Both the position numbers and the translations under genes were made by a program. A stretch of 64,000 nucleotides of DNA from Candidatus Cloacimonadota bacterium (GTDB lineage Bacteria > Cloacimonadota > Cloacimonadia > G963667145), in assembly GCA_963667255.1 (NCBI GenBank), contig OY762940.1, positions 768,001 to 832,000 on the forward strand, read 5' to 3'. Positions 1-64,000 of this stretch are shown here, piece after piece. Each line of letters begins with the position of its first letter. Position 1 is the stretch's first letter. A model generated the notes under the pieces. The model had not been told where the DNA came from and did no database searches. It saw only the letters and a list, made by a program, of their open reading frames with translations.

Positions 1-2
1 GG

Positions 3-1412
3 CGTGGTGCTGATTTTACCAATCTTTTTAATTTTGAGAAAGATTTCCCCAACACAAAAACTGTGAAACTTGAGCAAAATTATCGGTCAACTCAGCAAGT
101 ATTGAATTTGGCGAATTGCTTGATAAAAAACAATACGAAGCGACACGCGAAGGTTTTGTTTGCTCGCGAAGGTTTTACCGGAGAGTTGCCGGGAGTCAGA
201 GTGCTTGCCGATGAGTATATGGAAGCAAAATTCATCGTCAAAGAGATAAAGAAAATTTCCGATTATCAAAATACCGCAATCTTGTATCGGGTGAACTCTC
301 AATCCCGAATTTTGGAAAATGTCTTGATAGAAAAAGGCATTCCTTATGTTGTCCGAGGTGGAACGGAGTTTTTTGCCAGAGCGGAGATAAAGGATATAAT
401 CGCATATTTGAGATTTCTATACAATTCTCACGATTTTTACAGTTTGCAAAGGATTATCAATGTTCCCGTCAGAGGTATCGGAGATGTCAGCGTAAAGAAG
501 TTGATAGATTATTTACACGAAAAGGGCAAATCTTTCTTGGATTTGTCAGATGGAGATTCCATCAATATTTCCGGCACTACTTGGAATGCTATTTTGGAGT
601 TGTCAGCCAAGATGCGTGGTTGGAAAGCCGATTCGGAGATTATTACACCTTTGGCGTTGGTCGAGGAAATCGTCAGCGATACCAAATTGATGAGTTTTTA
701 CGAGAGGAAAGAGACTGACACCAGTATGTCCAAGGGCGAGAATATCAACGAGTTTTTGTTGATGACGGAGTCTTTTTGCGAGAATTTTTACAAGATGCAC
801 GGCACTTATCCGCTCCTTAGTGATTTCTTGGAGAGCATCAGTCTTCAGTCTTCCGTGGAGGATGACCACAACGAAAAAGGTCGTGTGCAGTTGATGACTA
901 TCCACAATGCGAAGGGCTTGGAGTTCGATAATGTTTTTGTGCTTGGTTTGGAGGAAGGGATTTTGCCTCATCAGCTCTCGATGTCGGAGCAATATGGATT
1001 GCAAGAGGAGCGAAGGCTCTTGTATGTGGCGATTACCCGTGCTAAAAAGAAATTGACTTTGAGCTATTGTCGTGAACGCAGGAAATTTTCTACTAGTGGG
1101 TTTAAAACGGAGATTACGACCAAAAGCAGATTTTTGGATGAGTTGGACGAAAAGTTGTGTAAGAGCAATGCCAAAAAGCAATCGTTTGTTTTTGGGAAGA
1201 AATACGAAGACAAGGTGCAGAAAGACATTCAGCAGATAGTGGAGGTCGGTGGCGAGAGCTATTTCAAGAATAAAGAGGCTGTTTTTCATAAGAAGTTTGG
1301 TCAAGGTCTTATCTTGGATGTCAACGGTTCGGGCAAAGATGCCAAGCTGACTATCTCGTTCAGTTCCGGAGAGCTCAAAAAAATTATCGGAACATTCGTT
1401 CAGAAGATGTAG
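3..1412 (+). CDS. pcrA: UvrD/PcrA superfamily 1 DNA helicase, 5'-truncated by the window edge
   Basis: Frame is open from position 3 (RGADFTNLFNFEKDFP). Motifs LEQNYRST, MTIHNAKGLEF and EERRLLYVAITRAK, plus a C-terminal Tudor-like HKKFGQG domain. Confidence 0.93.
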   Translation, partial: RGADFTNLFNFEKDFPNTKTVKLEQNYRSTQQVLNLANCLIKNNTKRHAKVLFAREGFTGELPGVRVLADEYMEAKFIVKEIKKISDYQNTAILYRVNSQSRILENVLIEKGIPYVVRGGTEFFARAEIKDIIAYLRFLYNSHDFYSLQRIINVPVRGIGDVSVKKLIDYLHEKGKSFLDLSDGDSINISGTTWNAILELSAKMRGWKADSEIITPLALVEEIVSDTKLMSFYERKETDTSMSKGENINEFLLMTESFCENFYKMHGTYPLLSDFLESISLQSSVEDDHNEKGRVQLMTIHNAKGLEFDNVFVLGLEEGILPHQLSMSEQYGLQEERRLLYVAITRAKKKLTLSYCRERRKFSTSGFKTEITTKSRFLDELDEKLCKSNAKKQSFVFGKKYEDKVQKDIQQIVEVGGESYFKNKEAVFHKKFGQGLILDVNGSGKDAKLTISFSSGELKKIIGTFVQKM

Positions 1413-1455
1413 GGGAGTGGGTAAACTTTTATGGGGTATCATATAGTAAATATTA

Positions 1456-1908
1456 TTGAAGATGAAATTGATTCATTCGTATGTGGAAAGTGAAGTAGAA
1501 TTGGTTAAGTTAGATATAAAAAATGATACTATTATTTATCAAGGAGAAAGTCATTGGGTTCCAGAGAAAGTAGGAAGTTCTAAGAAATACAAATTGTTAG
1601 CTGAAGGATGGTATAGAGCAGGAATAAAGGCTCAAGAACTTTTCAAGGTTCAGGCGAAAAAAGAAAATTTAATTCTTGAAGAACTTTTTCAGGACCAAAA
1701 AAGCTTTAAATCGTATACAAATACTGCTAAATCTGTTTCAATAAAAAGAGGAGATTTCTTAATTAGAAATATTCGTAATCTTGAAATAGAATGGATGGAG
1801 AAAAATCATTTGGAAATGATTAGTGTAAAAGGTGTAGGGAAATGTTTTCAAGTACCTGTTAGCAAAATAGATAAAGGCTTTGAATTGCTAAATAAATTTA
1901 AAGTATAA
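1456..1908 (+). CDS. AT-rich hypothetical protein, possibly a decayed nuclease-like remnant
   Basis: 150-aa ORF, visibly more AT-rich than its neighbours, with a partial D..E motif (RGDFLIRNIRNLEIE). Start uncertain. Confidence 0.45.
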   Translation: MKMKLIHSYVESEVELVKLDIKNDTIIYQGESHWVPEKVGSSKKYKLLAEGWYRAGIKAQELFKVQAKKENLILEELFQDQKSFKSYTNTAKSVSIKRGDFLIRNIRNLEIEWMEKNHLEMISVKGVGKCFQVPVSKIDKGFELLNKFKV

Positions 1909-1972
1909 TATTAGTAGTAAGTTGTAAAACACAATAGAATTTGTAAACTTCCGAATTATTTTTCGTCATTCT

Positions 1973-3942
<1,970 letters not shown>

Positions 3943-3967
<25 letters not shown>

Positions 3968-4611
3968 TGCAGTCCTTTTGCCAGTTCGCCTAATTCATCT
4001 TGAGAAAAGCTCCACATTTTTTGTTCGGTGTCGGTATCGATTGGGCGGTAGTTTTGCAAAAAATATGGGGCATCCCCCAATTGATTCTCTTCAACAATTT
4101 TGCGAATGTCGCTTGTTTCCAAAAGTGGATGAACAAGCGTGGTGCGGAACTCTTTTTCTCCCGAAAAATTTTTGATGATACTTACACTTTCGTCAATTTT
4201 CCTTGTGTCCAACTCTATACCTGCCAAGAGGTTGTATTTGTCTTTTGGTGCTTTCAAATCCATGGCGATGTAGTCCAAATAAGGCAACACTTTTTCTAAA
4301 TTTTCCGGTGAGTATCCGTTGGTGTCCAATTTTACGAGAAAATTTATCTCTTTTATTTTTTGTAAAAATTGTTCAATGTCGCTTTGCAATAAGGGCTCGC
4401 CTCCGGTCACGGTTACGGCATCGAGCATCCCTTGTCGGGAAGAGAGAAACTCCAAGATTTCATCTTCGGTGTAATCGGTTTCGTCCTTGGATAGCAGCGT
4501 TTTATTATGGCAGAAAGGGCACAAAAAATTGCACCCTTTCGTAAATATAATCGCCGAGAGTTTCCTCGGGTAATCTATCATTGAGACTTTTTGCAATCCA
4601 CCGATTAGCAT
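3943..4611 (-). CDS. nrdG: Anaerobic ribonucleotide reductase activating radical SAM enzyme
   Basis: CNFLCPFCHN (CxxxCxxC) and TGGEP, immediately downstream of nrdD. Confidence 0.93.
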
Positions 4612-6695
4612 TGATATTTAACCATTTTTCTTTCTTCGTATTCCGTCTTTTTGCCGTCGTTCCACTGGCTGATGGGTCGCAGGTAGCCGACAATACGGGA
4701 ATAGACTTCGCACTCGTTCCCGCACTTTGGACAAACTTGTTTTTCGCCCGCTAAGTATCCGTGATTTTTGCAAATGCTGAAAGTCGGAGTGAGAGTGAAG
4801 TATGGTAGTTTATATTTTCCGCTGATTTTTCTAATCAAATTTTTTACCACTGCATAATCCGTAATTTGTTCGCCACCGAAGAGATGGACAACAGTGCCAC
4901 CAGTGTATTTTGCTTGGATGTCGTCTTGTTTACTCAAAACTTCAAAAATATCGTCGGAGTAGTTTACCGGCAATTGAGTAGAGTTGGTGTAATATGGCTC
5001 TTTGCCGACGGAGTTTCCGGCTGTGACGATGTCTCTGTAGAGCTGATTGTCCAGTTTTGCCAAACGATAGCTTGTGCCTTCGGCTGGTGTTGCCTCCAAG
5101 TTGTAATTGTTGCCAGAGCTATTTTGGTAATCTATCAGCTTATTCCGCATAAAATCCATAACTCTTTCGGTAAATGCTTGTCCTTCCTTAGTGCCGATGT
5201 TTTTGCCGAAGAGATTTAGGCAGGCTTCGTTCATTCCCACAAGTCCGATGGTGGAGAAGTGATTTACCCAAAATTTACCGCTTTTCTCTTTCATTCTTCT
5301 CAAATAAAATTTGGAGTATGGATAAAGATTTTTGTCGGTGTATTGTTCCAAGATTTTTCTCTTTATCTCCAAGCTGTCATAGGCAATGTCCATCAGCGAG
5401 GCTAATCTCTCTTTGAACTCGTTTTCATCGTTGGAGAGGTAGCCGAGTCGTGGCATATTGATGGTCACTACGCCGATAGAGCCTGTAAGAGGGTATGAGC
5501 CGAAGAGCCCGCCACCACGGACTTGCAACTTGGATGTGTCGATATTTAGTCGGCAGCACATAGAGCGGATATCTTCAGGGTTCATATTGGAGTTCACGAA
5601 GTTAGCAAAATAGGGGATGCCGTATTTTCCGGTCGCTTTCCATAGGTGTTCCAAAACGGGATTTTCCCAGTCGAAGTCCTTGGTGATGTTGTAAGTGGGA
5701 ATTGGGAAAGTGAAAACTCTGCCGTTCGCATCGCCTTCGCCCATTACTTCCAAGAAAGCTCTATTAATCATATCCATCTCATTTTGAAACTCGCCGTAGG
5801 TCTTGTCTTGGAGTTTTCCGCCAATGATGACAGCTTCGTCTTTGTAGGTTGAGGGCATCGTCAAATCCATGGTGATGTTGGTAAACGGAGTTTGGAAGCC
5901 CACTCTGGTAGGCACATTCAGATTATAAATGAAAGATTGCATCGCCTGACGAACTTTTGGATAGGTCAATTTGTCGTAATAAACGAAAGGTGCCAAAAGG
6001 GTGTCGAAGCTGGCAAACGCTTGAGCACCACTGGCTTCGCCTTGCAGAGTGTAAAAGAAATTGACGATTTGTCCCAAAGCGGAGTTGAAATGGCTTGGCG
6101 GATTGCAGGCTACTTTGCCCTCAACACCTTGGAAACCAGTCATTAGCAAATCTTTTAAATCCCAACCGACGCAATAGACTGAGAGTTGACTCAAATCGTG
6201 GATGTGCAAATCGCCCTTTGAATGAGCGTCTTTGATTTCGGTAGGATAGATTTCGTTGAGCCAATAAGTTTTGCTGACTTGAGAAGCGATGTAGTTGTTC
6301 AGCCCTTGCAAAGAGTAACGCATATTGCTGTTTTCTTTGACTTGCCAGTCCAGTTGCTTCAAATAACTATCTATCATCTTCACGCCGGAGGCAGAGGCGA
6401 TTTCTCTTATCTTTGAGTGTTGGTCACGATAGATGATGTAGGCTTTGGCGGTCTTTTTGTATGGAGATGCCAACAGCACCTCTTCCACTATGTCTTGGAT
6501 GTTTTCCACTGTGGGAGTTTTATCTTTGATGATAGATTGTGCCAAAGAGAGAACTCTCAGAGTGAGTTTTTCCGCCATACTTTGGTCAAATTCTCCGGTT
6601 GCTTTTCCGGCTTTTACCAAAGCAGATGTTATCTTTTCAGGGTCAAAGGCAACTTCGATTCCTTTCCTTTTGTAAATCTTTTTGAACATTTCCAA
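4605..6695 (-). CDS. nrdD: Class III (anaerobic) ribonucleoside-triphosphate reductase with ATP cone
   Basis: N-terminal ATP cone (KRKG..FDPEKI), SMCCRL, EATPAEG, CxxH..CxxC and the glycyl-radical motif YSRIVGYLRP. Confidence 0.96.
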   Translation of the reverse strand: MEMFKKIYKRKGIEVAFDPEKITSALVKAGKATGEFDQSMAEKLTLRVLSLAQSIIKDKTPTVENIQDIVEEVLLASPYKKTAKAYIIYRDQHSKIREIASASGVKMIDSYLKQLDWQVKENSNMRYSLQGLNNYIASQVSKTYWLNEIYPTEIKDAHSKGDLHIHDLSQLSVYCVGWDLKDLLMTGFQGVEGKVACNPPSHFNSALGQIVNFFYTLQGEASGAQAFASFDTLLAPFVYYDKLTYPKVRQAMQSFIYNLNVPTRVGFQTPFTNITMDLTMPSTYKDEAVIIGGKLQDKTYGEFQNEMDMINRAFLEVMGEGDANGRVFTFPIPTYNITKDFDWENPVLEHLWKATGKYGIPYFANFVNSNMNPEDIRSMCCRLNIDTSKLQVRGGGLFGSYPLTGSIGVVTINMPRLGYLSNDENEFKERLASLMDIAYDSLEIKRKILEQYTDKNLYPYSKFYLRRMKEKSGKFWVNHFSTIGLVGMNEACLNLFGKNIGTKEGQAFTERVMDFMRNKLIDYQNSSGNNYNLEATPAEGTSYRLAKLDNQLYRDIVTAGNSVGKEPYYTNSTQLPVNYSDDIFEVLSKQDDIQAKYTGGTVVHLFGGEQITDYAVVKNLIRKISGKYKLPYFTLTPTFSICKNHGYLAGEKQVCPKCGNECEVYSRIVGYLRPISQWNDGKKTEYEERKMVKYQC

Positions 6696-6847
6696 CTCTC
6701 CTTAAAAATCTTGATTTTGATTTTGAATTTTGCTGACTCATTTGTGGATGGAAGAGTTATAAAGTCAAGCACAAATAGCCTTTGAACTTTTTGGCACGCA
6801 ATTAACATTAAAGAAGAAATGTTGAATTGAAAGGGGGAGTTAAATTT

Positions 6848-9361
6848 CTACTTTTTTTTCGAAGGAGTGGAATAAATTCCGGTGTTGAAATTTTGGAAAT
6901 ATTTTTGAGCAATACTTTGGATTTCGGAGCGGGTTGTTTGCTCGATTCTTTTTTCTCTATTCAGATAATGTTCATAGCCGAGCCCGAAAAGTTCCAAGTG
7001 TGATAGGCTACAGGCGATGTTTAGCGGGTCTTCTTCCGCAAACAGCTTTGAGTTTTTCAGGTAATTTTTGCTCATTGCCAACTCTTCTTCGGTTACGCCA
7101 TAGCGAGCAATGCTATTCAGGATTTCCTTGGTAACATCCAAAACCTCTCTGCCCGAGTCTTTCTGCACGAGAGAGGCAGCCCTGAAATATCCGAAATCGT
7201 CATAGCAATTGTGGGCAAATCCGCACGAGTAGGCGATGCCCATTTGTTCCCGCAAGGTGTTGAACATTCGAGAGCTGATGCTGCCACCTATTATTTGGCT
7301 CAAGAGAGAAAATGCGGTCGTCTCTTTGATGTTTTTCGCACTGTCCGTAGAGCCGATGATATAGACGATGTCTTGGGTTGAGTCTTCCAAAGGTAAGCAA
7401 ATTTCTCTATTCTCGGGCAAAACAAATCTCGCTTTCCCGTCAAAACTGACAGGGGGAACACAAAAGCTGGCAAAGATTTTTTTACAGGCGGAGATTATCT
7501 TTTCTGCATCAACTGCACCGACAATGCTCAAAACGAAATTTTGTGATAAGAAGTAATCTTGATGCCATTTTTTTAGCTGTTTCAAGTTGATTTGCTTCAG
7601 GCTTTCCGCCGTTCCTCTTTTGTGGACATAGGGGTTTGTCAGCCCAAAAATCTCCTTTTTGAAAAGTTCGTTGGCAAGAGAAACAGGATAGTCGTGTATC
7701 CTTTGCAAATGAGAGAGATACCTGCTTTTTAGCTGGCAAAACTCCTTTTTGTCAAATCTGGGGGAGAGAAATACCAAACTCAAAAGTTCCAACGCCTCAA
7801 TGATAGAGTGGGAAAAACATTTCAGCTCCAAAGAAGTAATATCTATGTTATTGTTGGAGCAGATTTTAAGACCGTTCTCTTGGCAATAATCGACAAATTG
7901 ATTGTAATCTTGCTTTTTGTTCCCAAACATCAGCATATCCGTGCAAAGATTGTGAATCCCCAACTGCTCCGAAGTCTCGTATTTTTGCGAAGAGGGAGTG
8001 GACAAGCAAATACCGCAGGTTTTTTTTTCGGGTTCGTTTTTTATGACTATTTTGAAATTCTCAAAAAGTTCGTAGGAAAAAATATTGGACTGCGGGATTT
8101 CAAGTTTTGATTTCGTTGCATTGTTTTGATTTTCCACGGAGGAGCGACCCATGTGATAGATTTGGTAATCACTGAAATACTTTTTTATTGTTTCTTGCAG
8201 AGACTCAAACGAAACTTGCTTTACTCGCTGGGAGTATTCGTAAGTAAATTTGTAGTCGCTGGCGATGTGGGACAAGCCCAATTGCACTCCCAAATCTTCG
8301 CACGATTCGAAACTAAACTCGTGGGAATTACAAAGGATTTTTTGAGCTTGCAAAAATTGTCCGTAAGAACTGCCATGCGAACAAAAATCTTCGATACATT
8401 TGACCGCTTCTTGCAAAACTTTTTGAGGATTTTTTTGGGGAAAAATCTGCAAAACAAAAGAGCCCGGAGTCGCTTGTCCTATCTCACATGAGCCAATATG
8501 GTCGGCAATCCCCAAATCTTGTTTAAGCTTCTTTTGCAAGATGGAGTTGGGATGTTCCGCCAAGATCGTGGTTGCCAGCATAAACGGAATATAATCGTCC
8601 TCACTTTGAGCCGGAGAGTTGAAGAGGATGTTGATTTGAGGCTTCTCTACCGATTTTTTGAAAAATTTGTATCTCTTTTTGTGTTGGTTCAGAGGCTCGG
8701 TAGCTTGAGTAGATTTTGTGACTTCGTGAGGTAGCCAAGAACCAAAATTTTCTTGAACAGCAGTTTCAAAGATTTTTGGCAAATTTCCGACTGCGACCAT
8801 AAAACAGTTTTTTGGAGAGTATTTTTCACTATAAAAATTCCGCAACTGATTTGGTGTGGAATTTCTCAAATTTGCTTCGTTCCCGATGATGGGATATTGG
8901 TAATTGGCGTGCTTGAAAAAATGTCCGAGAGAGTTCTCGAAAAACCATTCGTCAGGGTCGTTTTGATATTGGTATAGTTCCTCTATCACGACTCCTTTTT
9001 CCGTGGCAAACTCCTCATCGTCGAAGTTGGCAAAGCGGACAAGTTCGGACAAAATCTTGATCCCCTCTTGCGTGTGATGACTCGGTAGCATCAGATAAAA
9101 ACAGGTTGAGTTGTATTCGGTAAAGGCATTGATAGAGCCACCCAGATGCGAGACGGTGTCCATTATGGAGTTTTTGGGGAAATTCTTTGTCGATTTGAAC
9201 ACCAAATGTTCCGTGAAATGAGCAAATCCTCTTTCCGCTTCGGCTTCCTGATTGGAACCGGTTCGCACAAAAACAGCCAAATATATGATTTCTTTGTCGC
9301 TTTGCGGACAGGAGATTATCTCAAATCCGTTTTCCAATATTGTCAGAGTATGGTTTAACAT
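6848..9361 (-). CDS. M16 family (insulinase/pitrilysin-like) zinc peptidase
   Basis: Inverted zinc motif HFTEH, NAFT and a C-terminal LREQMGIAY motif. Two-half architecture. Confidence 0.9.
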   Translation of the reverse strand: MLNHTLTILENGFEIISCPQSDKEIIYLAVFVRTGSNQEAEAERGFAHFTEHLVFKSTKNFPKNSIMDTVSHLGGSINAFTEYNSTCFYLMLPSHHTQEGIKILSELVRFANFDDEEFATEKGVVIEELYQYQNDPDEWFFENSLGHFFKHANYQYPIIGNEANLRNSTPNQLRNFYSEKYSPKNCFMVAVGNLPKIFETAVQENFGSWLPHEVTKSTQATEPLNQHKKRYKFFKKSVEKPQINILFNSPAQSEDDYIPFMLATTILAEHPNSILQKKLKQDLGIADHIGSCEIGQATPGSFVLQIFPQKNPQKVLQEAVKCIEDFCSHGSSYGQFLQAQKILCNSHEFSFESCEDLGVQLGLSHIASDYKFTYEYSQRVKQVSFESLQETIKKYFSDYQIYHMGRSSVENQNNATKSKLEIPQSNIFSYELFENFKIVIKNEPEKKTCGICLSTPSSQKYETSEQLGIHNLCTDMLMFGNKKQDYNQFVDYCQENGLKICSNNNIDITSLELKCFSHSIIEALELLSLVFLSPRFDKKEFCQLKSRYLSHLQRIHDYPVSLANELFKKEIFGLTNPYVHKRGTAESLKQINLKQLKKWHQDYFLSQNFVLSIVGAVDAEKIISACKKIFASFCVPPVSFDGKARFVLPENREICLPLEDSTQDIVYIIGSTDSAKNIKETTAFSLLSQIIGGSISSRMFNTLREQMGIAYSCGFAHNCYDDFGYFRAASLVQKDSGREVLDVTKEILNSIARYGVTEEELAMSKNYLKNSKLFAEEDPLNIACSLSHLELFGLGYEHYLNREKRIEQTTRSEIQSIAQKYFQNFNTGIYSTPSKKK

Positions 9362-9406
9362 TGTTTACGCCTTTAAACTTATGTGGTTGGTTATTATCCA
9401 AAAAAA

Positions 9407-9501
9407 GCAGACAAACATAAATACGAATCTAAATCGGGTTAATGCTGCTTCCTCTCGGACCTGACATGGTTTGCCGAATAGACACTATCTAAGTTGCCTG
9501 C
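9407..9501 (-). ncRNA. ffs: Signal recognition particle RNA (small bacterial 4.5S type)
   Basis: Minus strand reads ACCATGTCAGGTCC-GAGA-GGAAGCAGCAT (domain IV). Ends GCAGGCAAC and GTTTGTCTGC pair, a U-tract follows, and TTGACA lies upstream (9538-9543). Confidence 0.92.
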
Positions 9502-9611
9502 ATTGGTTAATCGTCAACAATTACAGTGTGTAGAGAATGTCAATTTTTTTGTTGTTTGTTATGGACAATCGAGCCGTAGGTAAAAAACTGGAAAATAATT
9601 GGATAAAAGAA

Positions 9612-9762
9612 GATTTGATGAAAAATATTAAATTCAAAAATTGCGTAACCTTGGAAGAGATAACCAAAGGGTTTTTACTGTATAGGCAACTTTGCAGTTG
9701 GGGTAAAAAGCCTGAGGGGAACTTCGAGTTCTTGGGCGAGACTTTTGAATTGAAAATGAATC
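9612..9762 (+). ncRNA. Candidate structured RNA (6S-like rod or cis-regulatory leader)
   Basis: AATTCAAAA/TTTTGAATT closing stem, side hairpins, inner TTTTTAC/GTAAAAA stem and a GCAA-capped terminal hairpin. Strand inferred from G-U pairs. Confidence 0.4.
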
Positions 9763-9793
9763 GGACGGAAATAATAATAAAAAGGATTAATTT

Positions 9794-11905
9794 GTGACTT
9801 ATCTGTGGCAAGACATTAAACTGGAAATTAAGAACAACCTTTGGCAGGTGTTATCACTGATTTTCTTGTCGTTTGCGTTCGTTTATTCTCTGAGAATTTT
9901 TGGAGTGGATTGTATTTCGTTTGCCAAAAATCAAGAATTGTTATTCGCCAAAAGCTCTGCCGGCAGTTTGTATAAAAGCAATTTCTTTTCGGGAATACCT
10001 GCTTTATTTAGTCCTCCGATTATAGATAATTTGTTCTTCGATTCCATTTTGGTTTTTCCTTTTGTTTCTTTGGCGGCAGGCTCTGTGGGCGTTTATTTTT
10101 TCTTGCACTATGGCAAAGGTGTATCAAGCTGGATTGCCGTGATAGCTTCGTCAGTTTGGTTGGTGTTGCCCTTTTGGCAATATCTGGACGCCTCACAAGA
10201 TTTTGCTTTGCTCAGATATTTTGCGATTTTGCCATGGGTAATTTTTGCAGTGCGTTATTTGCGGGAAAAGCAGTCGTTGTGGGCATTTTCTTGCGTGAGT
10301 TTTTCTTTTGTGTTGTTGTTTAGGGTTTGCGACCCTCAAGCATTTTGGTTCTTTTTGGTTTTTTTCTTTTTGGCACTAATACTGTTTTTCTTGGAAAATC
10401 TTTTGCAAAGGAAAGCGTTGGATTATTCCAAATTTTTGCTTCTGATTGTTACCGCTTTTTTGTTTGCCGTTTTTGCAGCATCACAGCCGCTGTTCAGCTT
10501 TTTTAAGCTCTTTGGGAATTTTATTTACTCCAACGACTTCACTGTCTCTTTCGATGTGTTTACCGGCTTTTTTGATGCAAACTCTTTTTTGATGATGGGA
10601 GTTATCTTTTTGGTGATAGCAGGTTTTGGGTTTAGGGGGAACATATTGCTTGTAATCTCTTTTTTGTCGCTTCTCATTTTGCCGTTTTGCACAGATTTTT
10701 TCCCTGGGGCTTGGATAGTAAAAAATCCTTTTCTGTTGTTTGGATTTAGCCTTACTTTTGCAGTGGTTTTGTTCGGCATAGGTTTGGACAGAATATTGAA
10801 AATGAAGTTGAGCCTATTGGAAAAAGGACGACACTATTTTGTTTTTCTGCTTCTTTCGGTTTTTTTACTTTCGATTTTCATAGTGTGGAGTGGGAATTTT
10901 AGCTTCCGCTCATTTTTCTTGTTGTTGCAAATCTTGTCATTGTTTCTATTTGTCTTGGTTTTGTCCTTCCGCCGTAGATTTGATAATCATTTTGCTTTTC
11001 TCTTTCTGATTTTTCTTTTGATTTTCCCGATGTTCGCCATCAGCGGATTTCGTCATAGGTTGCATTATGCTCCGGTCAATAACGACTATTACAATTCGTT
11101 GGATAGACTGGTGGCTGACAATGCTGGTGATTACAGGATTTACCCGCTGGAGAGATTGTTTACCGACAATCGTCTTGGGCAAAAATTTGAGGTAATAGGT
11201 GGTTCTGCCCGCATCATTCAGCGGAATTTCAGACAGCTTTTGCAAAATTGCTTGGAGTTTAAGCTTAGCAGTGATTTGCCGATAAATTGGAATGTTATCG
11301 ATATGTTGGCTGTGAAGTATGTTTTGCGGGAAAACGCTTCGCTCAAGGTCGATGAACTTGCTTATTTGGACTATGATGTGAAGACGAAAATCTCCGTGTA
11401 TGAGAACAAAAATTATCGGGGGAAATTGTGGTTTGTGGACAAGGTTGTCTCATTGCAAAATCCCGAATATGTATTCAAGGCGATTAATTCGGCGGATTTT
11501 GACCCTTTTCAAGAAGCGATAGTTGACAGGGATTTTTCTTTTGATGTTGCCATACCCGAAAAATACAGTGCCAAAATTATCGAGAATGCAAACGACAAAA
11601 TCCAATTGAGAATATTCACGGATGTGCCGTCTTTCTTAGTTTTTAGCAACAATTTTTCTGATGATTGGTATGCATTTGATGATACGGGAGGAATTAAGAT
11701 TTTTAGGGTAAACTATTTTCTGCAAGGGTTTTACCTCACTCCCGGGTTGCATAATATCTCCTTGGAATACATACCGGTTTTGGAGCGAGTTACGCAGGTG
11801 ATTTCTTTTATTTTCTTGGTGTTGCAGATTGTGCTGTTGATTGCCGGCTACTACTTGTATGTAAAAAATAATTATGCCAATAAAACAATTTATATCTTGA
11901 AATGA
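9794..11905 (+). CDS. YfhO-like multi-pass membrane protein (putative GT-C glycosyltransferase)
   Basis: Many hydrophobic helices, then a soluble domain with DMLAVKYV, VYEN and W.A.....IFRVNYFLQG..L.PG.H.I.L.Y, and a final TM helix. Confidence 0.65.
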   Translation: MTYLWQDIKLEIKNNLWQVLSLIFLSFAFVYSLRIFGVDCISFAKNQELLFAKSSAGSLYKSNFFSGIPALFSPPIIDNLFFDSILVFPFVSLAAGSVGVYFFLHYGKGVSSWIAVIASSVWLVLPFWQYLDASQDFALLRYFAILPWVIFAVRYLREKQSLWAFSCVSFSFVLLFRVCDPQAFWFFLVFFFLALILFFLENLLQRKALDYSKFLLLIVTAFLFAVFAASQPLFSFFKLFGNFIYSNDFTVSFDVFTGFFDANSFLMMGVIFLVIAGFGFRGNILLVISFLSLLILPFCTDFFPGAWIVKNPFLLFGFSLTFAVVLFGIGLDRILKMKLSLLEKGRHYFVFLLLSVFLLSIFIVWSGNFSFRSFFLLLQILSLFLFVLVLSFRRRFDNHFAFLFLIFLLIFPMFAISGFRHRLHYAPVNNDYYNSLDRLVADNAGDYRIYPLERLFTDNRLGQKFEVIGGSARIIQRNFRQLLQNCLEFKLSSDLPINWNVIDMLAVKYVLRENASLKVDELAYLDYDVKTKISVYENKNYRGKLWFVDKVVSLQNPEYVFKAINSADFDPFQEAIVDRDFSFDVAIPEKYSAKIIENANDKIQLRIFTDVPSFLVFSNNFSDDWYAFDDTGGIKIFRVNYFLQGFYLTPGLHNISLEYIPVLERVTQVISFIFLVLQIVLLIAGYYLYVKNNYANKTIYILK

Positions 11906-12768
11906 GCGAATACAAAAGCGGGTTTGTGGCGATAGTTGGTAAGCCAAATGTCGGGAAATCTACTCTAATGAATAAAATATTGGGGTCGAAGATTTCCATA
12001 ACCTCGGCAAAGCCACAGACCACGAGGCAGAGCGTGAAAGGCGTTTACAGCGATAACTCAACTCAGATAGTTTTCTTGGACACTCCGGGGTTTGTAGAGC
12101 CTCGCTATGAGTTGCACAACAAGCTGCTGGAATACATCGATTCGGGAATGAAAAGAGCTGATATGATAGCTTTCGTCTCTTGTTTTGCGGGATTTCCATC
12201 GGAGTTTGATAAATTGGTGATGTCGTCGATAGCGAAGTTCAATGTTCCCAAAATATTGCTGTTTAACAAAAGCGACTTGCATCAGGGGAATATCGCCGAT
12301 TTGGAATTGCCGAACGGATTGTTTGACGAGATAAAATTTGTCAGTGCCCTGAAGGACGATAGGGAAGATTTGGTAAATTTGTTTAGAAAATATTTGCCTC
12401 ACTCCGTGCAGCTTTATGACCCGCAATATTTGACCGATATGCCTATGAGATTTATAGTTGCGGAGTTTATTAGGGAGCAGATTTTCAGAAATTATGGAGC
12501 GGAACTGCCTTATTCTGTGGCGGTGACCATCGAGAACTATTTGGAGTATGAGAAGAAGGTGGAGATTTTTGTCAATATTTGGGTCGAGCGGAGGTCGCAA
12601 AAGATAATCATTATTGGTTCTGGAGGCAGTGGTTTAGCCAAGATTAGACAGGAGGCTCAAAAAGAGATTTATCGTCTGGATGGCAGAAGAGTGAAGTTGA
12701 ATTTGTGGGTAAAAATTAAGCCAGATTGGAAGAAAAAGAAAAATGCTTTGTCCGAGTTTGGATACTAA
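11902..12768 (+). CDS. era: GTPase Era
   Basis: GKPNVGKSTL, PQTTR, DTPG, NKSD and a KH domain. Confidence 0.97.
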   Translation: MSEYKSGFVAIVGKPNVGKSTLMNKILGSKISITSAKPQTTRQSVKGVYSDNSTQIVFLDTPGFVEPRYELHNKLLEYIDSGMKRADMIAFVSCFAGFPSEFDKLVMSSIAKFNVPKILLFNKSDLHQGNIADLELPNGLFDEIKFVSALKDDREDLVNLFRKYLPHSVQLYDPQYLTDMPMRFIVAEFIREQIFRNYGAELPYSVAVTIENYLEYEKKVEIFVNIWVERRSQKIIIIGSGGSGLAKIRQEAQKEIYRLDGRRVKLNLWVKIKPDWKKKKNALSEFGY

Positions 12769-12912
12769 CTGGAAAAATTCAAAAAAACTCTTGACTAACT
12801 ACCTTTGGACAGGAGATTTATTTTATCATATTCTATTTTGGGAATTTATGAAGTTTTTTTAGATTTTAACAAAAATTAAAATATACTGTAATTTATTGAA
12901 TTATAAGGAGAA

Positions 12913-13152
12913 ATGATGTCAAAAAATAATAGAGGAACAGGGCTTAGAGAGTTACCGAAAAGAGGAAGAGGAGAGTGTCCTTTGTGTGGGAGAACTGCGA
13001 TTAAGCTTGTGTATGAAGTGAAAAAAGGTGATGAGACTTTGAAGGTTTGCAAAAACTGTCGTCACAAAAAATTTGTAGAGCCTAAAAAAGAGGAAAAAGC
13101 GGTTGAGCCGAAAGTAAAAGCGGAAGCTGATACCGAAGCTACAGAAGCTTAA
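12913..13152 (+). CDS. Small basic Zn-ribbon protein (candidate ribosomal protein)
   Basis: AAGGAG RBS, CPLC..CKNC, Arg/Gly/Lys-rich N-terminus and an acidic tail. Confidence 0.75.
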   Translation: MMSKNNRGTGLRELPKRGRGECPLCGRTAIKLVYEVKKGDETLKVCKNCRHKKFVEPKKEEKAVEPKVKAEADTEATEA

Positions 13153-13168
13153 ATAGTTTTGGGAGTGT

Positions 13169-15067
13169 GTGAAAATGCTGATAACTTTTCCCGATGGAAA
13201 CAAAAGGGAGTATGAAAAAGATACTTCCGCTTTGCAGATAGCCGAATCGATTTCTTCGGGTTTGGCTCGGACAGTCGTGGCTGCCAAAGTAAATGGCAAG
13301 ATTTTGGATGTTCGAGAGCCTTTGAACGAGGATTGTAATTTGGAACTTATCAAATTTGAATCCAAAGAGGGCAAAGATGTTTATTGGCATTCTACCGCAC
13401 ACTTATTGGCTCAAGCTGTTCAGGAGCTTTATCCTGAAGTCAAGGTGGCTATTGGTCCGTCCATAGAGGACGGCTTTTACTACGATTTTGATAGAGAAAC
13501 CGCTTTTACCGATGAGGAGCTGGAAGAGATAACTCAGAAGATGAAGGAATTGGCGAAGAATAAGTTTGTTTATGAGCGAAGAGTTGTTTCCCGAGACGAA
13601 GCTCTGTCTTTTTTTCAAAAGAAAAACGAAGATTACAAGGTGGAACTTTTGGAAGCGATAGGCGACGACCAAGTCATTTCTATGTACACACAGGGCGGTT
13701 TTACTGACTTGTGTCGCGGACCGCATCTTCCTGACACGGGTATGATTAAGGCGATTAAGTTGCTCAAAACTTCTGGAGCGTATTGGCGTGGCGATGAAAA
13801 GAACAAGATGCTCAAGCGGATTTATGGTATCAGTTTCCCATCCACCAAAGAGTTGAGCCAATATTTGGCGAACTTGGAAGAGGCAAAAAAAAGAGACCAT
13901 CGCATTTTGGGCAAAGATTTGGATTTGTTTTCATTTTCCAGCAAAATCGGTGCAGGACTTGTTCTTTGGCATCCAAAAGGTGCATTAATTCGCCACTTGA
14001 TTGAGAGTTTTTGGAAAGTGCAACACCTCAAAAACGGCTACAATTTGGTCAACACGCCCCATATGGGCAAGGCTGAACTTTGGGAAACTTCCGGTCATTT
14101 GGGATTTTACAACGAGAGTATGTATGCCCCGATGTCTATTGACGAGCAAGATTATTACATCAAGCCGATGAATTGTCCGTTCCAAATCGAGATTTATAAC
14201 GATAGCAAGAAAAGTTATCGGCAATTGCCTGTTCGCTATGCGGAGATGGGAACGGTGTATCGCTACGAGAGAGCTGGCACTCTGCACGGACTTATGCGGG
14301 TTCGTGGCTTTACCCAAGACGATGCACACATTATTTGCACCAAAGAGCAGATGTCTGCCGAAGTGAAGCGAACGGTTGAGTTTTCCATTTTTATGCTCAA
14401 GTCTTTCGGTTTTGAAGATTTTGAAATCTATCTGTCCACCAAGCCTACCGAAAAATTTGTGGGAGACGCTGAAGATTGGACAAAGGCGGAAACCGCTTTG
14501 CAAGATGCTTTGGAAGAGCTAAATATTGAGTTCCAAGTTGACGAAGGTGGCGGAGCTTTTTACGGACCGAAAATTGACATCAAAATCAAGGATGCTCTAG
14601 GCAGAGCTTGGCAATGCAGCACTATTCAATTCGACTTTAATCTTCCGACTAGATTTAATATGGAGTATGTTGGTGCGGACAACTCAACACATCGTCCGTA
14701 TATGATACACAGGGCTTTGCTTGGTTCTTTGGAAAGATTTTTTGCTACGCTGTTGGAATTTCATGGTGGCAATTTACCGATGTGGCTGGCTCCCGAGCAG
14801 GTGAGGATTCTTCCTGTTTCCGATTTGTATATCGATTATTCTCAAAAGGTTTGTGACGAGTTGACCAAACAAGGTTTTAGGGTTAGCATTAGCAACGAAG
14901 ACCAAGGTGTGAGCTATAAGATTAGAGCTGCGGAAAAGCAAAAAATCCCTTATATGTTGATTTGTGGAGAGAAGGAAGAGAAGTCGGGAACGGTTTCTAT
15001 CCGTCAACACACTAAGGGAGATATAGGTAGTTTTAAATTAAACGAATTGAGTGATATTTTAAAATAA
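13169..15067 (+). CDS. thrS: Threonine--tRNA ligase (start may be ATG 13175)
   Basis: TGS domain, HSTAH, DLCRGPH, KPMNCP, RGFTQDDAH and GAFYGPKID. Confidence 0.98.
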   Translation: MKMLITFPDGNKREYEKDTSALQIAESISSGLARTVVAAKVNGKILDVREPLNEDCNLELIKFESKEGKDVYWHSTAHLLAQAVQELYPEVKVAIGPSIEDGFYYDFDRETAFTDEELEEITQKMKELAKNKFVYERRVVSRDEALSFFQKKNEDYKVELLEAIGDDQVISMYTQGGFTDLCRGPHLPDTGMIKAIKLLKTSGAYWRGDEKNKMLKRIYGISFPSTKELSQYLANLEEAKKRDHRILGKDLDLFSFSSKIGAGLVLWHPKGALIRHLIESFWKVQHLKNGYNLVNTPHMGKAELWETSGHLGFYNESMYAPMSIDEQDYYIKPMNCPFQIEIYNDSKKSYRQLPVRYAEMGTVYRYERAGTLHGLMRVRGFTQDDAHIICTKEQMSAEVKRTVEFSIFMLKSFGFEDFEIYLSTKPTEKFVGDAEDWTKAETALQDALEELNIEFQVDEGGGAFYGPKIDIKIKDALGRAWQCSTIQFDFNLPTRFNMEYVGADNSTHRPYMIHRALLGSLERFFATLLEFHGGNLPMWLAPEQVRILPVSDLYIDYSQKVCDELTKQGFRVSISNEDQGVSYKIRAAEKQKIPYMLICGEKEEKSGTVSIRQHTKGDIGSFKLNELSDILK

Positions 15068-15068
15068 G

Positions 15069-16334
15069 ATGAGACTCGGTTTTTGTCTGTTGTTTGTGGG
15101 GATTTTTTTATCCTCTGTCGTAATGGCACAGGAGCAGATAAATAAAGAAGAACTTTTGGAGATTGTAGAGCAGGTGAATTGGAAAGGGAACTCGAATAGA
15201 GATAATGTGCAGGGTGCTAATCCTTTTGACCCTATGCAAGTTATGTATCCCTTAGATTCGCAAAATCTTATTAAAGAGAAGAAAAAGGAGGAACGGCTGA
15301 ATATCGTAAATACTTACGAAAGCGGAGTTCCCGCTGATTTTTCTTTTGACAATCCGGCTTCTGTAATAGACAGTTTGCACAAGGGTTACGATTTTTTGTG
15401 GGGGGATTTGATTTACAAATCTCGTGATGGGAACAGTAGCGACAAAAATTTTGAGTTTTTCTACAAACAGGGAATTATTAAATATTCCAAAAAATCTTGG
15501 GAAATTAGTTCTCAAGTGATTTTTGACAATCGGGTTTCCAACTTTGATGAGAAATTATACGATTTTGTGAATTCTAGAAATTCGAGTGAAAAGGAAATTA
15601 ATAACTCTAACTTTGGAATTGGGAGCAAAAATTTTTCTTATAACAAGACGAGTTTTTCCTACGCTTTTTTGTCCAAGATGAGGGAATATCCTGTGAAATT
15701 TGGGTTGAAGGTTAATTTGCTGACTCCGATTTCTTGTATGGTAGCTGACAAAAAAAACGAAACTTTGGGGACAGCAGATTATTATATAGCTAATATTTTT
15801 AGTGATTTTCAGCCGAGTTTCGGACTGGGATTTGGATTTGGTGCACAAGTGTCCGAATTGCCGGGGAAATGGATTTTTGAAAATGGCAGATTTGATTTGA
15901 GTGTTGACGATTTGAATAGCAAAATAGAGTATAAATCTCCGCAGAAGTCTATGCTTTATTGTAACGATTCTTTGAAAAAAGTTTATGTTGTTGAAGTGGA
16001 TAACGACGGCAAAACGATAGAGTATGATTTGGAGCCAACTTGCAAAGCGATGGTCGCTTATGCGATGCCTTCGTTGGGCAGAATGAGTGCCGCCATTAAG
16101 TTTGTGGAAGACGAGACAGCTTTTGATGAAGGCGTTTCGCTTGGTTACGATTATGGCTTGAATGGGAACAAAGATATAGCTGTATGGTTGGGTAAAGGTG
16201 AGGACTATTTTGCTTATGGTTCGTATTCCATATTGGGCAGAAGATTTATAAAGGCTCAAGGTGGAGTTTATTGGGATGGTGACGGTTTTGACGGGTTTCA
16301 GTTGAGTTTGCAATTTTTTAGATTTTTGGACTGA
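15069..16334 (+). CDS. Secreted putative outer-membrane beta-barrel protein (paralog 1)
   Basis: Signal peptide, amphipathic aromatic/Gly strands, GLGFGFG and LSVDDL motifs shared with 18451 and 23164. Confidence 0.7.
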   Translation: MRLGFCLLFVGIFLSSVVMAQEQINKEELLEIVEQVNWKGNSNRDNVQGANPFDPMQVMYPLDSQNLIKEKKKEERLNIVNTYESGVPADFSFDNPASVIDSLHKGYDFLWGDLIYKSRDGNSSDKNFEFFYKQGIIKYSKKSWEISSQVIFDNRVSNFDEKLYDFVNSRNSSEKEINNSNFGIGSKNFSYNKTSFSYAFLSKMREYPVKFGLKVNLLTPISCMVADKKNETLGTADYYIANIFSDFQPSFGLGFGFGAQVSELPGKWIFENGRFDLSVDDLNSKIEYKSPQKSMLYCNDSLKKVYVVEVDNDGKTIEYDLEPTCKAMVAYAMPSLGRMSAAIKFVEDETAFDEGVSLGYDYGLNGNKDIAVWLGKGEDYFAYGSYSILGRRFIKAQGGVYWDGDGFDGFQLSLQFFRFLD

Positions 16335-16352
16335 TACAAAAAGGGGAAAATT

Positions 16353-18458
16353 ATGAGAAGAGAGAATAAGGCGAACGAGATGTTGAAATTTTGCAAGTAT
16401 TTTTTAGCGAGTATTGCAAAATGGAAATGCCTTCTTCTGCCTTTATTACTTCTCTTGGGTTGTGAAGCGTATAAGATGCCGACCGACCTCGGTATGCCTA
16501 CATGGACAACCTCTTTGTATCTCAAAATAGCAGATAAATGTTACGATATTGCCAAAGAGATTTCTGGTAAAGATTCCATTTTTGTTTTGGAAGAGGGCAA
16601 GGTTACGCTTAAAAAAAACTTGGATGCCAAAGAAATTGCTTTCAACTCTCCTAAAATTGAACAGACGAATAGTTCTAAACAAGAGATAGGGTATTTTTCT
16701 GTAAGTAATTTGGGGAACTGCAATATAGGTTTCGCATCTTCTATTGTATTAGAGAGTGGGGAAACTAGATCCTTACCTCAGAGTATTCAGCTCAATTTAA
16801 ATACGACGGGGTTTACAAAGGCGGAGTTAGCAGATGCTGTTGTTTCACTACAGTGCAAAAATTCTTCTGGAGAAGTTGTTTCTGGTATTGATTATAGAGA
16901 TCTTAAGCTGAATGTGTGCGATTGGGACGGAAATAGTAAAAGTTTAAATTTTATCCTTGAAGGCAAGGTAAGTGCTTCTGTATCAGATACAACAACTTGG
17001 TTTACCCTTAAGAGTAGTGGAGCTTCTTTGAGTGGAAATTTTGTTGCAACAGCCAATGTAACATTTGATACTCTTGTTTTAAAAATAATCCCAAATAGTA
17101 AGAATTGCATTTTGGCCTCTAAGGTGGAATTACCTGCCAATAGCAATAGCTTTTCTGGGAGCAAATTTTCTGGCAATGTTAAGGTTGGCTTGGGAGAAGA
17201 TTACGAGCTTTATCAGGCGGAGATTGCCACCGGCAAACTTATATTTTCTAAAAAAAATGATATTTCCGGAATAGATTTGACCAAAATAGTTATCTCATGT
17301 AACGGATTGATAAAGGGCAACGACACTCTTAGTGATTCCGTTTTTTATAGTTCCAATCCGACTGACTCTATAATAGACTTGGATGGATATCTTTTGGGAA
17401 CTGGGGAGAAACTTGATAGTTTGGAGTTTACTTATGAAATTGGTTATGCTGCCAAATCTAGCTCAGAAATTTCTGTTAAAAATACTGATGCCGTTGAGAT
17501 TGGTGCAAAAATTCAGGCTTCGTTCGCATGGGTAAAGGCTAAGGTAAAGAATGCTTCGGCTTTTGCAATGGACAGCACTAACGAGAAAATTGATTTTGGA
17601 GATGACTTGCCTGCGTTCAAAACTGCAAAAGGTGCTGATACTACCTTGTCTTTAGCGAAAAATACAAAACTTACTTTGGGTATTTCTTTGCCTGCTACGG
17701 TGGAAAGTGGTGATGCTAATCTGATGCAATGCAATTTGACTTTGATTGCTTATAAGGGCGGAGTAGCTAAAGAGACTATAGATACAACTAAAGATATTTC
17801 TGTGGGAACTACCAAGGGCTCTGAAAGCACTATTGTTGTTGATTTGCTGGAGGAGTTGATTAATTGTTCTCCTGATTCTATCACTGTTAAGATTGTTCCC
17901 AAGATTGCTACTAATAATGGAGGAATTTTCAAATTTTATTGTGGCGACTCTATAAAAACCAATATAAAACTCACAAGTAACCTTATTTTTGGAGAAGTGT
18001 CGCAAATTGTATATTATCAAGTAGAAGATAATCCTCAAGAGCAAGATTGTCCTTTGACTAAAGCACAGGCTGAGTCGGCTAAGGAGATAGTTGCTTACTT
18101 AGAATATAAGAATAACACAAATACTTCGCTTGGAGCGGAACTGCTAATCAGTAAAGATTCTGCATATTTAAGGCAAAATATTTACACCAATATTAGTGAT
18201 GAGAAGCTACGAAGAATTGATTTAAAAGATTTGGAATATAACGAAACCGACACTTCTCAAATCAAGCCCAGTGAAATTTCTATGGATACTCAGGATTTGT
18301 TGGTGCTTGCGGGTAAGGATAAGGAGAAAGTTTACACTTTCCTCAAAGTAAAAGTGATAGGAACAGGAAAGGAATTAAAAGGCAAATTTGATGTGAAAGT
18401 CTATGTGGGGATGAAAGTTACGGTAGATGAAAAATTGACGGAGGGTAACAATGATTAA
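16353..18458 (+). CDS. Large beta-rich lipoprotein (paralog A)
   Basis: Lipobox LLGC followed by DLGMPTWTTSLYLKIAD. S/T/N-rich and homologous to 20954. Confidence 0.75.
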   Translation: MRRENKANEMLKFCKYFLASIAKWKCLLLPLLLLLGCEAYKMPTDLGMPTWTTSLYLKIADKCYDIAKEISGKDSIFVLEEGKVTLKKNLDAKEIAFNSPKIEQTNSSKQEIGYFSVSNLGNCNIGFASSIVLESGETRSLPQSIQLNLNTTGFTKAELADAVVSLQCKNSSGEVVSGIDYRDLKLNVCDWDGNSKSLNFILEGKVSASVSDTTTWFTLKSSGASLSGNFVATANVTFDTLVLKIIPNSKNCILASKVELPANSNSFSGSKFSGNVKVGLGEDYELYQAEIATGKLIFSKKNDISGIDLTKIVISCNGLIKGNDTLSDSVFYSSNPTDSIIDLDGYLLGTGEKLDSLEFTYEIGYAAKSSSEISVKNTDAVEIGAKIQASFAWVKAKVKNASAFAMDSTNEKIDFGDDLPAFKTAKGADTTLSLAKNTKLTLGISLPATVESGDANLMQCNLTLIAYKGGVAKETIDTTKDISVGTTKGSESTIVVDLLEELINCSPDSITVKIVPKIATNNGGIFKFYCGDSIKTNIKLTSNLIFGEVSQIVYYQVEDNPQEQDCPLTKAQAESAKEIVAYLEYKNNTNTSLGAELLISKDSAYLRQNIYTNISDEKLRRIDLKDLEYNETDTSQIKPSEISMDTQDLLVLAGKDKEKVYTFLKVKVIGTGKELKGKFDVKVYVGMKVTVDEKLTEGNND

Positions 18459-20007
18459 GAAAATTTTATTTTTGCTTTTGCTTGCTCCTTCAATTTTGTT
18501 TGCTGTGGATGATTTGCCATTATTGGATTTTGCTGAGGCGGAAAACACTGTAGAACCTAAAGCCATTGAGCAACCTCTTGAGAATGAGGTAGAACCGTTG
18601 CCCTTGCTTGATTTTCCTGAAGATAAGAATGACACGGCAGAGCAGTCTGATGAGCAAAATTCAAAGGAGTTAGATTCTTTGCCATTATTGGACTTTGTTG
18701 AACCTCCAGATTCCGTTACTCTTGATACGATTGAGGACTTCCCACTTTTAGTTTTTGATACGATAGCAGATTCTGTTGATAATGAGAGATTTCTCAAAAA
18801 AGTGGAGGATTTCAAAAACGACCCGTCTGCTTCGTCTGAGCAGAAGACAAGATTGCTGGAGTATAAAGCCTACGGTTCTTTCAACGAGAACCCCGCAACT
18901 ATTGCTTGTAGGGATATTTTCTATTTGGACATACCGATAGGATTTGCGATTTCTTTCAGAAATTCCAACCTCAGTTGGAACGAATTTGTAACGATGTTCC
19001 AAAAAAATACCGTTCTCTCTGCATCTGATAAAGGGAAGATTTACGGAGATGATTGGGATGTTTCCTTGGGAATGACCAAGTCTGTGTTCGGGATTGGCTA
19101 CGACAATTACCAGTTTGCTTCCAATATCTTCCTCAATGCCAAGATTAAGAATTTGGGAACTCAGTGGCTCAAGTTTGTTTTGGAAGGTAATAGCAAAGAC
19201 AAAATGGTAATTGAGGGGAGTTCCGGAGAGGGTTCGGAAGTAATCGGTTATGTGAAAAATTCTCTATCCTATTCTATCCCTTCTGCGTTCACTTTCTTTG
19301 AAAGAGATTTTTATTTTGGTTTGAATTTGAATATCTATAATGCGGTTGGATATGCTAAAGTGGAAAATTCAAAGCAGACGGCGGATTTGGAAAATGGCAC
19401 GGCAGTTGTGTCATACGATTACCTATATTCCAAATTTAATGATTTCAAAGTGAACAGCTCTATGGGGTTTGGATTTGGTGTTGTTGTGGATGCGTTGCCC
19501 GATATATATTTCCTCAGAGAAGGACACGCTTACCTCAGTGTTGATGACCTTTTTGCCAAGTTGAAATTTTCCGATTTGGAGAAAACCTCTTACAGCAAAA
19601 AGATTACTTATTCTTATAGTGATAGTAAAAGTAATGACACTGTGACGACTGACACAACTTATGCTTTGGATAATTATACCGTAAAATTAGACCCCGAATA
19701 CAGTATCGGTGTGAGTTACAGCCTTTTTGATGAGACTAAGTTCGGGTCAATGCGTTTTGTGACCAAATATCGCAAAGCTGAGTTTGCTTACGACAGAGGG
19801 TTTAGTCTTGGATTTGATTATTATCCGTTCAAATACTTACCGTTCAACTTCAGATACGGGATAGATAGCGACTCATATTTTTCCTTCGTAATTGGCTTGG
19901 ATTGGTATATGGATTTTGCTCTTCGCTTTGTCAATTACGGGCATACATTCGGTGGTGGAGCCAAAGGTTTCACTATTGGACTGGATTTGTTGAGGATAAA
20001 ATTTTGA
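18451..20007 (+). CDS. Putative outer-membrane beta-barrel (paralog 2) with acidic N-terminal repeats
   Basis: Signal peptide, four LPLLDF-like repeats, SMGFGFG, LSVDDL and terminal Phe (LLRIKF). Confidence 0.72.
   Translation: MIKKILFLLLLAPSILFAVDDLPLLDFAEAENTVEPKAIEQPLENEVEPLPLLDFPEDKNDTAEQSDEQNSKELDSLPLLDFVEPPDSVTLDTIEDFPLLVFDTIADSVDNERFLKKVEDFKNDPSASSEQKTRLLEYKAYGSFNENPATIACRDIFYLDIPIGFAISFRNSNLSWNEFVTMFQKNTVLSASDKGKIYGDDWDVSLGMTKSVFGIGYDNYQFASNIFLNAKIKNLGTQWLKFVLEGNSKDKMVIEGSSGEGSEVIGYVKNSLSYSIPSAFTFFERDFYFGLNLNIYNAVGYAKVENSKQTADLENGTAVVSYDYLYSKFNDFKVNSSMGFGFGVVVDALPDIYFLREGHAYLSVDDLFAKLKFSDLEKTSYSKKITYSYSDSKSNDTVTTDTTYALDNYTVKLDPEYSIGVSYSLFDETKFGSMRFVTKYRKAEFAYDRGFSLGFDYYPFKYLPFNFRYGIDSDSYFSFVIGLDWYMDFALRFVNYGHTFGGGAKGFTIGLDLLRIKF
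18508..18760 (+). repeat. Four imperfect coding repeats (LPLLDF/FPLLVF) separated by acidic linkers
   Basis: DDLPLLDFAE, EPLPLLDFPE, DSLPLLDFVE and EDFPLLVFD in the translation. Confidence 0.8.
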
Positions 20008-20957
20008 AAGATTTTATTAAGCAAGAGCTAAAAAAAGAGGCTGATTCCATTTTGCAAGTTGCAGAGCGGATAGATGACAAAATCGAAAAAGTTATTGATG
20101 TTTTGTTCGCTTGCAAAGGGAAAGTCGTTTTGGTGGGAATAGGCAAGACTGGACACATCGCACGCAAGATTTCCGCTACTTTTGCCTCAACCGGCACTTC
20201 TTCCGTGTTTTTGCATGCAGCCGAGGGGTTGCACGGAGATTTGGGGATTGTGGACAAAAAAGATGTTGTAATTGCCATCTCTTACAGCGGGGGAAGTAGC
20301 GAGCTTTTGTCTGTGTTGCCGTATTTTAAGTTTATGGGTGTGCCGATTATCGCTTTTACGGGGAAACTGGATTCCGCCTTGGCAAAGGCGGCCGATTTTG
20401 TGGTTGATTGCGGAGTTGATGAGAGCACCGAGCAATTTGGGTTAGTCCCGACTGCTAGCACTACAGTTTGTTTGGCGATGGGCGATGCCATAGCTGTGGC
20501 TTTGCTCAAGAGGAAAAATTTTTCTGTGGATGATTTTGCCAAGTTTCACCCGGGAGGAACCATTGGAAAGAGGATTTTCCTCAAAGTGGAAGACTTGATG
20601 TGCAAAAATTCTCCAGTAGTTAGAGTTGGCACGGATTTGCAAGAGGCTGTTTTGACAATGAGTTCTGGCAAACTTGGATGTGTAGTTGTATTGGATAGCG
20701 ACGAAAATTTGGCAGGCATCTTTACGGATGGAGATTTGCGACGAGAATTACAGAGAAGAGATTTTAAGGATTGTTATCATCTAAAAATAGAAGACTTAAT
20801 GACCAGTGATTTCAGGAAATGCGAGCCGAATTGGTTGGCGGTGGATGCTTTGAGGCTGATGGAAAACAGCAAAATAATGATGTTACCCGTGGTGACAGGC
20901 GGAAAATTAAGAGGGATTTTGCATATGCACGCCCTTTTGGAGGCAGGAGTAGTATGA
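20004..20957 (+). CDS. kdsD: Arabinose-5-phosphate isomerase (KpsF/GutQ family, SIS + CBS)
   Basis: GIGKTGHIA, AEGLHGDLG, PTASTT, FHPGG and a CBS pair. TTG start at 20004 overlaps the upstream stop. Confidence 0.93.
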   Translation: MKDFIKQELKKEADSILQVAERIDDKIEKVIDVLFACKGKVVLVGIGKTGHIARKISATFASTGTSSVFLHAAEGLHGDLGIVDKKDVVIAISYSGGSSELLSVLPYFKFMGVPIIAFTGKLDSALAKAADFVVDCGVDESTEQFGLVPTASTTVCLAMGDAIAVALLKRKNFSVDDFAKFHPGGTIGKRIFLKVEDLMCKNSPVVRVGTDLQEAVLTMSSGKLGCVVVLDSDENLAGIFTDGDLRRELQRRDFKDCYHLKIEDLMTSDFRKCEPNWLAVDALRLMENSKIMMLPVVTGGKLRGILHMHALLEAGVV

Positions 20958-23161
20958 GAAAATTAAAAATATTTTCAATAGTAGTTACTATATTTTTATT
21001 TGCTTGCGATGTCAATTTCAGCGACCTCGGAGTCCCGAATAACACAGCTTCTTATACACTCAAGATTGTTGATGAGCAATACGATATTGCTACGGAGATG
21101 CTGAAGTATGCGAATGGAATATCCAAAAACGATTCGGGGGCACTTTGCATAGATACGACCATCGTTTACAGCAAAACCAGTGGTATTGCTTTTAATAAGA
21201 CCTCTTTTGGTTCTGTGACTCTCTGGAGAAAACCTCCATACTATCTCACAGGCATTGCTGCTAAGAGTTTTAGTTTTTCTCCCAATGAGCTTTCCGGTAA
21301 TTTTTCTACACTTCCTACAACAGGTTCGGGGACATTCTCTTTTGGTGCTTTTACCTTTTCTCAAAGCAAAAATAATAATACAAATTCTTGGAATCCTTAT
21401 ACTGAGTTTAAATATGCCATTGTAACAGATGCTAAATTAACGGTTACTGCTACCAATAATTTAGGATTCAAGGTAACCGGCTTAAAGGTAACTGTTAGTG
21501 ACTCTTCCGGCACTGCTTTAAAAACTTTTTCTCTTGATAGTGTCTCCAATGGTTCTTCTGCTTCTGCTTCAGAAACTATTTCTTCTTTGACATATACTCA
21601 ATTTATCAATGTCAAGGTGGAAGGCTCGGTCGGTGAATATAATAAATTGCTAGTGACCACCAGCAACAAACTGACAGTGGATATTTCGTTTGCTACATTG
21701 ACCGATGCGACAACTGGGAAGGCGTATCAAATAAAATCCAGCGATTATTATGGTCCTCCCCAGGCTGATACTGTTATAGCTAATTGGAAACAAGTTCTTA
21801 CCATTGATAAAGATAAGGATGGCAGTAGCGATTTTGATATTTACAATTTTAATTCTACTCCTAGTATTATAAATAATCTTAAGATAGGTTTTGTAACTTA
21901 TTGTAGTGACAATGTATATTCGTCTTTTGCTTTTCCCGAGATTCATACTTCGTCCACAAGGAATGATACGCTAACCAGCAGTTATCAAATTTCTAAGATA
22001 ACAGGAAGTAGCAGTAGTGCTACTTATAGCAACTCTCTTCCGCTTGCAGGCAGATATTTTGGTGATACCTATTCTGCAAATGCCAATTTATTTGATACAG
22101 TTAATGTTAACGCTACATTTATTTTTCCACAATCGAGCGAATTTGTTCGTGTTTTAGACCAAAAAATTGTTGTTAGTCTCACTTTGGATAGTTTGGCTGC
22201 CGAGCAGATGATTTGTAAAGTCAAAGAAGATGTTGTCTATGGAGGGATTAGCGGGACTATTCCTGTGAGTCTTAGTCGCTTTTATGTAACTGATAGAAAT
22301 GGAAACGAAGTTTCGGAGATTAATTTATTGGATTCTTCCACAATCTCTTACTCTATGAATAGAATTATTAAAACTCAAAACAGTAATACTGTTAACAATT
22401 TTATCCGATTAAAAACAACTATGAGTAGTAGCAGAAATTCAAATAGTCGCACATATAATGACAGTGCATCATTTGGGATTACACCGTCTTTGTTGATAAA
22501 TTATGCAGGCTCTTTGCCAAACGATAATCTATTTTTAAATTTGCTGAAAATTTTGCCTGAAAATTTTTCTTATTCAGTTAGTCCGACTCTAAAGGCTTCT
22601 GATACCGTTATTGTTATAAATGCTTCTACTAATTTAGCGGTAAATCTTGCAATCAAAGCTCCAATTAGGTTTACTACAAGTGGCGATACGCTCATTTTTG
22701 TATTACGCAATGATTACGGAAATGGATTTAGAGGAATGTATAAACAATTTACTTCAGCACAATTGAACAATAGTGTTTATAAAAATTATATTAGTGGTAA
22801 TTTGGTTTTGAATTATAAAAATACATCTAATATGACACTTGGAGCAAAAATTATTATTTCCACGGATTCCAGTGTGTTATACAACAATAATATTTTGACT
22901 ACGGCAAATACTACTACAGTTGGCAACAGCGGATATCCTTCATATATAGCTCGTGTAATTAGTCTTGGCAATCTTTCACCCAATACTCCTTCTGGGACAG
23001 TTTCCGCCAGTTTGAGCAAAAATGATTTGGTTCCATTTTTGAAAGATACCTGTTATGTAGGAGTAAAAATACCTATTAATAGTTCTTCTGCCAGTTTTTC
23101 CGGTGAGTTGGACTTGGTTGGCAAAATTGAATTTGATTATAATAATTTTGGAGACCTTTAG
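20954..23161 (+). CDS. Large beta-rich lipoprotein (paralog B)
   Basis: ATG 20954 after GGAG, ATGA-coupled to kdsD. Lipobox LFAC followed by DLGVPNNTASYTLKIVD. Confidence 0.75.
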   Translation: MRKLKIFSIVVTIFLFACDVNFSDLGVPNNTASYTLKIVDEQYDIATEMLKYANGISKNDSGALCIDTTIVYSKTSGIAFNKTSFGSVTLWRKPPYYLTGIAAKSFSFSPNELSGNFSTLPTTGSGTFSFGAFTFSQSKNNNTNSWNPYTEFKYAIVTDAKLTVTATNNLGFKVTGLKVTVSDSSGTALKTFSLDSVSNGSSASASETISSLTYTQFINVKVEGSVGEYNKLLVTTSNKLTVDISFATLTDATTGKAYQIKSSDYYGPPQADTVIANWKQVLTIDKDKDGSSDFDIYNFNSTPSIINNLKIGFVTYCSDNVYSSFAFPEIHTSSTRNDTLTSSYQISKITGSSSSATYSNSLPLAGRYFGDTYSANANLFDTVNVNATFIFPQSSEFVRVLDQKIVVSLTLDSLAAEQMICKVKEDVVYGGISGTIPVSLSRFYVTDRNGNEVSEINLLDSSTISYSMNRIIKTQNSNTVNNFIRLKTTMSSSRNSNSRTYNDSASFGITPSLLINYAGSLPNDNLFLNLLKILPENFSYSVSPTLKASDTVIVINASTNLAVNLAIKAPIRFTTSGDTLIFVLRNDYGNGFRGMYKQFTSAQLNNSVYKNYISGNLVLNYKNTSNMTLGAKIIISTDSSVLYNNNILTTANTTTVGNSGYPSYIARVISLGNLSPNTPSGTVSASLSKNDLVPFLKDTCYVGVKIPINSSSASFSGELDLVGKIEFDYNNFGDL

Positions 23162-23163
23162 CG

Positions 23164-24372
23164 GTGAATTCTAAAAGATATTTTTTCTTTTTTTGTTTTC
23201 TATTTATAATTTCAAATTTATCTGCGACTTTGTTGTTCTTCCCTGAAAATCAAGCTAATTATGCTGAAAGGGAGTATTCGGAGGTTAGATTTCCCGGACT
23301 AACTTTTAACCTTGGCTATGAAAATTCAGCTTTCGATTACGATGGATTTGTAAGAATCTTGAAAATGTGCAAAAACGATTACACCTTGACTCAGAGCGAT
23401 AAAGATTTTTTGAAAAAAAACGATTTCAGCATTAAATCTTATAACTCTATTAATGTCTTAAATTTTGGCAGATGGAACTGGAATTTTCGCTCCGATATTT
23501 TAGCTTACGGGAATTTATCAAACATGAGTTCCGAATTTTTGATTTTTATGCTTGAGGGAAATAGGGACTCTACTTCTATGGAAAGATTGAAAAATCTAAA
23601 TCCCGGAAGTGGTTCAGAATCAACTATTTTTATGAAAAGCACTTTTACATATTCTAAACAAGAGCCAATTTACATCGATAATCTATTTGACTTTGATTTT
23701 CTGGATTTTGCCTTTTCTGTTGGTTTTAATGTCAATGTCTATAATCCAATTCAATATGCTAGATTAGAAACGGAAAAATTTGCAATTACTGATTCCAGTG
23801 TTGATATCTCTTTCACCAAATACTATTCTGATGGTGATGAATTTTTTACGGGATTTGGTCTTGGGTTGGGAGTGGGTTTCAAGATGGATATTGAGGATGG
23901 ATGGCTTTATTTTTCTGTTGATGACCTCTTTGGGTCTATGAGTTATCAAAAAGTTGTGGAGCAAGGTGTAAGAATAAATCAAAAAACTACAAGTAGTATT
24001 GATATAGATAGTTTTGTTAACAATGGAGATAAGGTTTATAATTACGATTATACCATTAAATTTGACCCTACTGTCGTTTTTGGTATAGAAAGATATTTGA
24101 CAAGTGACTTTAGTGTTATGGTTAAATTGAAAAGTTGTGATTATGAACTTGATGACGGAGTTTCCGTAGGATTTAACTATATGCCGAGCAAGCATTGGCC
24201 TATGCAGTTTGTGTTGGGCAATGGTATAGAGAAAGAGATGTTTTACAAGGTAAAGGCAGGGATGATTTTCAGTCGTTTTGAGGCTGATATTTCTTTATAT
24301 TTGTTTGATGGATTTTTTACTTCCGCCAAGGGATATGGCATAGAAGCGGATTTGTTTAAGATTAAATTTTAA
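23164..24372 (+). CDS. Putative outer-membrane beta-barrel (paralog 3)
   Basis: Signal peptide, GLGLGVG, FSVDDL and terminal Phe (LFKIKF). Confidence 0.72.
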   Translation: MNSKRYFFFFCFLFIISNLSATLLFFPENQANYAEREYSEVRFPGLTFNLGYENSAFDYDGFVRILKMCKNDYTLTQSDKDFLKKNDFSIKSYNSINVLNFGRWNWNFRSDILAYGNLSNMSSEFLIFMLEGNRDSTSMERLKNLNPGSGSESTIFMKSTFTYSKQEPIYIDNLFDFDFLDFAFSVGFNVNVYNPIQYARLETEKFAITDSSVDISFTKYYSDGDEFFTGFGLGLGVGFKMDIEDGWLYFSVDDLFGSMSYQKVVEQGVRINQKTTSSIDIDSFVNNGDKVYNYDYTIKFDPTVVFGIERYLTSDFSVMVKLKSCDYELDDGVSVGFNYMPSKHWPMQFVLGNGIEKEMFYKVKAGMIFSRFEADISLYLFDGFFTSAKGYGIEADLFKIKF

Positions 24373-24382
24373 GAGATAGTAA

Positions 24383-24964
24383 ATGGATAATGTTTTAAAA
24401 TCGTATAAAGACAGTTTAGGATTTTTGCAAAATTTTATAGAGGATGAGAGGAATTTGCAGAAGACCAAACTTGTTGCGGAGAGCTTGGCAAAAACTTTGT
24501 CTTTAGGTGGCAAAGCTATCTCTTGTGGCAACGGTGGAAGTATGTGTGATGCTATGCATTTTGCCGAAGAGTTTACCGGTAGATTTCACAAAGACCGTCT
24601 TGCTTTACCGGCGATAGCTCTTTCCGACCCGTCTTATCTCACTTGTGTCGGCAACGATTACGGGTTCGAGCAGATTTTTGCCAGAGGAGTAGCTGCTTAC
24701 GGACAAAAAGGTGATGTCTTAATAGCGATTTCCACCAGTGGCAATTCCGCAAATGTTCTGGAAGCGGTGAAGGAAGCCAAAAAGAGAGAGATTTATTGCG
24801 TAGGATTTTTGGGCAAAGACGGTGGCAAACTTTTGCAAGAGTGCGATGAATATTTTCTTGTTCCCGCATCAACTTCCGATAGAGTGCAGGAAGTTCACAT
24901 GATAATTTTGCACATAATCATCCAAGAAGTGGAGAGAATTTTATTTCCTCAAAATTATGTTTAA
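24383..24964 (+). CDS. gmhA: D-sedoheptulose-7-phosphate isomerase
   Basis: CGNGGS, DAMHFAEEF, NDYG, STSGNS and QEVH. Confidence 0.96.
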   Translation: MDNVLKSYKDSLGFLQNFIEDERNLQKTKLVAESLAKTLSLGGKAISCGNGGSMCDAMHFAEEFTGRFHKDRLALPAIALSDPSYLTCVGNDYGFEQIFARGVAAYGQKGDVLIAISTSGNSANVLEAVKEAKKREIYCVGFLGKDGGKLLQECDEYFLVPASTSDRVQEVHMIILHIIIQEVERILFPQNYV

Positions 24965-26069
24965 TACGGTCAAGGGGCAGAAAAGAGCCAATCTCATATT
25001 AGACAATGTGTTATCCACCGGCAGAGCGAAGGGGAGTTACCTATTTTACGGTCCATCAGGAGTGGGTAAATTTAGCAAGGCTTTGGAATTTGCGATGTCT
25101 CTCAATTGCACTTCCGACGGTAATAAACCTTGTAGGCAATGCAACTCGTGCAAGAAATTTTTGGCTCTGTCACATCCTGATTTAGTCTATGTTTTCCCGA
25201 CTCCCAATCTCAAACTTCAGCCTGACGGTTTCGTAAAAGAGAGCAAGTTTTTAAAAGAGTATGAAGCTTATCTGAAAAACAAAATTGAATCTCCGTATAA
25301 GCCGTTCTTTTTCTCAGTCGGGACTCAGATTAGGATAGATGCCGTTCATATGCTTTCTCATCGACTGAGTATGAGCATCAGCGAGGGCAAATACAAGGTT
25401 TGCATCATAGAGGATGTTCATTTGATGAACCAGAATGCAGCGAACGCTTTCTTGAAAATATTGGAAGAGCCACCTGAAAATTGCGTTATCATTTTGCTTA
25501 CCGAACAAAAAGAAAGCCTTTTGCCCACGATAATTTCTCGTTGCAAAGGTGTGCCTTTTGTCAAACTGTCGTGGAAAATCATAGCTGAGATTCTTGAGAA
25601 AAATTATGTTTCAGAAATTTCGGAAGCGGAACTGTATGCGAAAATCGCTGACGGAGATATAGCCAAAGCGATAAGGTTGGCAAAGGGTTATGGACTGGAA
25701 CGGAGAGAGGAAGCCAAAGAGCTACTACTGGCAATGGCAAACAGGGACGACATCTCCGTGAGTCAGCTGGCGACCAATCTGGGCAAGGTTTCCGTGAAAA
25801 ACGAAGTGCAGGTTGTTTTGCATTATCTGTCCTCTTTTTTTATGGATATCTATAAACTTGGCAACGGATTGCCGACTATTACCAACCTTGATTATCGGGA
25901 AATTCTGGAGAACATCGCTCTCAAGAACGCTGGTTTTAACCAATATTTACCTCCTTTGGTGCAAGAGATAGATGCTATGGTGAAAATAAATAATTTGAAT
26001 TTTAGCATTTTGATAATGGCTCTTTATTCGCAATTTTGTGGAAATAGAATTAGTTACGAAGGGGTATAG
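24957..26069 (+). CDS. holB: DNA polymerase III subunit delta-prime
   Basis: YLFYGPSGVGK, PCRQCNSC..HPD, NAFLKILEEPP and TIISRC. Confidence 0.9.
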   Translation: MFNTVKGQKRANLILDNVLSTGRAKGSYLFYGPSGVGKFSKALEFAMSLNCTSDGNKPCRQCNSCKKFLALSHPDLVYVFPTPNLKLQPDGFVKESKFLKEYEAYLKNKIESPYKPFFFSVGTQIRIDAVHMLSHRLSMSISEGKYKVCIIEDVHLMNQNAANAFLKILEEPPENCVIILLTEQKESLLPTIISRCKGVPFVKLSWKIIAEILEKNYVSEISEAELYAKIADGDIAKAIRLAKGYGLERREEAKELLLAMANRDDISVSQLATNLGKVSVKNEVQVVLHYLSSFFMDIYKLGNGLPTITNLDYREILENIALKNAGFNQYLPPLVQEIDAMVKINNLNFSILIMALYSQFCGNRISYEGV

Positions 26070-26154
26070 AAAAAAAGTTGTGAAATAGCAAAAAGAACTT
26101 GACCATAAATCCTTGGTTTTTTTTGTGGGTGTACTTGGATAATGGTTTACAGTT

Positions 26155-26232
26155 CGGGGTGTAGCGCAGTCCGGTTAGCGCACTGGTTTTGGGAACCAGG
26201 GGTCGAAGGTTCAAATCCTTCTACCCCGACCA
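26155..26232 (+). tRNA. tRNA-Pro(TGG)
   Basis: Cloverleaf with CTGGT-ttTGGga-ACCAG and encoded CCA. Confidence 0.96.
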
Positions 26233-26240
26233 TTTATAGA

Positions 26241-26316
26241 GGGTGTTTAGCTCAGTTGGGAGAGCACCTGCCTTACAAGCAGGCTGTCGGGGGTTCAAGT
26301 CCCTCAACACCCACCA
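26241..26316 (+). tRNA. tRNA-Val(TAC)
   Basis: CCTGC-ctTACaa-GCAGG and CCA. Confidence 0.96.
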
Positions 26317-26334
26317 TTTTTTTTAGATTTTCCC

Positions 26335-26411
26335 GGGGGCGTAGTTCAGTCGGTTAGAACGTCTGCCTGTCACGCAGAAGGTCGCGAGTTCGAGTCCCGT
26401 CGCTCCCGCCA
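26335..26411 (+). tRNA. tRNA-Asp(GTC)
   Basis: TCTGC-ctGTCac-GCAGA and CCA. Confidence 0.96.
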
Positions 26412-26415
26412 TTTT

Positions 26416-26444
26416 GGCTACTCAGCTTTTGTTGAGTAGCTTTT
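26416..26444 (+). terminator. Intrinsic terminator after tRNA-Asp
   Basis: GCTACTCAGC-tttt-GTTGAGTAGC followed by TTTT. Confidence 0.7.
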
Positions 26445-26466
26445 GTTTTTTAGGAGACAAACATTT

Positions 26467-26925
26467 ATGAAAGAAAGATTCAGGTTCAATCCCTTTTTGA
26501 GATTTTTTACTTTATTCATCGGACTCGTTGCCATTTCATATTGTGTCTATATTATTATCGTAGTCAATCCCGCATCCGCAAATCTCAGTAAGATGAAGAT
26601 GATTTTGCCTTATTTGGTGATAGTGTTGGCTCTCAATTCTGTTTTCCGCAACTTCTTTACCCTCAATTCAATCTCTCTCGATGACACTGTCATCGTTTTT
26701 AACAAGTTGGCTTTTGGCTCTTGTCGGATTGAGATTTCGGATATTAAGCAAATCAAATTTATGGATAAGAGAATGCGATTATTGCAATTAACCTACTCGA
26801 GTGGGGACAAGCTACAGAAGTATTCTTTCAATTTAGGATTTCCCGCAGTTTTGACTGCGCTTACCAAGTTAAAAGAGAAAAATCCCGAAATTGAGTTCGT
26901 GGGCGATTTGGACAAAATGGTGTAA
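26467..26925 (+). CDS. Hypothetical two-TM membrane protein with a soluble C-terminal domain
   Basis: ATG 26467 after GGAG, two hydrophobic helices, ends 2 nt before mtnP. Confidence 0.65.
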   Translation: MKERFRFNPFLRFFTLFIGLVAISYCVYIIIVVNPASANLSKMKMILPYLVIVLALNSVFRNFFTLNSISLDDTVIVFNKLAFGSCRIEISDIKQIKFMDKRMRLLQLTYSSGDKLQKYSFNLGFPAVLTALTKLKEKNPEIEFVGDLDKMV

Positions 26926-26927
26926 TA

Positions 26928-27689
26928 ATGGTCACAAAAGCTATAATCGGCGGAACTGGTGTCTATGAAGGTGGCGGAAATTTTGAAGAGGTCAAAGTTA
27001 GCACAGGGTATGGCGAAGTTGCGGTAACTATTGGAGAGTTTTCCGGGGAGAAGATAGCTTTTCTGGCACGGCATGGCAGTGGTCACAGTGTGCCACCTCA
27101 CAAGATAAACTATTTGGCTAATATGAAAGCGTTGTCGGAGCTGGGAGTGAAGTTTGTTTACACCACTGCGGCTGTCGGTTCTTGTTCGTCTGATTTTCAA
27201 GTTGGCGATTTGGTGATGATTAGCGATTTCATCGATTTTACTTCGGGTAGAGTCAGCACCTATTATGAGAATGGGGAACAGGTCGCTCATGTGAAGATGG
27301 ATACTCCCTATTGTCCGTATTTGCAGAAAAAGTTTTTAGAGAATGCGGATTCTTTGCAAATAAAGGGGAATGCGATTTACGGTTGCACGCAAGGACCGCG
27401 ATTTGAGACGGCAGCGGAGATTAGAGCGTTCGCTCATTTGGGTGCTACTGTGATAGGGATGACGAGCGTTCCCGAGGTTTGTCTTGCCAAGGAGTTGGGG
27501 ATGTGCTACGCTACAATCGGCGTGATAACAAATATGTGCACCGGTTTCAGCTCGGAGATTACCACGCATGACATCGCTACGAGTATGCACAAAAACAAAG
27601 CTAAACTCATCGAGGTTTTCTTAAAAGTGTTCTCTGCCGACCTCACGCAAAATGAGTGCAGTTGCAAAGATTCTCTGTTGTTTCTGTAA
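26928..27689 (+). CDS. mtnP: S-methyl-5'-thioadenosine/thioinosine phosphorylase
   Basis: IIGGTG, ARHG..H.VPPH.INY.AN, GPRFETAAE and GMT..PE..LA.E. Confidence 0.88.
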   Translation: MVTKAIIGGTGVYEGGGNFEEVKVSTGYGEVAVTIGEFSGEKIAFLARHGSGHSVPPHKINYLANMKALSELGVKFVYTTAAVGSCSSDFQVGDLVMISDFIDFTSGRVSTYYENGEQVAHVKMDTPYCPYLQKKFLENADSLQIKGNAIYGCTQGPRFETAAEIRAFAHLGATVIGMTSVPEVCLAKELGMCYATIGVITNMCTGFSSEITTHDIATSMHKNKAKLIEVFLKVFSADLTQNECSCKDSLLFL

Positions 27690-28142
27690 ATGATAAAAAT
27701 TTTCTGGATTGGCAAAACGAAGAACAAAGATGTTGGCAATTTGCTTGACTACTATCTGAAACTTTCGTCCAAATTTCAGCCTGTGAAAGTTTGTGATTTG
27801 CCTAAGGTCAGAAAAAATTTGCCCAAAGATGAGATAAAAAAGTTGGAAGGCGAAACGATTTTGGCAAAATTTGAGCCAGATGCTGTAAATATTTTGTTGG
27901 ATGAAAATGGCGAGCAACAAACTTCGGTTCAGTTTTCCAAATTTTTACAAACAAATTCCAACCGTAACATCAATTTTTTCATCGGAGGAGCGTTTGGTTT
28001 CTCCGAAAATATCAAGCAAAAAGCCGACTTGCTACTTAGTTTTTCCAATTTCACTTTTACTCACGATATGATTAGAGCCTTGTTGTGCGAGCAGATTTAT
28101 CGGGCGTTCACGATTTCAGCAGGAAAGGAGTATCACTATTAA
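27690..28142 (+). CDS. rlmH: 23S rRNA m3Psi1915 methyltransferase
   Basis: IGGAFG, TFTHDM and EQIYRA...YHY. Confidence 0.95.
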   Translation: MIKIFWIGKTKNKDVGNLLDYYLKLSSKFQPVKVCDLPKVRKNLPKDEIKKLEGETILAKFEPDAVNILLDENGEQQTSVQFSKFLQTNSNRNINFFIGGAFGFSENIKQKADLLLSFSNFTFTHDMIRALLCEQIYRAFTISAGKEYHY

Positions 28143-28143
28143 A

Positions 28144-29169
28144 ATGCATATATTCGATTTTAAATCCGAAAAGGAGTTTGCCGATTTTATCACTTCTTTC
28201 GGGTTTCCCAAGTTTCGAGCGAAACAGGTTTTCGATTGGGTTTATGATAAATTTGTTTTGGATTTGGACAAGATGAAAAATCTTCCCAAAGATTTGTGTG
28301 AATTTCTTGAAAACAATGTGAATTGGGAATTGCCAAGATGTGTGAAGGAGTCTGTTGCCACAGATAAAACGAGCAAGGTTTTGTTTGATTATGGCAACGG
28401 GAATTTTATTGAGAGCGTTTTAATCCCCTCTGATAGCAGGATGACTTTGTGTGTTTCCACTCAAGTTGGATGCAAGATGGGCTGTCTTTTTTGTGCGACA
28501 GGCAAGATGGGATTTGTTCGCAATCTCTTTTCTTGGGAGATAATTGCTCAGATTTTTTGGGCAGCCGAGTTTTGCAAAGCCAACGGAAAGAGGCTCAGCA
28601 ATTTGGTTTATATGGGTATGGGCGAACCTCTGGACAACTACGAATCTGTGTTGCAAAGTGTGCGAAGTGCCAAAGATTTTTTCGGACTTGGAGCGAAGAG
28701 AGTTGTGATTTCCACTTGTGGTTTGCCACGGGGGATTGAGCAATTGTCCGTTGATGAGCCGAATTTGAAGTTGGCAGTCTCGTTGCACAGTGCGGTGGAG
28801 ATTGTGCGAAATCAGTTGATGCCGATTTCCAAAAGTCATTCTTTGGCGGAATTAAAAAACTCTTTGCTCAATTTTTCCAAGAAGTCGCCTTTCAAAATCA
28901 CATTTGAATACATTTTGCTTCCGGAAATCAATATGGACAGGAAGTCCGTCAAGGCACTGTTTTCTTACCTTGGCGATTTGCCGGCGAAGGTAAATTTCAT
29001 TCCTTACAATAGCGTTGAGGGTGTTGGTTTTGCCAGTCCGACGAAACGAGAGATAGAGAGTTTTTGTCGATATTTTGAGCATGCTCCTTTTCCATATACC
29101 ATTCGCAATTCGATGGGAAACAAGGTGCAGGCAGCTTGTGGGCAACTTGCCGGCAAGAGAAATAAGTAG
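28144..29169 (+). CDS. rlmN: Dual-specificity RNA methyltransferase RlmN
   Basis: STQVGCKMGCLFC, MGMGEP and AACGQL. Confidence 0.95.
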   Translation: MHIFDFKSEKEFADFITSFGFPKFRAKQVFDWVYDKFVLDLDKMKNLPKDLCEFLENNVNWELPRCVKESVATDKTSKVLFDYGNGNFIESVLIPSDSRMTLCVSTQVGCKMGCLFCATGKMGFVRNLFSWEIIAQIFWAAEFCKANGKRLSNLVYMGMGEPLDNYESVLQSVRSAKDFFGLGAKRVVISTCGLPRGIEQLSVDEPNLKLAVSLHSAVEIVRNQLMPISKSHSLAELKNSLLNFSKKSPFKITFEYILLPEINMDRKSVKALFSYLGDLPAKVNFIPYNSVEGVGFASPTKREIESFCRYFEHAPFPYTIRNSMGNKVQAACGQLAGKRNK

Positions 29170-29227
29170 CTTACCCACAAAACAAAAAGACACCTAATCC
29201 CGTGAATCAGATGTCTTTTCAAAAAAA

Positions 29228-29302
29228 TGGCTCTGGAAGAGGGATTCGAACCCCCGACCTAGTGGTTAACAGCCACCCGCTCTACCGCTGAGCTATTCCA
29301 GA
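29228..29302 (-). tRNA. tRNA-Asn(GTT)
   Basis: Minus-strand cloverleaf GGTGG-ctGTTaa-CCACT, U1-A72 and CCA. Confidence 0.95.
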
Positions 29303-29472
29303 ACGAATGGATACATACAAAATTTAGGCGTTTTGGTGTCAACAAATTTTTGATGTTACTTTTTTTTGAGAAGAGAAGAAAGAATGGGTCCCCGTTTTCA
29401 CAAGAACGAGGATTAGAAGAGCAAGAAGCAAATGCAAATAAGAGATAAAAAATAAAAATGAAAAATTGCGGA

Positions 29473-29794
29473 GCACTGTCGAGTTGGGAACTCGCCAGTG
29501 TTTTTTGTTCCGACACCGCCCTCATTCCCATACCACCACCTACATTCTTGCACCACCGTTCTCATTCCCGCTGTCTATCAAGCACAACTCTAATTTAGTT
29601 GCAATGTTGTTCTTGTGCTTGGAACGCGGGAATCCAGTCGGGATAGGTTGGGACACCAGCGGTTGCTTTTTCCCGTATGCATTCCCCTGACCACATAAAT
29701 GTAGTCTCAATTGATTAGCCGTATTTATGTGGTCAGGGGAACGAGTGCCAAAGGAACGGGCTTTTATAGTTAGTCTTTTCGACCTCCGAAAAGA
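29473..29794. repeat. Cluster of REP-like palindromes and 20-bp tandem repeats
   Basis: Three CACC..CATTC units with 20-bp period (29514-29573), an ATTCCCGC...GCGGGAAT hairpin, and a perfect 19-bp IR at 29682-29700/29723-29741. Confidence 0.75.
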
Positions 29795-29869
29795 TGAACA
29801 AAATATTTTCCTTGACTTAAAATCCCCCGAATTTTGTATGCACTCACTCAAAGTTTTTGAGAGTTATAT

Positions 29870-29956
29870 GCCGAAGTGGTGAAATTGGTAGACGCAGTGG
29901 ACTCAAAATCCTCCGAGCATTTGCTCGTGCCGGTTCGATTCCGGCCTTCGGCACCA
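29870..29956 (+). tRNA. tRNA-Leu(CAA)
   Basis: ctCAAaa loop, long variable arm and CCA. Confidence 0.95.
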
Positions 29957-29965
29957 TTTTTTATT

Positions 29966-29992
29966 GCCTTCTTAGATGGAGGCTTTTTTTTT
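29966..29992 (+). terminator. Intrinsic terminator after tRNA-Leu
   Basis: GCCTTC...GGAGGC followed by T9. Confidence 0.7.
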
Positions 29993-30037
29993 GGTCACAA
30001 AAAATTGGATTTAATTTAAAAATTTAGGAGCAGTGTT

Positions 30038-30607
30038 ATGGCATCTACTTCTGATATCCGTAATGGATTAATTATCAGATACAAAGACAAGTTGTGGGAA
30101 ATCGTTGAGTTTTTGCATGTGAAACCTGGAAAAGGTGGAGCTTTTGTGAGGACTAAACTGAAAAATGTGCAAACAGGACAAGTTGTGGAGAACACTTTTA
30201 GAGCGGGGGAGAAGCTTGACCCCGTAAGAGTAGAAGCACACAAATTGGACTATTTGTATAGCGATGAGGAGTTTTGCCATTTTATGAATAGCGAAACCTT
30301 CGAGCAGTTGGCTGTTCCCATCGAAACAATTGGCGATAACAAATATTATTTGTTGGAAGGGACGCAGGTCAAGATTAAGTTTGGTGAGAACGATATGAGT
30401 CTTGTTTTGGGCTTGGATTTGCCTACGAGTGTAAATCTCAAGATTGCTGAGTGTGAGCCGAATGTCAAAGGCAATTCCGCTTCCACGAGTTACAAAACCG
30501 GTAAGACTGAGACTGGGATGCCGATTTCTATTCCGTTCTTTATCGAAGAGGGCGACTTGGTTAAGGTTGATACTCGCACGGGTAAATACTTGGAAAGAAT
30601 CAAATAG
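30038..30607 (+). CDS. efp: Elongation factor P
   Basis: HVKPGKGGAFVR and VDTRTGKYLER. Confidence 0.97.
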   Translation: MASTSDIRNGLIIRYKDKLWEIVEFLHVKPGKGGAFVRTKLKNVQTGQVVENTFRAGEKLDPVRVEAHKLDYLYSDEEFCHFMNSETFEQLAVPIETIGDNKYYLLEGTQVKIKFGENDMSLVLGLDLPTSVNLKIAECEPNVKGNSASTSYKTGKTETGMPISIPFFIEEGDLVKVDTRTGKYLERIK

Positions 30608-30624
30608 AGTTATTGAAAATTTTC

Positions 30625-30658
30625 AGAGCCTTCTGCTTTGATGCGGGAGGCTTTTTTT
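30625..30658 (+). terminator. Intrinsic terminator after efp
   Basis: AGAGCCTTCTGC...GCGGGAGGCTTT followed by a T-tract. Confidence 0.75.
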
Positions 30659-30677
30659 GTGGAGTTACCAAGGAAAA

Positions 30678-30754
30678 TGGTCGGGATGACAGGATTTGAA
30701 CCTGCGACCACATGAACCCCATTCATGTACGCTACCGGACTGCGCTACATCCCG
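30678..30754 (-). tRNA. tRNA-Pro(GGG)
   Basis: Minus-strand CATGA-atGGGgt-TCATG and CCA. Confidence 0.95.
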
Positions 30755-30810
30755 ACTGTTAAAAATATGCTTTCGGGTTACGGAAATTTGGTCAAGATTT
30801 TTTTTCGATT

Positions 30811-32373
30811 TCAGGAAGGCAGATTTTGTAGCTTCTGGTTGAGCAGTATTTTCCCTTGCTTTATCCCTCTCTTGATTTGTCCCTCAATTTTTACGGGAGA
30901 GCCGTTGATTATTACCAAATCTAAATTCTTAACCTCTTTACCTTCATAGTCGATTTTGTCACTAAAGCTGACAAGGTCTGCGTAATATTTTTCTTTTATC
31001 AGTCCTCTTTTTTCTAAGCCGAAAATTTTTGCAGGGTATTCGCTCATTTTGTAGATTGCAGTTTCTAAAGGCAGTATTTTTTTCTGGAATACGGCTTGTT
31101 TCAGTATTCTGGGGAAAGTAACAAATCCGCGAGGGTGCGTGCTCAGAGGCAATGAGTCCGTAGAAAAAACACCCTTTGGGTGAACCAAAATTTTTTCGGC
31201 AACTTCTTCCGTGGAGAAGTAGTCTTTCATCAAAATGTGACCTTTCTCTTCAGCGAGGAGCAAGAGCATTGCCTCCAGAGGATTTTTGCCAAGGGGAATT
31301 TCGGTCAGATTTTTCCCGATGAGGTGTTTGTTTATTTCCAGAGAATCTATCAGAATATTTTTCGCTCCCAAAAATTTGTAGAGGTTGTCCCACGGCAAAG
31401 TGGAACTGTTTTTCTCGACGGTTTTTTGCACAAGTTCCCTGAAATCTTTGTCTTTCAATCTTTCGCAAGTTACTTCCAAGCCTCGTGCGTCCATTAGCTC
31501 GGGCGGAATCAGCGATGCCAAGAGTGTGCACCCGTTGTTGTAAAAGTAGGTGTCGAATGTTAGATTGTGCTTTTCGATGAGGGCAAAGATTTCGGGCAAA
31601 AATTTAGCGTGTTCATTGCCGATGATTTTTAGGTGAGAGATGTGCAATTGACAATGGGCTTGATTTGCCAACGATGCGATTTCGGTAAGAGCTTTCACGA
31701 TTTTGTCGCTTTCGCTTTTCATATGCACGCTGACGATGACATCATATTTTGCGGCGACTTCGAGCAGAGCTTTGACTTCGTTTTTGCGATAATATAGAGC
31801 CGGTAGGTAGATGAAGCCGAACGACAAAATTTTTATTCCTGCTCGAAATCCTACTTCTGCCAGTTCGCAAATATTTTTGATTTGTTCGTCAGTCAATGGC
31901 AGATTTTGGTCCCGGGTTTGCGTGTAGCGGAGAACGCCATGAGCTATGGACGGCACATTATTTATGGCAAGCCTATTTTTTTGCAGTGCCGACAAATATT
32001 CCGCAGAACTTTCCCAACTCCAGTCAATTGGTAGGTCTCCTATCAGCAGACTGTTACGAAATTGGGGTTGCAAACTTTTTGGCATCGGATGCACTCCGAG
32101 CCCGCATTGTCCGGTAATCTCCGTGGTAATTCCTTGCTGAATTTTGGAGTGTAACAAATCGTCTGTAAAATATGCCAAATCGTAGTGCGAATGGGAATCT
32201 ATGAACCCCGGAGTAAGATAATTTCCTTTCAAATCGAAAGTTATGTCATCTTGGAGCTTAATATTCTTCTCGATTTTTTCTATCAACTCATCCACTATCA
32301 GCAAATCGGAAAGATAGGGAGGAGTTACGCCGTCGCCATTGATGATGTTAGCATTCTTTATTAAAATTTTCAT
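30811..32373 (-). CDS. N-acyl-D-amino-acid deacylase-like amidohydrolase
   Basis: MKILIKNANIING start, PGFIDSHSHYD, GITT...GQCG, ISHLK, HPR...TFPR and YYADLV. Confidence 0.85.
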   Translation of the reverse strand: MKILIKNANIINGDGVTPPYLSDLLIVDELIEKIEKNIKLQDDITFDLKGNYLTPGFIDSHSHYDLAYFTDDLLHSKIQQGITTEITGQCGLGVHPMPKSLQPQFRNSLLIGDLPIDWSWESSAEYLSALQKNRLAINNVPSIAHGVLRYTQTRDQNLPLTDEQIKNICELAEVGFRAGIKILSFGFIYLPALYYRKNEVKALLEVAAKYDVIVSVHMKSESDKIVKALTEIASLANQAHCQLHISHLKIIGNEHAKFLPEIFALIEKHNLTFDTYFYNNGCTLLASLIPPELMDARGLEVTCERLKDKDFRELVQKTVEKNSSTLPWDNLYKFLGAKNILIDSLEINKHLIGKNLTEIPLGKNPLEAMLLLLAEEKGHILMKDYFSTEEVAEKILVHPKGVFSTDSLPLSTHPRGFVTFPRILKQAVFQKKILPLETAIYKMSEYPAKIFGLEKRGLIKEKYYADLVSFSDKIDYEGKEVKNLDLVIINGSPVKIEGQIKRGIKQGKILLNQKLQNLPS

Positions 32374-32518
32374 AATTGCACTAAATTTTTCATTCACAAA
32401 ATCGCAAGAAATAAGAGAAAATTTATTTTGTAAAAGATTTAACAAAATTCGTAATTAATTTGACATCAATTTTTAAATAAAGTAGATTGACACAATTTAA
32501 AATTTAATGGAGGAAATT

Positions 32519-33757
32519 ATGAGTGATGTAGAAAAGCATAGTCATGATTATGCATTGGAAAAAGTTCCCGGTGATGCAAAACGGGGCTTTTGGTCTTTAT
32601 TGGTGGTTATGCTGGGGTTTACTTTTTTCTCAGCAAGTATGTGGGCAGGAGGAAGTTTAGGAACACAATTAACCCTAGGCAATTTTTTCATCGTGGTTTT
32701 TTGTGGTAATTTAATCTTGGGTCTTTATACGGGATTGTTGGCTAATATTGCCGGTAAAACCGGATTGAGCACTCACCTTTTGGCTCATTACTCTTACGGA
32801 ACTTCAGGCTCTTATTTGGCTTCTTTCTTGCTTGCTTTTACTCAAATCGGTTGGTTTGGAGTGGGAGTGGCTATGTTCGCTTTGCCTGTGCAGAAGGTAA
32901 CCGGCTTGAATATCTATTTGTTGGTTATTTTGTCAGGGGCTTTGATGACATGCACCGCTTATATTGGGTTTAAGGCGTTAACAGCTCTCAGTTTTGTGGC
33001 TGTTCCTGCCATTACCATTTTGGGGTTGATGTCTGTTTCTAAGGCTACTGCTTCTGCAGGAGGATTTGGAGCATTGGCTGCTTTGGTGCCAGACAATAGT
33101 ATGTCTATGTTTTTGGCAATTTCCGCTTGTGTCGGCTCTTTCATTTCAGGAGGAACTTTGACACCGGATTTCACCAGATTTGCTAAGTCTTCCAAGATAG
33201 GTGTGTCTACCACGGTTATCGCATTTTTCATCGGAAACACTTTGATGTTTCTTTTTGGTGCTGTGGGTGCTATGGCTACCGGAAATTCCGATATTTCAGA
33301 GGTTTTGTTTAGTCAAGGTCTTATAGTTGCCGGAATTATTATTCTCGGATTTAATATTTGGACTACTAACGATAACGCTCTCTATGCTTCTGGTTTGGGC
33401 TTGTCCAACATTACCAAATTGCCGAAAGATAAGCTGGTTATTTTTATAGGTGCTTTGGGGACTTTTACAGCTATTTGGCTTTATAACAATTTCGTTGGCT
33501 GGCTCAGTTTCCTTAGTGTTGCAGTTCCTTCTATCGGTGCTATTATTATCACTGATTTCTATTTTGTGAAAAAAGGCAAATATCAAGAATACACCGAAGC
33601 AAATCATAAGAATATTCATTGGGCTGCTATAATTGCTTGGGTAATCGGATTTTTAGCTGCCAAATATTTGCCGGGTATTCCGCCGATTAACGGAATCTTG
33701 GCTGCCGGTATCAGTTATTTTATCGGTTGCAAAATGGAAGCGAAGAGCGAAGCTTAA
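32519..33757 (+). CDS. codB: Cytosine permease (NCS1 family)
   Basis: LGFTFFSASMW, TQIGWFGVG and NIWTTNDNALY, adjacent to codA. Confidence 0.93.
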   Translation: MSDVEKHSHDYALEKVPGDAKRGFWSLLVVMLGFTFFSASMWAGGSLGTQLTLGNFFIVVFCGNLILGLYTGLLANIAGKTGLSTHLLAHYSYGTSGSYLASFLLAFTQIGWFGVGVAMFALPVQKVTGLNIYLLVILSGALMTCTAYIGFKALTALSFVAVPAITILGLMSVSKATASAGGFGALAALVPDNSMSMFLAISACVGSFISGGTLTPDFTRFAKSSKIGVSTTVIAFFIGNTLMFLFGAVGAMATGNSDISEVLFSQGLIVAGIIILGFNIWTTNDNALYASGLGLSNITKLPKDKLVIFIGALGTFTAIWLYNNFVGWLSFLSVAVPSIGAIIITDFYFVKKGKYQEYTEANHKNIHWAAIIAWVIGFLAAKYLPGIPPINGILAAGISYFIGCKMEAKSEA

Positions 33758-33781
33758 ACTTGTATGTGAATTTTATTAGAT

Positions 33782-33825
33782 TGAACCGACTTTGCCATGG
33801 TTAGCGGGGTCGGTTCATGTTTTTT
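33782..33825 (+). terminator. Long hairpin plus T-tract between codB and codA
   Basis: TGAACCGACTTTGC...GCGGGGTCGGTTCA followed by TGTTTTTT. Confidence 0.55.
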
Positions 33826-33839
33826 GAAGGATATTAAAG

Positions 33840-35099
33840 ATGTTGGTAAAAAATATAAAATTACAAGATAGAGAAGAATTGTGGCAAATTTTGATAAGAA
33901 ATGGGAAGATAGCCAAAATAGCTGAAAATATTGATGATAAAGATGATGAGATAATAGACGGTCGTGGCAATTTAGCATGGTCTCCTCTGATAGAGCCACA
34001 TGTTCACTTGGACACTACACTCACTGCCGGACAACCCAGATGGAATCTATCTGGAACTCTTTTTGAAGGGATAGAGAGATGGTCGGAGAGAAAAAAAACT
34101 TTGAGCGAAAAAGATGTGATGGATAGGGCGAAAAAAGCTATCTCTTGGCAAGTTGCAGGTGGTATTCAGCATATCAGAACTCATGTTGACACCACTGACC
34201 CCGAGTTGACAGCTGTAAAAGCCTTGGTGAAAGTCAGGGAAGAGTTGAAAGACATTATTGATTTGCAGATTGTCGCTTTTCCTCAAGAGGGAATATTGTC
34301 GTATCCGAACGGATTGGATTTGCTGAAGAAGGCGATTGATTTGGGAGCTGATGTCATAGGTGCTATTCCTCATTTTGAGTTTACTCGGGAGTATGGTGTG
34401 GAATCTATTAAACAAATTATGGCGTTGGCAAAAGAGACAGGCTTGTTGGTTGATGTGCATTGTGACGAAATTGACGACGAACAGTCTAGATTTGTGGAAG
34501 TTTTGGCTACCAAGGCTCTGGAATATGGTATTGGCGATAAAGTTACTGCAAGTCATACCACGGCGATGCATTCATATAATAACGCCTATACTTATAAACT
34601 GTTCAGACTCCTTAAAATGTCAGGAATAAATTTTATTTCCAATCCGCTGGTCAATATTCATCTTCAAGGTAGATTTGATAATTATCCCAAAAGAAGAGGT
34701 CTGACGAGAGTGCCGGAGATGATAGATGCGGGCATCAATGTTTGTTTTGGGCATGACGATATTTTCGATCCTTGGTATCCTCTCGGAACAGGCAATATGT
34801 TGCAAGTTCTGCATATGGGATTGCACGCTACACAGATGATGGGCTATGAGCAATTGTGCAAGGGGTTAGACTTGATTTCTACCAATAGTGCCAAGACCTT
34901 ATCTCTAAAAGAGTATGGTATCAAAGAAGGCAATAATGCAAATTTCATTATTTTCAGCGAAGACAACTCTTACGATGTTCTCAGATTGCAGGCTAAGGTG
35001 GCCTATTCCATAAGGAAAGGAAAAGTTATTTCAAGATGTGAACCTTTTGCTACTTATGTAAATTTAGGCGAGGGAGAAAAAATAGTAGATTATAAGTAA
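33840..35099 (+). CDS. codA: Cytosine deaminase
   Basis: [28 protein letters not shown] and GHDD..DPWYPLG. Confidence 0.96.
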
Positions 35100-35230
35100 G
35101 CGTTATAACTCCATAGATTTGTATTAATTTAAAAAAATTGTTGACGGCTCGGGTCAGATAAAAAAAATCTAAAAACTTTTTTCTGAACGAGCTGTTTTCG
35201 TTAAAATCATATAGAAGCAAGGAGAGAAAT

Positions 35231-36802
35231 ATGGAGCAGAGTTTTGGGTGGTTGGCTATATTGCCACCTTTGATTGCCATCGGTTTGGCAATTTGGAAAA
35301 GGGAAGTCGTTATATCGCTTCTTTTGGGGACATTTGTTGGTGTGACCATCATCAATGGTTGGAATCCAGTCAAAGGTTTATTGGAAACCTTTAGCACATA
35401 CATCGTCGGCAAATCTTTGGCTGACGCATGGAATGTTGGTGTGATTCTTTTTTGTTTGGCTATCGGAGGTATGATAGGCATTATCAGTAAAACTGGAGGC
35501 ACCAAGGCTATCGCCGATGCACTTACCAGTAAAGCTGCTGATACTCGTTCTACTATGCTTGCTACTTTTTTGATGACTTTGGCAATCTTTTTTGATGACT
35601 ATGCAAACTCTTTGCTTGTGGGCAATACGATGCGTCCTATCTCCGATAGTCAAAATATATCGCGAGAGAAATTTTCCTACATCATCGATACAGGTGCCGC
35701 CAGTGCATCATCTATTGCACCTATTTCCACTTGGATAGCTATGGAAATCGGGCTCATCGCTACAGCTTTTCAGGCTCTCGGCATCAAAGCAAATCCGATG
35801 ATTATTTTTTTTCAAACAATTCCGTTTAGGTTTTATTCTTTATTAGCCTTGTGTTTTGCCTTTATGATTATTTTCCTCAGAAGAGATTTCGGACCTATGT
35901 TGGAGGCAGAGTTGCGAGCCAGACGCACAGGCAAAGTGAATAGAGACGGTGCCGATCCTATCGTTACAGAGGACAAATCGCTGTTGCCGGACGAAGGTGT
36001 CGTGGGGACAATTTATGACATGCTTCTTCCTTTGCTCGTCTTTTTGTTCGTTACCATCGTTGGTCTTTGGTATAATGGCGGTGGTATGGAAAAGAGTATC
36101 AAAGACGCTTTTGGTGATGCCGATGCCTCAGTAGTGCTTACTTGGGGAGCGTTCATCAGTTCTATCGCTATTATTATCAAAGGAGTTATCAACAAAAAAT
36201 TCTCGTTGAAAGAGGCAGTCGATTCTTGGGTTGCCGGCGTGAAAACTATGTTGATGGCTTGTATCGTGCTTTGTCTTGCTTTTGCTCTCAAAGCCGTAAT
36301 CGATGAAATGGGTTTGTCAACCTGGATAGTGGAGAGTTTGAGAAATATTTTGTCGGGACACTTGGTGCCGGCTCTTACATTTGTGGTTGCCGCCTTCATC
36401 GCTACTGCCACGGGAACTTCTTGGGGAACTTGTGCCATTTTGATGCCGATTGCCATTCCTATCTCTGTTGGCTTTGCTGAAATCAGCGGAGGCAGTGAAT
36501 TGGGAATAATCGTGATTGCCACAATTGCTTCTGTTCTTACCGGCTCTGTGATGGGAGACCATTGCTCGCCAATCTCGGATACGACCATCTTGTCTTCTAC
36601 TGGAGCAGGTGCAGACCACATCGACCATGTTCGCACGCAGATGCCTTACGCCATAGTTGTTGCTGTTTTGGCTTTTGTTTTGTTTATTTTTGCCGGATAC
36701 GGATTAAATCCATTCATTTGTCTGCTGATAGGTGCTGTCTCGGTTTTCGCAATTATTAGATTTGTGGGAACTAAATACAACGACAAAGGCGAAATTTTAT
36801 AA
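35231..36802 (+). CDS. NhaC family Na+/H+ antiporter-like transporter
   Basis: IFFDDYAN, TGTSWGT, GDHCSPISDTT and HVRTQMPYA. Confidence 0.88.
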   Translation: MEQSFGWLAILPPLIAIGLAIWKREVVISLLLGTFVGVTIINGWNPVKGLLETFSTYIVGKSLADAWNVGVILFCLAIGGMIGIISKTGGTKAIADALTSKAADTRSTMLATFLMTLAIFFDDYANSLLVGNTMRPISDSQNISREKFSYIIDTGAASASSIAPISTWIAMEIGLIATAFQALGIKANPMIIFFQTIPFRFYSLLALCFAFMIIFLRRDFGPMLEAELRARRTGKVNRDGADPIVTEDKSLLPDEGVVGTIYDMLLPLLVFLFVTIVGLWYNGGGMEKSIKDAFGDADASVVLTWGAFISSIAIIIKGVINKKFSLKEAVDSWVAGVKTMLMACIVLCLAFALKAVIDEMGLSTWIVESLRNILSGHLVPALTFVVAAFIATATGTSWGTCAILMPIAIPISVGFAEISGGSELGIIVIATIASVLTGSVMGDHCSPISDTTILSSTGAGADHIDHVRTQMPYAIVVAVLAFVLFIFAGYGLNPFICLLIGAVSVFAIIRFVGTKYNDKGEIL

Positions 36803-36983
36803 TTTAGAGAGTTTGAATTTTTTAAAAGAGTTCGGAAATTTTCGGACTCTTTTTGTTTATTTGGAGCAAAATAGTAAATTCTCTGAATAAAAATTATGAA
36901 GCACAAAAAAAAAGAAAAAGTATTGGACATTATATACTTTCCTTTATTTTTGCAACACTAGAGAAATTATTGGAAGGTTTTAT

Positions 36984-38414
36984 ATGTCTGAAACTAATGC
37001 AACACAAGAGTTTTCAAAGCTTTTTGAGGAGTCTGTAAAGGACTTGGTAAGTTATAGTAGAGGAGACCAAGTCTCCGGTGAAATAATCAAAATTTCAGGG
37101 GGAAGCATTGTGGTCTCTCTCAAAGCTAGACAAGATGCTTTTGCCGATATTATTGAATATCAAAACAAAAATGGCGTGCTTGAATATAAGGTTGGGGACA
37201 TTTTGGAAGGGTTTGTTTTGAGGGTTGATGAAAATGTTATTGAGATTGGCAAAGCTCTCAGCAGTGACCATGCGGCGAATATGAAAATTACCGAGGCGAG
37301 AGAAAGCAATCTTCCTGTTTTGGGTAAAGTTGTGAAAGCCGTTAAAGGCGGATTTTTGGTTTCCGCATTGGATAAAACCGGATTTTGTCCCTATTCTCAT
37401 CTATCTTTGACTCGGATTGAGGACGAAAAAGATTTCGTTGGAAAGTCGTTTGAGTTTGAGATTATCAAGTTTGAAGATGGTGGCAAAGATTTTGTTCTCT
37501 CTAGAAAAGAGATTCTTCTCAAAAAAGCTGAAGCTGAGAAAAAAGCTGCTTTGGAAAAACTTTCCGTAGGCGATGTTGTCAAAGGCAAGGTTGAGAGCAT
37601 AAAAAATTATGGTGCTTTTCTTAATATTGGTGGCATTAGCGGGTTTTTGCATATCAGTAATATCTCTTGGAATAAAATTTCCCATCCTTCAAAAGTGCTG
37701 AAACAAGGCGAAAGTGTGGATGCCAAGATTATTGGGATAAAAGGCGACAAGATTGAACTTAGCATCAAAGATTTAACTATTGACCCGATGCTTGAGGCTG
37801 TGAACAACTATAAGGAAGGCGATGTTGTTTCTTGCAAAGTTGTGCAAAACACCAAGTTTGGCTCTTTTGTGGAGTTGTTTGAAGGTGTTCAAGGTTTAAT
37901 TCCTATTTCCGAGCTTTCTTGGGGTAAAAGAATTAAGAAAGCGGAAGAGGTTTTAAAGGTTGGTGACACGGTTGAAGCACAGATTATGGGTGTGGATATT
38001 GACAAAAAGAAAATTTCGCTCTCTTTCAAAAACTTGAAGGAAAATCCGTGGCAAAAAATTGAAGAGTTTGCTGTTGAGGGTGAGCCAGTCAAGGGCATTA
38101 TAGAAGGTGTTGCTAAGTTTGGTATCTTCGTGGAGATTGTGGAAGGTGTAACTGGTTTGCTCCCTAACGACAAAATGAAAGCCGCAAAGCTTTTTTATGA
38201 CGAAAACGATATTGGCAAAGAGGTTACTTTGAAAGTTGAAAATATAGATAAAGTGAAGAGAAAACTTTCATTAGAGCCGGTTAATTTGCCTAAGGATTAT
38301 TTCGAAAAGAAGGAAAAGGGTGCCAGTGACAAAGGTTCCGCCAAAGATTGGAAGAAGTATGCTACGGCGTCTGCTCCCAAGGTTGACCCTGATAATCCTT
38401 TTTCAGATTTATAA
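36984..38414 (+). CDS. rpsA: 30S ribosomal protein S1 (multiple S1 domains)
   Basis: About five tandem S1 repeats (YGAFL..GFLHISNISW, FGSFV..GLIPISELSW). Confidence 0.85.
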   Translation: MSETNATQEFSKLFEESVKDLVSYSRGDQVSGEIIKISGGSIVVSLKARQDAFADIIEYQNKNGVLEYKVGDILEGFVLRVDENVIEIGKALSSDHAANMKITEARESNLPVLGKVVKAVKGGFLVSALDKTGFCPYSHLSLTRIEDEKDFVGKSFEFEIIKFEDGGKDFVLSRKEILLKKAEAEKKAALEKLSVGDVVKGKVESIKNYGAFLNIGGISGFLHISNISWNKISHPSKVLKQGESVDAKIIGIKGDKIELSIKDLTIDPMLEAVNNYKEGDVVSCKVVQNTKFGSFVELFEGVQGLIPISELSWGKRIKKAEEVLKVGDTVEAQIMGVDIDKKKISLSFKNLKENPWQKIEEFAVEGEPVKGIIEGVAKFGIFVEIVEGVTGLLPNDKMKAAKLFYDENDIGKEVTLKVENIDKVKRKLSLEPVNLPKDYFEKKEKGASDKGSAKDWKKYATASAPKVDPDNPFSDL

Positions 38415-38431
38415 TTTGCGAGTAGAGAATA

Positions 38432-39250
38432 TTGTCTGAACCGAAATCAAAAGGTGTTCTTTACTTGGTGGCGACTCCCATCGGGAATTTGCAAGATATT
38501 ACATTTAGAGCAATTAGCGTGTTGCAAGAGGCTGACTGGATTTTGGCTGAGGATACGCGTGTTACTGGAAAGTTGCTTGCAAAATACGAAATTACCACCA
38601 AGATGATTCCTTATCATAAGTTTAATTTGAAGAGACAGAGCAAAAAAGTTCTGTCTCTTTTAGCGTCAGGAAATAAGATTGCTTTGGTTTCTGATGCTGG
38701 AACTCCCATTGTTAGTGACCCCGGTGCTGAGTTGGTGAATTTGGCTGTTGATTTGGGCTGTGCTGTTGTGCCTATTCCCGGAGCTTGTGCCTTTCTCTCG
38801 GCATTTGTGGCAAGTGGATTTGAGAGCGGTGGTTTCTATTTTGTGGGTTTCTGTTCCAAATTTGAGAATAGATTATTGGAGATAGGCGTTCCTCTGATTT
38901 TTTATGAAGCTCCGCACAGGATTATCTCTTTTCTGAAAAAGCTTTTGGATTTTTTTGGGAATCGCAAAGTGGTCATTGCCCGAGAGTTGACTAAATTGCA
39001 CGAATCTTTTTATCGCGGGAATTTGGCAGATTTTGTTTCTAATAGCGAAGATATGATGATAAAAGGCGAATTTGTTGTTATCGTTGATGGCTGTAAAAAG
39101 ATAGAAAGCTATGATGATTCTTTTATTTTACGGGAATTGCAAGCCGAAATTGACAAAGGTCGTTCTCATAAAAAGGCGATTACGCTGGTGTGTGAGAAAT
39201 TTGATTTGAAAAAAAACAAAGTTTATTCCCTTAGTTTGCAGATAAAATAG
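38432..39250 (+). CDS. rsmI: 16S rRNA C1402 2'-O-methyltransferase
   Basis: LYLVATPIGNL.DIT.RA, AEDTR, SDAGTP.VSDPG and ARELTKLHE. Confidence 0.96.
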   Translation: MSEPKSKGVLYLVATPIGNLQDITFRAISVLQEADWILAEDTRVTGKLLAKYEITTKMIPYHKFNLKRQSKKVLSLLASGNKIALVSDAGTPIVSDPGAELVNLAVDLGCAVVPIPGACAFLSAFVASGFESGGFYFVGFCSKFENRLLEIGVPLIFYEAPHRIISFLKKLLDFFGNRKVVIARELTKLHESFYRGNLADFVSNSEDMMIKGEFVVIVDGCKKIESYDDSFILRELQAEIDKGRSHKKAITLVCEKFDLKKNKVYSLSLQIK

Positions 39251-39271
39251 TCTCAAAAAATTGCTTTTTTA

Positions 39272-40382
39272 GGGAGCGTGCATTTAATTGGGTCTAATTT
39301 CCACTCCTTTTGAATAATTATTGAACCAAATTTTCAAAAAATGATTCATATTTTTTTCAGATTTAAATCCGTCTAAATTTTTTAATTTCCTATTCAATTG
39401 TCGATTAATATTTTCAATTTTATTTGTTGTTTTATCCAAAAAATCGTAATGAAAATGAGCAGTTAATAAACCAAAGTTTCGATTAATTGATTTAATAAAA
39501 CGCTTATGAATTTTTAGGCGAAAAAATTTTTCATAGTGATTAAGCGAACTTAAATTATTTTCAGCTTCTTGTAAAGTTTCAGCATTTAAAATGCTCTTAA
39601 TCAAGTTCTTAAAGAAAATATTTCGTCTAAAAAACTTACTCTTTTTTGTTTTAGGAACATTGATATTAACGCTTCTTAAATAATGAACCAAGCAAATTTG
39701 ATGTGGAACATCTTCAAAAAGTTGGTTAACTGGCTTAACAAAGCACTTCCCTCGCCCAAAATCTGACACAATCCCAATTATTTTGTTGTCATACATTTTT
39801 TTTAGTCTATTCAAAAAGTCTTCAGATGAACTACTATGTTCTCTATCATAAATCTTGTAATATATTGGTTTATCAAGTAGTTTGCTACTGGCGACTAAGA
39901 CAACTTTTCGCTTACCGTTTATCTTAATTTCCTTGCCATCAATATAAATTGTTGTCTCATCTATATTGCTGTGTAACACATTATCCTGATATAAATTAGC
40001 TCGCTGAGGTATCCAATTAAGAGTACTATTTTTACAAATCCCATGTCTTTTAGCAACTTCAGAAAGAGAACTTTTGGTTGAAATATAGTCAGTAACAACC
40101 TTATCTTTGAATTTTGGTGCAAAATGAGTTCTCTTATTATATCCAAAATTGGTAAAACTTATTTGGCAATCTTTACAATAAAATCGTTGAGTTTTGACTT
40201 TAATTTTCCCACGATTAGTTGTTCTTTCAGAGAAAATATATCCCTTCTTTTTTGTGTTTAAGCTATCACAATTTGGACAGCGTTTTTTTTGATTATACTC
40301 ATGGCATTTTAATAAATGTTCATAACTTATTCTGTCAAACATAATTAGGTCTTATTTCAGACCCAGTTATTTGCACACTCCC
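39272..40382 (-). mobile_element. Intact IS (IS256/Mutator-like), 1111 bp
   Basis: 24-bp imperfect IRs GGGAGCGTGCATTTAATTGGGTCT / GGGAGTGTGCAAATAACTGGGTCT, 8-bp TSD CTTTTTTA (39264-39271, 40383-40390), AT-rich interior. Confidence 0.92.
39284..40342 (-). CDS. DDE transposase with N-terminal Zn ribbon and HTH
   Basis: CPNC..CKDC, IYIDG, IVSDFG, HQICLVH and TTNKIENINR. Confidence 0.9.
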   Translation of the reverse strand: MFDRISYEHLLKCHEYNQKKRCPNCDSLNTKKKGYIFSERTTNRGKIKVKTQRFYCKDCQISFTNFGYNKRTHFAPKFKDKVVTDYISTKSSLSEVAKRHGICKNSTLNWIPQRANLYQDNVLHSNIDETTIYIDGKEIKINGKRKVVLVASSKLLDKPIYYKIYDREHSSSSEDFLNRLKKMYDNKIIGIVSDFGRGKCFVKPVNQLFEDVPHQICLVHYLRSVNINVPKTKKSKFFRRNIFFKNLIKSILNAETLQEAENNLSSLNHYEKFFRLKIHKRFIKSINRNFGLLTAHFHYDFLDKTTNKIENINRQLNRKLKNLDGFKSEKNMNHFLKIWFNNYSKGVEIRPN

Positions 40383-40498
40383 CTTTTTTACGATTATTAA
40401 AAAACTGTTTTCAAAGAGAGAAAAAAGATTTGACAGCAAAACAGCCGAATATTTCTTAGACCAGAATTGATATTTGATAGAAGTGTGAAAAATTAGAT

Positions 40499-40583
40499 GG
40501 AGGATTAGTCTAATTGGTAAGGCAGCGGTCTTGAAAACCGCCGGGTTATGCCCTTGAGAGTTCGAGTCCCTCATCCTCCGCCA
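40499..40583 (+). tRNA. tRNA-Ser(TGA)
   Basis: GCGGT-ctTGAaa-ACCGC, variable arm and CCA. Confidence 0.94.
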
Positions 40584-40602
40584 TTTTTATAATTAATGTC
40601 GT

Positions 40603-40692
40603 GGAGAGATGACCGAGCGGCCGAAGGTGCACGCCTGCTAAGCGTGTGTAGGTTCACCCCTACCGAGGGTTCGAATCCCTCTCTCTCCGCCA
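40603..40692 (+). tRNA. tRNA-Ser(GCT)
   Basis: CACGC-ctGCTaa-GCGTG, long variable arm and CCA. Confidence 0.96.
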
Positions 40693-40728
40693 TTTAGTTT
40701 TAAAGTTTGATTTTTTAGAAAAGCAAGT

Positions 40729-40803
40729 TGGGCCGTCGTCAAGCGGTAAGACACATGGTTTTGGTCCATGCATTCGAGGGTTCGAATCCTTCCGGCCCAA
40801 CCA
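40729..40803 (+). tRNA. tRNA-Gln(TTG)
   Basis: CATGG-ttTTGgt-CCATG, U1-A72 and CCA. Confidence 0.95.
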
Positions 40804-40837
40804 TTTGTCTTTTCGAGAAAATATTACCTCCTTTATT

Positions 40838-40913
40838 GGCGGGATAGCTCAGTTGGTAGAGCAGAGGCCTGAAAAGCCTTGTGTCCCCAGTTCAAGTCTG
40901 GGTCCTGCCACCA
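40838..40913 (+). tRNA. tRNA-Phe(GAA)
   Basis: GAGGC-ctGAAaa-GCCTT and CCA. Confidence 0.96.
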
Positions 40914-40916
40914 TTT

Positions 40917-40953
40917 TATGCCACCTTTTTTTCCATAAGGTGGCATATTTTTT
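40917..40953 (+). terminator. Hairpin (terminator or processing site) inside the tRNA cluster
   Basis: TATGCCACCTT...AAGGTGGCATA followed by a T-tract. Confidence 0.55.
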
Positions 40954-40988
40954 AAAAAATAAAGGTATGTGTATCAGGTATCAATTTA

Positions 40989-41064
40989 GCCAATGTAGCT
41001 CAGCTGGTAGAGCCGCTGATTTGTAATCAGCTGGTCGGGGGTTCGAGTCCTCTCATTGGCTCCA
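40989..41064 (+). tRNA. tRNA-Thr(TGT)
   Basis: GCTGA-ttTGTaa-TCAGC and CCA. Confidence 0.96.
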
Positions 41065-41087
41065 TTTTTTTTACTATTTATAGATGT

Positions 41088-41172
41088 GGTGAGGTTCCCG
41101 AGCGGTCAAAGGGAACAGACTGTAAATCTGTCGGCGAAGCCTTCGAAGGTTCGAATCCTTCCCTCACCACCA
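41088..41172 (+). tRNA. tRNA-Tyr(GTA)
   Basis: ACAGA-ctGTAaa-TCTGT, variable arm and CCA. Confidence 0.96.
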
Positions 41173-41192
41173 TTGTTTTTGAAATTATAAGA

Positions 41193-41269
41193 GCGGGAGT
41201 AGCTCAGCTGGCTAGAGCATTAGCCTTCCAAGCTAAGGGTCGCGAGTTCGAATCTCGTTTCCCGCTCCA
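41193..41269 (+). tRNA. tRNA-Gly(TCC)
   Basis: TTAGC-ctTCCaa-GCTAA and CCA. Confidence 0.96.
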
Positions 41270-41299
41270 TTTTTTTGTGTGTATTCATAAAAAATGCAG

Positions 41300-41375
<76 letters not shown>

Positions 41376-41420
41376 GTTTATGAAAAATTATTATTAAATT
41401 GCTTATTTATTAAGGAGGAA

Positions 41421-42608
41421 ATGATGGCAAAGGAAAAATTTGTCAGAACGAAACCCCATGTGAATGTGGGGACCATCGGTCATGTTGACCATGGTAAAAC
41501 TACCCTTACTGCTGCTATTACCAAGGTGCTTGCAGCTAAAGGACAAGCCAAATATACTGATTTTGGCTCTATCGATAACGCTCCAGAAGAGAGAGAAAGA
41601 GGTATTACTATCTCTACTGCTCATGTGGAGTATGAGTCTACAGCCAGACACTACGCACATGTTGACTGCCCTGGTCACGCCGACTACATCAAAAATATGA
41701 TTACCGGTGCTGCCCAAATGGACGGTGCTATTCTCGTTGTTTCTGCTGCTGACGGTCCAATGCCACAAACTCGTGAGCACATTCTTTTGGCTTACCAAGT
41801 TGGTGTGCCTGCGATGGTTGTGTTCCTTAATAAATGTGACCTTGTGGACGATGCTGAATTGTTGGAACTCGTGGAGATGGAAGTTAGAGAGCTTTTGACC
41901 TCTTACAAATTCCCGGGCGATGACATTCCTTTCATCCAAGGCTCTGCTCTTAAGGCTCTTGAAGATGACCCTGAAGGTATTGCTGCTATCGAGAAGTTGG
42001 TTGATACACTCGATTCTTACATTCCTGACCCTATCCACGATTTGGACAAGCCTTTCTTGTTGCCCGTTGAGGATGTGTTCTCTATCTCCGGTCGTGGCAC
42101 AGTTGCCACAGGTCGTGTAGAGACCGGCACTCTCAAGATTAACGACAAGTTGGAAAGAGTCGGTATCAAAGACACCATCGAAGTTGTCTGCACAGGTGTG
42201 GAGATGTTCCGCAAAATCTTGGATAGTGCTGAAGCTGGCGACAATGTTGGCGTGCTTCTTCGTGGTATCAAAAAAGACGAAATTGACAGAGGCATGGTGT
42301 TGGCTGCTCCCAAGAGCATCACTCCGCACAAAAAATTCGTTGGCGAGGTTTATGTGCTCAAAGCTGACGAAGGTGGTCGTCACAAACCTTTCTTCTCTGG
42401 ATATCGTCCTCAATTCTATTTTAGAACTACCGATGTTACCGGCACTCTTACTTTGCCCGAAGGCGTAGAAATGGTAATGCCAGGCGACAATGTGAAGATT
42501 AACGGAGAGTTGATAGTGCCTATCGCTATGGACAAAGGTCTTAGATTTGCTATCCGTGAAGGTGGTAGAACTATTGGTGCCGGAGTAATAGCCGAGATTC
42601 AAGAGTAA
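41421..42608 (+). CDS. tuf: Elongation factor Tu
   Basis: [19 protein letters not shown] and [13 protein letters not shown]. Confidence 0.99.
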
Positions 42609-42633
42609 AAAATTAACTATTTTGGAAGTTTAG

Positions 42634-42792
42634 ATGAGAGATATTATTGTGTTAGAATGTACTGAGTGTAAAAGCAGAAATTATTCAAATACTAAAAACA
42701 AGAGATTGCATCCTGAAAAAGTTGAATATAAGAAGTATTGTCCGAAATGCAGAAAACACCTTCTACACAAACAAGTAAGTAAAATTAAATAA
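42634..42792 (+). CDS. rpmG: 50S ribosomal protein L33 (Zn-binding form)
   Basis: Hand-translated MRDIIVLECTECKSRNY...KKYCPKCRKHLLHK. Not in the ORF track. Confidence 0.95.
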   Translation: MRDIIVLECTECKSRNYSNTKNKRLHPEKVEYKKYCPKCRKHLLHKQVSKIK

Positions 42793-42801
42793 AATTGTTG
42801 T

Positions 42802-42877
42802 AGGACAGTGGCTCAATTGGTAGAGCATCGGTCTCCAAAACCGAGGGTTGCGGGTTCAAGTCCTGCCTGTCCTGCCA
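42802..42877 (+). tRNA. tRNA-Trp(CCA)
   Basis: TCGGT-ctCCAaa-ACCGA and CCA. Confidence 0.96.
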
Positions 42878-42900
42878 TTTACTTTGTTAGGGGCGTTTAG

Positions 42901-43080
42901 ATGAAAAAACTTTTTGGATTTTTGAAAAATGTCAAAAGAGAGCTGAAGCTTGTTGATTGGCCGAGTTTTGACCAAGTAAAAGAAAGCACTTTTGTTGTTA
43001 TTGCCGTATCTGCTTTTATTGCCGCTTTTTTGGCTGTTGTAGATGTTGTTTTTACGACGATTGTAAATTATATGATGTGA
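42901..43080 (+). CDS. secE: Preprotein translocase subunit SecE
   Basis: Hand-translated ...ELKLVDWPS... plus one TM helix, between tRNA-Trp and nusG. Confidence 0.93.
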   Translation: MKKLFGFLKNVKRELKLVDWPSFDQVKESTFVVIAVSAFIAAFLAVVDVVFTTIVNYMM

Positions 43081-43091
43081 GCTGAGTTATA

Positions 43092-43622
43092 ATGAATTGG
43101 TATGTAGTGCATGTTTTTGCTGGCTATGAGTTTAGGATAAAAGAGATTATCGAAAAGGGAATCAAGGGCAAATCTTACGAGAAAGATTTGGGACAAATCT
43201 TGATACCTACTCAGTCCACTTATCATGTAAGAGGCGGGAAAAAGATAGAGCGGGAAAAGAAAGTTTTTAGCAATTATATAATTGTGGAAGCTGAGTTGTC
43301 TCCCGAACTCTTTAGTTATATTCTCCGAGTTGATGGAGTTACCAAATTTTTGGGAACTGGCAAAAAACCTTTGCCTCTGACTAAGGAAGAAGTAGCTCGG
43401 ATGTTGGGCGAAGAAGAGATGGAAGTAGAAGAGAAAACTATTGTCAAATGCGATTTTGGCGTAGGAGATACCGTCAGAGTTGTTTCGGGTGCTTTTGTAG
43501 ATTTTAACGGAGAAGTTACTCGGTTGACTGCCGAAGAAAATAAGGTTTCTGTGGATGTTACGGTTTTCGGAAGAGTTACTTCCGTTGACCTCAAGATAGA
43601 GCAAGTAGAAAAAATTAAGTAG
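43092..43622 (+). CDS. nusG: Transcription factor NusG
   Basis: [14 protein letters not shown] domain and VFGRVT. Confidence 0.97.
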
Positions 43623-43633
43623 AGGATTTTATA

Positions 43634-44065
43634 ATGGCCGCACCAAAAACTTTTGAAACTTCTGTAAAATTACAATTGCCGGCTGGAGCTGCAACACCTG
43701 CTCCTCCTGTTGGTCCTGCTTTGGGACAGGCTGGTATTAATATTGCAGATTTTTGTAAACAATTCAATGACAGAACTAAAGATGACAAGGGTATGGTTTA
43801 TCCTGTTGTTATCTATGTTCAAAAGAATAAATCTTTCACTTTTGATATCAAGACTCCGCCTGCCGCTGTTTTGATTAAAAAAGAGATTGGCATTGCTAAA
43901 GGTTCTGGGACTCCTAACAAGGAGAAGGTTGGAACTATCAACAGGTCTCAACTTGAGAAGATTGCCAAAGCAAAAATGGAAGATTTGAACGCTTATAACT
44001 TAGACGCTGCTGTGAACATAATTGCTGGTACTGCAAAGTCTATGGGTGTAACTGTCGAAGATTAG
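43634..44065 (+). CDS. rplK: 50S ribosomal protein L11
   Basis: [15 protein letters not shown]. Confidence 0.98.
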
Positions 44066-44126
44066 TTATATCGCCATAATACGAGATTTTGCAGGAGATT
44101 GTGTATTCACAAGGAGAGACAAATAG

Positions 44127-44834
44127 ATGAAAAGAAGTAAGAAATATTTGGACTCTTTGCAAAAATTTGATAAGAAGGGGAGCTACGATTTATCTCAAGC
44201 TCTTTCTTTTTTGTCGGGTTTTAACAAAGCCAAATACGATGAAACTGTGGAACTGCATTTTCATTTGGGAGTAGATCCGAGAAAAGCCGATCAGCAAATT
44301 AGGTCTTCTTTGGTTTTGCCAAACGGTTCAGGTAAAAATGTTACCGTTTTGGTTTTTGCCGATGGACAAAAAGCCGAGGAAGCTAAGGTTGCAGGTGCTG
44401 ATTTCGTAGGGGTTGAAGAGTTGGTAGAAAAAATTCAGAACGATAGTTGGACTGATTTTGATGTTGCCATCGCTATTCCGTCTATGATGAGCAAGATTGG
44501 TAAGGTTGCCAAGATTTTGGGACCAAGGGGTTTAATGCCTAATCCTAAAGTAGGAACTGTTACCGAAGATGTGGCTACCGCAGTAAAGGACGCCAAAGGT
44601 GGTAGGGTAGAATATCGTACCGATAAGTTGGCAAACTTGCATTTTATTGTTGGTAAGCGAAGTTTTGAAGCTGATAAATTGCAAGAAAATATTTTAGCTT
44701 GTGTCGGAGCTGTGCTCAAGGATAAGCCTCAAACTGTTAAGGGCGAGTATATCAAATCTATGAGTATTTGTTCTACCATCAGCCCGGGTATTAAACTTGA
44801 TGTTCGTGCTGTTACGGCAGAAGCTAATAAGTAG
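44127..44834 (+). CDS. rplA: 50S ribosomal protein L1
   Basis: LGVDPRKADQ and ILGPRGLMPNPKVGTVT. Confidence 0.98.
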   Translation: MKRSKKYLDSLQKFDKKGSYDLSQALSFLSGFNKAKYDETVELHFHLGVDPRKADQQIRSSLVLPNGSGKNVTVLVFADGQKAEEAKVAGADFVGVEELVEKIQNDSWTDFDVAIAIPSMMSKIGKVAKILGPRGLMPNPKVGTVTEDVATAVKDAKGGRVEYRTDKLANLHFIVGKRSFEADKLQENILACVGAVLKDKPQTVKGEYIKSMSICSTISPGIKLDVRAVTAEANK

Positions 44835-44845
44835 GGGGCGATAGA

Positions 44846-45364
44846 GTGCAAGAATTTAAAAAAGAGATAGTACAAAAAATCGCTGATAGACTTTCCGATG
44901 CTAAATCGATTGTCTTGGTTAATTATAAGGGGATTAATATTCCCGAAGTTGAAGATTTGCGTTCCAGAATGCGTAAGTCGGATGTTGATTATTTCGTAGC
45001 AAAAAATACTTTTGTTAAACTTGCTTTGAAACAACTCAATTTGGAGGGCTTGGACGATTTCTTAAATCAAGAAACTGCTGTAGCTATATCCAAAGTTGAC
45101 GAAATCTCGCCTGCTAAAATCGTTAAAGATTTTGTAAAAGAGATGATGGCTAATAAGAAGTTTGGGTTTAAAGCTGGAATAGTTGACGGAGCGTTTATGT
45201 CGCTTGAGGATTTGGATAGATTGTCCAAACTTCCTTCTAGGGATGAGCTTTTGGCGAAAGTTCTCTCTTGTATGAACGCACCGATTTCAAATTTTGTAAA
45301 TGTAAATAGTCAAATTATCAAAAAGTTCGTATATGCTGTAAAAGCAATTGCGGAAAAAAAATAA
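44846..45364 (+). CDS. rplJ: 50S ribosomal protein L10
   Basis: VAKNTF and [12 protein letters not shown], plus synteny. Confidence 0.95.
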
Positions 45365-45384
45365 AAGTTTGTGTGGAGGATAAA

Positions 45385-45759
45385 ATGTCTAAAAAACAAG
45401 AAGTAATTGATATTATTAAGGAAATGAGTGTTTTGGAGCTTTCTGAATTAGTTAGCGAAATGGAAGAAATTTTTGGAGTGTCTGCTGCTGCTCCTGTTGC
45501 TGTTGCCGGTGCTGCACCTGTTGCTGCTGGCGAAGCTGCTGTTGAAAAGACTGAATTTGATGTAGTGTTGAGTGGTGCAGGCGACAAAAAAATCCAAGTT
45601 ATCAAAGCTGTAAGAGCTATTACTAGTCTTGGCTTGAAAGAAGCTAAAGATTTGGTAGATAGTTGTCCTAAGACCGTAGCTGAAGGTTTGTCTAAAGAAG
45701 ATGCAGAAGCAGCCGTTAAACAGCTTCAAGAAGCTGGTGCCACTGCTGAGATGAAATAA
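45385..45759 (+). CDS. rplL: 50S ribosomal protein L7/L12
   Basis: EKTEFDV and [13 protein letters not shown] 45385 after GGAGG. Confidence 0.97.
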
Positions 45760-45810
45760 AACACTTCTTTAATTCATTTGTTCAGAAGTATCAATATTTA
45801 AAAATTACTA

Positions 45811-45838
45811 AACGGAAGTGTTGCGTGACACTTCCGTT
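45811..45838 (+). terminator. Hairpin (attenuator-like) between rplL and rpoB
   Basis: AACGGAAGTGTT-gcgt-GACACTTCCGTT. Confidence 0.55.
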
Positions 45839-45884
45839 ATATTTTCTATCTATGGAGTTGGAATTTTAGTAAGGAGATTTATTC

Positions 45885-48800
45885 TTGGAAAATTTTAAAA
45901 ATTACTCCCGAATTAAAAAGAGATTTGAGAACCTTGGGTACCCTCAGTTAGCGATTCCGGATTTACTGGAAACGCAAACCACCTCTTTTAACGATTTTTT
46001 GCAACGGGATGTCTATCCTCAGTTGCGTAAAAATGAAGGTTTGCAATCTGTTTTTAACAACATATTTCCGATTGAAGACAATAAAGGTCTTTTCACATTG
46101 GAGTTTTTAGAATACGAAGTTAAGCAGGAAAAGTATGGCTTGGAAGAGTGCAAATTGCGCAATCTTTCGTATGAGGCTATGGTTACCGCCAGACTTCGTT
46201 TGACTATATACGATGAGGATGTTCTTGCCGAGACAGGCGAACGCAAAGTAAAAAACATCTTGGAGCAAGATGTAATTTTGGGGAATATTCCCATTATTAC
46301 CAAAGACGGAACTTTTTTGGTGAATGGAGCCGAGAGAGCAATTATTTCCCAATTACACAGGTCTTATGGTGTATTTTTTACGGAGACGAAGCATCCAAGT
46401 GGTAAACCACTTTATTCCGCCAAAGTTATTCCTGAGAGAGGAACTTGGTTGGAATTTTCTATGGATGTGCACAATGTCGTTTATGTGTATATCAATAAAA
46501 GACGAAAAATGCCGATTTCCATTCTTTTGAGGGTGGTTGGATATTCCGAAGATCAAGACATTAGAAAAGTTTTTTATGATAACGAAGTTGTGCCTTTGGC
46601 TGATGCTGAGGGGAAAAAGGCTTTTGAAGATATTTTTTCGCCTGAGACTGGAGAGGTTTTGGTGGCTGCTGGAGTGGAAATCTCCATCGATATGATTGAT
46701 GAGTTGCAAATCCATGGGTTGGAAGAGGTCGCTGTAATTTCCGGTGACATCAATACAACCATCAGTGTCATAGAAAACACTTTGGAAAAAGACGGGACTT
46801 CTTGCACTTCCGAGGCAAGCCATAGAATTTACACTTTGATGCGTCCGGGGGAAAATCCTTCCGAGGAAGATGCAGCATCTTTCGTAAACTCTTTGTTTTT
46901 TGACGACCGTCGCTATTCTATCGGTAAAGTCGGAAGATACAATATCAATAAGAAGTTGGAATTGGATTTGCCCGAAGATCAGTTTGTTTTGAGCAAAGAG
47001 GATATAATCGCCATTATTAAAAGGCTGATTTCTATTTTTGATGGCAAAGATGATGTAGATAATATTGACTACTTGGAAAATAGAAGAGTTCGTTCTGTTG
47101 GTGAACTTTTGCAGGAACAATACAATATCGGGCTTAGTCGCCTGGCAAGAGTTGCCGTGGAAAGAATGGCTATCTCTTCTCCTGAAGAGGTAACGATTTA
47201 CGATTTGATTAATTCCAATACTTTGTCGTCTGTTGTGCAATCTTTCTTTCTTACCGGTCAATTGTCACAATTTATGGAGCAAACAAATCCTTTGGCTGAA
47301 CTTACGCACAAGAGAAGATTTACCGCTTTGGGACCTGGAGGTTTGGAGAGAGAGAGAGCCGGCATGGAGTCGCGAGATGTTAACAACTCGCATTACGGCA
47401 GAATTTGTCCTATTGAGACTCCCGAGGGTCCGAACATCGGGCTGATAAACTCGCCTGCTATTTTCTCCCGAGTTAATGCTTTCGGTTTCTTGGAAACTCC
47501 GTATTACAAGGTGGAAAACGGTGTTGTGCTGAAAGATATAGTTTATCTTAATTCCGCTGTTGAGGCTAAAGTTACTGTCGCCCAAGCAGGTATCGAGATA
47601 GACGATAACGGTAAAATAGTAAGGGATTTCGTTTTTGCCAGAAAGGGTGATGAGTTTTTGCAAGTTGCCAAGAACGAGATAAACTATTTGGATGTTTCGC
47701 CGATGCAAGCTATGAGTTTGTCCACTACTCTTATTCCTTTTTTGGAGCACAACGATGCTTCTCGTGCGTTGATGGGTTCTAACATGCAACGCCAAGCAGT
47801 TCCGTTGCTCAATCCCGAGTTTCCTGTAGTAGGAACTGGTATGGAGAAGGTGGTAGCCAGAAGTTCTGCGAATGTTCGGCTTGCACCATTTGATGGCAAA
47901 GTCATTGATGTTACTGCGGAATATGTTGAGTTGGAAAAAATCGATGATAGCGATGATGTGAGCATCGATAAGACTTACAGGATTGAGTTTGCCAAATACA
48001 AACGCTCAAACCAAGATACTTGTATAAACCAAAGACCTGTGGTTAAAGTTGGTCAGATTGTGAAAAATGGCGATTTTATTTCCGATGGTCCTTCTGTAAA
48101 CGAAGGTCGTTTGGCTCTTGGTCGCAACTTGAAAGTGGCTTTTATGTCTTGGTATGGATACAACTATGAGGATGCTATCATTTTGAACGAGAAAGTAGCT
48201 TGGGAAGACGCTTTTACCTCTTTATACATTGAAGAAAAAGAGGTTTTGGTCCGTGAGATGAAGTCTGGTCGTGAGGAACTTGTCTATGACATTCCTGATG
48301 TTTCCAAATATGCCCTTCGTAATTTGGATAAGACAGGTGTCATCCGCTTGGGTAGCGTGATAGAGTCTGGCGATATTATTGTGGGCAAGATTACTCCCAA
48401 AAGTTCCGACATCGATCCGTCTCCTGAAGAGAACTTGATGCGTGCTTTGTTTGGAGATAGAGCCGGCGATTTTACCAATACATCTCTGAAGGCTAAACCT
48501 GGTATGGAAGGTGTTGTTGTTGATGTTCGTGTTTTCTCTCGTGAAGAGGACGATTTGGATGCCGAACAAGAAAAAGAGTTTAAGCTGAACAAATACAAAA
48601 AAGATTTTGATAATAGAAATCTTAAAGTGCAACAATTCCTGAAAGCCGAGTTTCTGAAAAAAGTGGTTGGCAAAACCTCTAAAGATATCAAAAGCAGAAC
48701 TTCGGGACACTATTTCGTTGAGCCGGGCAAGAAAATTACCAAAGACGACATTGAGGCTATCGATTTCAAAACCTTGGATTTGAAAGTTTCTTTCACAACT

Positions 48801-49676
48801 GACCAAGAGTTTAACAAAATTTTTTATGATACGGCAATTTATCGCGTTAAGGTTGCTTACGGCGAGAATGAAAATATTTACAAAAAGTTGAGAGACCGTG
48901 TCCGTCAAGGAGATGAGCTTGACCAAGGTGTGTTCAAGATGGTCAAAGTTTATATTGCTAAGAAGAGAAAGATTTCCGTTGGAGATAAGATGGCGGGTCG
49001 TCACGGTAACAAGGGTGTGGTTTCCAAAATCGCTCCTATCGCCGATATGCCTTTTACAGCTGATGGAGAAGCCGTTGATATCGTGCTAAATCCTCTTGGT
49101 GTGCCTTCGCGGATGAACATTGGGCAAATTTTTGAGACTCACTTGGGTATTGCAGCCAAGATTTTGGGATTTAATGTTGAAACACCAGTCTTTGACGGAG
49201 CAACCGAGCAGGATATTTTGGACGCTTTGGACAAAGCCGGATTGGATGCCGATGGTAAGCAAGTGCTTTATGATGGTAAGACCGGAGAGAGATTTGACCA
49301 GCGAGTAACTGTTGGGATGATGTATATGCTGAAACTTAACCACTTGGTAAAAGACAAGATGCATGCCAGAAGCACCGGTCCTTACTCGCTTATCACTCAG
49401 CAACCTTTGGGCGGTAAGGCTCAACACGGTGGACAACGCTTGGGAGAGATGGAGGTTTGGGCTTTGGAGGCTTATGGTGCTGCCAATCTGCTGAAAGAGA
49501 TGGTAACCATAAAGTCTGATGATATGCAAGGTCGGACTTCCGCTTTCAAATCGATAGTTTCCGGAGAAAATCCGATTATTTCGGGGACACCGGAATCTTT
49601 TATGGTGTTGGTAAGTGAGCTTAAATCGCTCGGTTTTGATATAGAATTTTTGAAAGATGCACAAGTACAAGAGTAA
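45885..49676 (+). CDS. rpoB: RNA polymerase beta subunit
   Basis: GRICPIETPEGPNIG, GDKMAGRHGNKG and GQRLGEMEVWAL. Confidence 0.99.
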   Translation: MENFKNYSRIKKRFENLGYPQLAIPDLLETQTTSFNDFLQRDVYPQLRKNEGLQSVFNNIFPIEDNKGLFTLEFLEYEVKQEKYGLEECKLRNLSYEAMVTARLRLTIYDEDVLAETGERKVKNILEQDVILGNIPIITKDGTFLVNGAERAIISQLHRSYGVFFTETKHPSGKPLYSAKVIPERGTWLEFSMDVHNVVYVYINKRRKMPISILLRVVGYSEDQDIRKVFYDNEVVPLADAEGKKAFEDIFSPETGEVLVAAGVEISIDMIDELQIHGLEEVAVISGDINTTISVIENTLEKDGTSCTSEASHRIYTLMRPGENPSEEDAASFVNSLFFDDRRYSIGKVGRYNINKKLELDLPEDQFVLSKEDIIAIIKRLISIFDGKDDVDNIDYLENRRVRSVGELLQEQYNIGLSRLARVAVERMAISSPEEVTIYDLINSNTLSSVVQSFFLTGQLSQFMEQTNPLAELTHKRRFTALGPGGLERERAGMESRDVNNSHYGRICPIETPEGPNIGLINSPAIFSRVNAFGFLETPYYKVENGVVLKDIVYLNSAVEAKVTVAQAGIEIDDNGKIVRDFVFARKGDEFLQVAKNEINYLDVSPMQAMSLSTTLIPFLEHNDASRALMGSNMQRQAVPLLNPEFPVVGTGMEKVVARSSANVRLAPFDGKVIDVTAEYVELEKIDDSDDVSIDKTYRIEFAKYKRSNQDTCINQRPVVKVGQIVKNGDFISDGPSVNEGRLALGRNLKVAFMSWYGYNYEDAIILNEKVAWEDAFTSLYIEEKEVLVREMKSGREELVYDIPDVSKYALRNLDKTGVIRLGSVIESGDIIVGKITPKSSDIDPSPEENLMRALFGDRAGDFTNTSLKAKPGMEGVVVDVRVFSREEDDLDAEQEKEFKLNKYKKDFDNRNLKVQQFLKAEFLKKVVGKTSKDIKSRTSGHYFVEPGKKITKDDIEAIDFKTLDLKVSFTTDQEFNKIFYDTAIYRVKVAYGENENIYKKLRDRVRQGDELDQGVFKMVKVYIAKKRKISVGDKMAGRHGNKGVVSKIAPIADMPFTADGEAVDIVLNPLGVPSRMNIGQIFETHLGIAAKILGFNVETPVFDGATEQDILDALDKAGLDADGKQVLYDGKTGERFDQRVTVGMMYMLKLNHLVKDKMHARSTGPYSLITQQPLGGKAQHGGQRLGEMEVWALEAYGAANLLKEMVTIKSDDMQGRTSAFKSIVSGENPIISGTPESFMVLVSELKSLGFDIEFLKDAQVQE

Positions 49677-49691
49677 AAATGGAGTTTTACT

Positions 49692-52600
49692 GTGATAAGA
49701 AAAATTAAAAGAGATGAAGTAATTTCTGATTATGATGCAGTGAAGATTAGCTTGGCATCGCCCGAGAAGATTAAAGAATGGTCTTTTGGCGAAGTGACCA
49801 AGCCTGAAACTCTGAACTATAGAACTCATAAACCGGAGAGAGACGGACTATTTTGCGAGAGGATTTTTGGACCGGAAAAAGATTATGAATGTTCTTGTGG
49901 AAAATATAAGAAGCGTCGTTTTGCGGGAACTGTCTGTGACCGCTGTGGTGTAGAGGTAATCTCATCCAGAGTTCGCAGAACAAGGATGGGACACATCGAG
50001 TTGGCTGTGCCTGTTTCGCATATTTGGTATGTGAAATCTATGCCCAGCAAGATTGCCACGATTTTGGATATTTCCCTGAAAGATTTGGAGAGGGTTCTCT
50101 ATTATGAGTCTTTCATCGTTCTTGACCCGGGCAATAGTGATTATGACAGATTGGATTTGATAGACACGGAGACTTATTACGAAATCATTGATATGGTTGA
50201 TGACGATTTCGATGCTAAAATTGGTGCGGAGGCTATCAGAGAGCTTTTGTGTCAGATAAATTTGGACGAAGAGGCTATGCAACTCAAGGCTCAACTCAGC
50301 TTGGAAACTTCTACACTCAAGAGAACTTCCATCGTCAAGAGGCTGAAAGTTGTTAACTCATTCCTCAAATCCAACAACCGTCCCGAGTGGATGATAATGA
50401 CCGTATTGCCTGTGTTGCCACCGACTTTGCGTCCTCTTGTCCCGCTTGATGGTGGTAGATTTGCTACTTCCGATTTCAACGATTTGTATCGCAGAGTGAT
50501 TGCCAGAAACAATCGTCTCAAGCAATTGATTAGTATTAGAGCACCTCAGGTTATTTTGCGTAACGAGAAGAGAATGTTGCAAGAGGCTGTAGATGCTTTG
50601 TTTGACAACTCTCGTAAATCTATGCCTGTGAGGGGAAGTGGAAACAGACCACTAAAATCGCTGACTGACCAACTCAAGGGTAAACAAGGAAGATTTCGTC
50701 AAAACCTTTTGGGTAAACGAGTGGACTACTCTGCTCGGTCTGTTATTACCGTTGGTCCTGAGTTGAAAATTGACCAATGCGGTATTCCCAAAGAGATGGC
50801 GTTGGAACTTTTTAAGCCTTTCTTGATTGAGAGGTTGGAACATTATGGCGAAGTGGAGAAAACCAAAACAGCCAAGAAGCTGATTGAGAAGAGACAGCCG
50901 AAGATTTGGAAAATCTTGCAAGAGGTAATTGAGGGTCATCCTGTTCTCTTGAATAGAGCTCCGACTTTGCACAAGTTGGGTATTCAGGCATTTTATCCGG
51001 TTTTGACGGAAGATAGAGCCATCAAATTGCATCCGATGGTATGTACTCCGTTCAATGCAGACTTTGACGGTGACCAAATGGCTGTGCATTTACCGCTTAC
51101 TGACCAAGCTGTGCAAGAGGCTGAACTTTTGATGCTTTCTTCTCGTAACTTGCTTTTGCCTGCCAGTGGCAAATTGGCGATGCTTGCCTCTCAAGATATC
51201 GTTTTGGGTATCTACTATCTTACTATGGAAAAAACTCCCAAGCCTAAGGACGACAAAAAGCTCAAATATTATGGCGATACTCAAGAGTTGATGGCGATTT
51301 ATGACAACGAGAGATTTTCCGGTAAGCCACTGGAAGAGAGAGCGATTAGATTGCATACATGGATTAAGTTCAAAGTCAATGGGGAGTTTATCGTAACGAC
51401 TGTCGGCAGGGTTATTTTTAACAGTATAGTTCCCAAAGAGATAGGCTACCAAAATCATGTTTTTGATAAGGGAAGAATTAACAGTTTTTCCACGAAAATC
51501 TTTGAAACTGTAGGTCAGGCTGCTACTGCGGAATATTTGGACAGACTAAAAAGTCTTGGTTTCAAATACGCTACAAATTCGGGCATTACTTTTAGCTTTA
51601 GAGATGTGATAGTGCCGAAAGGGAAAAAAGAGAAAATTGCCGAAGCTGAGAAAAAAATCGACGAAATTATGCAAAACTACATGGAAGGTAGGATTACCGA
51701 CCGTGAACGCGAAAATAGAAGTGTTGATACTTGGAAAATGGTTACCGAGGAGATTACCGAGGAACTGATGGAAGAGGTGGCAAAAGACCAAGACGGGCTT
51801 AACTCTATACACATTATGCACATTTCAGGTGCTCGTGGTGGTAAAGACCAAATCAAACAGCTCGGTGCTATGCGTGGACTCATGGACAAACCTGTTAGAG
51901 CCGACAACGACGATTTGGGTGTTATTGAGACTCCGATTAAGGCTAACTTCAAAGAGGGTCTTGATTTGTTCCAATATTTCCTCTCTACTCATGGTTCTCG
52001 TAAAGGTCTTGCCGATACCGCTCTGAAAACAGCTGATGCTGGTTATCTTACGAGAAGACTTGTGGATGTTGCTCGCAACGCTGTAATCAACATTGAAGAT
52101 TGTGGCACAATTAAAGGGTTGGAAGTTTCCGCTCTCAAGGAAGGTCTTGAGGTTGTGGAATCTCTCTCCGAGAGAATCAGAGGCCGTGTAGCCAGTGCAG
52201 ATATTCACGATCCGGAAACCGGCGAAGTTTTGGTTGCTGCCAATGAGGAAATTACTAACGAAGCCGCTGAACTTGTGGAGCAAAGAGGAGTTTCCAAGGT
52301 AAAGATAAGGTCGGTGCTTACTTGTGAAGCAAAAGATGGTATCTGTGCCAAATGCTACGGACGGAACTTGGGCACTTCCAAAATGGTTACAATCGGTGAG
52401 CCTGTGGGCGTTATTGCCGCTCAAAGTATCGGAGAGCCAGGGACACAATTGACTTTGCGAACATTCCACTCCGGTGGTTCTGCCTCTACTAATGTGGAAA
52501 TTTCCGAGAGGATTTCTTCTGCTGACGGTATCGTAAGATACATCAGAATGAATATTATCGAGGATATTGACGGGAATATTATTTCCAAAGGTCACTTGGG

Positions 52601-53834
52601 TAAAATAGCCATCGAAGACAATGACTGCAATGTTTTGGAAGAGCACGATGTTGAGTATGCTTCCACCGTTTATGTGAAAGAGGGAGAAAGAGTTGTTGCC
52701 AATACCAAGCTTATCTCTTGGGACTCTTATTCTCATCCGATTATTGCTACCACTAAGGGTAAAGTCGAGTTTGACGGATTTGTAAAAGATACAACCATCA
52801 AAGAAGAGTTTAACCAGCTTACAGGTAATAAGGAAATTACAGTTATCGCCTCCAAAGACCGTAAAATACAGCCACAAATCCGTATAATTGGCACAAAAGG
52901 CGAGGACGAGATAATACCACTTCCGCCTAACCTTAGTGTTGATGTTAATGAGGGAGACCATGTTTTCCCAGGGAGCATTTTGGGTAGGACTTCCAGAGCA
53001 TCGGAGGTGCAAGGCGATATCACGGGTGGTTTGCCTCGGGTGCAGGAGTTGTTTGAGGCAAGAGTTCCCAAAAATAAAGCGATTATTTCCGAAGTTGACG
53101 GGCGGATAACGATTGGCGATTTGTCTAGAATGGGTCGTAAGATATTTGTGGAAACGGAAAATGGCGAAAAGCAAAAATACATTATTCCGCTTGGCAAACG
53201 AATCATCGTTCACCAAGGTGATTATGTAGAGGCTGGTAACGCCCTTTCCGATGGACCTCTCGACCCTCACGATGTTCTGCGAGCCAAAGGAATTGGAGAA
53301 GCTGAACGCTTAATCCTAAATGGTATCCAAAGTGTGTATCGTAAGCAAGGCGTGAAAATCGACGATAAGCATGTCGGCGTGATAATCAAGCAAATGCTGA
53401 AAAATGTGCGAATTGTTGACCCGGGGAACACTATTTTCCTGCAAGATGAGATAGTTGCCAGACCCAGAGTGATGGAGGAAAACAAGATAGTTGAGGAGAG
53501 TGAAGGGACTGTGGCTACTTTTGAGCCGGTGCTTTTGGGTATTACCAGAGCGGCATTATACTCTGATAGTTGGCTATCTTCAGCATCATTCCAGGAGACA
53601 ACAAAAATATTGACACATTCGGCCATCGAAGGAAAAGTTGACCCGCTTAATGGTCAAAAAGAGAATATAATCCTTGGACACCTTGTTCCTATTGGGACAG
53701 GGAGTAAATATTATAGGGATGAATTTGATAAATTGATAAGTGAGAAAGAAGGTTTGTCCGGTGCTGTTTCTTCCATTCTGAGTCAGGAAGAGGTTACAGA
53801 GGAAAGTGTGGAAGGCCTACTTGGAGAAATTTAA
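49692..53834 (+). CDS. rpoC: RNA polymerase beta-prime subunit
   Basis: NADFDGDQM and Zn-binding motifs. Confidence 0.99.
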
Positions 53835-53851
53835 AAGTTTGGAGGAAGGCA

Positions 53852-54223
53852 GTGCCTACAATTAATCAGCTTATAAGAAAGGGTAGAAAAAAGGTTGTAA
53901 AAACCAAAAAGAATCGTGCCTTGGATCAATGTCCTCAAAGAAAGGGCGTTTGCACCAGGGTTTACACCACTACCCCAAAAAAGCCTAACTCAGCCTTGCG
54001 TAAGGTTGCCAGAGTAAGGCTTTCAAACGGAAAAGAAGTGACAGCTTATATCCCCGGCGAGGGACACAAGTTGCAAGAGCACTCAATAGTGTTGGTTCGC
54101 GGTGGTCGTGTAAAAGACTTACCGGGTGTGCGTTATCATGTAGTTCGTGGCTCTCACGATGCTGAGGGCGTAGATGGGAGAAAGACTTCCCGTTCCAAAT
54201 ATGGCGCTAAAAAAGCTAAATAA
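53852..54223 (+). CDS. rpsL: 30S ribosomal protein S12
   Basis: [10 protein letters not shown] and [10 protein letters not shown]. Confidence 0.99.
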
Positions 54224-54241
54224 ATCAAGGAGTGGTAATAG

Positions 54242-54712
54242 ATGTCTCGTAGAAGAAAAGCGGTAGAAAGAAAAATTACCCCTGATTACAAATACAACAG
54301 CGTAAAGCTCAGTAAGTTTATTAATAACTTGATGCTCAAAGGCAAAAAGTCTTTGGCAGAACAAATAGTGTATGATGCGTTTGATATTATCAAGGACAAA
54401 ACTGAAAAAGATCCGATGGAAGTTTTTGAGGGTGCACTCAAAAATGCTACTCCTCAAGTGAAGGTAGTTTCCAAAAGGTTAGGTGGCTCCAACTATCAAG
54501 TTCCTAGAGAGATAGGACAAAAAGAGGGACAGGCCATGGTTTTTCGTTGGTTGATTAACTTTGCACGCACTCGTAAAGAAAACACGATGAGCAAAAGATT
54601 GGCTGAAGAGTTGATGGCTGCTAACAATGGCGAAGGTGCTAGTGTTAAGAAAAAGGACGAAACTCACAAAATGGCGGAAGCAAACAGAGCTTTTGCACAC
54701 ATCAGATGGTAA
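54242..54712 (+). CDS. rpsG: 30S ribosomal protein S7
   Basis: GGSNYQVP and HKMAEANRAFAH. Confidence 0.99.
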   Translation: MSRRRKAVERKITPDYKYNSVKLSKFINNLMLKGKKSLAEQIVYDAFDIIKDKTEKDPMEVFEGALKNATPQVKVVSKRLGGSNYQVPREIGQKEGQAMVFRWLINFARTRKENTMSKRLAEELMAANNGEGASVKKKDETHKMAEANRAFAHIRW

Positions 54713-54724
54713 TGGAGCGAGAAA

Positions 54725-54859
54725 ATGAAAAGAACATTTCAACCTCACAATAGAAAGAAAAAAAACAAGCATGGTTTTCGTAAGCGTATGTCTACGGCGA
54801 GTGGTCGTAAGGTGATAAGTGCGAGGAGAGCCAAGGGTAGAAAAAGACTTACCCATTAA
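54725..54859 (+). CDS. rpmH: 50S ribosomal protein L34
   Basis: Hand-translated [44 protein letters not shown]. Confidence 0.97.
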
Positions 54860-55176
54860 TGCGTTTTTTTCGCAATAGTAGGGAATTTAAAGAGCTTTAT
54901 GCTATAGGGAAAAGGTACTCTTCGGAGTACTTTACCTTTATTATGGCTAAGGATATTGAGTCGGCAGTGGGAGTAGTTTTATCCAAGAAAGTTGGTAAGG
55001 CTAACAAGAGGAACAAATTGAAGAGACGACTCAAGCATTATTTTCGTGATTTTGGCAAATTGGGAAACCACAAGTTGTTGATAATTGGCAAGAAGGATAG
55101 CGTATTTTTGAGCTGGGAAGAGGCTTGCTCTGCAATGGACACTTTTCAAAAGAAAATTTTTGGTTGCAACGAGTGA
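54859..55176 (+). CDS. rnpA: Ribonuclease P protein component
   Basis: SKKVGKANKRNKLKRRLK (RNR motif), plus synteny. Confidence 0.92.
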   Translation: MRFFRNSREFKELYAIGKRYSSEYFTFIMAKDIESAVGVVLSKKVGKANKRNKLKRRLKHYFRDFGKLGNHKLLIIGKKDSVFLSWEEACSAMDTFQKKIFGCNE

Positions 55177-55391
55177 TAATTTTGAATAAAGCTGTTTTGC
55201 TTTTACTTTGGATGTATAAGAATGGAGTTTCTCCTTATTTACCAAATAGTTGCCGATTTACGCCTTCTTGTAGTGAGTATTCCAGATTGGCTTTCACCAA
55301 ATACCCTTTTTTCAAAGCTTTTTTCTTGAGCGTTTGGCGAATTTTAAGGTGCAATCCTTTTTCTAAAGGCGGATACGATCCGCTAAAGTAA
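55173..55391 (+). CDS. yidD: Membrane protein insertion efficiency factor
   Basis: CRFTPSCSEY and RILRCNPF..GGYDP. GTG start inferred. Confidence 0.93.
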   Translation: MIILNKAVLLLLWMYKNGVSPYLPNSCRFTPSCSEYSRLAFTKYPFFKAFFLSVWRILRCNPFSKGGYDPLK

Positions 55392-55408
55392 AACTTAGGG
55401 AGTTTATT

Positions 55409-56971
55409 TTGGACAAAAGAACATTTTTAGCAGTAATACTAATTTTTGGTATATTTTTTTTGAGTAGTCAGTATATGGTGTCAAAATCTGATGACGCCTC
55501 TCCGACTGAAAGTAAATCAACCGTTGAAACTGTTGATAAAGAAAGTTCCGCAAAAGAGACTGTGCAATCCAAAGTAAAAGTTTCTAAGGTTCGTGGCGAC
55601 ATCAAGTTGGACGAAAACATTGTATTGGAGAACGATAAGATAAAGCTTGTTTTTTCCAACAAAGGCGGTCAACTCATAGGTGCGTATCTTAAAGGGTATT
55701 CCAAGGATTTGTCCGGTGATGGCTCACTCAATCTTTTGGCTGGCAAAGCTCTTTCGGTCTCTTTTGACCAAGACGATTATCAAAATTATCTTTTCGATTA
55801 CGAATTGAGTGAAAATTCTCTCAAATTCATCGGGGATAAATACGAAAAAATATTTGTTCTGAATACCGATTACACTCTTAGTTTTGAACTTAGGGTTGCC
55901 GGCAAGAAATTCAATTACTATCAGATAAGTATGGGCGACGGTATCGCCGAGACGGAACTACATGTGAAGGGTAAGAATCGTGATTATGGTTCGGCTGCTT
56001 ATGTCGAGAATAGTTTGGAAAACGAAACCATGAGTAGCTTCGATGAGAAGCCTGATGTGTATGAGGGCGATGCTTCTTTTATTGCTGTTTACAACAAATA
56101 TTTTGCTCTGGGTGTGAGGAAACTTGGTTTTGAGAATGTTGTTAGAAGTGAGTTTTTTGTTATTAATGACAATCCGTCAGCTAATTTTAGGATTCAGGAA
56201 AGTAAAGACAATTTTTCTCACAAGTTCAGAGTTTACTTGGGACCAGTTTTGGTTCAAGATTTGCAGGCTATGGGTGGAGGATTTGAAAAGATTTCCGATA
56301 AAACTTGGAGTTTTTTGAATTGGCTAAGCAAATTTTTTATAAAAATATTGAGATTTATTCATAATCTTATACCGAATTATGGGATAGCTATCATTATTTT
56401 TGCGTTTCTGCTTAAAATAATTTTGTATCCGCTTACACATAAGATGTTTGAATCCACCCAAAAAATGCAAGAGATTCAGCCGATGATAGCGGAAATTCAA
56501 AGCAAATACAAGAACGACAAAGTTAAGATGAACAATGAGCTTCGTATGGTTTACAAGAATTATGGCGTTAATCCGCTTGGCGGATGTTTGCCTCTTTTAT
56601 TGCAAATTCCCATTTTTATCGCTTTGTATCCGGCTTTGAAGTATTCTATCGCTTTGCGTCAACAACCTTTTGTGGGGTGGATTGTAGATTTGTCAGCTCC
56701 TGACCCATATTATATTTTGCCGATTTTGATGGGTATTTTTATGTATGTGCAACAAAAGTTTACTATGGCGAGTAGTGGCGACCTTGCCAAAATGACCGAT
56801 CAACAAAAGGCGATGCAATCGACTCAAAAGATGATGATGTATGGGATGCCAGTTTTCATGGTGTTTATCTTCCGTGATTTCCCGTCCGGCTTGGTGTTGT
56901 ATTGGGCAGTGTTCAACTTGCTTTCCACCGTTCAGCAGATTTATATCAAGAAGAGATTTGCTAAGAAATAA
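55409..56971 (+). CDS. yidC: Membrane protein insertase YidC
   Basis: NYGIAII, GVNPLGGCLPLLLQIPIF and PSGLVLYW. Confidence 0.97.
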   Translation: MDKRTFLAVILIFGIFFLSSQYMVSKSDDASPTESKSTVETVDKESSAKETVQSKVKVSKVRGDIKLDENIVLENDKIKLVFSNKGGQLIGAYLKGYSKDLSGDGSLNLLAGKALSVSFDQDDYQNYLFDYELSENSLKFIGDKYEKIFVLNTDYTLSFELRVAGKKFNYYQISMGDGIAETELHVKGKNRDYGSAAYVENSLENETMSSFDEKPDVYEGDASFIAVYNKYFALGVRKLGFENVVRSEFFVINDNPSANFRIQESKDNFSHKFRVYLGPVLVQDLQAMGGGFEKISDKTWSFLNWLSKFFIKILRFIHNLIPNYGIAIIIFAFLLKIILYPLTHKMFESTQKMQEIQPMIAEIQSKYKNDKVKMNNELRMVYKNYGVNPLGGCLPLLLQIPIFIALYPALKYSIALRQQPFVGWIVDLSAPDPYYILPILMGIFMYVQQKFTMASSGDLAKMTDQQKAMQSTQKMMMYGMPVFMVFIFRDFPSGLVLYWAVFNLLSTVQQIYIKKRFAKK

Positions 56972-56988
56972 TTTTTGTTAGTGCTATA

Positions 56989-57175
56989 AAATTTTCTGTA
57001 TTTTTTGAGAAAATTGCTTGGCGGTAGTCAACAAATGGGGCACACCGAAGTTTATCGTGGAGTTGCCGAGGATGTAACTTTTTGAAGAAGGTGCGACTTG
57101 AGATTGTGGTGAGAGAGGTTATTTTGCAGTCTGCTCTATAAGCTATAGTTGCGGGGCTCGTACCGGACAGAGTTT
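56989..57175 (+). ncRNA. Candidate structured RNA downstream of yidC
   Basis: GC-richer non-coding block with pairing ends and several G-U-rich hairpins, ending just before a terminator. Confidence 0.3.
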
Positions 57176-57203
57176 GAAATAAATATAAATTGAAAATCAT
57201 ACT

Positions 57204-57231
57204 AGCCTTCTCTTACGAGGAGGCTTTTTTT
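57204..57231 (+). terminator. Intrinsic terminator
   Basis: AGCCTTCTC-ttac-GAGGAGGCT followed by a T-tract. Confidence 0.8.
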
Positions 57232-57362
57232 ATGGTGATGAGGTTTATTATTTTGACTATCATAAAAAAAATGAACTTCTTGTTGACTTTTGAATAAGGA
57301 GAAGTAAGAATAAACAGCGTTGTTTAAATAAATAGAAAATTTTAATAAAAGAAATAGGGAGG

Positions 57363-58145
57363 ATGGGAAAAATGGGCAATCTTTTGGTTGAAAAAAAGGA
57401 AAGAATCTGTGTGGTTTCATTTAATAGACCGGAGTCTTTGAACGCATTGAATAGTGAGGTTCTTGCAGAGCTTAATGAGTGTGTGGATAAGCTAAATAAT
57501 GACAAAGATGTTGATGTTATTATTTTGACCGGAGCAGGCAAGGCTTTTGTAGCGGGAGCAGATATTTGTCAAATGAAGGATATGAATAGCGTAGAGGCTA
57601 GAAAATTTGGAGAGTTGGGGCAAGAAACTTTTAGGAAAATTGAGTTGCTTGATAAACCTGTCATTGCTGCTGTTAATGGTTTTGCACTTGGTGGTGGATG
57701 TGAATTGGCTATGAGTTGTGATATTCGTATAGCTTCTACCAAAGCAAAATTTGGTCAACCTGAGGTTGGTCTTGGCATCACACCGGGGTTTTCCGGAACG
57801 CAAAGATTACCTCGTATAGTTGGGATTGGTAAGGCTAAAGAGCTTATATATACTGCTAACATAATAGGTGCTGAAGAGGCTGAAAAAATTGGTTTGGCTA
57901 ATTGTGTGGTTGAGCCTGAAGAGCTGATGGACAAAGCAATGGGAATGGCTAAGCAAATTTTGAAAAATGGTCAATGGGCTGTTAGATTTTCTAAGTCTGC
58001 TATCAATACCGGCATGGAAGGAAGTCTTCATGAAGGCATTTTGGTGGAGAAAGAGATTTTTGCTTTGTGTTTTGCTACCAAAGACCAAAAAGAAGGAATG
58101 GATGCCTTTGTTTCCAAAAGAAAAGCGGAATTCAAAGGGGAATAG
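57363..58145 (+). CDS. crt: Short-chain enoyl-CoA hydratase (crotonase)
   Basis: AFVAGADI, NGFALGGGCEL and GQPEVGLGITPGFSGTQRL. Confidence 0.9.
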   Translation: MGKMGNLLVEKKERICVVSFNRPESLNALNSEVLAELNECVDKLNNDKDVDVIILTGAGKAFVAGADICQMKDMNSVEARKFGELGQETFRKIELLDKPVIAAVNGFALGGGCELAMSCDIRIASTKAKFGQPEVGLGITPGFSGTQRLPRIVGIGKAKELIYTANIIGAEEAEKIGLANCVVEPEELMDKAMGMAKQILKNGQWAVRFSKSAINTGMEGSLHEGILVEKEIFALCFATKDQKEGMDAFVSKRKAEFKGE

Positions 58146-58170
58146 AAACTATTTTAATTTGTTAAGACTC

Positions 58171-58200
58171 AAAAGGCATTGTTTACTCAGTGCCTTTTTT
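58171..58200 (+). terminator. Intrinsic terminator after crt
   Basis: AAAAGGCATTG...CAGTGCCTTTTTT. Confidence 0.75.
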
Positions 58201-58272
58201 ATGGAGGTTTATTTGCCTTGACTATAAAAAATAATTGTTAAATCTTTGTTTTGTATTAAATGAGGAGGAAAG

Positions 58273-59070
58273 TTGAGAGTAAAAATCACATTTAGTTCTA
58301 ATGAAAATTTTTTTGTTCCTTTTAATTACAAGTACGAAATTTCTGCTTTGATTTACAAATTGATTGCCAAAGCTTCTCAAGATTATGCTACCTTTTTGCA
58401 TGAAAAAGGGTTTGAATTTGATTTTTTACGAAAATTTAAACTTTTTACTTTTTCCGATTTAAATTTCTTGCCCTTTAAAATTGATAAAACAAAAGGCGGA
58501 TTTTGTGAAGTCGAAAAAGTTGAACTAATTTTTTCCACTTTAATTCCTGAAAGTATTGAAAAATTTATTTCAGGGATTTTCAAAAAGCAGCAAATTTTTC
58601 TTGGTTTTAGCAAGGGTAAGAAAATTGATTTATTTGTAGAAGATGTAAGAGCCTTACTTGAGCCTAATTTTGATAACGAATTAAGATTTAAATGCCTTTC
58701 TCCAATAGTAGTGACTACCAAAAAAGAGATAAACGGAGATTTGAAACTGCATTTTGTCGAATATGATTCTCCTGATGAAAAAAAACAATTTGCTGACAAT
58801 ATTCATAAAAATCTTCTTTATAAATATGCTGCTTTTCATAGTAAAAAATACGAAAATCAAGATTATATTTTTGAATTTCATTTTGATGAAGATTACATCA
58901 AAAGTCGCAATAGGAAAGTTTATAAACTTTTGCGGTATAAAAACACCAATATAAAAGGGGTTTATGCTCCCGGGCTTATAAAAGCTCCCAAAGAGTTATT
59001 AGAAATTTTGTATTTTGGAGGAGTAGGAGAGAAGAATAGTAGTGGCTTTGGGTGTGTGGAGAAAGTTTGA
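58273..59070 (+). CDS. cas6: CRISPR-associated endoribonuclease Cas6
   Basis: FLHEKG, FKLFTFS, LSPIVV and the C-terminal G-loop GVGEKNSSGFG. Confidence 0.95.
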   Translation: MRVKITFSSNENFFVPFNYKYEISALIYKLIAKASQDYATFLHEKGFEFDFLRKFKLFTFSDLNFLPFKIDKTKGGFCEVEKVELIFSTLIPESIEKFISGIFKKQQIFLGFSKGKKIDLFVEDVRALLEPNFDNELRFKCLSPIVVTTKKEINGDLKLHFVEYDSPDEKKQFADNIHKNLLYKYAAFHSKKYENQDYIFEFHFDEDYIKSRNRKVYKLLRYKNTNIKGVYAPGLIKAPKELLEILYFGGVGEKNSSGFGCVEKV

Positions 59071-59281
59071 GGAGGGAAAATGATTTATGATATATTAGAA
59101 ATATTTAAAAAAGAGTATGAAAAAAAAGGCGATAAACTTGTCTTAGGAAGTTATAATCTAAAAGAAGGTTTGTATGTAAAAATAAACAAGAACTATGAAA
59201 TAGAATATTTTATAGTTAAAAATAAGAATAAGAAACTTTCTTACCTCGTCCTGAAAAAAGTGGACTCTATTAGGAGGAAAC

Positions 59282-59668
59282 TTGGACAAAAGAGAGAAAA
59301 CTTTTAGATATTCAAAAGCTTTCAGAAATGAGGTTCTAAAGAATGTCAAAAACAAAAAATTGACGGTTTTGGAAGCGGGTAAATATTATGGAGTGGGATT
59401 TCCAACTATTTATCGATGGTTGAAAAAAGCTAATTATGACACGCCCTGTAAGGAGGTAATTTTTGTGAAACTATCAGATCAGCACTCTGCTTTGCAAGAG
59501 ATTGAGGAATTAAAAAAAGAGAATCGTGCTTTAAAAGAGGCTGTGAGCAAGTTAACGCTCGATAAATTGTGCCTTGAAAAGTGTGTAGAAATTGGTGAAC
59601 GGGACTTTGGTATGGAATTAAAAAAAAAGCCCGAAGTACAGGAATTGAGGAAATCAGGCAGAAAATAG
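59282..59668 (+). CDS. IS3 transposase OrfA (HTH + leucine zipper)
   Basis: YSKAFR..., YGVGFPTIYRW and coiled coil ELKKENRALK. Confidence 0.88.
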   Translation: MDKREKTFRYSKAFRNEVLKNVKNKKLTVLEAGKYYGVGFPTIYRWLKKANYDTPCKEVIFVKLSDQHSALQEIEELKKENRALKEAVSKLTLDKLCLEKCVEIGERDFGMELKKKPEVQELRKSGRK

Positions 59669-60513
59669 TGGAGAAAAAGTTCCCTTTTAAAATGAATTCT
59701 GTTTGTAAATGGTTTGGGATTAGCAAGTCCGGTTTTTATAAAAAGAAGAAGCACATCGAAAAAACAAAGAAAATTGAAGATGAGATTTGCTTGCATATAA
59801 ATGCGTTACGCAAATTTGGACTTATGTGTGGAGCAAGAAAAACCAAGATTCATTTAAAGGAAGATTTTGACATTATTGTGGGCAGAGATAAATTGTTTGA
59901 TATTATGAGAGAAAACGATTTGCAAAGTAAATTTATTCGGAAAAAAGTTCAACATTCCAGTGGAGTTAAGCAAATCTTTGAGAATATGTTAACCGATGAA
60001 TTTAAGAAATCTGTTACAAAATTTGGGCAAGTAATTGTGACAGATATTACCTATATCAAATTGCCCAATAATAAGTTCTGTTACATTAGTTTGGTTGCGG
60101 ATTTGGCTACCAGAAAAATTTTGGGTTATAATGTGGCTCAAACTCTTTTGGCTGAAGAGTCGGTTAAGGTTATGCGGAAAACATTGAAAAAATATAAGTT
60201 GCCTAAAGATTGCATACATCATAGCGACAAAGGAGTGCAATATACGAGCAAATTATACACTGATTTTTTGAAGAAAAATAATTTTAGAATAAGCATGACA
60301 GGTGCGGGCAAATGTTATGATAACGCTTGTGCAGAGCGAGTTTTTAATACTTTGAAGAACGAATTTGGTTTTAATGTTGTTTTTTCAAGTTTGAAGGAAG
60401 TGCTAAGAGAGTTGAAGAATTTTGTTGATATTTATAACAATAAACGATATCATATGAGTTTGGATTATAGAACACCACAAAGTGTGTTTTTGGAGATGCA
60501 GAAAGCTGCATAA
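59668..60513 (+). CDS. IS3 transposase OrfB (DDE/rve)
   Basis: VTDITYI, HHSDKGVQYTS and DNACAERVFNTLKNE. Confidence 0.92.
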   Translation: MEKKFPFKMNSVCKWFGISKSGFYKKKKHIEKTKKIEDEICLHINALRKFGLMCGARKTKIHLKEDFDIIVGRDKLFDIMRENDLQSKFIRKKVQHSSGVKQIFENMLTDEFKKSVTKFGQVIVTDITYIKLPNNKFCYISLVADLATRKILGYNVAQTLLAEESVKVMRKTLKKYKLPKDCIHHSDKGVQYTSKLYTDFLKKNNFRISMTGAGKCYDNACAERVFNTLKNEFGFNVVFSSLKEVLRELKNFVDIYNNKRYHMSLDYRTPQSVFLEMQKAA

Positions 60514-61706
60514 TTAATAAAAAACTGAGTCCACTATTTTAGGACTGGACATCTTTTACGGATATAGATGAAAATTTAAACTATAGTGCTTATGAATGGT
60601 TTAAAGAACGAGATTATTATAGTGGATATTTGAACTCGAATAAAGCATTTTATGATAAAAAAATTCATAGTATAAATTATTTTTCTTTATTTGTTAAATT
60701 GGAAAGTTTTATTTCAACTGACACAAAAAAGATTTTAAAGAGTGAAATTATAGATAAACATTTTTTTAATCTTTGTAATTATAAAAAATTTCAAAAAAAA
60801 CAAGAAATTGAAATTATTCAAAATTTTCAAGAACATTTAAAAAATAGAGAAAGAAGAAAAGACATAATCAAGAAATATAAATTTTTAAGAGATAATTTGG
60901 ATTCTATAATTGAGGTAGCTAAGGGAAACAAAATAAAAAATTATGTTAAAGTGTTTTTTGAGGAAGATATTGGAAAATACAAAGAAGAAAGTAATATATA
61001 TTATTCTTTGAAAATATTTAATGATATCAATTATTGTGAATTTATTAATGAGGAAACATTTGGATTATCAAATTCAAATATGGGGTTAAATTCCAAAAAA
61101 CCGTATTTGGAACATAAAACAAAATTTAATACAGCTCCATTTCTAATAGAACAAAATGATGCTTTAATATTAAAAATATTTTTTGATTGGTTAAAACTTC
61201 AATCCTATAAGGATGAAGAGAACAAACCAATAGATAGATATTTGGATGATAGTTTTTTTATGCAAAAGCATTCTTCTAATGATGAAGCTGAAATTTTAGA
61301 TTTTGATTATATCCCAATAAGAGAAGATGAATTAAAAGAAACAATTTTGGTAAAAAATTATCTTTGGCTAAAAGAAGGGAAAGCATTAATTCAAGATTAT
61401 AAAATTAATAAATTAAGTCAATTTGAAGCGATAGTCGACGATATTTTTTATAACCATCAATTGATAAATAACTATTATGGCGAAGTATGGGAAAAACTTG
61501 ATAACTCTTTTGCAAATTTTATTTATATAACAAGAGATGCGATGGTATCTTATTTTAGAAAATATGATGAAAAAGGTTTTTATAATGTAGTTAGAAAATA
61601 TGGTTTAAAACTTGTAGTTGAGCATATAAAAAAAGATAGATTATTAAAAGCAGGTAAAGCTTTAAATTTGAGATTGTCTTTATTGAAATTTAAAGGAGAA
61701 AAAATT

Positions 61707-63827
<2,121 letters not shown>

Positions 63828-63829
63828 TA

Positions 63830-64000
63830 ATGTATATTGATTTTAGTAGTCTCAATATTTCTAAAAATATTTTTGCTCATAGAAAAGAAAAAAAGCCAAA
63901 AGAAACTTTGGAAGAACATTCAAATTTAACAAAAAAATATTTAGATTTGTTAATTCAGCAGAAAAATTTAGTTAAAATTATAGATAATTTGTTGAGTAAT
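63830..64000 (+). CDS. cas3: Cas3, N-terminal HD-domain start (truncated by the window end)
   Basis: Hand-translated MYIDFSSLNISKNIFAHRKEKKPKETLEEHSNLT (AH...ETL.EH), directly after cas5. Confidence 0.8.
   Translation, partial: MYIDFSSLNISKNIFAHRKEKKPKETLEEHSNLTKKYLDLLIQQKNLVKIIDNLLSN

Follow-up and report, generated by a model that had tools for sequence, protein, structure and literature searches.

The 64,000-nt window analysed here, from the genome of a Candidatus Cloacimonadota bacterium, carries three barrel genes (B1, B2 and B3) and two lipoprotein genes (LA and LB). We propose with moderate confidence that they are extra copies of a phylum-wide lipoprotein–barrel pair, in which a barrel of FadL fold likely anchors a rod-like surface lipoprotein, and that they were likely inserted among housekeeping genes (thrS, kdsD, gmhA, holB) in the ancestor of the genus.

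The genes followed one another on the + strand in the order thrS (13169..15067, identified with Pfam), B1 (15069..16334, 421 aa), LA (16353..18458, 701 aa), B2 (18451..20007, 518 aa), the arabinose-5-phosphate isomerase gene kdsD/kpsF (20004..20957, 317 aa), LB (20954..23161, 735 aa), B3 (23164..24372, 402 aa), the phosphoheptose isomerase gene gmhA (24383..24964) and holB, encoding the DNA polymerase III delta-prime subunit (24957..26069). All eight junctions fell between -8 and +18 nt. The order from B1 to gmhA on a single strand, and the overlaps or gaps of less than 20 nt given in the preliminary description, were confirmed by these coordinates. The context genes thrS and holB, which it had omitted, also belong to the gap-free run, holB prolonging it. 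A longer open reading frame for kdsD was dropped in favour of the TTG start at 20004, overlapping the B2 stop, which gives the 317 aa product matching the congeners. The kdsD product scored 294.5 against the TIGR00393 cut-off of 203.7, and the gmhA product matched GmhA models best, yet with a score (201.2) just below the cut-off of 209.45. Judging by their spacing, the genes from thrS to holB likely share one transcript. Its end might correspond to a terminator-like hairpin of 11 pairs on the + strand (26416..26441), a pattern match and the longest in the region, where such sites were near chance in number (17 versus 17.3 in shuffles). The promoter scan was likewise near chance, with 57 sites versus 46.2 expected.

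The three barrels are mutually homologous (BLASTP among nine proteins, E values of 4e-25 for B2/B3, 1e-19 for B1/B2 and 1e-6 for B1/B3). The motifs (L/F)SVDDL and D.G.S.G.(D/N)Y, described earlier as common to them, were found in all three; the third one, G.G.G.G, was present in B1 and B3 and reduced to G.G.G in B2. B2 and B3 do end in IKF, and B1 ends in the non-canonical RFLD. B1, the most divergent paralog, formed a long branch in the tree and matched the A3 barrel profile with an E value of 1.5e-67. The tree (21 rows) did not recover a single origin for the three paralogs, and the AU test did not reject one (p 0.457). Against Pfam and NCBIfam, the five array proteins gave nothing above cut-off. 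In particular, none of the barrels matched PF18990 (DUF5723), the control being matched in B. thetaiotaomicron. This family was matched by 10 of 50 aligned relatives of the barrels (best E 3.3e-31) and by 30/74 in a second set (best E 6.7e-25), a KSB1 relative scoring 59.6 bits against the cut-off of 26.8. In the nearest Atlas cluster (score 0.98), 16% of members carried DUF5723. The suggestion to look at DUF5723 therefore pointed to the right family, reached through relatives. The array barrels represent a divergent branch of DUF5723-type proteins, as judged by homology, with a predicted FadL fold. PDB sequence searches with single proteins and six profiles retrieved no relevant chain, word-index protein searches retrieved close relatives only, and tblastn against plasmids gave no match.

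The fold was modelled for B3 (pLDDT 87.2), and B1 and B2 were placed with it by homology. The model was closest to FadL (3dwn_A, Z 21.8, rmsd 4.2, 291 residues aligned, starting at FadL residue 11), with TodX also among the best matches, followed by BamG (9n2d_B, Z 20.0, rmsd 5.5, 293 residues) and a PorV-type chain (8gl6_F, Z 19.2, rmsd 8.1, 253 residues), the best non-FadL barrel being at Z 16.2. Fourteen transmembrane strands were read from the DSSP string of the predicted model. The expectation that the proteins would model as transmembrane barrels was thus borne out, whereas the SusCD-like importer once envisaged was not supported, the predicted 14-strand FadL fold differing from the 22-strand TonB-dependent barrel with its plug. 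PF00593 was not matched in the genome (control matched in 3/14), nor was PorV NF033709 (control matched in 1/14), and the barrels had no NCBIfam match, the likeness of PorV to B3 being in fold only. TIGR04189 (SprA) was unmatched in the genome and equally in the controls.

The barrel domains of the array cover 335–380 aa and differ from other DUF5723 proteins by a shortened hatch (B3) or added tails (B1 and B2). The N, P and A of an NPA motif were nearly invariant across 74 aligned barrels; B1 and B2 carry NPA and B3 has NQA at that position. In the B3-type barrels of the genus and its sister family about 7 residues precede this motif versus about 25–30 in other families, a count by which the B3-type N-terminal hatch appears shortened. 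An acidic and repetitive extension of about 125 aa precedes the motif in B2.

LA and LB share only 17% identity. Each has a lipobox (LLGC in LA, Cys codon at 16461; LFAC in LB, Cys codon at 21005), and the lipidation Cys was invariant in all 74 aligned family lipoproteins. The two motifs cited as common to LA and LB were present in both with slightly differing spacing, the distance from Cys to DLG being 7 and 5 residues. Both lipoproteins are predicted to be all-beta, LA with nested domains; LA was modelled and LB placed with it by sequence. Among 48,161 chains, the best match of the LA model was 4H3W (Z 12.6, rmsd 3.6, 276/312 residues aligned), the next reaching Z 8.8. The alignment spanned residues 17–654 of the model and covered its N- and C-terminal parts; LA is twice as long as 4H3W and encloses about two additional nested jelly-roll domains. 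We take 4H3W to be BDI_1231 of Parabacteroides distasonis, assigned to DUF4621/PF15414. No PDB sequence match linked the lipoproteins to this chain (11% identity), PF15414 was not matched by 33 family lipoproteins and was not among the best 25 of 41 families matched by 74 of them, and an Atlas lead (score 0.93) carried DUF4621 on 14% of members. No Pfam catalytic family was found in the family lipoproteins. As to the proposed pilin-like nature, no type V pilin was among the LA fold matches listed and there was no Pfam pilin match. BamH, presumably a DUF4270 protein, had no chain among the 50 LA fold matches listed, and PF14092 was not matched in the genome. Motifs of the type D-(S/T)-(A/I/L/V/M/T) were enriched relative to shuffles in LA (13 versus 3.25), LB (9 versus 3.61) and B2 (8 versus 2.19); this motif, here a putative glycosylation signal, marks extracytoplasmic proteins generally, not surface ones.

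The pair was followed through three phyla, Cloacimonadota, KSB1 and Gemmatimonadota. The barrel profile was found in 171 of 177 Cloacimonadota genomes (147/151 high-quality ones), mostly once per genome, and in 55/61 KSB1 genomes. When 61 Gemmatimonadota genomes were searched with PF18990, only seven gave a match, four of them over the cut-off, and the A3 profile missed 3/3 genomes of this phylum in which the barrel is detected by a local search. Of 78 loci outside this genus, which were picked from top matches and include kin that are not independent, 77 had a family lipoprotein directly upstream of the barrel (37/38, 20/20 and 20/20), as did 4/4 Gemmatimonadota loci. The adjacency of the two families in other genomes was thereby borne out. 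The order of the unit is lipoprotein then barrel, invariant in the outside loci, and the two genes overlap or nearly touch there. Such near-universal retention, mostly in a single copy, suggests a housekeeping role in the envelope, for example as a scaffold or accessory canopy. The literature searched yielded no function for the pair, for DUF5723 where it is mentioned, or for DUF4621, PF15414, BDI_1231 and 4H3W, and nothing on a lipoprotein with a barrel in the Cloacimonadota outer membrane.

Six genomes of the genus, of 1.5–1.6 Mb, were compared. LB and B3 were each present in 6/6. Expansion of the pair into three barrels and two lipoproteins is a local feature; it is ancestral to the genus, and three congeners have since lost part of it. 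All five genes are under purifying selection, with dN/dS values of 0.21–0.24 for the lipoproteins versus 0.06–0.11 for the barrels (about 0.11 for B1). The idea that each barrel has its own lipoprotein was not supported: no lipoprotein gene lies upstream of B1, and an intact B2 is kept under purifying selection (dN/dS 0.11) in the two congeners G003 and G004, which have no LA. Cognate pairing is thus blurred in this array: B2 occurs in those two genomes in the absence of LA, and LA and B1 were lost jointly.

Barrels that hold surface lipoproteins have precedents. In BamG–BamH, as far as the consulted parts of the reports describe it (PMC12611786, PMC12578637; PDB 9N2D, 9HIV, 9HJM), the lipoprotein sits on extended extracellular strands of a FadL-family 14-strand barrel, to which B3 is similar (Z 18.3–20.0). 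The pair likewise combines a FadL-family barrel with an adjacent lipoprotein, whose exposure at the surface would follow by analogy; the window's proteins differ in coming from other sequence families. In LptQ–LptR, according to the portion of the preprint consulted (bioRxiv 10.64898/2026.10.03.756453), the barrel serves as the anchor of a surface lipoprotein, and the two are always encoded side by side. LptQ has 8 strands there and B3 the larger FadL fold, which rules out that the pair is LptQ–LptR. For the cognate lipoprotein–barrel pair of the relative G161, the predicted complex reached an ipSAE of 0.54 against 0.01 for the best of three controls, a value that belongs to the relative's pair and not to the window's proteins and that may reflect likeness to solved BamG–BamH. 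The runs agreed in at least 94% of contacts, with a partner pLDDT of at least 81, and the verdict was “weak support”, a mark reached by 116/157 solved pairs and 2/215 mismatched pairs; scores at or below 0.60 accounted for just 18 of these solved pairs and for both mismatched ones. The proposal that a barrel anchors a cognate surface lipoprotein thus gains weak in silico support, and a strict cognate rule is not supported.

We propose the following model. The barrel would be inserted by BamA, as suggested by the C-terminal aromatic signal and the BamA gene in the genome. The lipoprotein would be lipidated at the invariant Cys and, by analogy with Bacteroidota, exported by a general route and not by its own barrel. 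The domain formed by its N- and C-termini is predicted to dock on the extended extracellular strands of the barrel, and a series of nested jelly-roll domains, some two to eight according to lineage, would extend outward as a faster-evolving and possibly O-glycosylated stalk. LB–B3 would be the core pair of the genus, LA–B2 a second pair as suggested by gene order, and B1 a barrel devoid of its own lipoprotein gene.

This family retains the NPA motif typical of FadL transporters, and the pair often lies beside fatty-acid synthesis genes, observations that also fit lipid uptake. The lipoprotein would then capture a lipid or another hydrophobic solute at the surface, and the FadL-fold barrel would release it sideways into the membrane. 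We consider this rather unlikely. The best fold matches of B3 are the transporters FadL and TodX, and in many Cloacimonadota the pair ends a plsX-fabH-fabD-fabG-fabF-rnc cluster (gene names read from translations). Moreover, Vibrio cholerae co-expresses a surface lipoprotein, VolA, with FadL, as the consulted part of PMC3656444 describes, and extra copies could broaden scavenging by a bacterium with a reduced genome. However, FadL and BamG match B3 within two Z units, so that the fold does not discriminate; the hatch of B3-type barrels is apparently shortened; the KSB1 and Gemmatimonadota loci are not beside fatty-acid genes; and a separate PF03349 barrel is encoded immediately ahead of plsX in the genome. 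VolA, encoded like the array lipoproteins with a FadL-type barrel, is a lipase in that same account (PMC3656444), whereas the array lipoproteins match no enzyme domain in Pfam.

That each barrel is a dedicated exporter, moving its own lipoprotein across the outer membrane in a Slam-like or two-partner-like manner, is improbable. The invariant order of overlapping or near-touching genes and the 14-strand size of the barrel would suit it, but the predicted B3 fold is of the plugged FadL type, and B1, as well as B2 in G003 and G004, persists with no upstream lipoprotein. The number of barrels does not track the giant lipoproteins of the genus either, a relation that was considered and rejected, as three matches to these were found in 5/5 congeners whatever the barrel number.

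The interleaving with kdsD and gmhA had been taken to mean co-expression with Kdo/heptose synthesis. If selected, it could reflect pairs working with LPS core synthesis, in an LPS-bound surface layer or in LPS-linked assembly. The kdsD-LB-B3-gmhA segment, in which stops and starts overlap, is indeed kept in 6/6 genomes of the genus, and surface-lipoprotein export in Bacteroidota shares the LPS translocon. Yet kdsD, gmhA and thrS were found in 0/78 outside loci, conserved gene order within the genus extends beyond this segment around the locus, and thrS and holB, neither with a role in LPS, belong to the same run. Furthermore, thrS and kdsD are adjacent in 11/12 outgroup loci and separated here by the B1-LA-B2 block, gmhA lies at another site in 5/5 outgroups, and the single-contig outgroups G008 and G036 hold thrS-kdsD, gmhA, holB and the pair at four distant places. 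The older thrS–kdsD adjacency and the outside loci, together with the species tree, indicate that the pairs were likely inserted among older neighbours. On the first two grounds the LPS link fails beyond a likely shared transcript; this explanation is strongly disfavoured and highly improbable, and the LPS-sugar genes are most likely accidental neighbours of the pairs, not working partners.

It is hardly credible that the pair is the Cloacimonadota form of BamG–BamH itself, as subunits of the BAM complex: the architecture (a FadL barrel and a surface lipoprotein from adjacent genes), the near-universal and mostly single-copy occurrence, and the report of BamG and BamH across most FCB phyla in the consulted part of PMC12611786 would agree with it, but the barrel family matches DUF5723/TraF_2 and not PF03349, the family profiles have no sequence match to solved BAM chains, LA is closest to 4H3W, the BamG N-tail (about 10–12 residues beyond FadL) has no counterpart in B3, whose NPA position follows only about 7 mature residues, or in the long but dissimilar tails of B1 and B2, and the genome has two other PF03349-type barrels, which had no PDB sequence match and were not thereby identified as BamG.

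Returning to the anchoring model, a wider and more speculative reading can be offered. The DUF5723/DUF4621-like pair may conceivably be a hitherto unrecognised core module of the envelope in FCB-related phyla, joining BamG–BamH and LptQ–LptR as a third unit in which a barrel anchors the lipoprotein at the surface. It would serve an outer-membrane assembly machine and bear a telescoping stalk whose nested domains number two to eight. This streamlined genus, which has no detected TonB receptor or PorV and keeps three lipoproteins of 11,000 aa, would have expanded the pair to help build or display that surface.

Recent structures, in the parts of the reports consulted, show that FCB bacteria attach barrel-anchored surface lipoproteins to essential outer-membrane machines, namely BAM and the LPS translocon. 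The pair is another candidate barrel–lipoprotein unit, drawn from different families than BamG–BamH and LptQ–LptR, near-universal in Cloacimonadota, common in KSB1 and present in Gemmatimonadota. The apparent tie to the LPS core offers no functional clue to pursue. The lipoprotein–barrel pair itself was already widespread, its expansion to extra copies is local to the genus, and the genus, with three, two or one barrels, offers a natural series for studying partner specificity.

The preliminary description had placed seven genes on one strand of the window, encoding three beta-barrels (B1, B2 and B3), two large lipoproteins (LA and LB), KdsD and GmhA, and the checked coordinates, all on the forward strand, bore this out. 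With thrS before them and holB after them, the genes form a gap-free series (thrS-B1-LA-B2-kdsD-LB-B3-gmhA-holB) in which neighbours are separated by -8 to +18 nt and kdsD starts with the TTG at window position 20004. Judging from this layout, the run from thrS to holB is likely transcribed together. The genome (G000) is a single 1.59-Mb contig. The three barrels were homologous to one another by sequence comparison. LA and LB were 17% identical, and only short N- and C-terminal motifs were common to both. Nothing above the cut-off was found for these five products in Pfam or NCBIfam scans. Elsewhere in the window, a 703-aa multi-pass membrane protein without a Pfam match (9794–11905), upstream of era, was kept across the genus. 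The GC content of positions 58000–64000 was 25–31%, compared to about 40% in the rest of the window, suggesting an island that is foreign or serves polysaccharide synthesis.

The pair formed by a lipoprotein gene and the barrel gene that follows it is not peculiar to this locus. A broader barrel profile matched 171 of the 177 genomes of the phylum (147 of the 151 high-quality ones), mostly once each, and 55 of 61 KSB1 genomes; the barrel relatives in named records were from Cloacimonadota. In a first set outside the genus, a family lipoprotein was present directly upstream of the barrel at 37 of 38 loci (34 called by profile and three by lipobox and P.W motif, one gene having a stop), and the remaining locus had just 210 bases of contig upstream. 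The same order was observed at 20/20 further Cloacimonadota loci, 20/20 KSB1 loci and 10/10 loci of another set, four of them from Gemmatimonadota; the loci were taken from the matches listed, and kin among them are not independent. The expected adjacency of the two families in other genomes was thereby confirmed. No function of the pair was described in the literature searched, in agreement with its initial presentation as a not-yet-characterised system, and none was given for DUF5723 in the available text of the papers mentioning that family. In many Cloacimonadota the pair lies after a fatty-acid synthesis/rnc/radical-SAM cluster and before a gene of 660 aa (28/58 loci, with a strict end motif). 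G000 keeps this cluster at about 102–108 kb, without the pair. The 660-aa gene (L017:10843–12834 and similar loci), usually 3' of the barrel, ends in R-R-W-G-L-L, had no Pfam match and gave no match in G000 at E 0.01 or better.

The AlphaFold2 model of B3 (50-row alignment; pLDDT 87.2, pTM 0.85) displayed, by eye, 14 strands crossing the membrane and, on the extracellular side, two long hairpins. Its top structural matches all had the FadL fold (FadL, Z 21.8; TodX, 21.7; BamG, 18.3–20.0; PorV-type chains, 18.8–19.2), after which Z fell to 16.2, and this predicted fold agrees with the transmembrane beta-barrels proposed beforehand. A Brachyspira DUF5723 member was modelled with 16 strands in the accessible part of published work. 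Membership of DUF5723 held for relatives, with Pfam matches for 10/50 and 30/74 members of two aligned sets (15/74 matched TraF_2), and not for B1, B2 and B3 themselves. An NPA motif was near-invariant across the family; in B3-type barrels it was preceded by about 7 mature residues in the genus and its sister family f6, versus about 25–30 elsewhere. B2 carries an acidic N-terminal extension (window 18505–18879) with repeated LPLL(D/V)F-type motifs (an LPLE-type repeat in G004), which diverged faster than the B2 barrel (54% versus 82% identity to the congener G001). In the relative G019 (L084:7085–10579, -) the barrel makes up the C-terminal part of a longer ORF, of 1,165 aa. G000 also encodes BamA and two further PF03349-type barrels, and genome searches gave no match to a TonB-dependent receptor, PorV or DUF4270. 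A separate FadL-type barrel gene at G000:C1:108686–109966 (-; PF03349, 37.8 bits for a cut-off of 29.7) immediately precedes plsX and the fatty-acid synthesis cluster, and its product is a candidate for lipid uptake. At G000:C1:1326559–1327911 (-), a weak PF03349 match (E 2e-5, below cut-off), with an N-terminus resembling that of BamG and without a PDB sequence match, follows a gene for a lipoprotein of 561 aa that has Pro-Thr repeats.

The LA model (33 rows; pLDDT 81.3, pTM 0.66) was nearly all beta. Its best match among 48,161 chains was 4H3W (BDI_1231; Z 12.6), over 276 residues from both chain ends, and the remaining matches were single jelly-roll or carbohydrate-binding-type domains (Z of 9 or less). 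We read the model as nested domains, in which the unit built from both termini would be nearest the lipid anchor. The lengths of family lipoproteins were stepped (mature 475–549 residues in 39/74 and 650–724 in 35/74; about 346 in one Gemmatimonadota member; in family f3, ORFs of about 820–990 and 1,280 aa), which fits inner-domain gain and loss. With boundaries taken from the model, the terminal domain of LA was 58% identical between G000 and G001 and the innermost one 44%. In G142 (L051:4573–6183, +) a stop interrupts the lipoprotein gene. For D-(S/T)-(A/I/L/V/M/T), a Bacteroidota O-glycosylation motif in the available text of PMC10897501 that may not apply to Cloacimonadota, LA, B2 and LB ranked 4, 7 and 17 of 1,030 G000 ORFs. 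The three exceeded shuffled sequences, B1 and B3 did not, and 6/8 B2 sites were within the acidic extension. Outside the window, three paralogous giant lipoprotein ORFs (G000:C1:377033–410773, -; 491876–525046, +; 526084–558837, +), of about 11,000 aa each, 28–38% identical and together about 6% of the genome, were rich in D-(S/T)-x motifs, with putatively fibronectin-III-like repeats; each of 5/5 congeners had three matches.

Since the window's own pairs exceed 1,000 residues, the complex was predicted for the cognate pair of the relative G161. The ipSAE was 0.54 versus 0.01 for the best control, on a scale where 18/157 solved complexes lay at 0.60 or below, as did the two of 215 mismatched pairs that passed; contact agreement was at least 94% and partner pLDDT at least 81. 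This gives weak support to binding of the G161 lipoprotein to its barrel, and to that extent to the cognate pairing put forward earlier. However, B2 was intact in G003 and G004 (dN/dS 0.11) though LA is missing there, which counts against strict pairing. We propose that the barrel probably anchors a surface lipoprotein. The lipoprotein would be exported by a general route, its terminal domain would dock on the barrel, and it would be exposed at the cell surface, the pair perhaps having a housekeeping envelope role. Such a pair would work like BamG-BamH and LptQ-LptR as described in the available parts of PMC12611786, PMC12578637 and preprint 10.64898/2026.10.03.756453, with a barrel differing from LptQ in strand count. 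It seems unlikely that the pair is a lipid uptake unit; VolA-FadL, in the accessible text of PMC3656444, is a precedent for a lipoprotein with a FadL-type barrel. A barrel acting as dedicated exporter of its lipoprotein is very improbable.

Still harder to sustain is an LPS-linked system. The preliminary description had tied the array to Kdo/heptose synthesis, but kdsD, gmhA and thrS were found in 0/78 outside loci of the pair (4–20 kb each). In 11/12 outgroup loci kdsD directly followed thrS, never with the pair or gmhA, and in two outgroups assembled as one contig each, G008 and G036, thrS-kdsD, gmhA, holB and the pair were at four distant places. Because the LPS genes lie apart from the pair in these genomes, the window order is a genus-specific concatenation, and the functional tie is unsupported. 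In G005, only 58 nt (L016:9371–9428) separate thrS and kdsD; the last bases resemble the B2 3' end, a stretch that additionally provides kdsD with its ribosome-binding site. A true BamG-BamH is the least credible reading; the pair's barrel did not show the N-tail of BamG. Gemmatimonas and Caldithrix locus tags are listed as BamG/BamH in the supplements of PMC12611786, whose text-readable files make no mention of Cloacimonadota.

Among the six genomes of the genus, the full array was present in G000, G001 and G002, whereas G003 and G004 were without B1 and LA, and G005 without B1, LA and B2. The ThrS+KdsD tree was ((G000,G001),(G002,G003,G004,G005)) with 99–100% support; the simplest reading of this is a full array already in the ancestor of the genus, trimmed afterwards. 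The barrels formed deep branches near family f6, and their single origin was neither rejected nor shown (p-AU 0.457). The suggested tandem duplication would thus be old or partly horizontal. In a rough Nei-Gojobori estimate, for which dS was close to saturation, dN/dS between G000 and G001 was 0.11, 0.06 and 0.08 for B1, B2 and B3, 0.24 for LA and 0.21 for LB (housekeeping genes, 0.05–0.07); all five are under purifying selection. What is new is the near-universal occurrence of the pair in Cloacimonadota, its expansion and subsequent stepwise loss in a genus with reduced genomes, and evidence for the LPS genes as its bystanders.
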